Shown: positions 1 through 64,000 of the stretch, piece after piece | Position numbering within the stretch: position 1 is the stretch's first letter | Layout of the letters: each line of letters starts with the position of its first letter | Origin: Phycisphaerales bacterium | Lineage (GTDB): Bacteria; Planctomycetota; Phycisphaerae; Phycisphaerales; SM1A02 | Direction of reading: 5' to 3' | Assembly: GCA_022446885.1 (NCBI GenBank) | Contig: JAKVBU010000007.1 | Location: 20,081 to 84,080, forward strand | Length of the DNA stretch: 64,000 bases | Notes under the pieces: generated by a model | What the model saw: only the letters and a program-made list of their open reading frames with translations | The model's database searches: none | What the model was told of the DNA's origin: nothing | Program-made: the position numbers and the translations under genes

Positions 1-21
1 CCTGATTACCGCGTCATTTCG

Positions 22-681
22 ATGGGAACGCTCGCCGCAAACTCGCTGTGGAACGAGTCCGCCCCGGTTCGCACGGGCCATTGCACGACCACGCTGATCG
101 AGGCTGACGATGCATTGATCATCGTGGATCCCTCACTGCCAGCGCAGGTGCTTGCCGTGCGGTTACATGAACTCTCAGGCAAACTGCCCACGGATGTCAC
201 CCATGTGTTCTGCACCGGGTTCTCCGATGAACACACCGGCGGCATGGACGCCTTCCCCTCCGCCACTTGGCTGTGCTCAGAGACGGAGTTGGAGCAGGCC
301 AGAGAGGCCATTGGCGACGATCTCCACGCAGCGCGAACCGCTCAGGCCACAGATGCTGTTGCGTCTCTTGAGCGTCTCGAGTTGCTGCTGGGGCGAATGC
401 ACAGCTGCCCAGACTCTTTGGTTGATGGCGTGGATCTGTTCCCCCTGCCGGGCGTCCGTCCCGGCACGGCCGGCCTGCTGTTGGTGCAACCCACCAGCAC
501 CGTGCTGATCAGCGGCGATGCCATTGCCAGCAGTGATCATCTATCCAAGGGGCAGGTGCTGCCGGGGTGCTTCAATCGAGAGCAGGCGATGGAGTCTTTC
601 AAAGAGGCCATCGAGATTGCGGACGTCATCGTGCCCGGCCGCGGCAATGTGGTGTTGAACCCACTTCGCATGCGGCCTTGA
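22..681 (+). CDS. MBL-fold metallo-hydrolase family protein
   Basis: 219-aa ORF with a beta-lactamase-fold layout: ALIIVDPS strand, degenerate metal motif HVFCTGFSDEHTGG, later ISGDAI and VPGRG. Called from motif memory only. Confidence 0.55.
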   Translation: MGTLAANSLWNESAPVRTGHCTTTLIEADDALIIVDPSLPAQVLAVRLHELSGKLPTDVTHVFCTGFSDEHTGGMDAFPSATWLCSETELEQAREAIGDDLHAARTAQATDAVASLERLELLLGRMHSCPDSLVDGVDLFPLPGVRPGTAGLLLVQPTSTVLISGDAIASSDHLSKGQVLPGCFNREQAMESFKEAIEIADVIVPGRGNVVLNPLRMRP

Positions 682-697
682 GGCACCGTTGAAGCAA

Positions 698-731
698 GAC
701 CGCCGATGAAGCGTCATCTTCACCGGCGGTC
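698..731 (+). terminator. GC-rich hairpin downstream of the MBL-fold gene
   Basis: GACCGCCG...CGGCGGTC outer stem with an inner TGAAG/CTTCA extension, 17 nt after the stop at 681. No clear T-tract follows. Confidence 0.35.
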
Positions 732-916
732 GAGTTCGCGAGGGGTGTTCGGGTCGAGGAGGCACTTCGCCCGCCCCCTGCACTGAGGGAGTACGCCGTT
801 GAACGGCACAGCACCATGCGATTGGTTTGCTCCTCATCCAAACGAATCCGCCCAAAATCTGGTGGAACGCCCACAGGGAATGTCCTAGACGCGATTCGGG
901 ATACAGTGCGGGCGTG

Positions 917-1444
917 ATGGCTACCTCAGACACAGCCCACATCGCGCTCTACGCCGGCTCGTTTGATCCGCCCACCCTTGGCCATCTGGACGTGATCAAT
1001 CGAGCACGACGCCTTTTCGATCACATCGTTGTGGGAATCGGTGACAACCCCGACAAGCGTCACATGCTCGACTCTGAAGCCCGTTGTTCTCTCATGCGGC
1101 GCGAAGTGGAATCGCTGCTTCAGCGTGATGCCAAGGGCGCTCAGGTGCAGGTCGAGGTGTATGAGGGACTGACCGTTGATTTCGCCCGCAGCATCGGCGC
1201 AGCGGCGCTGTTACGGGGCATCCGCAACGTGACAGATCTGGCGGCAGAGTGCCAACTCGCCATCGCCAACAGGCAGGTTGCCGACATCGAGAGCGTGTTC
1301 GTCATCACCGACGAGCGATTCGGCTTCACGTCCAGCAGCCTCATCCGCCAGATCGTTGAGTTGGGCGGCGATGTGGAAAAGCTGACGGGCATTGTGCCCC
1401 CGAGCGTGTTGGACCATCTCCGCTCAAGTCAATCCATAGCCTGA
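917..1444 (+). CDS. coaD: phosphopantetheine adenylyltransferase
   Basis: YAGSFDPPTLGHLDVI (nucleotidyltransferase HxGH-type motif), LLRGIRNVTDL, SSSLIRQI. Start placed at the ATG at 917 (MATSDTAHIALY), not the longer ORF start at 827. Confidence 0.9.
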   Translation: MATSDTAHIALYAGSFDPPTLGHLDVINRARRLFDHIVVGIGDNPDKRHMLDSEARCSLMRREVESLLQRDAKGAQVQVEVYEGLTVDFARSIGAAALLRGIRNVTDLAAECQLAIANRQVADIESVFVITDERFGFTSSSLIRQIVELGGDVEKLTGIVPPSVLDHLRSSQSIA

Positions 1445-1872
1445 ATTGCACGGTTCCAGTTCAGGCCAGCCCTCCAAGGGCAATCTGAGCGTGAAGGTGC
1501 TCGTGCCGGGTGTGTGCGTGAGATCGCCACCACAATCTCGGGCAAGTTCACGTGACAAGGCGAGGCCCAATCCGACGCCGGCACGGGAATGAGCAGCACG
1601 CCCTCAGCTGGACGCGATCCAGTGTTTGCGACGGTGAAGACCATCTCGGTGGTGGCGGCGCGGCCGCGCACGGCCACATCCACGTCAATCGCTTTGAGTT
1701 CGATGCCACCGGGGTGGTTCGGTGGCAAGACGGGACGACGCTGCGGCGTGATCCAGACCGGCTCAATGGCTGGGGCTGGCGGCTGCGAAGGCACGATGGT
1801 CTGGGCTGGAGCAGTGCACACACAGGTGGCCGCTGTCAGACATGCAAGAAGACTGCATTGAGTTTGCCGCAT
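1429..1872 (-). CDS. small secreted protein, VIT-domain-like N-terminal fragment (possibly a gene remnant)
   Basis: Signal-peptide-like N-terminus MRQTQCSLLACLTAATCVCTAPAQT. The segment IELKAIDVDVAVRGRAATTEMVFTVANTGSRPAEGVLLIPVP resembles the start of VIT domains. The ORF ends after ~147 aa and overlaps the coaD 3' end. Confidence 0.35.
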   Translation of the reverse strand: MRQTQCSLLACLTAATCVCTAPAQTIVPSQPPAPAIEPVWITPQRRPVLPPNHPGGIELKAIDVDVAVRGRAATTEMVFTVANTGSRPAEGVLLIPVPASDWASPCHVNLPEIVVAISRTHPARAPSRSDCPWRAGLNWNRAIQAMD

Positions 1873-2129
1873 CAGTGGTTCTCCAAGAGCCGCAGCGCAT
1901 CTGCGCTGCTGGCTCCATCAGAACCTACGTATCAGTGGGGCGATTATTGGTAACAGCCGTGTAACACTTGCCTCGACCCTGCCTGAAGCCCTCCTGCAGG
2001 GCGTGGGCGATTGATCCTGCTGACCAGTTTGCGTCCAACCGATGGTGTTCACGGAGTCATCGAGACTGCAGATTGAAGCAGTTTGTGCCCTGAATCTGGA
2101 TCAGACTCGCCCCAGCATGTGCCAGGGGC

Positions 2130-2633
2130 TCAGACGGTTTCGGGCACGAGCCCGGAGGCGGCGAGGATCGCCCTGAAGTTCTCCCCGAAGACGAAGTTCT
2201 CCTCGGGGAAGTCAAGCCCGGACATGTTCTGATCGACGTGGCTGAAGATCAGATCAACTTGACCGATAGCGTGCCAGCGATCGTCATCGGGCTCGTTGGT
2301 GCGCAACTCGACCGCAGCAGTTGTCGCCGCGCCGGCCTCGTCAATTCGATCGAGCGATGCGGTGTATCGAAGCGTTTGCCCTGGCAAAGCGTCTCGCTCA
2401 ATCATCGCCTTGGTGATCTTGGCGAGGATCACTTTCTCACGGAACTGGTTGACCGCCCCCACCATGATGCCGCTGGTCTGCGCCACGCCTTCGATGAGCA
2501 GCGCCCCAGGCATGACGGGCGTTCCCGGAAAGTGGTCGTGGATGTGTTCCTCGGCCAGCGAGACGTTTTTGACCGCCACCAATCGAGCGCCGGGCTCGTG
2601 TTCAACGATCCGGTCAATCCACATCCAGCGCAT
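2130..2633 (-). CDS. FabA/FabZ-like beta-hydroxyacyl-ACP dehydratase (hotdog fold)
   Basis: HDHFPGTPVMPGALLIEGVAQTSG matches the FabZ active-site region (HFPgxPvmPGvL.iEa.aQ). A GGGAG Shine-Dalgarno lies upstream of the ATG. Confidence 0.75.
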   Translation of the reverse strand: MRWMWIDRIVEHEPGARLVAVKNVSLAEEHIHDHFPGTPVMPGALLIEGVAQTSGIMVGAVNQFREKVILAKITKAMIERDALPGQTLRYTASLDRIDEAGAATTAAVELRTNEPDDDRWHAIGQVDLIFSHVDQNMSGLDFPEENFVFGENFRAILAASGLVPETV

Positions 2634-2669
2634 AGGGGGTGCTCCCTGATTGCAGTGGGCTGTTTGCCC

Positions 2670-3083
2670 TCAGGCGGCCGCTGCCTGCAATTTGCGATCG
2701 ACGAAATCGACCAGCGAGCCCACGGTGATCAGATCACCAACCTTGCTCAGCGTGCCGTCGAACCCGTCGAAGTTCACGTGCGGCATGCGCTCTTTGAGCA
2801 TGGCGAGGCCCGCATCTGTGATCGTGCCGTCCTGAACCCACTCGGGGTTGTCCATCAGGCCCTCGGGGAAGAGCTCGCCCTGATCAATCTTGAAGGGCGC
2901 ACCGTCTGTGGAGAAGGTCTTCTCCAACTGGAAGACGATGTCCAGAAAGTCGATCGACTCCGCACCCAGATCAGCCGTCAGGCTGGCGCTCGGCACGATC
3001 TCGTCTTCATCACACCCCAGTGCTTCTTCCAACACTTCGGCGATCTTGGCCTGGATTTCGTCGTGCGTCATTTCGGTGCTCAC
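2670..3083 (-). CDS. acyl carrier protein-like protein with a long C-terminal extension
   Basis: LTADLGAESIDFLDIVFQLEKTF is an ACP-type phosphopantetheine-Ser helix II motif. The protein is 137 aa versus ~80 aa for a typical ACP. It overlaps the upstream hotdog gene by 4 nt. Confidence 0.7.
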   Translation of the reverse strand: MSTEMTHDEIQAKIAEVLEEALGCDEDEIVPSASLTADLGAESIDFLDIVFQLEKTFSTDGAPFKIDQGELFPEGLMDNPEWVQDGTITDAGLAMLKERMPHVNFDGFDGTLSKVGDLITVGSLVDFVDRKLQAAAA

Positions 3084-3508
3084 TCCTGGCCCCGGGCCGA
3101 TGCCTGGGTGCTGATTGGCCGCATTGTAAACCGGCCGGACACGGCAGTCTCGCCATCAAGCGAACCACCTCGAACTGTTCCCGTGCCCTTGCACGAATAC
3201 ACCCCGGACTCATCCGGGCCCTTGACCACCGACACCTGACACTCCAGTGCCTCGCCGGGCTTGACCATGGCCCCATATTTGAGCGCCTTGACCGACCCCA
3301 GTACCAACTTCGCTTCAGAGGACATCTGGAGCAATCTTCGAGCTGCCTGCGTCAGCGACTCGAGCATGAGCACCCCCGGAAGGATGGGATATCCGGGGAA
3401 GTGGTCGGCCAGATACTCCTCCGCTGCCGTCACCTGCTTGAGGGTCCGGATGCGGTCGGAGGCCTGCTCCAGCACGCTATCTACGAAGTCGTATCGCAAG
3501 GGCGGCAT
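3080..3508 (-). CDS. FabA/FabZ-like dehydratase (hotdog fold), second copy
   Basis: ADHFPGYPILPGVLMLESLTQAA motif. Start set at the ATG at 3508 (MPPLRYDF). The longer ORF running to 4012 would overlap atpD and looks non-coding. Confidence 0.75.
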   Translation of the reverse strand: MPPLRYDFVDSVLEQASDRIRTLKQVTAAEEYLADHFPGYPILPGVLMLESLTQAARRLLQMSSEAKLVLGSVKALKYGAMVKPGEALECQVSVVKGPDESGVYSCKGTGTVRGGSLDGETAVSGRFTMRPISTQASARGQE

Positions 3509-3619
3509 GGTACCCGCAAACCCCCTCCAAAGCCCCGATCTGGACCCCTTCGCCCCTTGGCTGGAGAGGGGAAAAACGCTATGCTGCCCGGCCTTCTCGG
3601 GCCATCGAGGCCCGGCTGA

Positions 3620-5110
<1,491 letters not shown>

Positions 5111-5141
5111 GCTAGCTCAACCAGTTTGACTTGAACTGAAC

Positions 5142-5170
5142 AACGCCCGTGGCCTCAGGCCGCGGGCGTT
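5142..5170 (+). terminator. rho-independent terminator after atpD
   Basis: AACGCCCGTGGCC-TCA-GGCCGCGGGCGTT hairpin (one G-U pair) followed by GTCTTTATGTT. Confidence 0.6.
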
Positions 5171-5232
5171 GTCTTTATGTTGCTGGTGCGCTGGGCACAA
5201 GGCCGCCGTCTTGGCACAGGCCTGTCTGCCAT

Positions 5233-5790
5233 TCAGGCCGGCCTGCGTCGTCGCCGAACCATCGCCGTCAAAGACAGCAAGGCAACAGCCCCAGGCGCCG
5301 GAATCGTTGTCTCGTTGATCGGCCAGCCCAGATACAGCTGGTCTACGCCGACATAGTCAGCAAAGCCGCCCTCCCAAGTGGCCAAGCCGTAACTGAACCC
5401 TTCGAAGTTTCCATCTGAGTCCCATGACTCAAGCCACTCCATACTCATGGAATTCTGGCCACCGCCCAACAACTCAAACGACTCCCCTAAGTCGAAGCCT
5501 AGATCACCCCAGCCCTCATCCTCGGACAGCCAACTGGTCACCTCTCCAGCGAAGTGGTCACCAGTGCCCCATGAAGTCAGAATGAGCACGTCGGCAAATC
5601 GAGTCGTCGTGCCCTCGGGCAGATGCCCCATCAGGTCGACGCCCTCGATGGTCATCCAGACATCCGCAACGCGATTTTCTTCCGTCCATTCCATGTCCGT
5701 ATACAACGAGAATTCGACCAACACATCTGCGCCGGCCATTGCACATGGAATCGCTGCAGACACGACAACCGCTGCCAATCTCTCTTTCAT
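5233..5790 (-). CDS. PEP-CTERM-anchored secreted protein
   Basis: N-terminal signal peptide (MKERLAAVVVSAAIPCAMA). The C-terminal IPAPGAVALLSLTAMVRRRRRPA has the PEP-CTERM pattern of P-x-P motif, hydrophobic helix and Arg cluster. Confidence 0.75.
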   Translation of the reverse strand: MKERLAAVVVSAAIPCAMAGADVLVEFSLYTDMEWTEENRVADVWMTIEGVDLMGHLPEGTTTRFADVLILTSWGTGDHFAGEVTSWLSEDEGWGDLGFDLGESFELLGGGQNSMSMEWLESWDSDGNFEGFSYGLATWEGGFADYVGVDQLYLGWPINETTIPAPGAVALLSLTAMVRRRRRPA

Positions 5791-5989
5791 GTTCCACTCC
5801 TCTTCCAGGGCAGACTCAGCCCGCCCCTGAGAACTTAGCCCTGATGGGATCGAACTGGGCCCGGAACTGGCCGGAACCGGAACAAAATCGGCCCTGAATG
5901 CTGTGTCGGAAGCGGGTTGTCCACCGTTTCCCCACAGTGAGATACGAGGCTGTGAGGACGCCGTGGCCGTGGGTCGCTACCCTCGCGGA

Positions 5990-6925
5990 ATGACCACTGA
6001 ACGACCCGCCGTGATTCTGTCCGCAGCCGCCCTTCTCACCATCGTCGCTGGGTGTGAGCAGGCCAAGCCCAAGCCTGAGCCAGCGCCTCAAACCGCCGAG
6101 GCACCTGCCAAGCCCAAGCCGACCCCGCCAGCCAAATTGCCTGGGCTGGCACAGGCTGGCGCGGCGACCGAGATGGCGCCGGGCGTATTCGTGTGGGACC
6201 TCAACGTCGGCTCGGGCGAAACCGTCGGCCCGGACACCCGCACAGTGCGTGTTTCAATTGAAGGCTGGACGCAAGATGGCACGCAGTACTTCGGTTCCAG
6301 CGCCGGCCCAGATGAACTGGTCTTGCCCGCTGGCGGCGCCGCCGCCTTCCCAGGTTGGTCTGAAGCGATTGATGGCCTTCGTGTGGGCGGGACCCGAAAA
6401 GTGTGGGCGGCGGGACCCGAAGACTCGACGCAGTGGCCCGTAGAAAACAACAGCCCCATCGTGCTCGATGTGTCACTGCACGCCATCGACACCAATGCCC
6501 AACTTGCCAACCCGTTGCCGGGCGCTCTGGTTGGCGACGCTGCCCCGCAAGGCGGCGCTGATGGCCTGCGCTTCTACGAACTGCACGCCGGTGAAGGTAC
6601 CGGCGCCGTTGCTGGCGACGAATTGGCCGTTACTTACGAAGCATGGCTGGGAGATGGAACGCCAATGGCCTCTGCAACGCAGGAGCCCGTTCGCATCACA
6701 TTGGACGATCACATTGCGCCAGGCGCCCTGGCTGGCCTTGAAGGCGCCACCAAGGGCAGCACACGCAAACTCATCATTCCTGCCGCCATCGGAATTGGAT
6801 TCGACCCCCTTGGCACACTGCCTCCGGGGAGCACAGTGGTGATGGACGTCACCGTCGTCGAAGTTCACTCGGCTTCTGCGCCTACGACCACGGACCCGAC
6901 CACAACCAGCGCTCAGGTGCCCTGA
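5990..6925 (+). CDS. lipoprotein with two FKBP-type peptidyl-prolyl isomerase-like domains
   Basis: Lipobox LLTIVAGC after the ATG at 5990. Two FKBP-like blocks: VRVSIEGWTQDGTQYFGS...GWSEAIDGLRVGGTRKV and LAVTYEAWLGDGTPM...ALAGLEGATKGSTRKLIIPAAIGIG. Confidence 0.7.
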   Translation: MTTERPAVILSAAALLTIVAGCEQAKPKPEPAPQTAEAPAKPKPTPPAKLPGLAQAGAATEMAPGVFVWDLNVGSGETVGPDTRTVRVSIEGWTQDGTQYFGSSAGPDELVLPAGGAAAFPGWSEAIDGLRVGGTRKVWAAGPEDSTQWPVENNSPIVLDVSLHAIDTNAQLANPLPGALVGDAAPQGGADGLRFYELHAGEGTGAVAGDELAVTYEAWLGDGTPMASATQEPVRITLDDHIAPGALAGLEGATKGSTRKLIIPAAIGIGFDPLGTLPPGSTVVMDVTVVEVHSASAPTTTDPTTTSAQVP

Positions 6926-7011
6926 ACCGTCTGAACATGTATAGCTGGCCCGTCGCCATCGTCGCTTGATCGCGATCGCAGATGGCCACCGGAGCCACCG
7001 GAGATTGTGCC

Positions 7012-9039
7012 ATGCGCCCAGCCCTCGCCATCTTGATGATCGCCCTGCTTGCCAGAACATCGCTGGCGGCCCCCGAAGTTCCCGCCTCCCCTGAGGCCAT
7101 TGACGCCATCATGCGCGATGCCATCGAGCGGGCGGATGCGTCTTTGGCCGCGATCGTCGCCGTGCCCGCCGCCGAACGAACATTCGACAACACGGTGGGC
7201 GCACTCGATCGCACACTGGGCCAGTTCGACGCTGAAACAAGCATGGCCCAGTTCATGGCCTATGCCCACCCGGATCCGGCCATGCGAGCCGCTGGGCGTG
7301 AGGCGGAACAGGCGTGGAACAGCTGGATGGTGGATCTGGGCAAGAACGAGGCGATCTATCACAAGCTCAACCTGCTCAATGCCATGTTGCCTCCGGGAAT
7401 GACCCCGGAACAGACGAGGCTGCTCAGGCACATGCTGCGCGATTACCAGCGGGCGGGCATGTCTCTTGATCCAGTCGACCGCGCTGCGCTCGCTGAGTTG
7501 GAGCGAGAGATCAACGACACCACCCAGGCCTTCGACACCGCCATCAATGATGACGACACGATCGTCTCCGTCACGCGCGAAGAGCTCGAAGGCATGCCCG
7601 AAGACTGGATCGCCTCCCGAACCCAGTCAGATGGCCTCTACCTGCTGGGCATGGACTACCCCACCATTGTGCCCATTCTTGACCTGAGCCCCAATGCCGC
7701 CTTGCGACAGAAGATCTGGATGGCTCGCAAGCGCCGCGGCGGCAAGGCGAATGTGGGCACCCTCGAACAACTGCTGCAACTACGGGCCCAACAGGCTGAT
7801 CTTCTGGGCTACGACCATGCGGCGGACTTCGAAAACGAGGTTCGCATGAGCGGTGACGCCGCCCGGGTGCAGGCCTTCTACGACACCCTCCGGCCGATGC
7901 TGCGAAAGAAGGCGATTCAGGACCACGCCCTGCTCACCGAGGCCAAGAGAGCAGACACCGGAGATCCCACGGCAGTGCTCAAGCCCTGGGACTTCAGTTA
8001 CTACCTGGAGCAGGTCAAGAAGCGAGACTTCGACGTCGATGGGCAACTCGTGCGGGAGTACTTCCCCATGACGAAGGTGCGAGACGGCCTCTTCGAAATC
8101 GTCCAACGCCTGTATGGCGTCACCATGGTGCCCAAGAGCGGCGTCGTGGGCGAGGACATCTGGCATGAAGACGTGGAGTGGTTTGATGTCGTCGATGGCG
8201 ACGGCGAGGTGCTCGGCGAGTTCTTCATGGACCTGTACCCACGAGAGGGCAAGTACGGCCACGCAGCCCAATGGGGCCTCGTACCGCGCGTGCGTTTGGA
8301 GGATGGCAGCATCCAGAAGCCTGTTGCTGCGTTGGTGTGCAATTTTCCGCCGCCCACCGATGACATGCCCTCTCTGCTCACGCATGATCAGACCGAGACC
8401 TTCTTTCACGAGTTCGGGCACGGCCTGCACACGCTGCTGGCGCAGGGCGAAATCGCTCGTTTCTCCGGAACCGGCGTGGAGCGAGACTTCGTTGAGGCGC
8501 CCAGCCAGATGTTTGAAGCTTGGGTGTGGTCTCCAGAGACCCTCCCGCTACTCAGCGGCCACTGGGAAACCGGCGAGCCTCTTCCGGAAGACCTGCTGCA
8601 GCGCATGGTTAATGCCAAGACGCTCTGTTCGGGCATGCTCAATGAAACCCAGGTGCACTATGGCTTGACCGATCTCACCTTCCACCTCGACCCGGAAGGT
8701 GATCTTGACACCACCGAAGTTGGCAAGGCGTTGCTGGGTGAGACCACCATGTTCGAACCGGTCGATGAGACATGGTTCCAAGGCTCGTTCGGCCACCTCA
8801 CCGGCTATCAGGCCGGCTACTACGGCTATCTGTGGTCGCGTGTCTTCGCGGAAGACATGGCCGAGCACTTTGCCCAGCTGGGCATGCTGAATCCCGAGGC
8901 CGGGGCCCACTACCGCGCAACTGTTCTGGGCCAAGGCGGAACCAAGAGCGCCGATGACATGCTCCGCGACTATCTGGGCCGCGAACCAAGGATGGACCCG
9001 TTCATTCGCAGCCTCGGGCTGGAGAATTCCTCCAACTGA
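7012..9039 (+). CDS. M3 family zinc metallopeptidase (oligopeptidase/Dcp-like), secreted
   Basis: HEFGHGLH zinc motif with downstream FVEAPSQMFE. Signal peptide MRPALAILMIALLARTSLAAP from the ATG at 7012. Confidence 0.85.
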   Translation: MRPALAILMIALLARTSLAAPEVPASPEAIDAIMRDAIERADASLAAIVAVPAAERTFDNTVGALDRTLGQFDAETSMAQFMAYAHPDPAMRAAGREAEQAWNSWMVDLGKNEAIYHKLNLLNAMLPPGMTPEQTRLLRHMLRDYQRAGMSLDPVDRAALAELEREINDTTQAFDTAINDDDTIVSVTREELEGMPEDWIASRTQSDGLYLLGMDYPTIVPILDLSPNAALRQKIWMARKRRGGKANVGTLEQLLQLRAQQADLLGYDHAADFENEVRMSGDAARVQAFYDTLRPMLRKKAIQDHALLTEAKRADTGDPTAVLKPWDFSYYLEQVKKRDFDVDGQLVREYFPMTKVRDGLFEIVQRLYGVTMVPKSGVVGEDIWHEDVEWFDVVDGDGEVLGEFFMDLYPREGKYGHAAQWGLVPRVRLEDGSIQKPVAALVCNFPPPTDDMPSLLTHDQTETFFHEFGHGLHTLLAQGEIARFSGTGVERDFVEAPSQMFEAWVWSPETLPLLSGHWETGEPLPEDLLQRMVNAKTLCSGMLNETQVHYGLTDLTFHLDPEGDLDTTEVGKALLGETTMFEPVDETWFQGSFGHLTGYQAGYYGYLWSRVFAEDMAEHFAQLGMLNPEAGAHYRATVLGQGGTKSADDMLRDYLGREPRMDPFIRSLGLENSSN

Positions 9040-9051
9040 GCCCCCGAGGCC

Positions 9052-10242
9052 TCAGATCCACTTCTTGTATCGAAAGAAGCTGAGCATGCCGCCGGCGAGC
9101 AGCACGCATGCCACGACGAAGTACCAGAAAGCGTCGTGATCATCCTGCCCCGGCAGTGATCCGGTGAAGTTCATCCCGAACACACCGGTGAGAAAACTGA
9201 GCGGGATGAAGATCGTGGCGATGATGGTGAGCACCTTCATCACATCGTTCATCCTGCGGTTGATCGCGTTGCCGTAGACATCGAGCATGCCGACGGTGGC
9301 TTCTCGGTACAGCTCGACCGTGTCCGCCAGATGCCTGCAGTGGTCCTGCACATCGCGCAGGTACGCCCGCGTACCAGATGAGATCACCGGGTGATCACTG
9401 CTGCGAATCGATTGCATCAGGTCGCGCATCGGCCAAAGTTCTCGCCGCATGATGAGCAGTGCTCGCTTGATGTCGTGCACCTCTCGGGCCGCGGGTTCAT
9501 CGATCGACTCGGTGAGGATTGCGTCCAGATGATCCAACCGCTCTCCAATGTCCTGCATGACTGGAAAGACCTCGTCCACAATCCGATCGAGCAGGCAGTA
9601 GAAGAGAAAGTCTGGGCCGCTGCGTCTCAGCCTTGAGCCTGCGTCTTCAAGGCGCGTACGAGTGGCATCCCAGAGCGGCTTGTCGAACTCCTGAAATGAG
9701 ATCAGTTGCCGATCCCCTACGAACATGCTCACCTGCTGCGATCGCAGTTGGCCCTCGTGCTCGTCCATGGCCCGAGTTGTCACGAAGAGATACGAGTGCT
9801 CGGAAAACTCGTTGTACTCATCGAGCTTCGGTCGCTGTGGAATCTGAATCAGGTCTTCGACCGCCAGCGGGTGAAGGTGGTATCGACCGGCAATTGCCTC
9901 GAGCAGATCCGGTGTAGGCGGCCCAATGACGTTGATCCAACGCACCTGACTGAATTCGGGGCGATCCTGCAGAAAGAACGCTTCAACATCATGCACCGGG
10001 GTCTGGCGCAGCCCCTCTGGCCCGTAGTCAATGCACATGACCTCCGCCGCCGATGCGGCCGCGTCAAGATGCTGCTCTGACACATCCGCGGGATCTTCCG
10101 GGTACCCCTCGGTGCCTTCATACGACTCAAGCCGGCCGCCCAGATCCATCGTCTCGACGTCCACGGCGTCGCTGGGCTCGGCTCGGCCCTCGACAGCGTC
10201 AAGTGGCGCATCGGTCTCATGCTTGTGCTCGTGGAGCGTCAT
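9052..10242 (-). CDS. corA: CorA-family magnesium/cobalt transporter
   Basis: C-terminal two TM helices with the GVFGMNF (GMN) signature. Start is uncertain. I chose the ATG at 10242 because the longer ORF overlaps the divergent gene starting at 10277. Confidence 0.85.
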   Translation of the reverse strand: MTLHEHKHETDAPLDAVEGRAEPSDAVDVETMDLGGRLESYEGTEGYPEDPADVSEQHLDAAASAAEVMCIDYGPEGLRQTPVHDVEAFFLQDRPEFSQVRWINVIGPPTPDLLEAIAGRYHLHPLAVEDLIQIPQRPKLDEYNEFSEHSYLFVTTRAMDEHEGQLRSQQVSMFVGDRQLISFQEFDKPLWDATRTRLEDAGSRLRRSGPDFLFYCLLDRIVDEVFPVMQDIGERLDHLDAILTESIDEPAAREVHDIKRALLIMRRELWPMRDLMQSIRSSDHPVISSGTRAYLRDVQDHCRHLADTVELYREATVGMLDVYGNAINRRMNDVMKVLTIIATIFIPLSFLTGVFGMNFTGSLPGQDDHDAFWYFVVACVLLAGGMLSFFRYKKWI

Positions 10243-10276
10243 GTGATCGCAGGCCAGCGTACCATTCTCTCTGCGC

Positions 10277-10906
10277 ATGACCCGACGACGCCTGATCCTC
10301 GTGCTGATCATCGCAGTGGCCGCGCTGCTCGCTGCCGGTTGGTTCACGGCGGGCATGACACCCTCGTGGTACGCCCCGCCCGCTGCAACAAACAAGCAGA
10401 TCGAGCAAGCATCAGAGCGTTTGGAGTTTCGCCTGCAGGAGGCGCTCCACAAGATCAGGCCTGATGGCGCCTCGTGGGTGCTGCGGCTGAGCGACGATGT
10501 GATCAACCAGTGGCTTGCCACTCGACTGCAGTCGTGGCTTCGTGGTCAGAAGATCGAGTGGCCTGACGGCATTGGCGTGCCGCAGGTGCGTTGCCGAAGC
10601 GGCGTCATCGAGGTCGCCGCCCCTCTGAGCGATCTGGGCGATCGGGTTGGCCGAGTCGATCTGCGGCCGGTGATTGAGGGTGACACGGTGCGGCTGCAAC
10701 CGGGGCTATGCGGCGTGGGCCGGCTACCTCTACCGATTCCCACCTCCCTGATGGTGAGTGAACTCGCTGACCTGCCGCTGGTTGGATCGCCAACCTCGGC
10801 CCTGCTCGAACTGATTGACAGACGGCATGTCCGAATCGTGTCCATTCGGCCCTCAGCGGGAGGACTGGACGTGGATCTTGTCACCCTCGCCGCTCCTGTA
10901 CCATGA
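10277..10906 (+). CDS. hypothetical N-terminally membrane-anchored protein, directly upstream of tagJ
   Basis: MTRRRLILVLIIAVAALLAAGWF is a single TM/signal anchor. No recognisable domain. The stop is 29 nt before tagJ on the same strand. Confidence 0.5.
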   Translation: MTRRRLILVLIIAVAALLAAGWFTAGMTPSWYAPPAATNKQIEQASERLEFRLQEALHKIRPDGASWVLRLSDDVINQWLATRLQSWLRGQKIEWPDGIGVPQVRCRSGVIEVAAPLSDLGDRVGRVDLRPVIEGDTVRLQPGLCGVGRLPLPIPTSLMVSELADLPLVGSPTSALLELIDRRHVRIVSIRPSAGGLDVDLVTLAAPVP

Positions 10907-10935
10907 TCTGAACACTCAGGGAATGGGAGGGATGT

Positions 10936-11772
10936 ATGTCCGACAGCACCGAAACGAATGATCCATCCAGCGCCTCACCGCTGGCCGAGGTCGCTGATCT
11001 TGTCCGCCAAGGCGATGCCGCGGCTGCGTTGAGCGGCCTCAAGGAACGCATTCGTAAGGAACCAGGCAACGCCGACCTCAGGTTGTCGCTTGCTCAACTG
11101 CAGGCGATCATGGGCGACTGGGACAAGGCAATGGCGGCCGCGGACACGGCCTCCACGCTCGACACCGAACGAGGCCTGCTCTGTCAGCAGTGGAAGTTGC
11201 AGATCGCAGCCGAGCAGACTCGAGCCGAGGTGTTCGCGGGCGAGCGTACCGCGATCGTCATGGGCGAACCCGAGCCGTGGATCGCGGGCATGCAAGATGC
11301 CCTCAGGCTCGACGGCGAAGGGCAGTCCCAAGCTGCCGATGATGCCCGCCGCGCTGCTCTGGAGAACGCGACCGCACGCGGTGGCACCATCAATGGCACC
11401 CCCTTCGAGTGGCTCTGTGATGCTGATGAGCGCATCGGGCCCTGCTTTGAGGCCATCATCAACGGGCGATACGCATGGGTCCCGCAGGGTGCCGTCACCG
11501 CCGTCACGGTGAAGCAGCCATCCGAGCTCATCGACCTCGTCTGGGTCGAAACGGTGATGCGATTCACCAACGGCGGCGAAACAGCGGCGCTGACACCGGT
11601 CCGCTACCCCGGCAGCACCAACAGCGACGATCAACGCATCGTGCTGGGCCGATTGACCACCTTCGAGGCAACCGCAGGCGGAACCAACATCGGGTTCGGG
11701 CAGAGACTGTTGGCGACCGACGCCGACGACTACCCCCTGCTCCAGATTCAGTCCATCGAATTCAACGCCTGA
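10936..11772 (+). CDS. tagJ: T6SS accessory protein TagJ (ImpE/SciE family)
   Basis: TPR-like N-terminus plus blocks typical of the ImpE family: AEVFAGERTAIVMGEPEPW, FEWLCDADERIGPCFEAIINGRYAWVP, GQRLLATDADDYPLLQIQSIEF. Confidence 0.9.
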   Translation: MSDSTETNDPSSASPLAEVADLVRQGDAAAALSGLKERIRKEPGNADLRLSLAQLQAIMGDWDKAMAAADTASTLDTERGLLCQQWKLQIAAEQTRAEVFAGERTAIVMGEPEPWIAGMQDALRLDGEGQSQAADDARRAALENATARGGTINGTPFEWLCDADERIGPCFEAIINGRYAWVPQGAVTAVTVKQPSELIDLVWVETVMRFTNGGETAALTPVRYPGSTNSDDQRIVLGRLTTFEATAGGTNIGFGQRLLATDADDYPLLQIQSIEFNA

Positions 11773-11785
11773 TCAGGACAAGACG

Positions 11786-14605
11786 ATGACGCTTCAGATC
11801 CGACGTACTGCGCTATTCTCTCGACTCGACCCACTTGCCTACAAGGCCTTGGAAGGTGCCACAACGCTCGCCAAGTTGCGGGGCAACCCACAGGTTGAGA
11901 TCGTCCACTGGTTCAACCAGATCCTGAATGAGCAAGACAGTGACATCCACCGCATCATTCGGGCCTTTGGCATCGATGCCGGCCGCCTCGCCTCCGACGT
12001 GACGGCTGCCATGGAGGCACTTCCGGGTGGCTCGTCTGAGCTCAAAGACCTCTCCGGATCGGTTGACCAACTTGTGCGAGAAGCATGGCTGCAAGCCTCG
12101 CTGGCCTTTGGCGGACTGGCTATTCGAACCGGCCACCTGCTTTTGGCACTCTGCGGCGAAGAAGCCCTGCAGCCAGAGATGGATGGGCTCTCCGCTCAGC
12201 TCAAGCAGATCGACGTGTTCAAACTTGGCGAGGAGTTCGACTCGCTTGTTGAAGGATCGCCTGAGACGGCCCAAGCAAATGCCGCGTCGGTTGGCGACGG
12301 CGATGCCATGCCAGGTGAGGCCAGCGGTGCGCTCGCTCCAGCCCAGTTGGGCAAGCAGGAAGCCCTGAAGCGATTTACGACGGATCTCACCCAGCAAGCA
12401 CGCGATGGCGAACTGGATCCCATCGAAGGGCGAGACACCGAGATTCGTCAGGCGATCGACATTCTGCTTCGCCGAAGGCAAAACAACCCGATCCTCGTGG
12501 GCGAGGCCGGCGTGGGCAAGACAGCCGTGGTCGAGGGGCTCGCCCAGCGCATTGTGCGTGGTGACGTACCCCCGTCCGTGCAAGGCGTGCGGCTCTTGAC
12601 GCTGGATATCGGCCTGCTGCAGGCGGGCGCCAGCATGAAGGGTGAGTTTGAAAACCGCCTGCGGCAAGTCATCGAGGAGGTCCATGCCTCCCCTGATCCG
12701 ATCATCCTCTTTGTTGACGAAGCCCACACCTTGCTGGGCGCCGGCGGCCAGCAGGGCACCGGCGATGCCGCGAACCTGCTCAAGCCGGCACTGGCTCGCG
12801 GCACCCTGCGAACCGTGGCCGCGACGACTTGGGACGAGTACAAGAAGTACATCGAGAAGGACCCGGCCCTCACTCGACGCTTCCAGACGATTCTCGTCGA
12901 AGAGCCGTCGATCGAGAAGGCTCAGCTCATGATGCGAGGGGTCGCTACGGCGCTTTCGAACCACCACGGCGTGCTCATCACCGAGGAAGGCATCGATGCA
13001 TCGGTGGAACTCAGCGCCCGCTACCTGCAGGCCCGTCAATTGCCAGACAAGTCCGTCAGCGTGCTGGATACCGCCTGCGCCCGCGTCGCTGTGACCCAGC
13101 ATGCGGTGCCCGCCGAGGTAGACGACCTCCGCAACGCCCTGCGTGCCTTGGATGTCGAACAGAGGCTGGTCGATCGCGAATTGGCATTGGGCATTGAAAA
13201 TCATCGGGCCGAGGAGATTGGGCCTGAGATCGAGTCCGCCAAGGCTCAACTTGCCGAGGCCGAAGCGCGATACGAAGAAGAGATCGGTATCGCCAGAGAG
13301 ATCATGGAGATCCGCGCCAAGCTCCTCAAGGGCATTGATGCGGATGACGATGCCGACGCACCTCAGAGTGGCGATGACGCCGAGGCTGCCTCTGATTCTG
13401 GCGAGCAGAAAGAGGACGCTGGCACCGATGGCGCCCCAGACACCGACACTGCAAAGGCCACCGAGGACTCGGGCGATGCCCCCGCGCCCGCCGCTGATGA
13501 AGAGGAAGCCATCGACGCCGATGCCCTTCGTGTCTCACTGGCCGAGTTGCAGACGAAGTTGGAAGAAGCCCAGGCTGAAGTGCCCATGGTGCTCCCCACT
13601 GTCGATGGCGACGCCGTCGCCGCAGTGATCGGTGACTGGACGGGCATCCCGGTTGGCCGCATGGTCGCTGATCAGGTGCAGAGCGCCCTCGACCTGCCCG
13701 ATCTGCTTGGCAAGCGAATCATCGGACAGGACCATGCCCTGCAGGAAGTGTCCGCCCGAATTCAAACCGCCAAGGCGGGGCTGGAAGACCCCAGCAAGCC
13801 ATCGGGCGTGTTCATGCTGGTTGGGCCATCTGGTGTGGGTAAGACCGAAACCGCCCTTTCACTGGCCGAGGTCCTCTACGGCGGCGAGCAGGGGCTCATC
13901 ACCATCAACATGAGTGAGTTCCAAGAGGCCCACACGGTCTCCACGCTCAAAGGGGCCCCTCCCGGATACGTGGGATACGGCGAAGGTGGCGTGCTCACCG
14001 AGGCTGTTCGACGAAAGCCATACTCGGTGGTGCTGCTCGACGAGATGGAGAAGGCCCACAAAGATGTGCATCAGGTCTTCTTTCAGGTCTTCGACAAGGG
14101 CTGGATGGAGGACGGCGAGGGAAGACGCATCGACTTCAGAAACACCGTCATCATCATGACCAGCAATGTGGCCACTGATGAGATCGTGCAATTGGTCGAA
14201 GATCCGGATCTGGCGCCCCCCGCTGCCGAACTCGTCAAGAGCATCAAACCCGCGATGCTCAAGACCTTCCCACCGGCGCTGCTGGGCCGATGCATCATCG
14301 TGCCCTATCTGCCACTGGGCGACAGCGTGCTGGAGAAGATCATCGGCCTGAAGATCGCCAAAATCGCCAAGCGATTGCTCAACGAGAAGGGCATCACGCT
14401 CGAGTACGACGACGCAGTGACGAAGTTCGTCATGGACCGCTGTGAAGATGCTGGCTCAGGCGCCCGAATGATCGACGCCATTCTCACCAACAGCCTGCTG
14501 CCCAACGTGAGCCAGAGATTGCTGGAGCGGCTGCTCGAGGGCACGCCTACCACGACGGCGAAGATCTCCGCCGGAGAGGGTGAATTGAAGGTCGAATTGT
14601 CCTGA
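11786..14605 (+). CDS. clpV: T6SS AAA+ ATPase ClpV (TssH)
   Basis: ClpV-type N-domain and two AAA modules: GEAGVGKTAVVEGLA / ILFVDEAHTL and GPSGVGKTETALSLA / VVLLDEMEKAH. 939 aa with an acidic insert in the middle domain. Confidence 0.93.
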   Translation: MTLQIRRTALFSRLDPLAYKALEGATTLAKLRGNPQVEIVHWFNQILNEQDSDIHRIIRAFGIDAGRLASDVTAAMEALPGGSSELKDLSGSVDQLVREAWLQASLAFGGLAIRTGHLLLALCGEEALQPEMDGLSAQLKQIDVFKLGEEFDSLVEGSPETAQANAASVGDGDAMPGEASGALAPAQLGKQEALKRFTTDLTQQARDGELDPIEGRDTEIRQAIDILLRRRQNNPILVGEAGVGKTAVVEGLAQRIVRGDVPPSVQGVRLLTLDIGLLQAGASMKGEFENRLRQVIEEVHASPDPIILFVDEAHTLLGAGGQQGTGDAANLLKPALARGTLRTVAATTWDEYKKYIEKDPALTRRFQTILVEEPSIEKAQLMMRGVATALSNHHGVLITEEGIDASVELSARYLQARQLPDKSVSVLDTACARVAVTQHAVPAEVDDLRNALRALDVEQRLVDRELALGIENHRAEEIGPEIESAKAQLAEAEARYEEEIGIAREIMEIRAKLLKGIDADDDADAPQSGDDAEAASDSGEQKEDAGTDGAPDTDTAKATEDSGDAPAPAADEEEAIDADALRVSLAELQTKLEEAQAEVPMVLPTVDGDAVAAVIGDWTGIPVGRMVADQVQSALDLPDLLGKRIIGQDHALQEVSARIQTAKAGLEDPSKPSGVFMLVGPSGVGKTETALSLAEVLYGGEQGLITINMSEFQEAHTVSTLKGAPPGYVGYGEGGVLTEAVRRKPYSVVLLDEMEKAHKDVHQVFFQVFDKGWMEDGEGRRIDFRNTVIIMTSNVATDEIVQLVEDPDLAPPAAELVKSIKPAMLKTFPPALLGRCIIVPYLPLGDSVLEKIIGLKIAKIAKRLLNEKGITLEYDDAVTKFVMDRCEDAGSGARMIDAILTNSLLPNVSQRLLERLLEGTPTTTAKISAGEGELKVELS

Positions 14606-14646
14606 GCGAACCGACTGATTCGGGCTCAGATCAAACCACAATCAAG

Positions 14647-14678
14647 ACGGCCCCGGCTGCAATTGCTGCCGGGGCCGT
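14647..14678. terminator. bidirectional terminator hairpin between convergent clpV and the tssG-operon end
   Basis: ACGGCCCCGGC...GCCGGGGCCGT perfect 11-bp stem located between the stops at 14605 (+) and 14710 (-). Confidence 0.6.
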
Positions 14679-14709
14679 TCATTCGTCGAATGACTGCTGA
14701 TCGTCTGCG

Positions 14710-15162
14710 TCAGTCGGTGGTCGTTGCCTCGGGCGTGGGCTTGGGCTCAATGTCCGCACCCTCCTGAGCCTGCGCCATCGCCTGCATCGCCTGGGCGATC
14801 TTCTGATCTGCTTCCAGATCGATCTCTCCAGCGACAGCTTCGTATGACTGCACCATGCCGCCCAGCAACAACGCAATCCGCTTTGCCGTCGGCCACGTCA
14901 TCTGGATGCGGTGGGTGTGCCGAAACAGCACCGCGAGCCGCGCGGCGTTCTCAGGGCCGATCTGTTGACCAGCCAGATCTGGCGGCACGGCGACGGAAGT
15001 CGTGCCCATGTCGATGCTGCAGTCGTCAGCCATCGGCGTGACGTTGGCCGCATTCACATAGGAATGCACGAGGGCCGAGTCATCCACTTGAACCTGTGGC
15101 TGCTGGGGCTGCTGCTGTTGTTGCTGCGCAAATCCCTGCGGGAAACCGGGAAACATGCTCAT
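14710..15162 (-). CDS. Gln-rich small protein, DUF3467-like (tentative), last gene of the tssBC-hcp-tssEFG operon
   Basis: Strong AAGGAGG Shine-Dalgarno 8 nt upstream of the ATG at 15162 (MSMFPGF). N-terminal QQQQQQPQQPQ tract. SYVNAANV...CSIDMG and RIQMTWPTAKRIALLLGGMVQSYEAVAGEI recall the DUF3467 pattern, from memory and not searched. Confidence 0.6.
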   Translation of the reverse strand: MSMFPGFPQGFAQQQQQQPQQPQVQVDDSALVHSYVNAANVTPMADDCSIDMGTTSVAVPPDLAGQQIGPENAARLAVLFRHTHRIQMTWPTAKRIALLLGGMVQSYEAVAGEIDLEADQKIAQAMQAMAQAQEGADIEPKPTPEATTTD

Positions 15163-15200
15163 TTCTCTTCCCTCCTTCGGGGGGTCAGGCTGGCGTTTTG

Positions 15201-16247
15201 TCAACTGCCCCCATCCGCTGTAATGCTTTCGAAGCGTCTATGGTAGCCCTTTGTGTAGCGATCGGGGCGCCCTCGACCAAGCCAACTGTTGCGGCGAAGT
15301 CGGCTGCCTTGCCCCAATTGCAGTGGGGTCGCATCTTCAGAGATCATCAGCAGGTGCAGGTCCCAGTCCTGCGTGGTTCCCGCATAGAGGTGAATCCACT
15401 CCTCCAAACGCGCTCTGGATCGCTCTCCTGGAAGAAATCGAACATAGTCGTCATGACCGACAGGCCCGATGATCACCCTGAATCGATCCGACAACCCAAC
15501 CGTGGTGCGCCCCAGAGGCACACCGGCGCCAAGCCGGAGCGTGGAATCGAGCCCTTGCTTTGTGAGTGACCAGCGTCCATCAGGTGAGATACGCGTGACA
15601 CAGGGCGTGAACTCCTCCACCTCCACCGGCACCATGAAGTAGTGGGTGAGTTGCTCTCGGATCTGTGCGCCGCCCCGTGTTGGTCGAGCCATATGCGCAA
15701 CCCGCGTGGCGATTGACCGTGGGTCCAGGCTCCAAAGGTCCTCCAACTGCTTGACACTCATGCCCGCCACGGCCAGCATCGCTTCGAGCACCCAGTCAGC
15801 CCCAGGCCGCTGGTCTGCTGAGACTGCGATGCGGTTCGTCGCCCATGCTCGATAGAAGAGCGTGATGATCCGATGGATCAGCATGTCGAGGAATCGCGGC
15901 AGCACTGGGTCGCCGTCGCTGAACTCTCGTTCGCGAACCATCTCGGCAAAGTGCAATGGCATCGGACCGGCAGGGCCAACCAACGTGATGACGTTCTGCA
16001 TCACCTTGGGACGTTGCCCCCGGCGGCCACCGCGTACGCCGGCAATCTCGCGTCCTTCAAACGCAAGAGACAAGTTCTGCCCCACACGAACCGGCTCATC
16101 TTCGGGCGTGGACGTACGCCCCCACAGGAACGACTCGCCACAGAGCCGCTCCATTTCCCGCAGCATCACGAAAAGCCCGTGATGCCCCGGGTCTCGCCCG
16201 ACCGCCTTGGTCAGAGCATCGACTTGTGACCGCTCCGGGGCCGCCAC
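15201..16247 (-). CDS. tssG: T6SS baseplate subunit TssG
   Basis: N-terminal HHGLFVMLREMERL and overall ImpH/TssG-like pattern, positioned directly after tssF. The start overlaps the tssF stop and its exact position is uncertain. Confidence 0.88.
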   Translation of the reverse strand: MAAPERSQVDALTKAVGRDPGHHGLFVMLREMERLCGESFLWGRTSTPEDEPVRVGQNLSLAFEGREIAGVRGGRRGQRPKVMQNVITLVGPAGPMPLHFAEMVREREFSDGDPVLPRFLDMLIHRIITLFYRAWATNRIAVSADQRPGADWVLEAMLAVAGMSVKQLEDLWSLDPRSIATRVAHMARPTRGGAQIREQLTHYFMVPVEVEEFTPCVTRISPDGRWSLTKQGLDSTLRLGAGVPLGRTTVGLSDRFRVIIGPVGHDDYVRFLPGERSRARLEEWIHLYAGTTQDWDLHLLMISEDATPLQLGQGSRLRRNSWLGRGRPDRYTKGYHRRFESITADGGS

Positions 16248-18058
16248 GACAACAGTTCCTCTCCGTTGGAATCGACCAGTTTGGTCTCGATGAAGGAGTT
16301 CACGCTCACCAGTCGCTGCAGGAATCTGGCGACAACCATCGGCAAGGTGTAGACATCCACACTGCCGTGCATTGCTTCTTCAGACACCTCGATGGTGCAC
16401 TCAATCCCTCGAACCTCAGCCGCCCTTCTGCCGATCAACCGCCGACGCGTGACGGTGCGACCTGAAATCCGCTTCAACGCCCTGATCTGCTGCACCGCCT
16501 CCTGATCGTTCTCTTCGATATGCGACATGAGGGCATCCCGCAACGCACCCGTTGCCACCGCCTCGCCCTGATGATCTACTGACCGCAAGTGCCCCACCGC
16601 CATCTGCCCGATCAGTTGCCACTGTCGCTGAGCGTCTTGTTCCGGCTGTCGTGGACGGCTCGGCCCGGCGATCAAATTCGCCTTGGCCAGTCCGGCAATC
16701 GTCTCGACCGACATGCAACGGGCCTGCGCCGGCAACAACAATGGAAGATCTCGATTCGTACACCACACCTCCACCGACAATTGTTCGACGGCCCGGGCAT
16801 GCACGCCCTGAGGAAGCGTCATCGAGATCCAGGTGTCGGTGCCCCGATACTCACTGCGGGCACCATGGCGTTTGACATGTTCTGATTCGAGTCGGTTGGT
16901 TCGATGCAGGCTGTAAAAGCCCGAATCCGGCGCATCGGTGTCCCGCAGGTCATACACGGGACGCAGGGCCATCGACACCTCCCCCTGATCATCGATAGCG
17001 TCCACGCTCTCCAGATCGTAAACCTCGTAGTCGAGTGGACGGGTTCGATCGACGATCACTTCACGTGACTCATGCAGATTGTCAAGCAATACCCGATCGC
17101 CTCGCCGCTTGAACAGATTCACCACCGGCATGGTGTGCAGGCGGAACATCTCCAGCCGCATGCGACGCTCGAGTTCTTCATCCGCATTACGCAGCATGAC
17201 GATGATCTGCACCGATCCCGGGCCCGAGGGCATCAAGGCGGGATCGAAACCGCTTACGGCAAAGCCCTGAAACTGCTCGCGAAGCACCGCATATCGCTGC
17301 ATCAGCAGCATGGTCATGCCACGCCGCTGAGAAGGCGTGAGCAACGAACGCCTGCCACGTTCAAGATCCAGATCGTCCAGAAGGGCCGAAGCGGGCAGAT
17401 GCTGCACAACCTGGTCACCGTCGGTCACCAGTACTCGGGTACAGGACCCAAGCAGCAGCTTGAGCATTTGGCCGGGCACCGTCGCGGGCCCCATCACGTG
17501 CACCGCAAGCGGTGTACCGTCGGCGATCGTCCCCCGATCCCCTCGAACATCCAGTGTCAGTTGGAGCCATGCCTGCTCACCACTCTCAAGCGAGATACCC
17601 GACGGTGGTTGGCCCCGCGAGGTGAGCGTGGCTGAGGCCAACGTGACTGGTCGAAGCGTGATGTCACGTACTGATCGCCATGTGCAGGGTGTCCTCGCCC
17701 CGTCAGGTACGTCAGTCTGCAGCATGGTTCCCGCTGGAACGACCTTCGCCTGTGTGAGATCTGGAGCTGGCTGCAGGGCACAGACTGCCATTGAGGGAAT
17801 CGGCGCTGCCGCGTGCGGCGCTGCGATGTTGACCAGCGATTGAGCCAACCGAGGCATGCCGCCACGCAACTCCCGCTGCACCCGAGCTGTCAAGAAGGCC
17901 GTTCCCTCTATCAGCCGCTCTACCCAAGGATCCTGACACTCGAACTCGTCCAGATCCAACCGCCGCGCAACCGTGGGAAACTCACGGGCAAACTCGCCCG
18001 ACATTCGCCGGAGGTAATCGAGTTCGTCGCTGTAGATACGGAGGAATTCTTCGTCCAT
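16211..18058 (-). CDS. tssF: T6SS baseplate subunit TssF
   Basis: MDEEFLRIYSDELDYLRRMSGEFAREFPTVARRL...WVERLIEGTAFLTARV is the characteristic ImpG/TssF N-terminus. 615 aa. Confidence 0.93.
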   Translation of the reverse strand: MDEEFLRIYSDELDYLRRMSGEFAREFPTVARRLDLDEFECQDPWVERLIEGTAFLTARVQRELRGGMPRLAQSLVNIAAPHAAAPIPSMAVCALQPAPDLTQAKVVPAGTMLQTDVPDGARTPCTWRSVRDITLRPVTLASATLTSRGQPPSGISLESGEQAWLQLTLDVRGDRGTIADGTPLAVHVMGPATVPGQMLKLLLGSCTRVLVTDGDQVVQHLPASALLDDLDLERGRRSLLTPSQRRGMTMLLMQRYAVLREQFQGFAVSGFDPALMPSGPGSVQIIVMLRNADEELERRMRLEMFRLHTMPVVNLFKRRGDRVLLDNLHESREVIVDRTRPLDYEVYDLESVDAIDDQGEVSMALRPVYDLRDTDAPDSGFYSLHRTNRLESEHVKRHGARSEYRGTDTWISMTLPQGVHARAVEQLSVEVWCTNRDLPLLLPAQARCMSVETIAGLAKANLIAGPSRPRQPEQDAQRQWQLIGQMAVGHLRSVDHQGEAVATGALRDALMSHIEENDQEAVQQIRALKRISGRTVTRRRLIGRRAAEVRGIECTIEVSEEAMHGSVDVYTLPMVVARFLQRLVSVNSFIETKLVDSNGEELLSWRPRSGHKSML

Positions 18059-18071
18059 GACGCTGCTCGCT

Positions 18072-18515
18072 TCAGATCAAATTGACCCGGCCCGTATCGG
18101 AGTTCACAAGAGAGTCGAACACCAGTTGACGAGTGCCACCCTCCGCGATCATCTGGCCACTGATCCGCAGAGTGAACTCGGTTGACGACCTGCCGGCCCC
18201 CCCGGGTTGGGCACTGACCTGGATCGTGTCGGCGTCCAGCCGCGGTTCAAATCGCTCGACTGCCGCCCGAATCGTGCGCTCATAGGCTTCAAGCGTCTGT
18301 GGCTGAAGCGACTGCCCGGCGATGCCCTCGACGCCGTAGTTCAGAACCGACGACTGAAGCGTCTTGTGCCGCTCGGCAGCCTGCCGCTCGAGTCGAGCCC
18401 ATGAGTTGAGCAGCAGCAGCAGATCACGACCAATCGTGTCAGCGACAGCAGCGGAATCCTGTTTGGGTCCCTGTCCGGACACCAGCCGGTCGATGATCGA
18501 AAGTGTATCGCTCAT
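18072..18515 (-). CDS. tssE: T6SS baseplate subunit TssE (gp25-like)
   Basis: 147 aa. SIIDRL...IGRDLLLLLNS...SSVLNYGV is a GPW/gp25 lysozyme-like pattern. Lies between hcp and tssF. Confidence 0.88.
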   Translation of the reverse strand: MSDTLSIIDRLVSGQGPKQDSAAVADTIGRDLLLLLNSWARLERQAAERHKTLQSSVLNYGVEGIAGQSLQPQTLEAYERTIRAAVERFEPRLDADTIQVSAQPGGAGRSSTEFTLRISGQMIAEGGTRQLVFDSLVNSDTGRVNLI

Positions 18516-18562
18516 GCCCTGGGCTCCCGCACCTGCAGAAGATACCCAAAGCCCCTCAAGGA

Positions 18563-18595
18563 AACGCCCCCGCCGAACAATTCGGCGGGGGCGTT
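18563..18595 (-). terminator. strong intra-operon hairpin between hcp and tssE (attenuator or RNA-stabiliser candidate)
   Basis: AACGCCCCCGCCGAA-CAA-TTCGGCGGGGGCGTT perfect 15-bp stem in the 116-nt hcp-tssE gap. No U-tract follows on the minus-strand transcript. Confidence 0.45.
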
Positions 18596-18631
18596 CTATT
18601 GGTTCTTTGATCGAGAATGATCAGAGTTGGA

Positions 18632-19144
18632 TCACTTGGCCTTGGACAGATCGTACTGAGCCGAGACGTCGCCCTTCTTCTTGCCGGCCACATCGGTCTC
18701 GGTGTAGGTCTGCTTCCACTGGACGCCGACGATCTCGACCTTCTCCAGGGGGAGGTCCGAGGTGCCATCTGCATCGTGCTTGTCAGGATCGTTACCGTAC
18801 TGGTCGAATCCGGTGACCATGGCCTTCTGAACCTCGTACTTCATGAAGGTGAGGGGCTTTCCGCCGCCGGTGGAACGGCAGATCTCGATCTCGATTTTGC
18901 CAATGTGCTGGCCCTTCATGCAGGCTTCGAAGATCTTGGGGGAAGCCTTGTCCACGTACTTGTAGAGGGCGAGGGGCTTCATCTCGCTGCGACCGGAGGC
19001 CAGGGCTCCACCCTTGGAAACGCTGCTGCCGGCCTGCTGTTGAGCACCCGCCGTGTCAAAGCCGCGGAGTTCAATCCAGTCCTTGTGTCCGTCTTCGGTT
19101 GCCTCCCCGGGCATGTTCTCGATTTTTGCGTATGCGGTAAACAT
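18632..19144 (-). CDS. hcp: T6SS inner tube protein Hcp (TssD)
   Basis: 170 aa. MFTAYAKIENMPGEATEDGHKDWIEL...KASPKIFEACMKGQHIGKIEIE matches the Hcp1 family pattern. Confidence 0.93.
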   Translation of the reverse strand: MFTAYAKIENMPGEATEDGHKDWIELRGFDTAGAQQQAGSSVSKGGALASGRSEMKPLALYKYVDKASPKIFEACMKGQHIGKIEIEICRSTGGGKPLTFMKYEVQKAMVTGFDQYGNDPDKHDADGTSDLPLEKVEIVGVQWKQTYTETDVAGKKKGDVSAQYDLSKAK

Positions 19145-19253
19145 GGTCAGTTCCTTTCTGCTGGCTGTGGGCCCTGTCGGCCCTGCCGTTGAGCCCTCTT
19201 GTCGGGGCTCTTCTCCTCAATACGAAGGCGATGCGATAAAGGTCGCGCTGAGA

Positions 19254-20750
19254 TCAGCCGCCTCCGGATTTTTCTGACGGCAGCTTGGTGACCAGCCGCA
19301 ACGACGCCGTCAGGCCCTCGAGCTGGAAGTGGGGTCGAAGGTAGAACTTCGCCGAGTAATACCCCGGATCGCCCTCGACGTCATCAACGACCACCTCAGC
19401 GGCGGCCAGGGGATACTTCGCCTTGATCTCATCGGAAGCGGTGGGATCGGTCGTCACGTACTGGGCGATCCAGTTCGTCAGCCAGTCCTGCATCTCCTTG
19501 CGCTCCTTGAAGGAGCCGACCTTGTCACGAACGATGCACTTGAGATAGTGGGCAAATCGGCTCGTGGCAAAGATGTATGGCAGGCGGGAGGCGAGCTTGG
19601 CGTTAGCCGTGGCATCTGGATCCTCGTACTCGTCCGGGTTGTTCACGGTCTGGCCAGCCATGAAGACGGCGTAGTCCGTGTTCTTCCAGTGCACGAGGGG
19701 GAGGAAGCCATTCTTGGCCAGTTCGGCCTCACGGCGGTCGGTGATGGCCACTTCGGTCGGGCACTTCATGGCCACGCCGCCGTCGTCGGTCGGGAAGGTA
19801 TGGGCCGGCAGGCCTTCGACCATGCCGCCATTCTCGACGCCGCGAATCGCGGTAGTCCACCCGTACAGCTTGAACGACTTGTTGATGTTGACGCCCATGG
19901 CGAAGGCGGCATTCATCCAGGTGTAGTCCTCACTGTTGCCCTGATCGGTGTCCTCCTCGTAGGCGAACTCGTCGATCGGGTTGGTGTTCCCGCCATAAGG
20001 CAGGCGCGAGAGCACGCGAGGCATGGTCAAGACCATGTAGCGGCTGTCTTCCGTCTTGCGGAAACTCTGCCACGCGGCGTACTCGGGCGTGCCCATGAGT
20101 TTGGTGAGATCACGCGGGTTGGCCAACTCCTGCCAGGAGTCCATGTTGAGCATGGTCGGGTCACCGGCCGCGATGAAAGGCGCATGGGCCGATGCGGCGA
20201 CCTGAGCGATGCCCTTCATGAGCTCGACGTCTGGAGGCGTCTGGTTGAAGTAGTAGTTCCCGATGAAGGTGCCGAAGGGCTCGCCACCGGGGGTGCCAAA
20301 CTCGTTCTCGTAGGCGGCCTTGAAGAAGGGGCTCTGGTCCCAAGCGGTGCCCTTGTACTTCTTGAGTTGCTTGGAGAGGTCCTTCTTGGAGATGTTCATG
20401 ACGCGGATCTTCAGCGTCTCATCGGTCTCCGAATTGCTCACCAGATAGTGGAGCCCACGCCAGGAACTCTCAAGCTCCTGAAACTGCTCGTTGTGCATGA
20501 TCACGTCGAGCTGGGACGACAGCCGCTTGTCGATCTCGGCCACCATCGACTCGATGCTCTTGACTGCATCGTCGGAAATGAGCGAGGCGTTCTTGAGCGC
20601 TGTCGAGGCGAGCGTGTTGACGGCCGACTTGATCGCGGCCTTCTGGGAATCACTCTTGGGCTTGAAGTTCTTCTCGAGCAGCGAATCGAGCTGCCCAGCT
20701 TCCATCACATCTGCTGATGCGGCCTGTTGTGCTTGTTCTTCAGGGGTCAT
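19254..20750 (-). CDS. tssC: T6SS contractile sheath large subunit TssC
   Basis: 498 aa. SWRGLHYLV, PFIAAGDPTMLNMDSWQEL, LPYIFATSRFAHYLK and YYSAKFYLRPHFQLEGL are typical VipB/TssC blocks. Confidence 0.95.
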   Translation of the reverse strand: MTPEEQAQQAASADVMEAGQLDSLLEKNFKPKSDSQKAAIKSAVNTLASTALKNASLISDDAVKSIESMVAEIDKRLSSQLDVIMHNEQFQELESSWRGLHYLVSNSETDETLKIRVMNISKKDLSKQLKKYKGTAWDQSPFFKAAYENEFGTPGGEPFGTFIGNYYFNQTPPDVELMKGIAQVAASAHAPFIAAGDPTMLNMDSWQELANPRDLTKLMGTPEYAAWQSFRKTEDSRYMVLTMPRVLSRLPYGGNTNPIDEFAYEEDTDQGNSEDYTWMNAAFAMGVNINKSFKLYGWTTAIRGVENGGMVEGLPAHTFPTDDGGVAMKCPTEVAITDRREAELAKNGFLPLVHWKNTDYAVFMAGQTVNNPDEYEDPDATANAKLASRLPYIFATSRFAHYLKCIVRDKVGSFKERKEMQDWLTNWIAQYVTTDPTASDEIKAKYPLAAAEVVVDDVEGDPGYYSAKFYLRPHFQLEGLTASLRLVTKLPSEKSGGG

Positions 20751-20773
20751 CTGTCACTCCTCCCGCAATGGGA

Positions 20774-21295
20774 TCAGCCCTCTTCCTCAGTGCCACCACC
20801 GCCCGGATTCGCCGACCCGGTCAGCGACTGGAGCAGTGCGGGGTCTTGAAGCACCTGACCGATCAGATCCTCGGCCTTTGTCTTCCCGTCCATGTATGTC
20901 AGCAGATTCGCCAGTTGTGTGCGAGCCTCGAGCAGTTCCTTCAGGCCGTCCACCTGACGAGCCACAGCCGCTGGTGAAAAGTCATCCAGACTCTCGAAGT
21001 GCAGATCGACCGGCAGTTCGCCTTCGCCTGTCATAGTGTTGGGCACACGGAATGTCGCGGCCGGCTTCATGCTCTTGAGGCGGTCGTCGAAGTTGTCCAC
21101 ATCGATGTCGAGGAATTTCCGTTCACCTGGTGCCGGCTGGTCGTCGCCACCTGAACCCGAGAGATCGGAAACGACGCCCGTGACGAACGGGAGATTGACC
21201 TTCTTCTGGGATCCGTAGAGTTCCACGTCGTACTCGATCTGGACTCTGGGCGGTCGATTGCGCCCGATGAACTTCTGTGCACTTGCCTTCGCCAT
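20774..21295 (-). CDS. tssB: T6SS contractile sheath small subunit TssB
   Basis: 173 aa. PPRVQIEYDVELYGSQKKVNLPFVTGVVSDLSG is the VipA/TssB signature. Confidence 0.95.
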   Translation of the reverse strand: MAKASAQKFIGRNRPPRVQIEYDVELYGSQKKVNLPFVTGVVSDLSGSGGDDQPAPGERKFLDIDVDNFDDRLKSMKPAATFRVPNTMTGEGELPVDLHFESLDDFSPAAVARQVDGLKELLEARTQLANLLTYMDGKTKAEDLIGQVLQDPALLQSLTGSANPGGGGTEEEG

Positions 21296-21344
21296 AGGTG
21301 AGTCTCCCCCCTTGCGTCAGGGGTTGTGGGTTCCTTCATCTTTC

Positions 21345-21372
21345 GGTCTCGACCGTGCGATCGATCGAGACC
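21345..21372. promoter_or_regulatory. inverted repeat in the divergent tssB/tssA control region (operator candidate)
   Basis: GGTCTCGA-N12-TCGAGACC perfect 8-bp arms, with a CGATCGATCG palindrome inside, in the 129-nt divergent intergenic region. Confidence 0.25.
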
Positions 21373-21424
21373 CGCAGAGAGTACAGTAGCATCGCCCGCG
21401 ACTAGATGTGAGGCAGGCGAGTGC

Positions 21425-22429
21425 ATGGCTACGAATGACTACATAGAGGGTTTTTTGGCGCCGGTATCGGATGAGAGCCCGGCCGGGATCGACGTCGAAT
21501 ACGACCCGGACTTCCTCCAGTTGGAGGCCATGCTCCCTGACACCACCGAGTCGATGCTCGAACCTGCAGAGGAGTCGTCCACTGATTGGCGAGGCATTCG
21601 CAATTCCGCAGAGGGCATACTCAAGCGGTCCAAGCACCTGCCCTCGGCGGTGCTGCTCTCGGCGGCCCTTGTCGAGACCCGAGGGCTTCCGGGGCTACGC
21701 GACGGACTATCGATCGTCCAGGGCATCATCGCCCAGTACTGGGACACGTTCTGGCCACGCATCGACGAAGAAGATCCTGACCCAATCGAACGGGTGAATA
21801 TTCTCGCCGGGCTGTCGCCTCCGATTTCATCTAGCGACTCCATCGGCTTCACCCGACTGGTGCAGGACATGCCCATCGTCACGGGAAAGTTGGCGGGCGC
21901 CCTGACACTCAAGACGATCCAGTCTGGCGCTAATGCCGAAGAAGGCGAGGCGGACGCCAGCGTCGTTTTGCCCGACGCGGACCCAGAAGACGTTGAAGCT
22001 GCCTCTCAGGCAACCCAGGATTGCCTTGACTCTCTCGAGGACATTGCTGAGCGTGTCTCAGCCCAGACCGATGGACAGGGCATCGTCGATTTCGGAGTGC
22101 TCACCGGCCAACTCAAAGAGATCCATCGGCCACTGGCGACCTTCCTTGGACAGGATGTCGGTGACGATGACGATGACGCGGGCTCTAGCGATGGTGGCCA
22201 GGGCGGATCGGGCCCCATCCGCAGCCGCTCGGATGTCGTGGCAGCCCTCGATCGCATCACCGACTGGTATGCCCAGAACGAGCCGGGCAGCCCGATTCCA
22301 CTCCTGCTGGACCGAGTGCGCAAGATGGTGCACATGAGCTTCCCGGAGCTGATGACCCAGATCTTCCCCGATGCCGTCGAAGGCGCCCGACTCATGGTGC
22401 ACGAAGCGGAAGAGTCGAACTTCGACTGA
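21425..22429 (+). CDS. tssA: T6SS protein TssA, short ImpA-family form
   Basis: ImpA_N signature FLAPVSDESPAGIDVEYDPDFLQLE. Acidic linker, then C-terminal DWYAQNEPGSPIPLLLDRVRKMVHMSFPELM. Start at the ATG at 21425. Confidence 0.88.
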   Translation: MATNDYIEGFLAPVSDESPAGIDVEYDPDFLQLEAMLPDTTESMLEPAEESSTDWRGIRNSAEGILKRSKHLPSAVLLSAALVETRGLPGLRDGLSIVQGIIAQYWDTFWPRIDEEDPDPIERVNILAGLSPPISSSDSIGFTRLVQDMPIVTGKLAGALTLKTIQSGANAEEGEADASVVLPDADPEDVEAASQATQDCLDSLEDIAERVSAQTDGQGIVDFGVLTGQLKEIHRPLATFLGQDVGDDDDDAGSSDGGQGGSGPIRSRSDVVAALDRITDWYAQNEPGSPIPLLLDRVRKMVHMSFPELMTQIFPDAVEGARLMVHEAEESNFD

Positions 22430-22505
22430 GGTCCTGAGGTCAGTTGCAGCTCCGAAGCGCCGGCTTCGAGTGGCCCATGACCCACCCCACCCCCACCCAA
22501 CAGCG

Positions 22506-25500
22506 TCAGGACCCACCGGTCGCGGCAGTCTTTGCCGCCTCCGTACCAGCTGACTGCGCCGCAGACTCCGCCGAAGATGGGGGCGCTGTGGTCGAGGGAG
22601 CCCCAGCCGGAGGTGCGGATGGTTGTGCCTGGGCGTTGGTGGCGGGGCCAGGTGGGGCACTTGCTGATTGCGTGCCAATCTGCGCTGGCGTATTGGCCAT
22701 TTTGGCCGCGTCCGTTCCAATCACCGGCGAGGTCATGCTCGATGGTGCCCCTTGCCCGATTCCAGTCGCATTTGCCTGATCCGTAGTTGCTGGAGGCGAG
22801 GTCGTCAGTTCAGCAGGGGCTCCGGCCGAATCACCTTCAGCCGCTTCGGGTGCCCCACCGCCCGATCCACCGAACAGCAGATTGTCTGGCCAATCTGACG
22901 GTGTCGGCCAATTGGCGACCTGAGGCAGCGGCCTCTGCAGTTTGAGCCCGAACCACCAATAGCACTCGAGCTCGAAGTCATTGTCAAACAGGATCGGAAT
23001 CCAGACGATGCCAGTCTTTTGATCGGCATCAGTCTGTGGGTTGAGATAGGCGTCGATCAACGCCCACGAACCGGACCAATGCACGACCGGGCCCGGAGCC
23101 AGGTCATCGACTCCGCGGAAGAACCTGATCTCCAGATTGGTTGCCGCCGCAGAAATCTGAACGTCTTTGCGCTCCAACTGTGTTCCGTCGCCCCGCATCG
23201 TCTCGACGCGGTTGCCCACCCGTGTTCCGTCGACCCAGATCTCCACATACCGGTACTGCATTGCCCCGTTCACCGGAAACTTCTGCGCCGTAGGCATCTT
23301 GGGCACCATCAAGGTGCGTTCGATTGGCGGTTGGATGAACGTGCCGCTCAGAGGCCCCGGCACACTCGCCAGCGCCATCACCACGTTTCCGACCCGCTGG
23401 GCAGCGGTGCGGGTGGGCGGCATCGCGGCGACGTTGCCCTGCGCCAGCCCCTGCGATGGCAACAACCCATCACGCAAGCGGGCCAATTCGTAGTCGATGC
23501 CGGGATCACCTGTTGTTCCACCAGCCAGAATGGTCTGTTGACCGGGCGATGGCGCCTTGGCACCACTGGCCCCGGCACTTGCATTCGATGCGTCCGTGCT
23601 GGTCTTGAGGCCGGTGTAGAAGCTGCCGATCTTGCCGGCCAGGACGTTGATCTCTGCCTGGGACAGGGCGTCGAGGTGGTTTCCGGTGTTCAGCACCGGC
23701 CACTTGAACGCGGTGCTCGCAACCTTGGATATGGCCTGCTCGGCGCCTTGGGAGATCGAGTTACTCAATGACTCCAACCCCGCCATAATGAGCTGGTCCC
23801 AGTAGGCGATCGTCTCCTTGGCGCCAGGCGTGTACAGAAAGAAGTACCGCGTCGTGAATTGCTTGATTGTCAGACCGAGCAGTTGCGTCCGTGCCGACGA
23901 AGCCGAATCAGGGAGCCCCTGCCAACGAAGAATCGCCGCCTGAGCACTGGACGTGGTGATCGCCGTGAGCTGCGTCAGCTGCGTGTTGATGGAGGTGAGT
24001 AAGGCCTTGGCCTGGGCAGCCTCCTCGGTGTCCTCGCTGAGGAAACCCACCTGTAGAGCAAGTCGAACCTGCTGCAGATACCCCTGCAGGGCGCTGTTCA
24101 CTTGGAAGGGCCGTAAGGTGGCAAGACTGGACTGATAGTCAGACCAAGTTTCGATTGGCGCAAACTGCCCCGAAGCCTGCATGGCGCGAGCCCAATAGTC
24201 CACATACAGACTGATGTAGCCCCGCAGCGATGCGGCCCGACTGTTGTACTTGCTGGTGAGTTGCGGCTGGCCCAGCATGGGAATGGTCGGCACCTTGGAA
24301 GCACCAGCTGCATCAGGAGTGGGTGCAGCGGTGGCAGCGCCCTGCCCGGTCAACTCACTGGCGGACTTGACTGAGTCGATCATGCCCTTGATCCGCTGCC
24401 AAGGTGCGACGACGTGAGCAGCAGCGATCGGGTTATACGCGCCGTCAAACGTGCCTGAGTCGGGTTGCTGGGTCAGGGGAATACCAGGGCGGAACCACGA
24501 AGAGGTTGCAGAAACCTCGCTGGCCACTTTCGTGGCGATCTCCTGCGATGACTGGGGCAGCGTCTCGATGGTGTTCGAGATCGCCCAGTACATCGCGCTC
24601 CAATTGGCCATGGCCGTGAGCATCGGCGCGGCCTTGGCGAAGTCCTTGGACTCCTGCGAGGGGCCCAATGCCGGGAGCGCTCCAGTGACGACGGAAGAGA
24701 GGTTCCGGCTGGCAACAACCTGCTCTGCCAACGTCGAACTGAAGTCAGCCACGGTCCCCGTGGGCCTGGCATTCATTCGCAGATCGATTTGAGACAGCAC
24801 ATCCATCTGCATGCTGGCGAGCAACTTTGGTGGTACCGGCGCGGGAGGTGCCGCATTTGCCAGGGCACCAGGCTGTGGCTTGGGGGGCTTGGGTACGACC
24901 CATGCCGTCTTGTCAAGGGCTCGGGCCTTCGCGATCAGGGCCCTGGATCGCTTGACCTGCTCTTGCTGCACCGTCGCCTGCAGATTGGTCAGGTGTTGCC
25001 TGATCCGCCGGAGCATCTGCGACCCACCCGTGCCCGCTGCGCTTCGAAGCACCACCGTCCGGGCGAGTAGCATGTCGAACTGCTTGAGCAGGGCGGCCTC
25101 GTCCTCTCTTGTTGCCCGCTCCACCATCGGCACGAGCAATTCACTGGCACCCCGCTTGAGCTCATTCGAATTCACTCGCCATAGATTGTTGGCATCAGTC
25201 GCCCGGGCCATGGCTGCGTTCCACCCCACAAGCACACCCTTGGCCTGCGCCTCAGTGGGCGGACGAATGGTGAATGCCTGAAGCGTCGCTGCCAACGCCT
25301 CGAGTTCCTTCGAGGCAGCTTGAAAATCAAGTATGCCCTTGATCGCATCCTCAGCCTGCCCCAGCGGCATCGTCGCCAAATACTCAGGCCGGGTCCAGGC
25401 CTTCGCATACCGCTCCATGCCGTGCAGAATCGCCAACGTGCTCTCGCGGGATCCGGCGCCGGCGGAGATCAGTGCTGCATCCAAAGAGTAGGCATCGGTG

Positions 25501-27467
25501 TCGGGCAGCAATTTGCTGATCCCGGTGCCGACCTCGAAGCCCTGAATGGTCGGTGCCAATCCAGAATCTGAATTGCCTTGTGTCAACACGTATGTGAGCA
25601 TGGGCCCCACGTCAATCGCCCCGAACCGGAATGTGTAGTACCAGTCGCTGTTGAAGTTCACCCGCGCCTGTTCAAGCTGTAGCAGATCGGCAAATGCCTG
25701 CGTTGCCTGAGGCGTCCAGTCAATCTCTGATTGACGCATCGACTCTTGCGCAGCAGCAACCAGAGGACGCAGCAACATCGGGTTGAAGAGTGAACGGAAT
25801 GCGAGCTTGCGTTGTGTGCCCAGCAGATCATCACGCACTGTGCCCATGTCGATGGAGGTCAGGCGAAATGCTGACGGAACGGTGCGCCGCTCGGTAGCGG
25901 CGGTGGCCGCCGTCGCAAGAAACTGCCCTCGGGTGATGTTCGCCTTGGGCATCTGCTCGTCTTCAGTCAAGCGAAAACTGCCGTCGGAATTGGCGGCGAT
26001 CAGTTCCGCGCCGTCCAGCCCCCCGTTCTTGATCTCCGATTCAAAAATCGACCAGTCCGCGTTGATTCGCCTTGCAGTCTTCTCCAGATCAACCCCACTG
26101 GTGAAGGTGCCAATCATGAACAACACCAAGACGGCATAGACCGCGGCCATCGACCCGACCAACGTGAGGTAGATCTTCCTGAACCGGGAGGGGCTCACCC
26201 GAGCGAGGGTGGACTCACGAAAGATCTTCTCCACGAACACGTCGCGAATGAACCGGCCAGTCCGATTGCTTCCAGTGATGTCATCCTTGTCCGCTTCGGC
26301 CGCCGTCAGGTACACGCCTCGAAGCGAGCAGTTGTGCAGTGAGGAAACCTCTCCGAATACGGCGTGGCACAACTCGGTAACGCCTGCACCCAGTTTGCGG
26401 ATGCGGTCCGGCAGGCTGAACAAACGCGATGCCCGAAGGAAGTACTCCGGCTCAGTTGAGCCAATGCGCAGGTCAGATCGAGCCAGCAGCGACTCGCCGA
26501 CATAGCCCATCCGGTCAGCAAGCGCTTCCATGCCCTCGGCGAGTTCGGGTCTGGCGAAAGGCTCTCCTGCTCGCACCTGTGTTGACCACCCGACGATCTG
26601 CCGGCTCTGGCCACCGGCCGACAGCGATCGCATGACCGACGACAGGCCCTCGACCTCATCGCATTTGGTCACCAAAACATAGACGGGTAGATCCAGGCCG
26701 AGCACGTTCACCGTGTCGAGCAGCATGCCTCGGAGATAGTTGATCTCTGATTGCAAGGCTGCATCTGATCCCAGCAGCGTGTGTGCCTCGATGGCAAGAA
26801 TGATGCCCCGAAGCTCCGGCGTGCTGCGGTCCTTGCGAATCCACTTGAGCAACTCGCGATACTCGGCAGCGCCTCGATTGCCCCACTCGGGCCGAAGCAC
26901 CTCACCTGCCGGATCAAGAATGGTGCCATTGGAGTGGAACCACCACTTGAGTCGCTGTGATTCCGACCCTGCGGCGGTATGCTCGGTGTCCAGCAGATCT
27001 AGGTCGCTGGACTCCATGAGCGTCGAGCGACCAGAACCGGGGCCGCCAACCAGAATGAACCATGGCCTGTTACGGGCATCCGCACCTGTGCTTGACAGCC
27101 GCCCCGTGCCTTCAATGAAGTCCTGCTTCAGCTCGTCCAGGCGGCGGCTGAGCACATCGGGCTCGGCCTCTTCGCCTTCCTTGCCGCCGCGAGCAACCTC
27201 GGCCAGGCGGCTGCGCAGGAACAAGTCGCGTCGAGCGGTCTTGACGGCCTTTCGCCGCTGCATGCTCATCCGAAACCGCATCGAGAGACCTCGCAGGATC
27301 GGCAGGAGAATCACGAACAGGCCGATGACACCGACAATGATGCCGACCCACAGGATCCAACCGCTGTCCGGGCTTGACGAAGCAGCGCGAGCTGCCAACG
27401 ACGCTCCCGAAGCCACGGGCGACAGTGCCACAACGCTGCAACCTGCGATCGTCAGCCGAGTGTTCAC
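22506..27467 (-). CDS. tssM: T6SS membrane-complex protein TssM (IcmF family), unusually long at 1653 aa
   Basis: Two N-terminal TM helices, a cytoplasmic NTPase-like domain (WFILVGGPGSGRSTL), and a third TM around aa 432-455. The long periplasmic region ends in an IcmF-C-like block (HWSGSWALIDAYL) and an Ala/Pro/Ser/Thr tail. Overlaps the tssL stop by 4 nt. Confidence 0.9.
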   Translation of the reverse strand: MNTRLTIAGCSVVALSPVASGASLAARAASSSPDSGWILWVGIIVGVIGLFVILLPILRGLSMRFRMSMQRRKAVKTARRDLFLRSRLAEVARGGKEGEEAEPDVLSRRLDELKQDFIEGTGRLSSTGADARNRPWFILVGGPGSGRSTLMESSDLDLLDTEHTAAGSESQRLKWWFHSNGTILDPAGEVLRPEWGNRGAAEYRELLKWIRKDRSTPELRGIILAIEAHTLLGSDAALQSEINYLRGMLLDTVNVLGLDLPVYVLVTKCDEVEGLSSVMRSLSAGGQSRQIVGWSTQVRAGEPFARPELAEGMEALADRMGYVGESLLARSDLRIGSTEPEYFLRASRLFSLPDRIRKLGAGVTELCHAVFGEVSSLHNCSLRGVYLTAAEADKDDITGSNRTGRFIRDVFVEKIFRESTLARVSPSRFRKIYLTLVGSMAAVYAVLVLFMIGTFTSGVDLEKTARRINADWSIFESEIKNGGLDGAELIAANSDGSFRLTEDEQMPKANITRGQFLATAATAATERRTVPSAFRLTSIDMGTVRDDLLGTQRKLAFRSLFNPMLLRPLVAAAQESMRQSEIDWTPQATQAFADLLQLEQARVNFNSDWYYTFRFGAIDVGPMLTYVLTQGNSDSGLAPTIQGFEVGTGISKLLPDTDAYSLDAALISAGAGSRESTLAILHGMERYAKAWTRPEYLATMPLGQAEDAIKGILDFQAASKELEALAATLQAFTIRPPTEAQAKGVLVGWNAAMARATDANNLWRVNSNELKRGASELLVPMVERATREDEAALLKQFDMLLARTVVLRSAAGTGGSQMLRRIRQHLTNLQATVQQEQVKRSRALIAKARALDKTAWVVPKPPKPQPGALANAAPPAPVPPKLLASMQMDVLSQIDLRMNARPTGTVADFSSTLAEQVVASRNLSSVVTGALPALGPSQESKDFAKAAPMLTAMANWSAMYWAISNTIETLPQSSQEIATKVASEVSATSSWFRPGIPLTQQPDSGTFDGAYNPIAAAHVVAPWQRIKGMIDSVKSASELTGQGAATAAPTPDAAGASKVPTIPMLGQPQLTSKYNSRAASLRGYISLYVDYWARAMQASGQFAPIETWSDYQSSLATLRPFQVNSALQGYLQQVRLALQVGFLSEDTEEAAQAKALLTSINTQLTQLTAITTSSAQAAILRWQGLPDSASSARTQLLGLTIKQFTTRYFFLYTPGAKETIAYWDQLIMAGLESLSNSISQGAEQAISKVASTAFKWPVLNTGNHLDALSQAEINVLAGKIGSFYTGLKTSTDASNASAGASGAKAPSPGQQTILAGGTTGDPGIDYELARLRDGLLPSQGLAQGNVAAMPPTRTAAQRVGNVVMALASVPGPLSGTFIQPPIERTLMVPKMPTAQKFPVNGAMQYRYVEIWVDGTRVGNRVETMRGDGTQLERKDVQISAAATNLEIRFFRGVDDLAPGPVVHWSGSWALIDAYLNPQTDADQKTGIVWIPILFDNDFELECYWWFGLKLQRPLPQVANWPTPSDWPDNLLFGGSGGGAPEAAEGDSAGAPAELTTSPPATTDQANATGIGQGAPSSMTSPVIGTDAAKMANTPAQIGTQSASAPPGPATNAQAQPSAPPAGAPSTTAPPSSAESAAQSAGTEAAKTAATGGS

Positions 27468-28246
27468 GGTGTCACAGGCTCCGTTCCGGTCGACTCGGTC
27501 GGTCCCGTGGGCGGATCCACTTCTTCCGTAATCAGCACGCGCGACATGCCCAAATCCGGCCTGAGGGCTGCCGATGCGATGCCCTCCAGCCGACGGCGCG
27601 GCTCATTCACATCGAGGCGAAATATGGCCTGGTTCGCGATGTAAGTGGCAAGGAAGCCCACGAGGCACACGGCTGCCGCCATTCGCCATCGCTTGACCCG
27701 CATGGGACGGCGGCGAGTGCGTGCATCGCGATGCTCATACGCCTCGGGCGTCACACGCCCCGTCTCGACCAGTTCAGGCGCCAATCCCAGCCGCAACGCA
27801 CATCGACGGAACAATCGATCGAGTTCAGGTGCGTCCGGCCTGTATGCACCGCTGAATCCCAGTGCCATGCAATCGTAGTACACCTGCACCCGCTCAGTTG
27901 CCAATTCCGAGGGATCCCCCAGCGTCTGCTCGAGTAGATCGAAGAACTTCTCATCGCCGGCAAGTTCATTTCGCTCGAATGCAAGTTCCTGCCAGGTACC
28001 CGTCACCGGCAGGCGCTCCTTCATCACAAAGTCGACGAAGAACAGCAAGGGCAATTCCGTCATCAGGAACTGACGCCCCAGTTGGGGGGACCGGCGGCTC
28101 TCCGATCGGAGTGTGTCTAGCTGCGACATGACTGACGTCCGGGCAGAGACGGCATCAAGCTGGGTTCCGGCGGCGGACTCGTCCGACCATGCACAGATCA
28201 TTGTGAAGAGGGGGCGACAGAAGATGGCGATCTTGTCTTCACGCAT
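27464..28246 (-). CDS. tssL: T6SS membrane-complex protein TssL (DotU family)
   Basis: VQVYYDCMALGFSGAYR is the DotU signature. A single TM (WRMAAAVCLVGFLATYI) is followed by a short tail with no OmpA/PG-binding domain. Start at the ATG at 28246, overlapping the tssK stop by 8 nt. Confidence 0.88.
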   Translation of the reverse strand: MREDKIAIFCRPLFTMICAWSDESAAGTQLDAVSARTSVMSQLDTLRSESRRSPQLGRQFLMTELPLLFFVDFVMKERLPVTGTWQELAFERNELAGDEKFFDLLEQTLGDPSELATERVQVYYDCMALGFSGAYRPDAPELDRLFRRCALRLGLAPELVETGRVTPEAYEHRDARTRRRPMRVKRWRMAAAVCLVGFLATYIANQAIFRLDVNEPRRRLEGIASAALRPDLGMSRVLITEEVDPPTGPTESTGTEPVTP

Positions 28247-29639
28247 CGCTCTGCTCCTCGCCCGAGGTCGACATGACCAGTTGCAGCGTGAACGACAAAG
28301 CCGATGAAGTCGTCCAGACCGCGGCCAGTTGGTGGTCTTCCCGGACCCGTGCCCACGCTGTTGCATTGGCGTCGCGGTTCACCTTGAAGTACACCCGACC
28401 CGGCCGCGAGGGCAAGGCCAGCGGTGGGAATCGATCTTCCTCGAGTGGCAGACCTCGCACACGACCCCCGGCCATCGAGCCCGGCAGCAGCTTGAAGCGG
28501 TCTGAGTCGGTGATGAGCTTGACCAGCTCTATCGTGTCTACGCCGCTCTGGGCATCCACCGCCAGATAGAAATCTGTGGCCTGTACGAAGTGCCGGTCTT
28601 CCAGCGTGACATCCATACGGGTGTCGGAGCCTTCGGTTGAGGTGGCCGTGAAGTCGACCGCCAGATAGGAGCCCTGCCCGGCATCGAACACGAGATTACG
28701 GATTCGCAGCGAAAGTTCACTGAGGGCGGGAAGGCAGTCGCGGTGGTCGTACTCGTCGATCAAGAACAGATCGCGCATCGGTCGTAGAGGCGCCAATTCA
28801 CCCAGCACCTCACGCAGCCGGTGATAGAACTCGTGCGGCGTGATCGCCGAAAGCGCCCGCGTGTCTTCCAACATCGGAAGGACACGACTGATGGCCTGCA
28901 GCCGAAGCATCCACTCGACCTGCCGCCCCATCAATCGCTCGGTGTTATAGCCCCCGCGACCGAGAAAGCCCAGATGCTCTTCGCGAGACGTGGCCAGTCT
29001 CGCTGCCAATTCACCGGCCAGCGCCATGATCGCATCGCTCCCGCCACATGTAAGTGCGGGCGCTGTGTAGCGTCCATCCAGCCCGACCTGGAACTGATCG
29101 CTCGTCCCCTCGGGCAGGATGCGCAGCAGAGGCAGTACTTCGAAGCCATTGGGAACGGCATCTTCGAGTACGAGTTGTGCGTTGACTCGCCTCACCGGAA
29201 TGTCCTCCGGATCGGTTCCGTCGTTCTCGTCGCGAATGTCGCTGGTGGCAACGTTCCAGCGGCTGGCTTGATCCTGTGCCCCCTCCGGCGAGACGTTCTT
29301 GCCGGTGGGCGTCCAACTGGGTACGGCAAGCATGACCCGCACCCCTTGCGTGGCCGTTCGCATGGTGTCGGCCACCCGCAGAGGTTCCAGATCGGCGTCG
29401 TCGGGTGCGTCGATTACTAGGCCACTGGGCATGATGACTCGCAGGGTTCTGAATGAGATCAGTCCTTCTCGGAGCGCATCCGAGAGCAGGTCCATCTCGA
29501 TGACGCCCCACGGGAAAGCCATCCCCACTGAGCGAGAGAGTGCGTCACCGGCACGCATGGAACGCTGCATCGTCTGCAGGTGATGCTGCAGCACGAAGAG
29601 CCCGTCATGCCAGTGAATATCCTGTCCCTGCAGTCCCAC
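28239..29639 (-). CDS. tssK: T6SS baseplate protein TssK
   Basis: 466 aa. IHWHDGLFVLQHHLQTMQRS and GVIEMDL are the typical ImpJ/VasE N-terminus. Confidence 0.92.
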   Translation of the reverse strand: MGLQGQDIHWHDGLFVLQHHLQTMQRSMRAGDALSRSVGMAFPWGVIEMDLLSDALREGLISFRTLRVIMPSGLVIDAPDDADLEPLRVADTMRTATQGVRVMLAVPSWTPTGKNVSPEGAQDQASRWNVATSDIRDENDGTDPEDIPVRRVNAQLVLEDAVPNGFEVLPLLRILPEGTSDQFQVGLDGRYTAPALTCGGSDAIMALAGELAARLATSREEHLGFLGRGGYNTERLMGRQVEWMLRLQAISRVLPMLEDTRALSAITPHEFYHRLREVLGELAPLRPMRDLFLIDEYDHRDCLPALSELSLRIRNLVFDAGQGSYLAVDFTATSTEGSDTRMDVTLEDRHFVQATDFYLAVDAQSGVDTIELVKLITDSDRFKLLPGSMAGGRVRGLPLEEDRFPPLALPSRPGRVYFKVNRDANATAWARVREDHQLAAVWTTSSALSFTLQLVMSTSGEEQSDA

Positions 29640-29659
29640 GGTTGTGTCCTTTGGTGTGC

Positions 29660-30298
29660 TCAGCTTGCGGCCGGCGGCACAGCACCTTTCATGTTGACGG
29701 GGGTGACGAGCCGCAGGCCATTTGGAGTCATGTCAACCTGGACCGTATTAGTGAACATGCCATAGGCCTCCTGGGTCCAGGGAATAATGAGCCGGCGGGG
29801 GTCATCCTTGGCTTCGTAGTAGTGAACGCCCGGGGGCGGAGGTCCCCTTTCGGTTGGTGGCCGCGGCCGCCATGCACCTGGGAGATTGGCGATGAGAACG
29901 AGCGATGTGGCCCCCCCGCTCTTCCAGGCGCTGCGTTGGGCGGTCCAACTGCCAACCTGAAACGGCCCCGGAGTGGAGGTCGTCATGAGATAGGTGGCTC
30001 GCGGTGCATTCGCCCGGAATGAATTGCCCGGCGTCCAATAGTTGTCTATGGGGTAGGCCTTCCATCGCTGCTGTTCGATGGCATTGACGCCGATGACATC
30101 CAGTTCGATGGTGGGCAGCAGCCCCGTAGGTTCCTTGAATCCCGTCGATGGCGTGATGTTGATGGTGCCGCCGAACGGGGTGGGGCCACAGCCGGTCATG
30201 ATGAAGGTCAAAACAACAAGCGCACCAAGCCACCGACCTGTTCGGTGGCCCTGTATCGCCAGAGGGCGTTCTGCTTGAATGGCCGATTCCTTCCGCAC
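29660..30298 (-). CDS. lipoprotein, candidate TssJ-equivalent
   Basis: GAGGGGA Shine-Dalgarno plus a GTG at 30298. Lipobox FIMTGC gives a mature size of ~177 aa. It occupies the slot immediately upstream of tssK-tssL-tssM, the canonical tssJKLM order. Only weak motif resemblance to SciN/TssJ. Confidence 0.5.
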   Translation of the reverse strand: MRKESAIQAERPLAIQGHRTGRWLGALVVLTFIMTGCGPTPFGGTINITPSTGFKEPTGLLPTIELDVIGVNAIEQQRWKAYPIDNYWTPGNSFRANAPRATYLMTTSTPGPFQVGSWTAQRSAWKSGGATSLVLIANLPGAWRPRPPTERGPPPPGVHYYEAKDDPRRLIIPWTQEAYGMFTNTVQVDMTPNGLRLVTPVNMKGAVPPAAS

Positions 30299-30606
30299 GC
30301 CAATCCCCTCCCTGACACGCGCAGCGCGCACACCGCGCTGCACCCGCCAAGGCGGCCAAAGCATACATCCGCCTGACGGGTCGATCGCGACGGGCCGACA
30401 ACTGGCGGGCAACATGTTCACAACCTGCCCACAGCTTGAAAGATGGCCGGCGTCACTCGCCCAACACTCGACCATTGAACCTCATGCTCTACGCGTAGCC
30501 GGTCCCAGCAGGAAGGTGGTCCACGAACTGTCGTACTTCGCGCCTATCTTTTGTGACAACAACTGATATCGGAGTATCGGTGACAGCAGCCTTGCATGGG
30601 CGGCGG

Positions 30607-30873
30607 TCATTCGCCTTCGACGATTGCCCTTAGGTGATGGGCCCCCTGCCGCTGGTGGACATCGGGCGTGCATCTGGCAGCAGGCTGGGCCAGGCCGCAC
30701 ACCTCTGCGAAGGTCATGACCCCGGCAGGCAGCACGCTGACGATGATGTTGCCCACCGTCGTCTCCAACAGCACACCCACCAAGTGCGGCATCTGGCTGG
30801 CATGGGGACTGAACGGGCCTCGCTCAGAACAGGACATACCCGCTTCAGCCATCGAGGGAATCGGGGCAGGCAC
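30607..30873 (-). CDS. possible second, degenerate PAAR-like protein
   Basis: MPHLVGVLLETTVGNIIVSVLPAGVMTFAEVCG...QPAARC aligns by eye with IPHVGGPLMPPGGIKYISGVLPVAIVGGQAICVG...MPAARI of the adjacent PAAR protein. Weak RBS and uncertain start. Confidence 0.3.
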   Translation of the reverse strand: MPAPIPSMAEAGMSCSERGPFSPHASQMPHLVGVLLETTVGNIIVSVLPAGVMTFAEVCGLAQPAARCTPDVHQRQGAHHLRAIVEGE

Positions 30874-30928
30874 ATACTGAAGCCCTGCCTGGCGAGTACT
30901 GATGCTATTGCCGCTTGAGTCTGAGGGC

Positions 30929-31201
30929 TCAACCCGTGACTGTCATGAGTCCGGCTGACGTGATCACTTTGCCGCCGTGAGCGGTTGAAGATGTGATCCG
31001 GGCCGCGGGCATCACGCCGACCATCACCTTGGCTGAACCTTGCATGATGGAATCCGGTGAACCCACGCAAATCGCCTGCCCCCCGACGATCGCCACGGGC
31101 AGAACGCCACTGATGTACTTGATGCCACCGGGTGGCATCAACGGGCCACCGACATGTGGAATAGGCGGTGCCCCGGGCGTTTGCATCGGGCACTGATGCA
31201 T
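30929..31201 (-). CDS. PAAR-domain spike-tip protein
   Basis: 90 aa. CPMQTPGAPPIPHVGGP..., ...VMVGVMPAARITSSTAHGGKVI... give a PAAR motif with flanking HxGG blocks. Confidence 0.8.
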   Translation of the reverse strand: MHQCPMQTPGAPPIPHVGGPLMPPGGIKYISGVLPVAIVGGQAICVGSPDSIMQGSAKVMVGVMPAARITSSTAHGGKVITSAGLMTVTG

Positions 31202-31371
31202 CGAACCGACTGTGGCCAGAGGAAGCGTGCTCGCGCGGCGAGTCTACATGACTACAGCTTCGGGATCGTCCACATCTCATGGCAATTGGCGGCTGTGTTT
31301 GCACTCGGGCCGATGCGCGGCATAGACTCGCATTGCTGCTCCTGTCATCGGCACAAGGAAGGAAGATCAAC

Positions 31372-32577
31372 GTGCGCACGACCACCATCACCATCAATGG
31401 TGAAACTGATTGGACGCTGCGTAGCGCGGAGATCGTCGAATCGCTCTGTACACCCGGCGCCATCACTGCCGAGGTGACCCACGAATCCGCAGTCGACCCG
31501 GCCGACCTCCTGGGCACTTGGATCTCGTTCGAGATCCCGACGCTGCTGCCCTCGCGGCCGACGCGCTGGGCTGGTGGGCTCATCACCAGATGCGAATCTG
31601 TATCCGGCACAGCCAACGGGTTAAGCGAGCGATTCTTCAAGATTCAGGCCGCCGCCCCACAGGAGATCATGACGTTGCGTCGCCAGACCCGGGAGTTCAG
31701 CGGCATGAGCGTGCTGGACATCTGCCGGGACATTCTGGGTGAGTGGGGGGAACGGGTGCCCCAGTCGCGTAGTCCACTCCTCGTGCTCGACAACGAACCG
31801 GCCGACATCCCGCTGCAGCACATTCGACAGACCGGCGAAAGCGACCTGCAGTTCGTCCAGCGACTACTGCATCAGGCCGGCGTGTTCACGATCAATAACT
31901 GCAACGGCCCCAAACTGACCGACACCGAGTTGATTCTGGGCACCATAAGTGGGGCCGCGGATGCATGGACGGACGACATGGGCCTGCAGTATCAACTGGT
32001 CACGGGTGCACCGGAACGGCAGCAGATCACCAACTGGAGACGAACGGTGAATCTCGTGCCGAGCACTCCGGTGGTGGCCACCTGGCATCCATCGGTGGCG
32101 GACAACCACCTGCCTTCAAATCCAACGGCCATGCACGCCTCACCTTCTTCGCAGGACTTCGACGGATGGGAGTTCATCGAACACCCACTGGGCGCACCTC
32201 AGGCCGGGGCCCAGATGAGCGACCTCCGCGATCAACTCTCGAAGGTTCGCGAGGCCGCCCTCCATCAGGAGCGGCACTGGCGTAACGGAGCAGCTGCGTC
32301 CACGACCATCGTGCCAGGCACGATGGTCGAGCCTAAGGACCTGCCCGATGGTGACGAAGGTCGTTTCTTTGTTACAGCGTGCCGACTCGTGGTGCTGGGC
32401 GACAGTTTCGCCGACCAGATCGATCTCGCATCTCCCGTGTGCTGCGCCTTCACCGCTCTTCCAGAAGAGGTGCCGTTCAGGCCCCCGATCCGGGATGAAC
32501 GCATGGAACCGCCCGGTCTGGAATCCACCCGTCTGGCGGCTGCGCTCGATGCGCTCCATACACAGGAGGCTGTCTGA
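31372..32577 (+). CDS. vgrG: VgrG N-terminal half (gp27-like / phage late control D-like) as a stand-alone gene
   Basis: GGAAGGAAG Shine-Dalgarno plus a GTG at 31372. Phage_GPD-like body (IRQTGESDLQFVQRLLHQAGVFT). Ends just after FTALPEEVPFRPPIR, the motif that precedes the OB-fold in fused VgrGs. Its TGA overlaps the next ATG. Confidence 0.8.
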   Translation: MRTTTITINGETDWTLRSAEIVESLCTPGAITAEVTHESAVDPADLLGTWISFEIPTLLPSRPTRWAGGLITRCESVSGTANGLSERFFKIQAAAPQEIMTLRRQTREFSGMSVLDICRDILGEWGERVPQSRSPLLVLDNEPADIPLQHIRQTGESDLQFVQRLLHQAGVFTINNCNGPKLTDTELILGTISGAADAWTDDMGLQYQLVTGAPERQQITNWRRTVNLVPSTPVVATWHPSVADNHLPSNPTAMHASPSSQDFDGWEFIEHPLGAPQAGAQMSDLRDQLSKVREAALHQERHWRNGAAASTTIVPGTMVEPKDLPDGDEGRFFVTACRLVVLGDSFADQIDLASPVCCAFTALPEEVPFRPPIRDERMEPPGLESTRLAAALDALHTQEAV

Positions 32578-34583
32578 TGTCGCGCCCTTACGCCTCCTGC
32601 ACCACCAATACGGTGTGCTCCCCCGGCATGGGGAACGGTCGGCCCGGGGGCAACCTGAATCCGGTCGCCGATCGCCCGAATCTCCGCACGGGCCGCGTGA
32701 TATCTGTGAACGTCAATGCCGGCGCCGGAAATTCGACCGCCGACTACTGGACGGTCACGATCCAACCCACCGGTACATCGGATCCAACCGCCCGCATTCA
32801 CGCCGACTGCCTGTTCACGGCAGCCTCGGATAATGCCGGTGCCAGCGGTGTGCCCCGCGTAGGCACGCAGGTGTACTTCCTGCAGATCGACCAGACCACC
32901 GTGTGCTTGGGCGCGATGTACACGAATCAGGCCCCGGCACCCTGGCCAAACGATCCTGCGCTGAACTCCCTCCGCTCGACCGGCCTTCGTATACCGGACC
33001 TCACCGAAGACGGTCAGGACGTCTCCGTCAGCACCGAGGCCAAGGGGCTCATGCAGAAGACGGGCCTTCTGGTGTCGGGCACCACCTGGTGGCCCGCGCC
33101 CGAGACTTCGGATGACGACTCTGGCGAAGACTCCAACGAGAACTTCGTTAAGAAGATCTGGTCCTCGCTGAAAGCCGACCGTGACCTTGCCTCGCCCGGT
33201 CACAAGACCGGGCTCGAGGCCATCGCTGAGTCGGGCAATCCACTCCCCTTCAATGAAGTTGGGCTGCAGAGCCGCCGCATGTCCACGGACAAGGACGGCA
33301 AGACGACCACCTCCGATTCGGGCGGCGTCAATGTGTACGGCCAGGACTTCATCTCGCAGACTACGCACGGGTCGATCGCTTCCACAGCGATCGGCAACAT
33401 CTCCACTAGTGCAGGTGGAAACGTGCACATCGAGGCGTCCAACCAGATCTCTCTGCAGGTCGGCGCAACGGGAATCACCATCACCGAAGGCGGCGTCGAG
33501 ATCTCCCAGAACTCGCTGGCGGCGGTGGGATCCAGTTCGAGTCTAAGTGTCGGCCAGACATCCATCTCGATGTTCGGCGCGTCGATCAAAGCCAGTTCGG
33601 TGTCGGGTGTCTCGCTGCAGGCCATGGGCAGTGCAATGAAGCTGTCGCCATTGAAGGCCGAACTCTGCGCGCTCAACAGCGTCAAATGTGTCTCCGGCTG
33701 GTACAACCTGAGTTTCGGAGATCTTGCCGGCGCTCTGAAGAAGAGTGCCACCGCCATGGGCAAGGACCTCCATGCCGGGAAGTCTGTTGCCGGCGACGCA
33801 CGTAAACTTTTGGATGGAACGTTAGCCGCCATCGGCCTGCCATGGAACATGGCTGGCGGAACGCCCTGGGCCGTGTCTGGCACGCTACCCACCTTGAGCG
33901 GCAACGACTCCTGGTACTCCCTCGCCATGGCGCTCAAGGACGTGCTGGTCCCGGCAGGCACCAAACTAGCCAAGGCCACCGCCAAGGGGCAGGCCTCCGG
34001 ATTCATCGCCACCGGCAACGAGGCGTACATGCTCGGCGGGTTCTATATGAAGGACCCCAAGCCAAAGCCAGGAAAGCTCGACAAACTGAAGAAGAAGGCC
34101 AAGGACGCCGTTATGTCGAAACTCGGCAAGGCACCGAAGCCAAAAGAGCCAGATCCTTTGGAGGAGGCGTCGAAGTCCGCATTCGGTGGCAAGCGGATCC
34201 TGCTGCCGGTGTGCAACGACGCCGAATCCGGCCGTTGCCTCACCCTGTCGGGTGGATCCACTGAATCAAAGGTGCAGTTGTTCTCGACGGAGATGGCCGC
34301 GTCGCTGGAATCGATGGACGCCGCTGGCGCGGAGCGATTCTCCGGCGGCCACGGTGTGCTCACCCCGTTCTTCGCCCTGGCATCCTTGATGTGGACGAAG
34401 GGCGCAGCCGCTGCGGCCATGGCGAAGAAGTACGCCTCGCGTCGAAGTGACTCGGTCGGCAACACCGACGCCACCACCGGCAATGCCATCGAGATGACTC
34501 CAATGACGACGAGAGAAACGGCAAATCGCGAAGAGATGACCGCTACCACGGAAGAGGCCGTCGCGGCGACGCTGGAGGAGTGA
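32577..34583 (+). CDS. vgrG: VgrG C-terminal half (gp5-like OB-fold and beta-helix) with a ~290-aa C-terminal extension
   Basis: AGGAGG Shine-Dalgarno 7 nt upstream. OB-fold LRTGRVISV...GVPRVGTQVYFLQIDQTTVCLGAMY. Helix repeats GNISTSAGGNVHIEASNQISLQVGATGITITEGGVEIS. Then a Lys-rich linker and a hydrophobic segment. Confidence 0.8.
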   Translation: MSRPYASCTTNTVCSPGMGNGRPGGNLNPVADRPNLRTGRVISVNVNAGAGNSTADYWTVTIQPTGTSDPTARIHADCLFTAASDNAGASGVPRVGTQVYFLQIDQTTVCLGAMYTNQAPAPWPNDPALNSLRSTGLRIPDLTEDGQDVSVSTEAKGLMQKTGLLVSGTTWWPAPETSDDDSGEDSNENFVKKIWSSLKADRDLASPGHKTGLEAIAESGNPLPFNEVGLQSRRMSTDKDGKTTTSDSGGVNVYGQDFISQTTHGSIASTAIGNISTSAGGNVHIEASNQISLQVGATGITITEGGVEISQNSLAAVGSSSSLSVGQTSISMFGASIKASSVSGVSLQAMGSAMKLSPLKAELCALNSVKCVSGWYNLSFGDLAGALKKSATAMGKDLHAGKSVAGDARKLLDGTLAAIGLPWNMAGGTPWAVSGTLPTLSGNDSWYSLAMALKDVLVPAGTKLAKATAKGQASGFIATGNEAYMLGGFYMKDPKPKPGKLDKLKKKAKDAVMSKLGKAPKPKEPDPLEEASKSAFGGKRILLPVCNDAESGRCLTLSGGSTESKVQLFSTEMAASLESMDAAGAERFSGGHGVLTPFFALASLMWTKGAAAAAMAKKYASRRSDSVGNTDATTGNAIEMTPMTTRETANREEMTATTEEAVAATLEE

Positions 34584-34584
34584 G

Positions 34585-35748
34585 ATGACCATTCCGGCAG
34601 ACCAATCCTGGGAAATTCTTGACCGGTTGACGGCGCACCTTCCGGATCCGGATTCGCCGGTGGAGATTCCGCCCATCGAGCGCCCTCTGGTTCTACTGCG
34701 TCAACCTGACGAACCACTGACGGAATTTGTCACGGCGAACAAACTCGGCATGGACTGCCTTGTTGCGGCCGAAGCGCACAACACTCCCGAAGGCGCTTTG
34801 ATGCACCTGCTGCGAGAAGGAGACCACGCGTCAGCCATCGCCCTGATGGCCGCGACACTTCCGCCGCGAGAGGGACTTTGGTGGGGCGCACGCTTCGCCT
34901 GGGACATCCGTCTGGACATCATGCGGAACTGGCAACAGCTCAAAGCCGAACAACCCCCCGCTCCACCAGCACAAACGCAGCCCCGGGCCGAGCCTCCACC
35001 CGAGGTGCCCCCCAAGCCAAAAGTGGATGAAGCGGGTGCAGCTGAGGCCGCCGCCGCCGCGATGGCGCCCCTGCATGAGGCGTTGGCCGCGTTCACGGGT
35101 GATCCCACCTTCATGGCACATGTGCAGGCCAACCCTGAAATCGCCCAGAACGCCGCAGCCATGACAACCAAGTTTCGCTCGGCGCTTGCCGCCGTCGATA
35201 CCACGCCGCCCCGACAGATCATTCCACGCCCATCAGGCCAACGCAAAGCCGCAAAGCCCCCTGAGGTGTCCCGGGACAACAAGGTGAAGAAGCTGCTCTT
35301 GAGCGAGGTCGGCTTCAAGGGCCACTCCGCGATGCGCGCACGGAGGATGTACAACCAGTCGCTGGCAATCGCGCTGCAGTGGATCACGAAACCGTGTCAG
35401 GAACATGCGGCGCTTGCGGGGACCTTCGCGAAGACCGTGCCGACCGCCGGTGTCGCCAAGGCACTCGCGCGGGCGACATTCTGGTGTGGCGAAAACGTAA
35501 ATCTGGACAATCCCACGCAGGTCGTTCCGCCGAGCCCGGCACTGCGCATCAACGGGCTGCGTGCCCTGCTCGCCGGCTGCATGGCGAAGAAGAGCGGTCT
35601 GCTCGACCGCGGGCAACGAACACGCTGGTGCATCACGCGGGGAATCGGGGTCGCCACCGGTGAGAGCAATTGGGATGATGCAATGTCTGACTTCAACGAC
35701 TACGACGCATTCGTGAAGGCCGCACTGGACCTTGAAGACACCGACTGA
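34585..35748 (+). CDS. hypothetical protein coupled to the vgrG C-half (cargo or adaptor candidate)
   Basis: GGAGGAG Shine-Dalgarno, and the ATG lies 1 nt after the vgrG stop. 387 aa with a central Pro/Ala linker (QPPAPPAQTQPRAEPPPEVPPKPK). No domain recognised. Confidence 0.65.
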   Translation: MTIPADQSWEILDRLTAHLPDPDSPVEIPPIERPLVLLRQPDEPLTEFVTANKLGMDCLVAAEAHNTPEGALMHLLREGDHASAIALMAATLPPREGLWWGARFAWDIRLDIMRNWQQLKAEQPPAPPAQTQPRAEPPPEVPPKPKVDEAGAAEAAAAAMAPLHEALAAFTGDPTFMAHVQANPEIAQNAAAMTTKFRSALAAVDTTPPRQIIPRPSGQRKAAKPPEVSRDNKVKKLLLSEVGFKGHSAMRARRMYNQSLAIALQWITKPCQEHAALAGTFAKTVPTAGVAKALARATFWCGENVNLDNPTQVVPPSPALRINGLRALLAGCMAKKSGLLDRGQRTRWCITRGIGVATGESNWDDAMSDFNDYDAFVKAALDLEDTD

Positions 35749-35781
35749 TTCAACGACTGATTCCACAAAGGAGCAACGACC

Positions 35782-44150: not shown

Positions 44151-45704
44151 ATGCCCCTGAGATTTGCAGCCACCTGCACCATGGCCCTCGTGGCCTCCAT
44201 GGCACCTGCGGCGATGGCGGGAGATACACCCGGCTGGTTGATCAACATGGGGTGGGCCGATCTGCTGGAGCGAGTAGGCGAAGACAACATGCCCGACGGC
44301 ACCGGCGTCGTCTTGTCGCAAGTGGAGGCGCAAGACACCAGCGGGCGATACGTGCCCGATAGCAACGACCCCCAATTGCAGCACCCGCTGTACATCCGCC
44401 GCAGCGGTGGTTCGACGCTGCCCAGCTCTCACGCCACTTTCGTGGGGAAGAAGTTCTACGGCACAAGTGACGGAATGGCTCGTGGCGTCAGTTATGTCTA
44501 CTGCTTCAAGGCCGTTGGCTTTCTGCAAGGCGACTATCTCAACGTGACAACGACGGCGGAGCCCGACACCATTCCCATCGTCAAGGTGTGGAACCACTCA
44601 TGGGTCGCTTCCTTTGGCGACGCCGCGATCGACGCTCGAGCCGCTCGCAAGACCGACTTTGCGATCGAACGAGATCAGGACATCATGTGCGTCGGTTTGA
44701 ACAACGGCTCCGAACAGCAGCCGCTGTTGGCCAGCGCCTTCAACGTCATCGCCGTAGGAAGGCGTGACGGCAACCACTCAGGTGGATTTTGGAACGGCGG
44801 CGACAGCGACGGGCGAATCCGACCAGACCTCTGCGGTTCGCTGTACACGGTCAGTGAAGCGACGCCGCTGGTCTCGGGCGCTGCTGCGGTGCTTGTGCAG
44901 ACCGTGCAGGATGCCGGCCTTGGCGCAGACGCCGAAGCCCCGGAAACGATCAAAGCTGCCCTAATGGCTGGTGCCGTGCATCAGAACACGGGTGGCGTGC
45001 CTTGGTCAAACGCACCCATCGAGACCGGGCCGGATCGAGGGCTCAGCACACAGGCGCTCGACCTCAATTCTGGCGCCGGACATGCCAACGTAGATCGGTC
45101 ACATCAAGTGCTTACCGGCGGCCGCGTCGGCAACGGCGAGTCCGGCATGCCAACCGGCTGGGCCCACCTGGAAGTGAACGAAGGCGACACCGCGACGCTG
45201 CGGTTCACAACGGCCGAGGCCGCCGACGAACTCAATGTGCTGGCCACTTGGAATCGCACGGTGACGACAAGCGGAAACTACAGCACCTGGTGGGTCGCAG
45301 ATTTTGATCTGGAGTTGCGGAAGGTAAATGGAGACTCCACCATCTCACTGCTGGGCGAAGACGCCACCGAGTGGGTTGGCGGCAATGTCGCCAGTCGCAG
45401 TTCGGTGGGGAATGTCGAGCATCTCCACATCACAGGGCTCGAGGCCGGAACCTACGAGATTCAGATTGAGTTGCTCGATGCGGGGTCAGCCGACGCCGCC
45501 GAAGTGGCACTGGGATGGTGGACCATGGCCGAAGGTGGCAGCGCCGTACCGGGCGACATCAACGGCGACGGAGTTGTCGGCGTCGATGATCTGCTCGCCC
45601 TGATCGGCGCCTGGGGTGAAACGGACCACCCCGCAGATTTGGATGGGTCAGGAGTGGTGGACATCAACGACCTGCTCAAACTGCTGTCCCTGTGGGTGCC
45701 CTGA
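44151..45704 (+). CDS. secreted subtilase-like (S8-fold) protein with a C-terminal dockerin-like module
   Basis: AGGAG Shine-Dalgarno plus the ATG at 44151, and signal peptide MALVASMAPAAMAG. S8-like blocks SSHATFVG, VWNHSW and VSEATPLVSGAAAVLV; the Asp-box is atypical. C-terminal GDINGDGVVGVDDLLALIGAWG...DLDGSGVVDINDLLKLLSLW. Confidence 0.5.
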   Translation: MPLRFAATCTMALVASMAPAAMAGDTPGWLINMGWADLLERVGEDNMPDGTGVVLSQVEAQDTSGRYVPDSNDPQLQHPLYIRRSGGSTLPSSHATFVGKKFYGTSDGMARGVSYVYCFKAVGFLQGDYLNVTTTAEPDTIPIVKVWNHSWVASFGDAAIDARAARKTDFAIERDQDIMCVGLNNGSEQQPLLASAFNVIAVGRRDGNHSGGFWNGGDSDGRIRPDLCGSLYTVSEATPLVSGAAAVLVQTVQDAGLGADAEAPETIKAALMAGAVHQNTGGVPWSNAPIETGPDRGLSTQALDLNSGAGHANVDRSHQVLTGGRVGNGESGMPTGWAHLEVNEGDTATLRFTTAEAADELNVLATWNRTVTTSGNYSTWWVADFDLELRKVNGDSTISLLGEDATEWVGGNVASRSSVGNVEHLHITGLEAGTYEIQIELLDAGSADAAEVALGWWTMAEGGSAVPGDINGDGVVGVDDLLALIGAWGETDHPADLDGSGVVDINDLLKLLSLWVP

Positions 45705-45723
45705 GCCATCCAGCCACAACGCC

Positions 45724-47475
45724 TCAAGCCCTGAAGACAGCCCCCAATTTGCGGCCCATGAGCACACTTGCGCCTACCAGCGTGAAGGCCAATAGCAGCA
45801 TCGCCCAAACGCCCATGGCACTTGCGATGCCCGGCCCATCGCCCAAGCGTTCGAACAGCACGTAGATCGCCTTCGTGATCGGGAAGTCGGCTGCCCGCTG
45901 AGCCAGAATCAGCGAGTCGCTCACCTCCAGCATGGCGAATGCGAAGGCCAGCAGACCACCGGCAATGAGATTGGCGATGAGCAGCGGTACGACGATCGTG
46001 CGGATAGCCGTCAATCGTGAGGCACCAAGCATGAGCGCCGCCTCTTCAAGTTGCGGCGAAGTTTGCTGCAAACCAGCCACCGCACTGCGAACCACGTAGG
46101 GCAATCGGCGCACGCCATAGGCCACGATCAAGAGCAGCACCGGGTCGGGATTGGCGCCGATCACACTCACCACCCCCTCCAGCGGATCGCCCTCACCAAA
46201 GGGCCACCGGAATGTCATGGCGACGTAGCCAAATGCCATGACCAACCCAGGCACAGCCAATGGAAGCATGGCCAATGCATCGAGCAGGCCCCGGCCTCGA
46301 ATCTTCACACGTACCAGCAGGTAGGCAATCGCCAGACCGAGCACGATGTCGAGCCCTGTCGCGATAGATGCATAGAACAGACTGTTGCGCACCGACCCAG
46401 CAGCAAGGGGGTGCGACAAGGCCTCTGAGTAGTGAGCCCCGGTCAAGGAGGTGGGCAGCACCGTGTCGTACCAGGCCCCTGGCGGAGAGAGTGAGGCCAG
46501 CACCACACTGATGTGCGGCAGCATTGCGATGAAACTCACGCCGCCCAGCAACGCAAGAGCACCAACACTGCCCCATCGACCGAGTTTCTTGGGCGTGAAA
46601 CGAAGCGACGCACGCCCCGGGCCTGCTGCATCGGCGGACCCCAAAAACGTCTTGCCCACCAGATAGATGCCCGCTGCCAGCACCAGCAAGACAACCGTCA
46701 GGGCGTAGGGCTCGCGCGAGACGTTCATCTCCTTGATCCCGTTGAAGATCTGCACCGGCGTGACCTGCTGATAGTCGAACATCAGCGGCGTGCCCAGCTC
46801 CGTCAACGACCAGATGAAGACAATTGTCGAACCAGCGAACAAGCCCGGCCGCATAAGCGGCACGACGATGTGCTTGAGCCGCTGCCAGCGAGATGCCCCC
46901 AGCCCCTGGGCCGCCTCCTCAAGCGCCGGGTCTTGATTGGCCAGCGCCGCAGCCGCGTTCAGATAGATGATCGGGTACAGGTGGAGCGCCTCAATCAGCA
47001 CGATCGCCCAGAAGCCGCCGGCGCCGATGAAGTCGATGCCGTGCGAGACGATGCCCAGGTCCACCAGCAGGCTGCTGATGGCCCCATGCCTGCCCAGCAG
47101 GTGATGCAGGCCGATGGCCCCCACGAAGGGCGGCAAAATCAGCGGCACCAGCACCAACGCTTCGAGCACCCTTCGCCCCGGATACAAGCAGCGCACCGAG
47201 ACCAATGCCATGGGGATCGAAATCAGCAGACACAGCAGCGTGGTTGCGGTCGCGATGCCCAGCGCATTGAGCAGCCCTGTCCGGGTGGCCGGATCCTGCA
47301 GCACATCAAAGACATGGAAGAACGTGAATCCGCCATCCTCAGCCACGAAGCCTTCAGAGACGGTCAGCCAGATTGGATACAGCAGCCCGGCCCCCAAGAC
47401 GCCCAACAAGCCGATCAACAGGATCCAGGAACCTCTACCCGCACGCTGCATGGCCGGACAATAGCGGATGGCCAT
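45724..47475 (-). CDS. ABC transporter permease, fused two-domain type (iron(III)/thiamine FbpB/ThiP-like)
   Basis: 583 aa with ~12 TM segments and two BPD-transporter-like halves (ALEEAAQGLGASRWQRLKHIVVPLMRP and QLEEAALMLGASRLTAIRTIVVPLL EAA loops). No ATPase or binding protein lies adjacent. Confidence 0.8.
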   Translation of the reverse strand: MAIRYCPAMQRAGRGSWILLIGLLGVLGAGLLYPIWLTVSEGFVAEDGGFTFFHVFDVLQDPATRTGLLNALGIATATTLLCLLISIPMALVSVRCLYPGRRVLEALVLVPLILPPFVGAIGLHHLLGRHGAISSLLVDLGIVSHGIDFIGAGGFWAIVLIEALHLYPIIYLNAAAALANQDPALEEAAQGLGASRWQRLKHIVVPLMRPGLFAGSTIVFIWSLTELGTPLMFDYQQVTPVQIFNGIKEMNVSREPYALTVVLLVLAAGIYLVGKTFLGSADAAGPGRASLRFTPKKLGRWGSVGALALLGGVSFIAMLPHISVVLASLSPPGAWYDTVLPTSLTGAHYSEALSHPLAAGSVRNSLFYASIATGLDIVLGLAIAYLLVRVKIRGRGLLDALAMLPLAVPGLVMAFGYVAMTFRWPFGEGDPLEGVVSVIGANPDPVLLLIVAYGVRRLPYVVRSAVAGLQQTSPQLEEAALMLGASRLTAIRTIVVPLLIANLIAGGLLAFAFAMLEVSDSLILAQRAADFPITKAIYVLFERLGDGPGIASAMGVWAMLLLAFTLVGASVLMGRKLGAVFRA

Positions 47476-47540
47476 TGCCCCGATCGCCCCGACTCATCCG
47501 GGTCCGGCCTCATGGTCTCAACCTATACTGCCCCCTTCCC

Positions 47541-48830
47541 ATGCCCTACACACTCACGCCTGCCGCCCCCTGGGACGTCGATGCGGACGACGTCGATTAC
47601 CTCGAGGATCGCCCTCGTGGCGGCGATCGTTGGGTGCTCAATTTTGGCCCCCAGCACCCAGCAACCCACACAACGCTGCGGGTGATTCTTGAACTCGACG
47701 GCGAGCGCGTCGTTCGGGCCACCCCGCATATCGGGTACCTGCACAGCGGGTTTGAGAAACTCGGTGAGCACCACGACTACAACCAGTACGTCTGCACCAT
47801 CAGCCGGATGGACTACGTCGCCCCCGTGCTCAACGACGTGGCTTGGCACCACGCCGTGGAGTCGCTCTTCGACATCGACATCACGCCCCGCTGCAAGGTG
47901 ATCCGCACCATTCTCATGGAACTGGGCCGCATTCAGGGCCACCTGCTCTGTGTGGGCGCCGCGGCACTCGATCTGGGGGCGTTCACCGGGTTCCTGTACG
48001 GCTTCAACGAGCGGGAATTTATCTACGACATCATTGACTACTACTCGGGCCAGCGATTCCACCCGGACGTGACCCGCGTGGGTGGCATGATGCGTGATCT
48101 GCCCGACGAAGCGGTCTTCCGCCGAATGGTGCGCAGCTTCATCGACGAACGCCTGCCCAAGGCGATCAACGACATCGAGACGCTGCTCAACCGCAACCGC
48201 ATCTTCATCGACCGAGTGCAGGGCATAGGCGTGTTGACCGGCGAAGAGGCCACCGCCTGGTCGCTCTCTGGCCCCCTCGCTCGTGCCTCGGGGGTCGCCC
48301 GTGATCTGCGCAAGGACAGCCCCTATCTGTGCTACGCGGACAATTGGGACGGCCTGGGCGCTGAGGCGGTCAAGTTCTCGGTGCCGGTGGCCCAGGATGG
48401 CGACTGCCTCGCTCGATATCTGGTGCGGCTGGAAGAGATCAAGCAGTCGATGTCGATTCTCGATCAGTTGATTGACAATATCCCCGAGGGCCCGATCAAC
48501 GCCAGCCCCGACGGCAAGATGCACATTCCGGAGAAGGGCGATGTCTACGGCTCGATCGAAGCCACGATCCAGCATTTCGAATTGATCATGACCAACCGAG
48601 GCTGGAACGCCCCGGTGGGCGAGCTCTACACCGGTGTCGAAGGCCCCAATGGTGAGTTGGGCTACTTCCTCGTCGCAGACGGTGGCAAGAACCCATGGCG
48701 AGTCGCCGTTCGACCGCCATCGTTCATCAACTACCAGACGTTCGCTCGCATGCTCGAAGGCCATCAACTGGCCGACTTCGTAGCCGTGCTGGGGTCACTC
48801 AACATCATCGCCGCGGAGTTGGATCGATGA
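47541..48830 (+). CDS. nuoD: NADH-quinone oxidoreductase subunit D
   Basis: LNFGPQHPATHTTLRVILELDGE, IGYLHSGFEKL and the C-terminal LGSLNIIAAELDR. Start at the ATG at 47541. Confidence 0.92.
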   Translation: MPYTLTPAAPWDVDADDVDYLEDRPRGGDRWVLNFGPQHPATHTTLRVILELDGERVVRATPHIGYLHSGFEKLGEHHDYNQYVCTISRMDYVAPVLNDVAWHHAVESLFDIDITPRCKVIRTILMELGRIQGHLLCVGAAALDLGAFTGFLYGFNEREFIYDIIDYYSGQRFHPDVTRVGGMMRDLPDEAVFRRMVRSFIDERLPKAINDIETLLNRNRIFIDRVQGIGVLTGEEATAWSLSGPLARASGVARDLRKDSPYLCYADNWDGLGAEAVKFSVPVAQDGDCLARYLVRLEEIKQSMSILDQLIDNIPEGPINASPDGKMHIPEKGDVYGSIEATIQHFELIMTNRGWNAPVGELYTGVEGPNGELGYFLVADGGKNPWRVAVRPPSFINYQTFARMLEGHQLADFVAVLGSLNIIAAELDR

Positions 48831-49363
48831 CGTGGGCCGCCAAACCATCGGGCACTCGCCCCATCGAAACCCGCAGCGAGCCGTGGGTCACATCGGCTAT
48901 GAAAGACCGATGGACCGCAAATCTGCTGCCCAAATATGAGACGACGCACGGGGCGCTCATGCCCGTGCTGCACGACTTCCAACACGAAGTCGGCTGGATT
49001 CCGCTGCAGGCCATGTCGGAGATCGCTGCTTTTCTCGACATTCCTCCCGGAGAAGTGCTCGATACGGCAACCTTCTATGAGGAATACCACACGCACCCAG
49101 TCGGCGAGCACATCATCGGCATCTGTCAGTCGATCGCCTGCGAGGCGTGCGGCCATCAGGCGATCCTCGACCACCTGCGTGACCGCCTCGACATCGAACC
49201 GCATGAGACAACTGCCGATGGTCGATTCACACTCATGGCGCTGGAGTGCCTGGGCGCGTGCGATACCGCACCCTGCTGCCTCGTCAACGACGACCGGCAC
49301 GACAACCTCACCATCGAGCGGCTCGATGAGATCATCGACACCCTGCCGGACAAGCAGTCATGA
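48827..49363 (+). CDS. nuoE: NADH-quinone oxidoreductase subunit E
   Basis: ICQSIACEACG...LECLGACDTAPC is the 2Fe-2S pattern. ATGA overlap with the nuoD stop. Confidence 0.9.
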   Translation: MTWAAKPSGTRPIETRSEPWVTSAMKDRWTANLLPKYETTHGALMPVLHDFQHEVGWIPLQAMSEIAAFLDIPPGEVLDTATFYEEYHTHPVGEHIIGICQSIACEACGHQAILDHLRDRLDIEPHETTADGRFTLMALECLGACDTAPCCLVNDDRHDNLTIERLDEIIDTLPDKQS

Positions 49364-49572
49364 CGCAGGAGCGCAAGTCCATCATGCGCTGCCTCGGTGA
49401 GTTCGCCGGCCACATCATCAAGGCCGTGAAGCAGCCGACGACCAATCGCACGACCATCCGTCATGAGCACGAGGAAGAGAAGCGAGGCCCCGTGACGCTG
49501 CGGCGCACTGTGATCGAAGAAGTTGAAGGGCCCGCCGATGCGATTCAGGGAGAGGATCCACCGTGTTCCTGA
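49360..49572 (+). CDS. small hypothetical ORF filling the nuoE-nuoF gap
   Basis: 70 aa. ATGA overlap with the nuoE stop and a 10-nt overlap with the nuoF GTG start. Charged sequence (TIRHEHEEEKRGPVTLRRTVIEEVEG) with no homology recognised. Confidence 0.3.
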   Translation: MTQERKSIMRCLGEFAGHIIKAVKQPTTNRTTIRHEHEEEKRGPVTLRRTVIEEVEGPADAIQGEDPPCS

Positions 49573-50909
49573 GTGAACCCGTACTGACGAAGCGCATTCC
49601 GACCTGGCCCTGGGGCGACCCTGCCGAGCGGACACTCGTTTCCGGCAAGCAGTTCGCCGCGACCGGCGGCTATGAGGCACTGCGTCAGGCGATCGCCATG
49701 GACCCAGCCGACGTGGTCGAAGCGGTCAAGGCTTCGCAGTTGCGAGGTCGTGGCGGGGCCGGTTTCCCATGCGGCGTCAAGTGGGGCTTTCTTCCTGAAC
49801 CCGACGGGGGCCGCCGTTATCTGGCCATCAACTGCGACGAAGCCGAGCCGGGCACGTTCAAGGATCGGCTGCTGGTTGACTACGACCCGCATCTGGTGCT
49901 TGAAGGCATCGCCATCTGCTGCTGGGCCTGCAAGCTGGACACCGCCTACTTCTTCATTCGCGGCGAGTACCGCCATCAAGCCAAGGTCTTCGAGAACGCC
50001 ATCAAGGAGGCCTATGACATGGGCATCTTTGGCGGCTCGGGCCTCATGGGGGGCGCCGTAGACTTCAAGGTCGATTGCCACCTGCATCGCAGTGCCGGGG
50101 CGTACATTTGCGGTGAAGAGACCGGATTGCTCGAGGCCATCGAAGGCAAACGCGGCTGGCCGCGAATCAAGCCCCCATTCCCGGCCATCAAGGGGCTGTT
50201 CGGTCGTCCGACGATCGTGAATAACGTCGAGACACTGGCAGCCGTGCCGGACATCGTTTCCCGCGGAGCCGACTGGTACACAACACTTGGGTGCGAGTCG
50301 GCCATCGGAGGCCCACCGTCCTTCGGCACCAAACTCGTGGGCGCCTCGGGGCATGTCAACCGACCGGGTGTGTATGAGCTGGGCTTGGGCTTCTCGCTGA
50401 AGGACTTCATCGAGTCCGACGACTACTGCCGCGGCATGCGGGCCGGCGCCGCCTACAAGGGCGCGATCCCCGGCGGCGTAAGCATGGGCATTCTCGGCAC
50501 CGATCAGTACGACGTGGCGATGGACTTCGATATCGGCAAGCAGTGCGATGTGCTGGGCCTGGGCACTGCCTGCCCCACGGTGTTTGACGAGCACACCGAC
50601 ATGATCATGGTGGCCCGCAACATCAGTCGCTTCTTCAAGAACGAGTCTTGTGGCCAGTGCACACCGTGCCGTGAAGGCGCTCAGTGGCTCTACAAGTTGC
50701 TGGTGAAGATCGAGCAGGGCGACGCAACGGGCAAAGATCTCGACTTGCTGCTGGAGATCGCCGGGTCAATGGGCACCATGCCCGGCACCACGATCTGTGG
50801 TCTGGCTGACGGCAACAACTGGGCGGTCAAAACCATCGTCAACAAGTTCCGCGGTGAGTTTGAAGCACGCCTGCAACCCGCTGCAGGGGCTGCCACAGTT
50901 GGCGTCTGA
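49563..50909 (+). CDS. nuoF: NADH-quinone oxidoreductase subunit F
   Basis: LRGRGGAGFPCGVKW, YICGEETGLLEAIEGKRG and ESCGQCTPCREG motifs. GTG start at 49563. Confidence 0.92.
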   Translation: MFLSEPVLTKRIPTWPWGDPAERTLVSGKQFAATGGYEALRQAIAMDPADVVEAVKASQLRGRGGAGFPCGVKWGFLPEPDGGRRYLAINCDEAEPGTFKDRLLVDYDPHLVLEGIAICCWACKLDTAYFFIRGEYRHQAKVFENAIKEAYDMGIFGGSGLMGGAVDFKVDCHLHRSAGAYICGEETGLLEAIEGKRGWPRIKPPFPAIKGLFGRPTIVNNVETLAAVPDIVSRGADWYTTLGCESAIGGPPSFGTKLVGASGHVNRPGVYELGLGFSLKDFIESDDYCRGMRAGAAYKGAIPGGVSMGILGTDQYDVAMDFDIGKQCDVLGLGTACPTVFDEHTDMIMVARNISRFFKNESCGQCTPCREGAQWLYKLLVKIEQGDATGKDLDLLLEIAGSMGTMPGTTICGLADGNNWAVKTIVNKFRGEFEARLQPAAGAATVGV

Positions 50910-50924
50910 GCCCATTGGCGACAA

Positions 50925-51500
50925 TTGCTGGACGACAGGATCCCTATGAGCCATACTAGCGCAATGCCTGACGCGACCGACACCGCCGCGGCCCCCGAGG
51001 ACGGGGGCTCATCGGCCGAGGGTGACCTGCCCCCTGAACGGGCGGATCACCCCGCCGATCTTCATCACGACATCCAGATCGATCCGGGTCCCCTGCAGGG
51101 TGATCAGGTGAGTGCCTTGTGCGCAGCTGTAGATGCGGCCCTCCCCAATCTCGACCGTCCCGTTGCCAGAGTCGGATTGCAGGTGGTGTGTGACAGAGAG
51201 ATGATCGAGCTGCACCGTCGCTGGCACGATTTGGACACCACCACCGACGTGCTCACCTTCGAGGCGAACACCGAGGGGCCAATCGATGTGGACATTGCTG
51301 TGTGCTTCGACGAAGCCCGCCGTCAGGCCCAAGGCCGCGGTCACGACTGGCAGGATGAACTGCTGCTGTACGTGCTGCACGGTCTGCTGCATTGCTGCGG
51401 GCACGATGATCACACGCCCGAATCCCAATCGAGGATGTTCGACGCGCAAGACGCACTTTTGATCTCGCTGGGTCGAGACCCGATCTCGAAGGACGCCTGA
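50925..51500 (+). CDS. ybeY: rRNA maturation endoribonuclease YbeY
   Basis: HGLLHCCGHDDHT is the zinc-binding H-G-x-L-H-x-x-G-x-D-H motif. The N-terminal start is uncertain because there are several in-frame Met codons. Confidence 0.8.
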   Translation: MLDDRIPMSHTSAMPDATDTAAAPEDGGSSAEGDLPPERADHPADLHHDIQIDPGPLQGDQVSALCAAVDAALPNLDRPVARVGLQVVCDREMIELHRRWHDLDTTTDVLTFEANTEGPIDVDIAVCFDEARRQAQGRGHDWQDELLLYVLHGLLHCCGHDDHTPESQSRMFDAQDALLISLGRDPISKDA

Positions 51501-52795
51501 TGGTCACCTTGTTCTGGATCATTGCAATCGTGTTCTGGTTCCTGTCCATCTGGGCGGCAGCTGTCGCTCGTTGGATCAGCACTGGAAATCAGGGCGAACT
51601 CGCCGATCTGCTCGGTGGAGAAGACAGCCCTCGCTGGACTCGACTCGCTCCCAAACTGGATGACGTGGGGGAGACGCTCCGCTTCAAGGCGTTGATCTTC
51701 CAAGTGATCTTCCTCGCCACATGGACAGGCGCCTGGAGCGAGTCGGCCACACCGGGTTGGATCGCAGGCGATGTCGCTCTGCCATGGTGGTCGCTCTTCT
51801 TCGGCGCCCTGGTTGCGGTGGCCCTGCTGTGGCTGGGGCCGGTGGCGATCTCGGCAGCTCTGGCCAAGTACACCGGCGCACTCATGACTGCCCGCAGCAG
51901 GCCCCTGCTCGTTTGGGCCACGTTGGGTGGCCGAGTGATCGGCTGGATGCCGCGATTCGTCGATGAAGTCGTGAAGCGGCTCAGCGGGGCGAATCTCCGC
52001 GAGAACGGCAAGGGATCGGATGCTGAGGCGGCGCTACTTCGGAGCATCGAGCAACAGCAGCGCGAGGGCGCCATCGACGAAGGCGCTGCCGCCATGCTTG
52101 AGAACGTGGTTGACTTCGCCAGCACCGACGTGGGTGAAGTCATGACGCCCCGCACCGAAATCGAGGGGATTGAATACACCGACGATCTGGCGGCAATTCG
52201 AAGTTTCATCCGCCAGGAGGGGCACTCGCGTATTCCGGTCTATGAAGAAGACCTCGACCACATCGCCGGCATCCTCTATGTGAAGGACCTGGTGCCGTTT
52301 CTTGGTGAAGACGCAGCCCAGTTCGCACTTCGCCCGCTGTTGCGACGGCCCATCGTGGTTCCAGACACCAAACCTGTGCAGGATCTGCTGGCTGACTTCC
52401 AGAATGCGGAAGTGCACATGGCGATCGTGGTTGACGAGTACGGCGGCACGGCCGGCCTTGTCACCATCGAGGATGTGCTGGAGGAGATCGTCGGCGAGAT
52501 CTACGACGAACACGAAGACGGTGATGACGAGGAACCCGACCTCACGGAGTTCGAGGACGGCACCTGGGAAGTTGATGCTCGGTTCCACATCGACGACTTC
52601 AATGAGGCCCTCGAGTTGGACCTGCCCGAAGAGGAGGAGTTCGACACGATCGGCGGATGGGCGTTGGCCCAAGCTGGACGAGTACCGGACCCCGGAGAGG
52701 TGATTCAGGCTCATGACCTTCGTTGCACCGTGCTTGAAGCAATGCCAACGCACATCGTGCGGCTGAAGGTCGAGCGAGCGAAGGCCGCCGAGTAG
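51500..52795 (+). CDS. CNNM/CorC/TlyC-family membrane protein (DUF21-CBS-CorC_HlyC)
   Basis: N-terminal TM region, a CBS pair (VMTPRTEIEGIEY...HSRIPVYEEDLDHIAGILYVKDL...VHMAIVVDEYGGTAGLVTIEDVLEEIVGEI) and a C-terminal transporter-associated domain. TGATG coupling to ybeY. Confidence 0.85.
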   Translation: MVTLFWIIAIVFWFLSIWAAAVARWISTGNQGELADLLGGEDSPRWTRLAPKLDDVGETLRFKALIFQVIFLATWTGAWSESATPGWIAGDVALPWWSLFFGALVAVALLWLGPVAISAALAKYTGALMTARSRPLLVWATLGGRVIGWMPRFVDEVVKRLSGANLRENGKGSDAEAALLRSIEQQQREGAIDEGAAAMLENVVDFASTDVGEVMTPRTEIEGIEYTDDLAAIRSFIRQEGHSRIPVYEEDLDHIAGILYVKDLVPFLGEDAAQFALRPLLRRPIVVPDTKPVQDLLADFQNAEVHMAIVVDEYGGTAGLVTIEDVLEEIVGEIYDEHEDGDDEEPDLTEFEDGTWEVDARFHIDDFNEALELDLPEEEEFDTIGGWALAQAGRVPDPGEVIQAHDLRCTVLEAMPTHIVRLKVERAKAAE

Positions 52796-52848
52796 ACTCC
52801 GACGCACGCCGCCACACGGGGAACAATTGGCGGCACAGGAGGATCACC

Positions 52849-54615
52849 GTGGAACTCATCACGATTGCACTGACGTCGTCGCTCATCACGCTGGCTCACC
52901 AACCAGAACGAGGCGAAGATCGCCCCATCGCCCGACGAGTCGTCGTGGAACAACATGATGACAAAGGTCTGAGCCTGCAACGCCTGCTCTCAGGCCTTGG
53001 TGGCACTATCGAGGTGGGCGTAGAGGTGCACTCGGACAAGGGCGACGTTGACATTCAGGGCCTGAGCCTGCGCGACATGCTCGAGCACGCCAAGGGCGGC
53101 GAGGCCCAGATGAAGGCTGTGATCATCGGCCCCGACGGCAAGAGACGCGAGATGGCCAAGGTGCTCGACATGAGTGAGCTCGTCGAGAACATCGATGTCG
53201 AGGCGATCCTGAACGACAACTACGTGCAGGAATTCATGGACGAAACCGTTGCGGTAGACCTCATGGCGGCCTTTGTTGACGACACGGATGGACATGGGCA
53301 CCAGTGGGACGTGTATCGCTCCTTGCGACATGACCATGAGGCGCGCGGCGCAGACCAGGGCCGTAACGATCGAGCGCGGATCGCTCGCGATCGAGCACGG
53401 CAGCGTGCCGCCGCCGAAGAAGCCATGCGAGATCGCATGCATCGAGCCCAACGGCAAGCGGAAGAACGCATGCATCGGGCCCATCAGGCCCTACGCGATC
53501 GATACGCCGATCGACATGGTCATCATGGCCATGAGGGCCACGAGAGCCACCACATGCACGATGGTGACCATCACGGTGAGTGGGTCTACGAGATGCACGC
53601 AGACGGACATGGCATGTCACCAGCCGTGCGGGCCCACATCATCGAGATGATGGAAGCACATGGCGAAGGACATGGGCATGAGCGCGATCACCATGGGCAT
53701 CATCGCCACGGCGACGGTCACGGACACGACCGCGACGCCCATGGCCATCATCGCCATGGTGAAGGTCACGGACACGAACGCGATCATCACGGACATCATG
53801 GCCACGGTGACGGTCACGGACATGACCGCGAACACCACGGACATCACCACGATGAACATGACGGGCAGGAGTGGATCTTCGACTGGCAGTTTGAAGATGA
53901 TGATGTCCCCGCTGAAGTCATGGAGCATGTCAAGGCGAGGCTGAAGGAGTCCTGGGGCTCCGATGCCCACCCCCATCGAGCACACGCCCAGATGCTCTGG
54001 CATGGCGAAGACTCGCATGCAGATGGCATGTGGATGACACACGACGAAGACCTGTATGTGCTCCAGCCCGATGGCGGCCATGGTCTGGAAGCTGCCCACA
54101 AGAAGATCGAGGAACTCCACCACGTCATCAATGAACTTGAACACCACATCGCCGAGTTGACCGAGCACCACCACGGCGCCGATCACGAAGGGGCCCACCG
54201 GTTCATGGAGGCGGCCGAGTCGTTCATCGAGCAACTGCAGTATGCCGAGGCCGTCGGCGCCCAATTGGGCAAGGACTTGGGCGTGGCCCTGCTGGGCATC
54301 TGGTTCGCAAGCGAGCACATGGATCCAGATCCCTGCCTGAATTTGATGGTGTCGATCATGAACGATCAGGAAGTGGCAAGAAGCGTGCGGCGAGCTGCGG
54401 CGTTTGTCGCCATGGAGAAGGCTGGCGAGATGGGCAACCACGAAGGTGCCGAGCGAATTCTCGAAGCCATCATCAGAGGGGCAGGCCACACGGCCTCTGG
54501 GCAGCAACACCGCACTGACCAAGCGAGTGATCGTGTTACAGACCGTGCCACAGACCGTACCCCCGGCCGTGCCACAAACCGTGCCCCCGACCGTGCCCCG
54601 GTGAGGGCCAGATAA
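52849..54615 (+). CDS. histidine-rich repeat protein (putative metal-binding)
   Basis: 588 aa with several His clusters, four tandem 16-aa HG(E/D)GHGH(E/D)R(D/E)xHGHHx units, and a C-terminal (T)DRxx pentapeptide-like tail. Confidence 0.6.
   Translation: MELITIALTSSLITLAHQPERGEDRPIARRVVVEQHDDKGLSLQRLLSGLGGTIEVGVEVHSDKGDVDIQGLSLRDMLEHAKGGEAQMKAVIIGPDGKRREMAKVLDMSELVENIDVEAILNDNYVQEFMDETVAVDLMAAFVDDTDGHGHQWDVYRSLRHDHEARGADQGRNDRARIARDRARQRAAAEEAMRDRMHRAQRQAEERMHRAHQALRDRYADRHGHHGHEGHESHHMHDGDHHGEWVYEMHADGHGMSPAVRAHIIEMMEAHGEGHGHERDHHGHHRHGDGHGHDRDAHGHHRHGEGHGHERDHHGHHGHGDGHGHDREHHGHHHDEHDGQEWIFDWQFEDDDVPAEVMEHVKARLKESWGSDAHPHRAHAQMLWHGEDSHADGMWMTHDEDLYVLQPDGGHGLEAAHKKIEELHHVINELEHHIAELTEHHHGADHEGAHRFMEAAESFIEQLQYAEAVGAQLGKDLGVALLGIWFASEHMDPDPCLNLMVSIMNDQEVARSVRRAAAFVAMEKAGEMGNHEGAERILEAIIRGAGHTASGQQHRTDQASDRVTDRATDRTPGRATNRAPDRAPVRAR
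53659..53850 (+). repeat. 4 x 48-nt in-frame tandem repeat encoding HGEGHGHERDHHGHHR-type units
   Basis: Read directly from the sequence: HGEGHGHERDHHGHHR / HGDGHGHDRDAHGHHR / HGEGHGHERDHHGHHG / HGDGHGHDREHHGHHH. Codon usage alternates between CAT/CAC and GGC/GGT/GGA. Confidence 0.9.
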
Positions 54616-54623
54616 GGCAGTCC

Positions 54624-55592
54624 ATGGGTCGAAGTTTCGCTGAAGACTGGGCCGCCCTCCGCACAGAATTGGGCAAGGTGATCGTCGGGCAGGACGCCGT
54701 CGTCGAACAGGCGCTGACCTGCCTGTTTGCAGGCGGGCATGCCCTGCTCGAAGGCGTGCCGGGTTTGGGCAAAACGCTTTTGGTGCGCTCCATCGCCGAT
54801 GCGGTGGATGTGCGCTTCTCCCGAATCCAGTTCACGCCCGACCTCATGCCCGCCGACGTCACGGGCACCACGGTGGTCGAAGAGGATCAGGACGGGCGGA
54901 GATTCGTCTTTCGAAAGGGGCCGATCTTCGCCCAGATCGTGCTGGCCGACGAAATCAACCGTGCCACACCCAAGACCCAGTCTGCCCTGCTGGAGGCCAT
55001 GCAGGAACGCCGCGTGACCGCCGGGGGCGAGACTCGACCGCTCGACCCCCCATTTCTGGTGCTGGCCACCCAGAATCCGATTGAGCAGGAAGGCACCTAT
55101 CCCCTGCCCGAGGCTCAACTGGACCGCTTCCTGCTGAAAATTTTGGTGCCGGCCCCCGATGCCGCCACGCTGGCTCGAATTCTCGACCTCACAACTGGGG
55201 CAAGCCAGCCCTCTACTTCGCAGGTGCTCGATGCCAGTGCGATTCTGGAGCATCAGGCGGCTGTCCGCAGGGTAGAGGTGCCCGAGGCCGTGCGAAATGA
55301 CGCCGTCAGGCTTGTCATGGCCACCAGACCCGATCAGGGCGGGGCACCGCCGCGTGTGAGCCGATATCTACGAATGGGGGCCTCACCCAGAGCGGCACAG
55401 GCTCTGGTGCTGGCAGGCAAGGTTTCTGCCCTGCGAGATGGCCGTCAGGCCGTTTCATCGTCGGATTTGAGGGCCTGGCTGGGACCGGCCCTGCGGCACC
55501 GGATCGCGACCACCTATGAGGCCCACGCAGATGGCGTTTCGCCCGACGACCTGCTCGATGACATCAAAGCGACGGTGCCTCCAACAGCCTGA
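54624..55592 (+). CDS. MoxR-family AAA+ ATPase
   Basis: LLEGVPGLGKTLLVRSIA Walker A, RIQFTPDLMPADVTGT, VLADEINRATPKTQSALLEAMQERRVT. Confidence 0.9.
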   Translation: MGRSFAEDWAALRTELGKVIVGQDAVVEQALTCLFAGGHALLEGVPGLGKTLLVRSIADAVDVRFSRIQFTPDLMPADVTGTTVVEEDQDGRRFVFRKGPIFAQIVLADEINRATPKTQSALLEAMQERRVTAGGETRPLDPPFLVLATQNPIEQEGTYPLPEAQLDRFLLKILVPAPDAATLARILDLTTGASQPSTSQVLDASAILEHQAAVRRVEVPEAVRNDAVRLVMATRPDQGGAPPRVSRYLRMGASPRAAQALVLAGKVSALRDGRQAVSSSDLRAWLGPALRHRIATTYEAHADGVSPDDLLDDIKATVPPTA

Positions 55593-55649
55593 CAGACTTG
55601 GACGTATGCTTGCAAGAGGACCCCGAGAGCGAGGATACTGGGCGCTGCT

Positions 55650-57929
55650 ATGTCACTGAAATTGATGCTGCCAATCGCCGGCGCGAGTGCGCTCGCCGCC
55701 GCCACCATTGCCGACCCGCTGATTTTTGAGACTGCGCCCGTCCCGATTGACGGCGTCGAGGGTCTTCACACCGGCTGGGCAACCTCCATCACAGATACGT
55801 CTGTAGTCGACGGCACCGAGGCGTTGATGTTTGTCTCCTCGCCCAGCTATCGGCTGATGGAGTATGACCCCCAGGCCGATCCACCCGTACAGCCAATTCC
55901 ACAAGACTGCTTTCCCAATCACCCTCGTGTTCTGAACATGCTCGGGCTCTGGCCGGAGGGGGCGATTCAGGTCAGTGCATTTGACGGCGATGAATGGGTA
56001 GCTGCCGGCGCGTTCGCATCGCCCTTTGGCCCAAGTCAGGCTGCGTTCGGCACCGCGTGGGGGTATTCGATCTCCACCACGCCCAATGGTGAGTACCTGC
56101 TGGTGGGCTCGACCACTGCGCCAGGCGTTCACTCCAAGATCCCGCTCGGCCTTGATTGCCAGGACGACTTCGAATCCATTCCCGGCCTGATCATTCCCCG
56201 CGGCATCGTAGACCTGTATCGCTTTGATGGCGTGAACACTTGGAACCTGACCAAGCGGCTTGGGCCTCACCCGACGGTGTTTCCCACCAGTGACAGTTGG
56301 GTTCTGCCTTCTGGACAGCCCAGCGCTCTGTGCGGCTGCAATGGCGAAGTCGCCTTGTCTACCAGCCAGAACGGCTTGGGCTGGAGTACTGACCTCCTGA
56401 CGTTCGATCACAACGGCCGCGAGAAAGTGCTGTTGATCTCAGGTATCCCCTGGTTTGATGGACACGGCGCCTATCCCGCCTTCGCCGCAGTCAACTTGCC
56501 CGACGGCACCTCGATTGTCGCAGAGGTTGATACGCACGCCGTCAATTGCTGTGTGGGGACTAACTTCTTCCCAGAAATCCCTGCCCTCGATTGTGGCCGC
56601 CTGGGCGGTGTGATCGTGGGCGCCGACGTGGAAGATTGCGTAGCAGCCTCCGCCTGCTGCATGGATGACACATGCATGCTCGACACCGATCCTGTGCAAT
56701 GCGCATTGATTGGTGGCGTCTCCGCACCAGGGGAACTCTGCGAAGATGAGCCATGCCCAATTGATGGCGGGATCGATCTGGGGTTCTCTGATCCAACGGC
56801 TTGCGGTCGCGGCGGTGCCTATCTGGCGATGTACGACCCGCTTGATGACTCGCTCTCACCCGTAGTGAACGCCCTCGACGTGGACGGCAATGAGATCCTG
56901 CCTGCGGCCTACGACGTGGGCAACTTCGGACTGATCCCTGACCCGCTCATTGCTACCGGCGATCCCGTCCCGCATCAGGTGATGGGGTACTCGGTGGACA
57001 TCTCCGAAGAAGATGGCGTGATCTGGATAGCGGTGGGCAGCCCCTTCCTGGGCGGCGTCACGGGCATGTTTGCAGCGGGCCTGGAGCCTGAGTGTGAGGT
57101 CTACTACAACAACAATCTCGATATCGGCCCGCTGAATGGCCGTGTCCTGATGTTCTCGCTGGACCCGGACACGATGACCGTTCAGCACCGACAGACGCTC
57201 ACCGCCACAGACGCTCATCCTTTCGCCGCATTCGGGGCGTCCGTGAGCCTCAGCGGTGGCCGACTTGTCGTAGGTGCACCACGATGGCAGTCTCCAACAA
57301 ACTCCGGTGGCGCCGCCTACATCTTTGAGATGGTGGGCACTGGTGTCTGGGCAGAGACCGACCGACTGCACCCACAAGACAATGCCAACGGCGCCAACTT
57401 CGGATACTCGGTGGCGCTCCATGAGGACAAGCTTGCTGTCGGAAGCCCTCTGCAGGGCACGTTGGATGGGGCGGAAACCGGCGCTGTGCACCGGTTCAAT
57501 TACGACCCCACAACCGACACTTGGGATGAGACTGAAACGCTGCTTCCCCCGACCTTGGGCACTGTTCGACGTGCCAACCCGGGCGAACAGCACTGGGGCA
57601 GAAGCGTGTCTATCACGGATCGTTTCGTTGTCGGGGGCGGCCCACACTTGTTCACGGCCAATGAAACGCCCTTCGGTACCATCGAAGTGGACACAGGTGG
57701 CGCCGGTGTGGCCGACGCCAGACCGATCCCTTCCGATCCACCACCACCGCCACTGTGCTCCGGCGATGTCACTGACGACAATCACGTTGATATTCGTGAC
57801 ATCATCGTCATGCTCAAGGCGCTCTCGCAGCCAGCCATCTACCCGCAGTGCGATCTCAATGACGACACGCAGATCGATGTCTTCGATCTGCTGCAAGTGG
57901 TTGACCGGTGGGGTCAAAGCTGCTGGTGA
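55650..57929 (+). CDS. secreted FG-GAP/beta-propeller-like repeat protein with a C-terminal dockerin-like module
   Basis: Signal peptide MSLKLMLPIAGASALAAATIA. Repeats such as VVGAPRWQSPTNSGGAAYIF and LAVGSPLQGTLDGAETGAVHRF. C-terminal GDVTDDNHVDIRDIIVMLKAL...CDLNDDTQIDVFDLLQVVDRWG. Confidence 0.6.
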   Translation: MSLKLMLPIAGASALAAATIADPLIFETAPVPIDGVEGLHTGWATSITDTSVVDGTEALMFVSSPSYRLMEYDPQADPPVQPIPQDCFPNHPRVLNMLGLWPEGAIQVSAFDGDEWVAAGAFASPFGPSQAAFGTAWGYSISTTPNGEYLLVGSTTAPGVHSKIPLGLDCQDDFESIPGLIIPRGIVDLYRFDGVNTWNLTKRLGPHPTVFPTSDSWVLPSGQPSALCGCNGEVALSTSQNGLGWSTDLLTFDHNGREKVLLISGIPWFDGHGAYPAFAAVNLPDGTSIVAEVDTHAVNCCVGTNFFPEIPALDCGRLGGVIVGADVEDCVAASACCMDDTCMLDTDPVQCALIGGVSAPGELCEDEPCPIDGGIDLGFSDPTACGRGGAYLAMYDPLDDSLSPVVNALDVDGNEILPAAYDVGNFGLIPDPLIATGDPVPHQVMGYSVDISEEDGVIWIAVGSPFLGGVTGMFAAGLEPECEVYYNNNLDIGPLNGRVLMFSLDPDTMTVQHRQTLTATDAHPFAAFGASVSLSGGRLVVGAPRWQSPTNSGGAAYIFEMVGTGVWAETDRLHPQDNANGANFGYSVALHEDKLAVGSPLQGTLDGAETGAVHRFNYDPTTDTWDETETLLPPTLGTVRRANPGEQHWGRSVSITDRFVVGGGPHLFTANETPFGTIEVDTGGAGVADARPIPSDPPPPPLCSGDVTDDNHVDIRDIIVMLKALSQPAIYPQCDLNDDTQIDVFDLLQVVDRWGQSCW

Positions 57930-57967
57930 AACCCACCCTGATCGGATGAGACCAACGGCCCGAGTGG

Positions 57968-59551
57968 TCAGTCATCCCAAGCGGTGACATCGATGTGCAG
58001 TGGTCCGGGCAGCGGGGCCCACGGTGAGCCCGCGGAAACTGCCGTCTCGATCGCATCATCGCCCCCGTGGGTGCGGGTGAGTTCGATCGAGAATCCGTCT
58101 CCAGTCCAGTGCTCCGGCAGCAGCACACGGGAGATCCATGCATCTCCTCGTCGGGCTGTGCGGACCTCAAGCCGAGGCACAGCGCCTCGTGCGCACGTCC
58201 ACCCGGATGGATGCACAACGATCGGGATGCCCTGACCGTCAACCTCCAGTCGAATCAACACGGCATCGTGCCCCTTCAACCGATCGACCGTCATCGCACC
58301 AGCGGGCGGGATAGATGCCGGAGCGCCTGCTGGGCGTGCGCAGTCAAGCAGAATCTCCCAGCGACCCAGCACGCGTCGAACTTGAGCCCACGTCTGACGA
58401 TCGGGTGGGGGCGGCGCTGGCTGCTGACCAGCTTGGGCGTCGCGGAGCGTCAGCGGGCCTAGGAACGGACCCAGCGACAATCCTGGCGGCCTTGGTGCGA
58501 TGCTGGCTGGAGGCACCTTCAATCCCGTCGCCATGGCACCTGTCTGCATCGCAATGAGGCCCTCATCGGGCCCTCTGGCCAATCGCTCTATCGCGACTGT
58601 TCCTGCCTCGACACCGATACCGACTGGAATCTCACCCGGGCGAGCCCAGGCGACCTCCACCACACGCGCTCGAACTGTCGCATTGGAGAGCACCACGGAG
58701 ATGTCTTCATGCAGTGGCTGCTCAATCCAAGTCGTGATCGGCGGCATCGACTCCGCCCACGCCAAAGCTGCCTGTGCCCGAAGATCCGCTTGCCCGGACT
58801 GGCCCTGCACAAGGGCTGCAATTCTCCCGGGATCGCTCACCCAGTCAGCGATCACTCGACCGTCTCGCTCAACACGGCGAGTCAGGCAGTCGAGCACTTC
58901 CCGGGCGACACCTCGGTCAGCCTCGGCCAGAGCGTGCATGAGGAATCGCCAAGGTCCAACCGAGGCCAGAGCCGCATCGCGGTCGAGCCCCGGAGGCGGC
59001 AGTGGAGGCGGATGGACACCGTCGGCTGCGCAGAGCAGCTCCCAGCGCCATCGCTCCAAAGGCAACGTGCCTGGCGTGGCTTCGGACGGCTTGAAAGGGG
59101 GCGGTGGCCCCATCGGCCCGCCTGAACGCAAGCGAAGGTCCGGCATGGTCTCTGGCAATGGGGCCCAGTGCAGATGCACGGTCTTTCCCCCGATTGTCAG
59201 GTCACCACCCGCCTCACTTGGCAGTGCAATGATCATCCGCGGGCCGACCCCCTTGTCGGAGGGATCAACGACCCGATAGCCCGCTCGGATCGGCACGAGG
59301 ATCGCAGGCACGGGATCGGCCCCCCAGTGGCGAAGAACTGCAGGCTGGGGCGTTCTCCACACGAGATGGCCCGTCAGCGTCCGCCGCCCGGACGGACCTT
59401 CAAGATGCACCTGCATCGACTGTGGCCAGCCATCTTCCGCCGAGGCTGGATCCATGGGCAAAATGATTGCGCCGCCCGACAAGGCCAAAGCCCGATCGAC
59501 AGCAGGCACGGGCTCCCCCGCACAAGCCAGCATCAAGACCGCCTCGATCAT
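57968..59551 (-). CDS. hypothetical 527-aa Pro/Ala-rich protein coupled to gmk
   Basis: Long ORF whose start overlaps the gmk stop by 4 nt. No domain recognised. Confidence 0.5.
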   Translation of the reverse strand: MIEAVLMLACAGEPVPAVDRALALSGGAIILPMDPASAEDGWPQSMQVHLEGPSGRRTLTGHLVWRTPQPAVLRHWGADPVPAILVPIRAGYRVVDPSDKGVGPRMIIALPSEAGGDLTIGGKTVHLHWAPLPETMPDLRLRSGGPMGPPPPFKPSEATPGTLPLERWRWELLCAADGVHPPPLPPPGLDRDAALASVGPWRFLMHALAEADRGVAREVLDCLTRRVERDGRVIADWVSDPGRIAALVQGQSGQADLRAQAALAWAESMPPITTWIEQPLHEDISVVLSNATVRARVVEVAWARPGEIPVGIGVEAGTVAIERLARGPDEGLIAMQTGAMATGLKVPPASIAPRPPGLSLGPFLGPLTLRDAQAGQQPAPPPPDRQTWAQVRRVLGRWEILLDCARPAGAPASIPPAGAMTVDRLKGHDAVLIRLEVDGQGIPIVVHPSGWTCARGAVPRLEVRTARRGDAWISRVLLPEHWTGDGFSIELTRTHGGDDAIETAVSAGSPWAPLPGPLHIDVTAWDD

Positions 59552-60135
59552 GTCGCCGCACGCTGCGTTCGGCGGCCTCTTATCTCAGCAAGGGCCGCTT
59601 CGGTCGCCTCGTCCAGATCGTCGTTCACGATGAATCGGTCGTAGAGCCCCGGGACGCGGGCCGCTTCCAGCTCACGCCGAGCCTCGGCCAGTCGCCGTTC
59701 GATGGCCTCATGAGCGTCTCGGCCCCGATCCTCCAAACGCTGCCGCAGCGTGGACTCATCTGGCGGCAGTACGAAGAGCATGCAGGCATCCGGCATGGCC
59801 GAGCGGACCTGAGCCGCCCCCTGCACATCGATGTCCAACAGCACCACTTTGCCTTCGTCCAATTGCGCCTCAACCGGGGCCCGGAGCGTTCCGTAGCCAT
59901 CACGGCCGAACACCCGAGCAGACTCGAGAAACGCACCGTTTCGCTGCAACTCGTCAAATGCCTCGGAGGAGACAAAGTGGTAGTCACGGCCATCAACTTC
60001 GCCAGGGCCCGGTGACCGGGTCGTCGCTGACACACTGAACACGCCCTCTACCGCCGACTGCACGCGTCTGGCAATGGTGGTCTTGCCCACACCGGAGGGG
60101 CCGGACATGACAACAAGGAGGCCTCGAGACATCAC
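59548..60135 (-). CDS. gmk: guanylate kinase
   Basis: VVMSGPSGVGKTT P-loop, SATTRSPGPGEVDGRDYHFVS, VLLDIDVQGA. Confidence 0.9.
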   Translation of the reverse strand: MMSRGLLVVMSGPSGVGKTTIARRVQSAVEGVFSVSATTRSPGPGEVDGRDYHFVSSEAFDELQRNGAFLESARVFGRDGYGTLRAPVEAQLDEGKVVLLDIDVQGAAQVRSAMPDACMLFVLPPDESTLRQRLEDRGRDAHEAIERRLAEARRELEAARVPGLYDRFIVNDDLDEATEAALAEIRGRRTQRAAT

Positions 60136-60167
60136 GGAATGGTACCGAGGGCGGATACAATGCCTCG

Positions 60168-61583
60168 ATGGCTTTGTCCCAAGTCGCCATCATCGGACGC
60201 CCCAACGTGGGCAAATCCAGCCTGCTCAACGCGCTGGCCGGACGCCGCGTGTCGATCGTGGATGCGATCCCTGGAGTCACCCGCGACCGCGTTTCAACAC
60301 CCATCGAGCTGGCGGCACCAGTCGATCTGGAAACTCGGCAAAGGCGATGGGTGGAACTCACCGACACCGGCGGCTGGGGGGTCTATACCACCGATGAGGG
60401 CCGCATCGACGACGCCGGATGCGATCTCAACGCGCTGACCGATGACATCGAGGGGCAGATCACATCTGCCATGGGGCATGCCGCCACGATTCTGTTCGTA
60501 GTAGACGCACAGAGCGGGCTCATGCCGCTTGATCAGACGGTGGCGGATCTCCTCAGGCGTAGCGGGCTGGGCGATCGGGTTCAGGTGGTTGCCAATAAGG
60601 TCGATGGAGACTCATGGGAGGCGCACGCGATGGAAGCCGCCGGACTGGGCTTCGGCGAACCCCTGTGCGTCTCCACCACCAGCGGCCGAAATCTGCGGGC
60701 CCTGCGTGAGCGACTGTGGCACGCGGCTGCCGAAGCAACCGAGGCCCCTGAAGCCGAGGTCATGAAGATCGCCATCGTCGGGTGCCGCAATGCCGGCAAG
60801 TCAACCCTGATCAATGCGCTGGCGGGTGAAGAGCGGTGCATCGTGTCGGAGATTGCCGGCACGACACGCGACGCCGTTGATGTGCGCTTCGACATGAAGG
60901 GGCGGGCGTTCCTTGCCATCGACACCGCGGGCCTGCGAAAGCGCAAGAGCTTCTCCGGCGACGTCGAGTACTACGCCTATCACCGAATGCTGCAGGCCAT
61001 CAGACGCGCCGATGTGGTGCTGTTCCTGGTTGACGCCACACGGAAGGTGAGCCAGGTAGACGCCAAACTCAGTCAGGAGTTGCAGCGGCAGTTCAAGCCG
61101 ACGGTGCTTGTCGTGAACAAGTGGGATGAGATTGGCGACAAGGCGACGCCTGATGCCTTTGCCGAGTACCTCACGGGTGAACTACGCGGTCTCGACTACG
61201 CACCCATCGTGCTGGCCAGCGCCCTTGAGGGCGAAGGTCTCGAAGACGTCGTCTCGATGGCCTTCAATCTGCATGAGCAGGCAACCCATCGAGAGACCAC
61301 GGGCAGCCTCAACGGCGTGATCAAGGACATCCTCAAGCAGCGTGGCCCCACCTCACGGCTGGGCACGCAGGCAAAGTTGTTTTACGTGTCGCAGGTGGAT
61401 GTGCAGCCGCCGACCATCGCCATGGTGGTCAACGAGCCCAAACTCTTTGAAGGCCGCTACGAGCGATACCTCATGAATCGCTTGCGTGAGGAATTGCCTT
61501 TCAGTGAGGTGCCCATTCGGCTCGTGTTCTCGAAGCGTTCGCGCCGAGACCTCCAAGCGCTCAAGGAAGGCCGCGCCGAATAA
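60168..61583 (+). CDS. der: ribosome-associated GTPase Der (EngA)
   Basis: Two tandem G domains (IIGRPNVGKSSLLNAL...DTGG and IVGCRNAGKSTLINAL...DTAG, NKVD/NKWD) plus a KH-like C-terminus. Confidence 0.92.
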   Translation: MALSQVAIIGRPNVGKSSLLNALAGRRVSIVDAIPGVTRDRVSTPIELAAPVDLETRQRRWVELTDTGGWGVYTTDEGRIDDAGCDLNALTDDIEGQITSAMGHAATILFVVDAQSGLMPLDQTVADLLRRSGLGDRVQVVANKVDGDSWEAHAMEAAGLGFGEPLCVSTTSGRNLRALRERLWHAAAEATEAPEAEVMKIAIVGCRNAGKSTLINALAGEERCIVSEIAGTTRDAVDVRFDMKGRAFLAIDTAGLRKRKSFSGDVEYYAYHRMLQAIRRADVVLFLVDATRKVSQVDAKLSQELQRQFKPTVLVVNKWDEIGDKATPDAFAEYLTGELRGLDYAPIVLASALEGEGLEDVVSMAFNLHEQATHRETTGSLNGVIKDILKQRGPTSRLGTQAKLFYVSQVDVQPPTIAMVVNEPKLFEGRYERYLMNRLREELPFSEVPIRLVFSKRSRRDLQALKEGRAE

Positions 61584-61601
61584 CTGTTCTGCTCGCTGCC
61601 C

Positions 61602-62252
61602 TCAGCGGCGACGGCGACGCCCAGCGAGGCCCGCAATGCCCAACAGAGCCAAGGCACTCGGCGCCGGCACGCCCACATTGATCGTCATGGTCCCGCTGGC
61701 GTAGTACGAAGATGAGTAGCTGTAATACCACTCCGAACCATCTTCGCTCTCCCAGTAGTCCTCATAGGTCTGGCCCTCGCCGTACCCCATGTCTGAGAAA
61801 GTGATCGTCCATATACCTGCGCCCAGCGTGAAGTCTGCCAGCGTGCCGGTCTCGCCTGTGAAGACGGTACCCGTGGCAAAGTTCTGAAATCGATACCCCA
61901 TGTCTCCCAGCCCAGAGATCACCAATCCTGTATCGGTGGCAATCTGAAGCCAGAAGTCCGTGGACTCGTGCCAACTCTCATCCCACACATTGCCATCGCT
62001 GCCGGACTCACTCGACTGGGTGTCCGAAACTCCCGCCTGCATGTGAATGCCAGGACCAATGGTGTTGTATGACCCGTTGCCCGTGTCATACCCCCCGGGG
62101 TAATCGAGCATGAAGATGCTCTCGTAGTACGAATCCCAATTGTATTCAGCCGAGTAGTTCATCACACCGTCCACCATGGTCCAGGCATCCGCCTGCGCCA
62201 AAGTGGTGATGGACAACACCGAAGCAGCCGCTGCGATCGCAACATGTCTCAT
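61602..62252 (-). CDS. PEP-CTERM-anchored secreted protein, Tyr/Ser/Gly/acidic-rich
   Basis: GGAGAGAAGG Shine-Dalgarno plus the ATG at 62252. Signal peptide MRHVAIAAAASVLSITTLAQA. C-terminal VGVPAPSALALLGIAGLAGRRRRR. Confidence 0.7.
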   Translation of the reverse strand: MRHVAIAAAASVLSITTLAQADAWTMVDGVMNYSAEYNWDSYYESIFMLDYPGGYDTGNGSYNTIGPGIHMQAGVSDTQSSESGSDGNVWDESWHESTDFWLQIATDTGLVISGLGDMGYRFQNFATGTVFTGETGTLADFTLGAGIWTITFSDMGYGEGQTYEDYWESEDGSEWYYSYSSSYYASGTMTINVGVPAPSALALLGIAGLAGRRRRR

Positions 62253-62417
62253 GCCTTCTCTCCTCCAATAGCTCTTCCAAGCCGAACCCCAGCCTATTGA
62301 ACGGACTTGACCCTGTCCACAAGAGATCGCTGACCAAGCCAATTTGCCTCCTGAGAGGCGATCAAAGGCACATCGCCGCTGTGTCGGCCTGCCCCGCGGC
62401 ACCGGGCCGCGAGCAAC

Positions 62418-63089
62418 TCAACCGCCCAGCATTGAGGGCGAATGCCAATAGGGCACTCGTCGCCGTCGGGAAATCAGCGTGGCGCATGCCAGCAATCCCA
62501 ACACGCCCGGCGCCGGAACGGCATTCATCGTGAGGCTGAAGTCTGAGTGGTAGTAGGAGTAGTCGTAGGAAAACGACCCCGACCCATCCTCACCTTCACC
62601 ACTCTCATCGTGACTAGCACCGTGGCCTGCGTTCTCGAGGGTGAGTGCCCATAGCCCACTACCAAGCACCTCCCCATCCAAATCGTCGACCAGTCCTGAA
62701 ATGTAGGTGCCTCCGTCGGCTTCATTCACCAGCGTGAACTGGAAGGTGCCGGTTCCCGACAGAATGACATCTGTGCTCAGATTGAGCTCCATGGAGAAGT
62801 CCGCGGTGCGCAGCAGTGTGTCCCAAAAATCGAATCCACCCTCCTGGTAGTAGGTGTACATCCCCTCGTAGAAGTACTCCCCCCAGATGGTCATGCCATC
62901 ACCGATGTGCGACCACCCGCCACCCCACCCTTCATATCCATCGGGGTGCTCCAACAGTTCGATGGACTCTTCGTTCCTACCGACCGCCTCACCGATCAAT
63001 TGTTGGTTACTGACGCCTTCCTGAACCACAATTGGATCGGCCAAGCCGGATGCGGCGAGCGCGCCAACCGTGCATATTGAGGACAACAA
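62418..63089 (-). CDS. PEP-CTERM-anchored secreted protein, paralogue of the neighbouring gene
   Basis: Similar composition and layout to 61602-62252. C-terminal NAVPAPGVLGLLACATLISRRRR followed by 12 extra residues. Confidence 0.7.
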   Translation of the reverse strand: MLSSICTVGALAASGLADPIVVQEGVSNQQLIGEAVGRNEESIELLEHPDGYEGWGGGWSHIGDGMTIWGEYFYEGMYTYYQEGGFDFWDTLLRTADFSMELNLSTDVILSGTGTFQFTLVNEADGGTYISGLVDDLDGEVLGSGLWALTLENAGHGASHDESGEGEDGSGSFSYDYSYYHSDFSLTMNAVPAPGVLGLLACATLISRRRRVPYWHSPSMLGG

Positions 63090-63218
63090 TCTGATCTCGC
63101 ATGTTCCCTTCTCCCTTTGGGCGTCATAAAGACTGCCTCACCCAAACGTACATGTCCCTGAAGTGCACTTGTAGAAGAAACCAGCGACTCGCCAAGTTCT
63201 GCCCCCCATACACGGCCC

Positions 63219-63785
63219 TCAGGAGGCCAGCATGAGCGATTGAGCCCGCTTGGAAAGGGCATCGATGCAGTGTTGAATGAGCTCTGCCTGTTCCCACCCC
63301 AACTCCGTAGCCCCAATCGCAATGTCCTCCCGGCTCACGGCTGCGGCGAAGTTGGCCGTCTTGAGTTTCTTGCGCACACTCTTTGGCGTCAGTGAGTCGA
63401 TGCCGCCAGGGCGAACTTTGCAGCAGGCCACGATGAAACCCGAGAGTTCATCCACGGCAAACAGGTATCGAGCCATGTCGGTGGTTCGATCAACGCCGCT
63501 GTACGTGGCGTGCCCAAGGATGGCCTCAATGATCTCCTCATCGACATCCCCTCGCTGGCGCAGGTGCGCCACGCCCACGAACGGGTGCGCCTCCTGTGTG
63601 GGATGGCGCTCGTAATCAAAATCATGCAGCAGGCCGCAGATAGTCCAACGGTCAATCTCATCGGGCACGACCTGCTGGGCCGAGTACGCCATGCATGCGG
63701 CCACACACTCCATGTGGTGCCTGAGCCCCTCCGAGGCCACCCACTCATGCATCAACACACGCGCCTGATCAACCGTGATACCCAT
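63219..63785 (-). CDS. HD-domain phosphohydrolase-like protein
   Basis: HHMECVAA...GLLHDFDYERHP is an H...HD metal-binding pattern. 188 aa. Confidence 0.8.
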   Translation of the reverse strand: MGITVDQARVLMHEWVASEGLRHHMECVAACMAYSAQQVVPDEIDRWTICGLLHDFDYERHPTQEAHPFVGVAHLRQRGDVDEEIIEAILGHATYSGVDRTTDMARYLFAVDELSGFIVACCKVRPGGIDSLTPKSVRKKLKTANFAAAVSREDIAIGATELGWEQAELIQHCIDALSKRAQSLMLAS

Positions 63786-63814
63786 GATACGCCCAGCCTA
63801 CACTGTGTTCCCTG

Positions 63815-64000
63815 ATGTCGATCTTCCCCCTGCCTGTCTTTGAAGCGGACGCCGACCCCGACCGCCGCGACGCCCTTACGCTCGAGGAACAACTCGAGCG
63901 ACTGGAGCCGCCGCGAACCATCGTCGTGCGCTTTGGTCGCATGGGGCTTGTTGGCGAGTATCCATCCGACGGCACGATCCGCCCGGGATGTGGGTCAAAA
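63815..64000 (+). CDS. partial ORF, PSP1/RicT-like N-terminus (runs off the window)
   Basis: An ATG at 63815 opens a frame that continues to the window end. IVVRFGRMGLVGEYPSDGTIRPG resembles the N-terminus of PSP1-domain proteins. Weak call: only 62 codons are visible. Confidence 0.35.
   Translation, partial: MSIFPLPVFEADADPDRRDALTLEEQLERLEPPRTIVVRFGRMGLVGEYPSDGTIRPGCGSK

Follow-up and report, generated by a model that had tools for sequence, protein, structure and literature searches.

Does the T6SS of a Phycisphaerales bacterium build its VgrG spike from one gene or from two? The question is raised by two adjacent open reading frames, ORF A and ORF B, in an incomplete metagenome-assembled genome (MAG) of Phycisphaerales bacterium (Planctomycetota; SM1A02; assembly GCA_022446885.1). 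The window analysed here is a stretch of 64,000 nt from contig JAKVBU010000007.1 (positions 20,081–84,080, forward strand), and all feature coordinates are counted from window position 1. An initial annotation had proposed that VgrG is divided at this locus, at the boundary between the hub and the OB-fold. Comparison at the sequence level supports this proposal, and we consider it probable (roughly 75%) that the VgrG of the Phycisphaerales T6SS-i is encoded by two genes, a hub (ORF A) and a needle (ORF B). The two-gene spike is a clade-wide, stable variant of a known machine, T6SS-i, rather than a new kind of system.

Probable division of VgrG between ORF A and ORF B

The features of the two genes and their junction are as follows.

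31372..32577, + strand: ORF A, hub gene corresponding to the gp27-like half of VgrG (frame 1, 401 aa, GTG start)
32564..32569, + strand: Shine–Dalgarno sequence (SD) AGGAGG of ORF B, 7 nt before the ATG and still within the 3′ end of A, read from the sequence
32575..32579, + strand: TGATG stop/start overlap, with the B frame −1 relative to A
32577..34583, + strand: ORF B, putative gp5-like needle (668 aa, frame 3, ATG start at 32577)
32577..32681, + strand: B aa 1–35, Gly/Pro-rich leader preceding the first β-strand in the family alignment
32682..32951, + strand: B aa 36–125, OB-fold-like domain, equivalent by remote homology to the N-terminal OB domain of gp5/gpV (Phage_base_V)
32952..33311, + strand: B aa 126–245, neck, with conserved TGxRIPD, GTTWW and FNE motifs and an acidic variable linker in the alignments
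33312..33716, + strand: B aa 246–380, needle, a β-helix-like repeat region recognized by weak profile matches
33717..34583, + strand: B aa 381–668 and the stop codon, C-terminal extension, predicted to contain helices, in which a variable linker is rich in Lys

The domain content of ORF A is directly evident. The protein, identical to NCBI MCH2135263.1 (‘phage late control D family protein’), runs from an annotated GTG at 31372 to a TGA at 32575–32577 and yielded a strong match to Pfam Phage_GPD (PF05954; 97.2 bits versus a cut-off of 30.1, E 1.3e-27) that covers profile positions 2–299 of 305. This match spans aa 54–370 of a 432-aa ATG-started translation, corresponding to aa 23–339 of the 401-aa GTG-started protein. 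The VgrG model TIGR03361 aligned with A over positions 8–356 of 513 only (66.4 bits, cut-off 186.35), and A reached no full-length match to TIGR03361 or TIGR01646 above the curated cut-offs. The earlier assignment of A to the gp27/late-control-D half of VgrG is thus borne out. Homologues of A in relatives are 401–410 aa long and likewise carry PF05954. When the window was searched with a fused-VgrG HMM, A was the only match (HMM positions 38–373). A search of the PDB with the A family profile matched eight T6SS VgrG chains at their residues ~40–360, with no Afp8, Pvc8 or phage hub protein among the matches. The sole non-VgrG match in that search was a phage sheath initiator (E 0.91).

To place the gene boundary, we aligned the A and B families with fused VgrGs using hhalign. 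Residues 5–392 of A fell on VgrG 10–393 (six fused VgrGs, E 7.5e-30), the alignment ending at VgrG residue 393, while B 34–329 fell on VgrG 385–594 (E 1e-3), contiguous with the end of A. The Pfam map of the aligned VgrG places GPD at 41–343, OB at 403–470 and Gp5_trimer_C at 487–597, consistent with the proposed split at the hub/OB boundary. The motif FTALPEEVPFRPPIR sits ~30 aa upstream of the ORF A stop, with A terminating ~30 aa past FRPPIR, and no OB-fold or β-helix was found in A by Pfam, NCBIfam or hhalign. Judged by these alignments, the gene break in VgrG is at the same place where phages divide hub from needle.

ORF B, identical to NCBI MCH2135264.1, has diverged strongly: no Pfam domain passes the threshold, TIGR03361 and TIGR01646 give no match, and the hhalign probabilities for its alignments are 21–68%. 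The initial annotation read B as an OB-fold followed by a β-helix; the positions of the matches agree with this, but the homology is weak and passes no family threshold, so that we treat the reading as a weak, position-consistent remote homology. In hhalign the OB domain of B aligned with VgrG 429–479 (P 5e-5) and P2 gpV 56–94 (P 3e-4), and the N-terminal profile landed inside the OB region in all six individual fused VgrGs. Against the PDB, the B OB profile matched the eCIS protein Afp8 best (residues 386–445), along with VgrG1 (400–474) and Pvc8 (400–454), all on the OB region (E 0.03–0.3). Phage_base_V (PF04717) reached only E 0.057, in two of eight B family members. A PRVG motif is conserved in this region of the family alignment, and AlphaFold2 gave it an OB-like topology (β1-β2-β3-helix-β4-β5), with a pLDDT of only 50–68.

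The rest of B is less readily placed. The leader, presumably flexible, had no predicted secondary structure and a pLDDT below 35; the neck differs in length among relatives and yielded no family match. For the needle, B aa 261–370 gave weak matches to DUF2345 (E 0.0068, 16.7 bits versus a cut-off of 30.7) and to the Francisella-type TssI model NF041249 (E 0.0039), and DUF2345 reached E 3.5e-5 in the B homologue P0006. The repeat region was set by hhalign on the Gp5_trimer_C region of fused VgrG. AlphaFold2 predicted short strands here, in a monomer model that cannot show a trimeric helix; overall, two models of B were of low confidence (mean pLDDT 30 and 43), and Foldseek found no match for them below E 0.039. 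The C-terminal extension (~290 aa) is conserved across the B family but had no match in Pfam, the PDB or PHROG, and is a candidate cargo or adaptor-binding domain. Hydrophobic helices were observed in B of several relatives and fall below threshold in the window copy.

No single polypeptide with both hub and needle is encoded here: A stops at 32575–32577, and B then has its own SD and ATG. The coordinates, reading frames, TGATG junction and SD spacing first described for the locus were all confirmed in the sequence, as was the B frame being open only from 32499, 78 nt upstream of the B ATG. The TGATG layout is typical of translational coupling.

Genomic setting and conservation in relatives

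The genes around the spike genes are as follows.

10936..30475, strand not assigned: T6SS-i core cluster flanking the spike module, recognized by Pfam and NCBIfam matches
30929..31201, − strand: PAAR-domain protein, 89 aa (Pfam PAAR_motif, E 7.1e-11), divergent from ORF A
34585..35748, + strand: DUF6931 protein, 387 aa (Pfam DUF6931, E 1.3e-11), 1 nt past the B stop
35782..36105, + strand: acidic 107-aa β-strand-repeat protein, closing the conserved module

The T6SS-i core is complete and the locus is otherwise standard. It comprises TagJ/ImpE, ClpV, DUF3467, TssG, TssF, TssE, Hcp, TssC and TssB, together with TssA, TssM, TssL, TssK and a candidate lipoprotein, and TssC and TssK match T6SS-i equivalogs (TIGR03355, 703 bits, and TIGR03353, 205 bits, respectively). 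The core and the PAAR gene that accompany the spike genes all lie within 10.9–31.2 kb of the window, and no phage genes were seen among the neighbours of the spike module. The PAAR protein is presumed to be the spike tip. There is no fused VgrG and no second A/B copy within the 64-kb window; the source being a MAG, a canonical fused VgrG could lie outside it.

We then compared the locus with its relatives. An equivalent hub gene with a distinct B-like gene behind it is present in six independent metagenomic lineages, which come from different samples and assemblers, with identities of 33–61% for A and 22–54% for B. Every relative carries the split, with no fused VgrG at the equivalent position. 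The four-gene module is conserved along with the split. The gene order PAAR-A-B is kept even at 22% B identity, with a PAAR gene in the equivalent divergent position in L001 and L015. A DUF6931 gene occupies the equivalent position in L001 (twice), L002, L003, L006, L015 and L016, and the 107-aa protein is conserved in seven modules; both have a counterpart downstream in every relative, the smaller one of ~108 aa. The DUF6931 protein may be a chaperone or adaptor. Junctions vary among the relatives, comprising TGATG (1-nt overlap), ATGA (4-nt overlap), a 20-nt overlap and a 138-nt spacer, and the frame of B relative to A is −1, +1 or 0 depending on the lineage. The B frame of the relatives is open only 18–24 nt upstream of the B start, and L002 has AGGAG at the position equivalent to the B SD of the window. 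L001 contains two A and three B-like genes, which are not all adjacent or paired, so strict one-to-one pairing is not universal. A second B paralogue is found on another contig of the same MAG.

Relation to known spikes

Taken together, A and B appear to have the same domain order as the canonical T6SS-i VgrG/TssI (Pseudomonas aeruginosa VgrG1, PDB 4MTK/4UHV): a gp27-like hub, then a putative OB-fold and β-helix, and last a C-terminal extension of the optional kind known from ‘evolved’ VgrGs. The setting is also that of a canonical VgrG, near PAAR and a full TssA–M/ClpV/Hcp cluster. The differences are that two polypeptides are present here, both halves scoring under the NCBIfam VgrG cut-offs (66 versus 186 bits), and that the neck of B between OB-fold and helix is long and lineage-specific.

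Separate hub and OB needle proteins with an equal boundary are found in the myophages (Mu gp44/gp45, P2 gpD/gpV and T4 gp27/gp5), and the division before the OB-fold is reproduced here, A ending at VgrG ~393 and B beginning at ~385. The likeness to T4 drawn in the initial annotation holds for topology but not in detail, as no lysozyme domain of the T4 gp5 kind is detectable in B and the layout is nearer to Mu gp44/gp45, whose genes are adjacent and overlapping like those of A and B. B is three to four times longer than gpV or gp45, and the A/B pair, in contrast to the phage genes, lies in a T6SS context and not among the tail genes of a phage or prophage.

Split spikes are already known outside the myophages, so the premise of the initial annotation that all described T6SS classes have a fused VgrG does not hold. 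In the Francisella T6SS-ii, the (VgrG-PdpA)3 spike (PDB 6U9E) combines a gp27-like PdpA with a β-helical VgrG (PMC5924787, PMC10653695); like the proposed A/B spike, it is made from two different polypeptides. However, Francisella VgrG (164 aa) lacks the OB-fold and the cut is therefore at another place, PdpA is a 95 kDa protein that is gp27-like only in part whereas A is an ordinary 401-aa GPD protein, and the core is T6SS-ii while the core genes of the A/B locus match T6SS-i equivalogs. Beyond the weak β-helix match to NF041249, B has no detectable relationship to Francisella VgrG. Since B appears to keep an OB-like N-terminal domain, it does not correspond to a Francisella-type needle, which has no OB-fold and leaves the hub function to PdpA. 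In class IIa–c eCIS, separate Gp27 and Gp5 ORFs take the place of a single afp8 (Chen et al. 2019, PMC6899500). Compared by gene content, class II eCIS are set apart in having Afp-type sheath, tube, baseplate and tail genes and the Afp16 cap without a TssJLM membrane complex; the A/B locus is unlike them in possessing TssL, TssM, TssK, TssA and ClpV. Finally, some Acinetobacter strains have split vgrG loci, for which the authors noted a resemblance to phage spikes (Repizo et al. 2019, PMC6838775). There the split is reported at strain level and is of putative function, within a genus of otherwise fused VgrGs, whereas the A/B split holds throughout a deep clade, in which B identity falls to 22%, and is accompanied by conserved accessory genes.

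Alternative explanations, assembly and origin

A normal fused vgrG might have been broken by an indel introduced in sequencing or assembly, or by a recent inactivating frameshift that made it a pseudogene; the source is a MAG, and the 78 nt of open B frame ahead of the ATG are what a recent frameshift would leave. The comparative data already effectively refute this explanation, which we regard as scarcely credible: six lineages have separate genes, and their differing junctions, in three relative frames, show that the split is not a sequencing error. In addition, the relatives have a much shorter open B frame upstream of the start, every B has its own start (with an SD there in the window and in L002), and both proteins are still conserved at 22–61% identity. 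The initial annotation had named an indel fusing the two frames, or uniformly fused relatives, as the findings that would count against a split; instead, the relatives are all split, with different junction geometries. It is also very improbable that the ORFs are joined at the protein level, by −1 frameshifting, readthrough or trans-splicing, into a fused VgrG of which A alone is a by-product. In favour of such joining, four lineages have B in the −1 frame with respect to A, A and B of L016 share one frame divided by one TAG and 46 sense codons, and P2-type tails employ −1 frameshifting elsewhere (E/E′). Yet X_XXY_YYZ heptamers are absent throughout A of the window and of L002, with none near the L001 junction, and the missing slippery site makes recoding unlikely; the lineage-dependent relative frame argues against any single conserved recoding mechanism. 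The strong SD and ATG point to independent initiation of B, and trans-splicing finds no intein-like motifs in the A tail or B leader (neither a Cys1 block nor an HN-C junction).

B could conceivably serve as cargo or as an effector, carried on a hub by way of an OB-like plug at its N-terminus, the true spike being a fused VgrG elsewhere or A having another partner. The weak similarity of B to gp5/VgrG would fit, as would its large C-terminal extension with a dedicated DUF6931 partner, reminiscent of many effector–chaperone pairs, the second B paralogue in the MAG and the incompleteness of the genome. We nevertheless consider this unlikely: B maps contiguously onto the half missing from A, helix region included, PAAR-A-B order persists at the lowest B identity, and the 64 kb around a complete T6SS core hold no fused VgrG. 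A alone, without OB-fold or β-helix, cannot carry the adjacent PAAR protein. There is likewise only a small chance that the pair was acquired already split from a myophage or class II eCIS, replacing the resident VgrG with the same function. P2, Mu, T4 and eCIS IIa–c as a rule encode hub and spike separately, A scores about as high against Pfam GPD (97 bits) as P2 gpD does (95 bits) and far lower than canonical VgrGs (~300 bits), and an eCIS protein is the best PDB match of the B OB profile. The A profile, however, is far nearer to individual T6SS VgrGs (E 1e-11 to 1e-15 over 300–340 columns) than to the phage hubs covered by the comparison, P2 gpD (4e-4 over 27 columns) and Mu gp44 (0.028), and in the PDB it found T6SS VgrG chains rather than Afp8, Pvc8 or phage hubs. 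PHROG gave marginal matches for A and none for B, and a tblastn search of 50,697 phage records with B returned nothing. On these profile comparisons, A is a member of the T6SS VgrG lineage and does not group with the phage hubs compared. The initial annotation had raised both an ancestral and a re-fissioned state; the placement of A makes fission of a fused vgrG early in the Phycisphaerales-related clade the more parsimonious, though not proven, origin.

If VgrG is indeed divided between hub and needle genes, A would trimerise into a ring adapting a needle of three-fold symmetry to the Hcp tube, which is six-fold, and to the TssEFGK baseplate. Three B OB-folds would plug non-covalently into this ring, in the manner of gp5 with gp27 and of Mu gp45 with gp44, and the divergently encoded PAAR protein would cap the B helix. 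Translation of B may be coupled to that of A by the TGATG overlap and the AGGAGG lying within A, favouring the 1:1 ratio needed for an A3B3 complex. The DUF6931 and 107-aa proteins are co-inherited with B and may assist in folding, loading or extending the needle, including its C-terminal extension.

A more tentative idea, possible but rather doubtful, is that the split spike is a mix-and-match system in which a conserved hub A serves interchangeable B needles, each with its own C-terminal payload, DUF6931 chaperone and small β-helical accessory protein. Were this so, a change of cargo would need only the needle half to be duplicated and diversified, and the B C-terminal extension with DUF6931 would represent an undescribed class of effector and chaperone. 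Compatible with the idea are the second B in the MAG, the unpaired A and B genes of L001, and a short B-like paralogue in L001 whose C-terminus is 58% identical to the C-terminal 50 aa of the 107-aa protein. The 107-aa protein also shows weak similarity to the B β-helix (P 0.004).

Gene layout and the hub–needle boundary

The initial annotation described a VgrG split at its domain boundary into two genes, as in phage T4. Two consecutive + strand ORFs are present, with frames and a junction that match that description exactly:

31372–32577, + strand, frame 1: A, the gp27-like hub half of VgrG, from GTG at 31372 to TGA at 32575–32577 (401 aa); identical to NCBI MCH2135263.1, labelled 'MAG: phage late control D family protein [Phycisphaerales bacterium]'
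32564–32569, + strand: AGGAGG, 7 nt 5′ of the ATG of B
32577–34583, + strand: B, the probable gp5-like needle half, from ATG at 32577 (668 aa); identical to MCH2135264.1, labelled 'hypothetical protein MK101_01630'

The stop of A and the start of B read TGATG, sharing one nucleotide, and the frame of B is open only from 32499. The predicted GTG start of A is biologically sensible, with the same start position in homologues. A promoter and terminator scan of 30800–36400 gave an outcome no better than shuffled sequence, and found no + strand terminator inside the run of A, B, a DUF6931 gene and a small ORF.

A is a gp27-type hub. It matches Pfam Phage_GPD at 97.2 bits (cut-off 30.1) and the NCBIfam VgrG model TIGR03361 over positions 8–356 of 513 only, with a score under the cut-off of that model. 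In the PDB, a profile of the A family matches eight T6SS VgrG chains of known structure, over residues approximately 40–360 of each; Afp8, Pvc8 and phage hub proteins are absent from the matches, and the sole non-VgrG match is a phage sheath initiator (E 0.91). The cut position was referenced to six annotated fused VgrGs from plasmids by profile–profile alignment. VgrG residues 10–393 correspond to A 5–392 (probability 99.8%, E 7.5e-30) and residues 385–594 to B 34–329 (E 1e-3), while the Pfam map of the reference VgrG places GPD at 41–343, the OB domain at 403–470 and Gp5_trimer_C at 487–597. Together, these ranges put the stop codon of A at the hub/OB boundary, with B resuming where A ends.

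At the sequence level, B is very divergent. No Pfam family scored above threshold, the faint matches at aa 261–370 being to DUF2345 (E 0.0068) and a Francisella-type TssI model (E 0.0039). Neither the single sequence nor the full-length profile of B matched anything in the PDB, and searches with B likewise gave no match in phage genomes, plasmids or PHROGs. A profile of the N-terminal approximately 110 residues matched Afp8 386–445, VgrG1 400–474, Pvc8 400–454 and two further VgrGs, in every case at OB domains (E 0.03–0.3). Using hhalign, the N-terminus aligned with VgrG 429–479 (P 5e-5) and P2 gpV 56–94 (P 3e-4), and its best local alignment fell inside the OB region in all six VgrGs taken singly. 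The PRVG...G motif is kept in the B family, and AlphaFold2 modelled aa 35–114 as strand-strand-strand-helix-strand-strand (pLDDT 50–68). The OB-fold assignment is thus built on several signals, each weak, that converge on one position. AlphaFold2 confidence was too low for fold assignment both for full-length B (five sequences, mean pLDDT 30) and for aa 1–400 (11 sequences, pLDDT 43). Foldseek comparison of the B model with the PDB yielded nothing under E 0.039; spike proteins are nonetheless prominent among the best-ranked entries, with VgrS, Pvc8, PdpA-VgrG, the Mu baseplate, the phiKZ spike and VgrG1 near the top, which is suggestive only. We consider an OB-fold plus β-helix probable for B rather than demonstrated. 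A conserved C-terminal extension of roughly 290 aa, with no assigned fold, lies 3′ of the helix region; when the C-terminus was examined for transmembrane segments, Kyte–Doolittle values reached threshold in several relatives and not in the window copy.

A 218-aa fragment on a 1.7-kb ENA contig (P0010) is 100% identical to B aa 451–668 (window 33927–34580), which indicates that a separate assembly of another data set recovered the same organism. This fragment ends short of the A/B junction.

Conservation of the split and its T6SS-i setting

Related metagenome contigs with gene context comprise L001 (ENA), L002/L006 (JGI, ENA), L003 with L005 (Logan, JGI), L015 (JGI) and L016 (Logan). All detectable A homologues are 401–410 aa long, and a separate B-like gene follows the hub gene wherever context is available, bar one hub paralogue in L001/L003, next to which stand other genes, a second hub gene among them, with no B directly following. 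The initial annotation had named a fused gene in related genomes as a refuting finding; no relative has one, all of these loci having split genes. Identity to homologues is 33–61% for A and 22–54% for B, and the junction itself varies between lineages.

Junction of the hub and needle genes in the window and in related contigs
Locus; junction; frame of B relative to A
Window, L002; TGATG, 1-nt overlap; −1
L001, L005; ATGA, 4-nt overlap; −1
L015; 20-nt overlap; +1
L016; 138-nt spacer; same

A programmed frameshift was rejected, as there is no slippery heptamer in A of the window, in A of L002 or near the L001 junction, and the relative frames of A and B differ among lineages. A split intein or trans-splicing was likewise rejected, by inspection: the tail of A lacks a Cys1 block, and the leader of B lacks a terminal HN followed by Cys, Ser or Thr. 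A sequencing indel can be discounted, as can a recent pseudogene and a conserved recoding signal. In L016 (1–694), the most GC-rich relative, hub and needle are in frame, with one TAG and 46 sense codons between them and no further stop. Read-through of this single TAG would give a fused hub–needle protein; the in-frame arrangement is probably a coincidence.

Relatives of B are few. An exhaustive HMMER search of 1.84 billion representatives returned only 10, and repeating the word-indexed search with a profile added no more. Two scans of GTDB species genomes gave no match, and a metagenome scan returned only contigs already in the set.

The A/B pair closes a complete T6SS-i cluster (TagJ/ImpE, ClpV, TssG, TssF, TssE, Hcp, TssC, TssB, TssA, TssM, TssL and TssK), in which TssC matches TIGR03355 at 703 bits and TssK matches TIGR03353 at 205 bits. 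Past the core genes comes a PAAR gene with divergent transcription. No fused VgrG, second A or second B was found in the 64-kb window. The DUF6931 gene begins 1 nt past the stop of B, and an acidic, strand-rich ORF of 107 aa begins 33 nt past DUF6931. This module of A, B, DUF6931 and an approximately 108-aa protein is kept in six of six lineages, with the divergent PAAR gene upstream in L001 and L015, the lineages with upstream sequence.

Origin and working model of the two-gene spike

The A profile matched individual T6SS VgrGs with E values of 1e-11 to 1e-15 over 300–340 columns, compared with 4e-4 over 27 columns for P2 gpD and 0.028 for Mu gp44. These scores argue that the pair belongs to the VgrG lineage and is not a recent phage import, and fission early in the clade would be the parsimonious reading in this comparison with VgrGs, gpD and gp44. 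Alternatively, the pair may be a retained pre-fusion state, or may have been acquired from a split-spike eCIS; in eCIS subtypes IIa–c, afp8 is split into Gp27 and Gp5 ORFs (PMC6899500). A prophage or eCIS origin of the whole locus was rejected, given the lack of phage or eCIS structural neighbours and the complete T6SS-i core, and such an origin may be conceivable for the A/B pair only.

The initial annotation had further held that VgrG is fused in all described T6SS classes, which is refuted by Francisella T6SS-ii and by split vgrG loci in Acinetobacter. The Francisella spike comprises a 164-aa VgrG without an OB-fold and the partly gp27-like PdpA (PMC5924787, PMC10653695); it is cut elsewhere, and its machinery differs from that of the window locus. 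For the split vgrG loci of some Acinetobacter strains, the authors had already drawn the phage analogy (PMC6838775). Hub and spike are also separate proteins in the myophages Mu, P2 and T4, the Mu genes being adjacent and overlapping. The hub/needle structure first proposed for the window stands, but its uniqueness was overstated given the known split spikes. What is new is that a T6SS-i standard in other respects has kept its VgrG as two genes throughout a clade and for a long time, along with a needle half divergent enough to be labelled 'hypothetical' and a conserved accessory pair alongside. We found no description of a two-gene VgrG from Planctomycetota within the literature searched.

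Our working model is a spike built from two polypeptides, hub and needle, and we put the probability of the whole model at roughly three in four. A would trimerise into a pseudo-hexameric ring docking on Hcp and the TssEFGK baseplate; B would trimerise via its OB-folds and β-helix and plug non-covalently into the A ring, and PAAR would cap the B helix. The Shine–Dalgarno sequence within A and the stop/start overlap would couple translation, favouring 1:1 stoichiometry. DUF6931 and the small protein may serve the B C-terminal extension as a chaperone or an adaptor, or by extending the helix, the three together forming a candidate cargo and loading module. The hub domain, cut position, coupled gene layout, conserved module and T6SS-i setting are directly supported here, and the mechanism draws on established knowledge of the T4 gp27–gp5 complex, Mu gp44/gp45 and VgrG structures.

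VgrG is the textbook phage hub–spike pair fused in one protein, and models of T6SS-i assembly assume this fusion. The clade described here implies that a standard T6SS-i can keep hub and needle separate and co-translated over long evolutionary distances, and thus provides a natural experiment. It would allow direct tests of the part that the covalent link plays in baseplate nucleation and Hcp tube priming, of whether either half can be exchanged without the other, and of whether the fused VgrG of other T6SSs is the ancestral state or a derived one. Since the two halves are currently labelled 'hypothetical protein' (needle) and 'phage late control D' (hub), automated T6SS detectors that require VgrG will score such loci as lacking TssI.

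Paralogues and further genes of the island

A second B-type needle, MCH2135693.1 (MK101_03810, P0009; 643 aa, 39% identical), is encoded on another contig of the same MAG. In L001 (3897–14763), two hub paralogues that share about 34% identity accompany three B-like genes in the order short-B, B, DUF6931, small ORF, hub, hub + B, DUF6931, small ORF; hubs and needles are thus not strictly paired. The second needle in the MAG and the unpaired paralogues of L001 hint at a mix-and-match spike: a single hub would accept several needle paralogues, and every needle would bring a cargo module of its own.

Further genes in and beside the cluster were as follows:

14710–15204, − strand: DUF3467 protein (E 5.7e-9), not one of the standard T6SS components, adjoining tssG inside the cluster
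22506–27467, − strand: TssM, unusually long at 1653 aa
29660–30475, − strand: ORF without a family match, between tssK and PAAR
35782–36105, + strand: acidic small protein
36113–37966, + strand: NuoG-like NADH dehydrogenase subunit

The L001 orthologue of TssM has 1627 aa. IcmF/TssM models match the N-terminal approximately 460 aa only, and the NCBIfam score is 143 bits against an equivalog cut-off of 388. The longest ORF at 29660–30475 has a hydrophobic stretch and then a lipobox-like MTGC at aa 93–96, and an unannotated 242-aa gene holds the same position in L001; it may encode a divergent TssJ-like lipoprotein.

The acidic protein (107–109 aa; L001 8156–8485) consists of short strand-like repeats and ends every spike module. 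Over its final 50 aa it shares 58% identity (E 7e-16) with the C-terminus of the L001 'short B' (3897–4847, 316 aa), a protein that otherwise has a B-type OB-fold and neck. By this match, the acidic protein resembles a segment of needle helix encoded on its own. The NuoG-like gene flanks the module both in the window and in L006 (6729–8426). The spike module lies where the T6SS island ends on the chromosome, and this edge is conserved.
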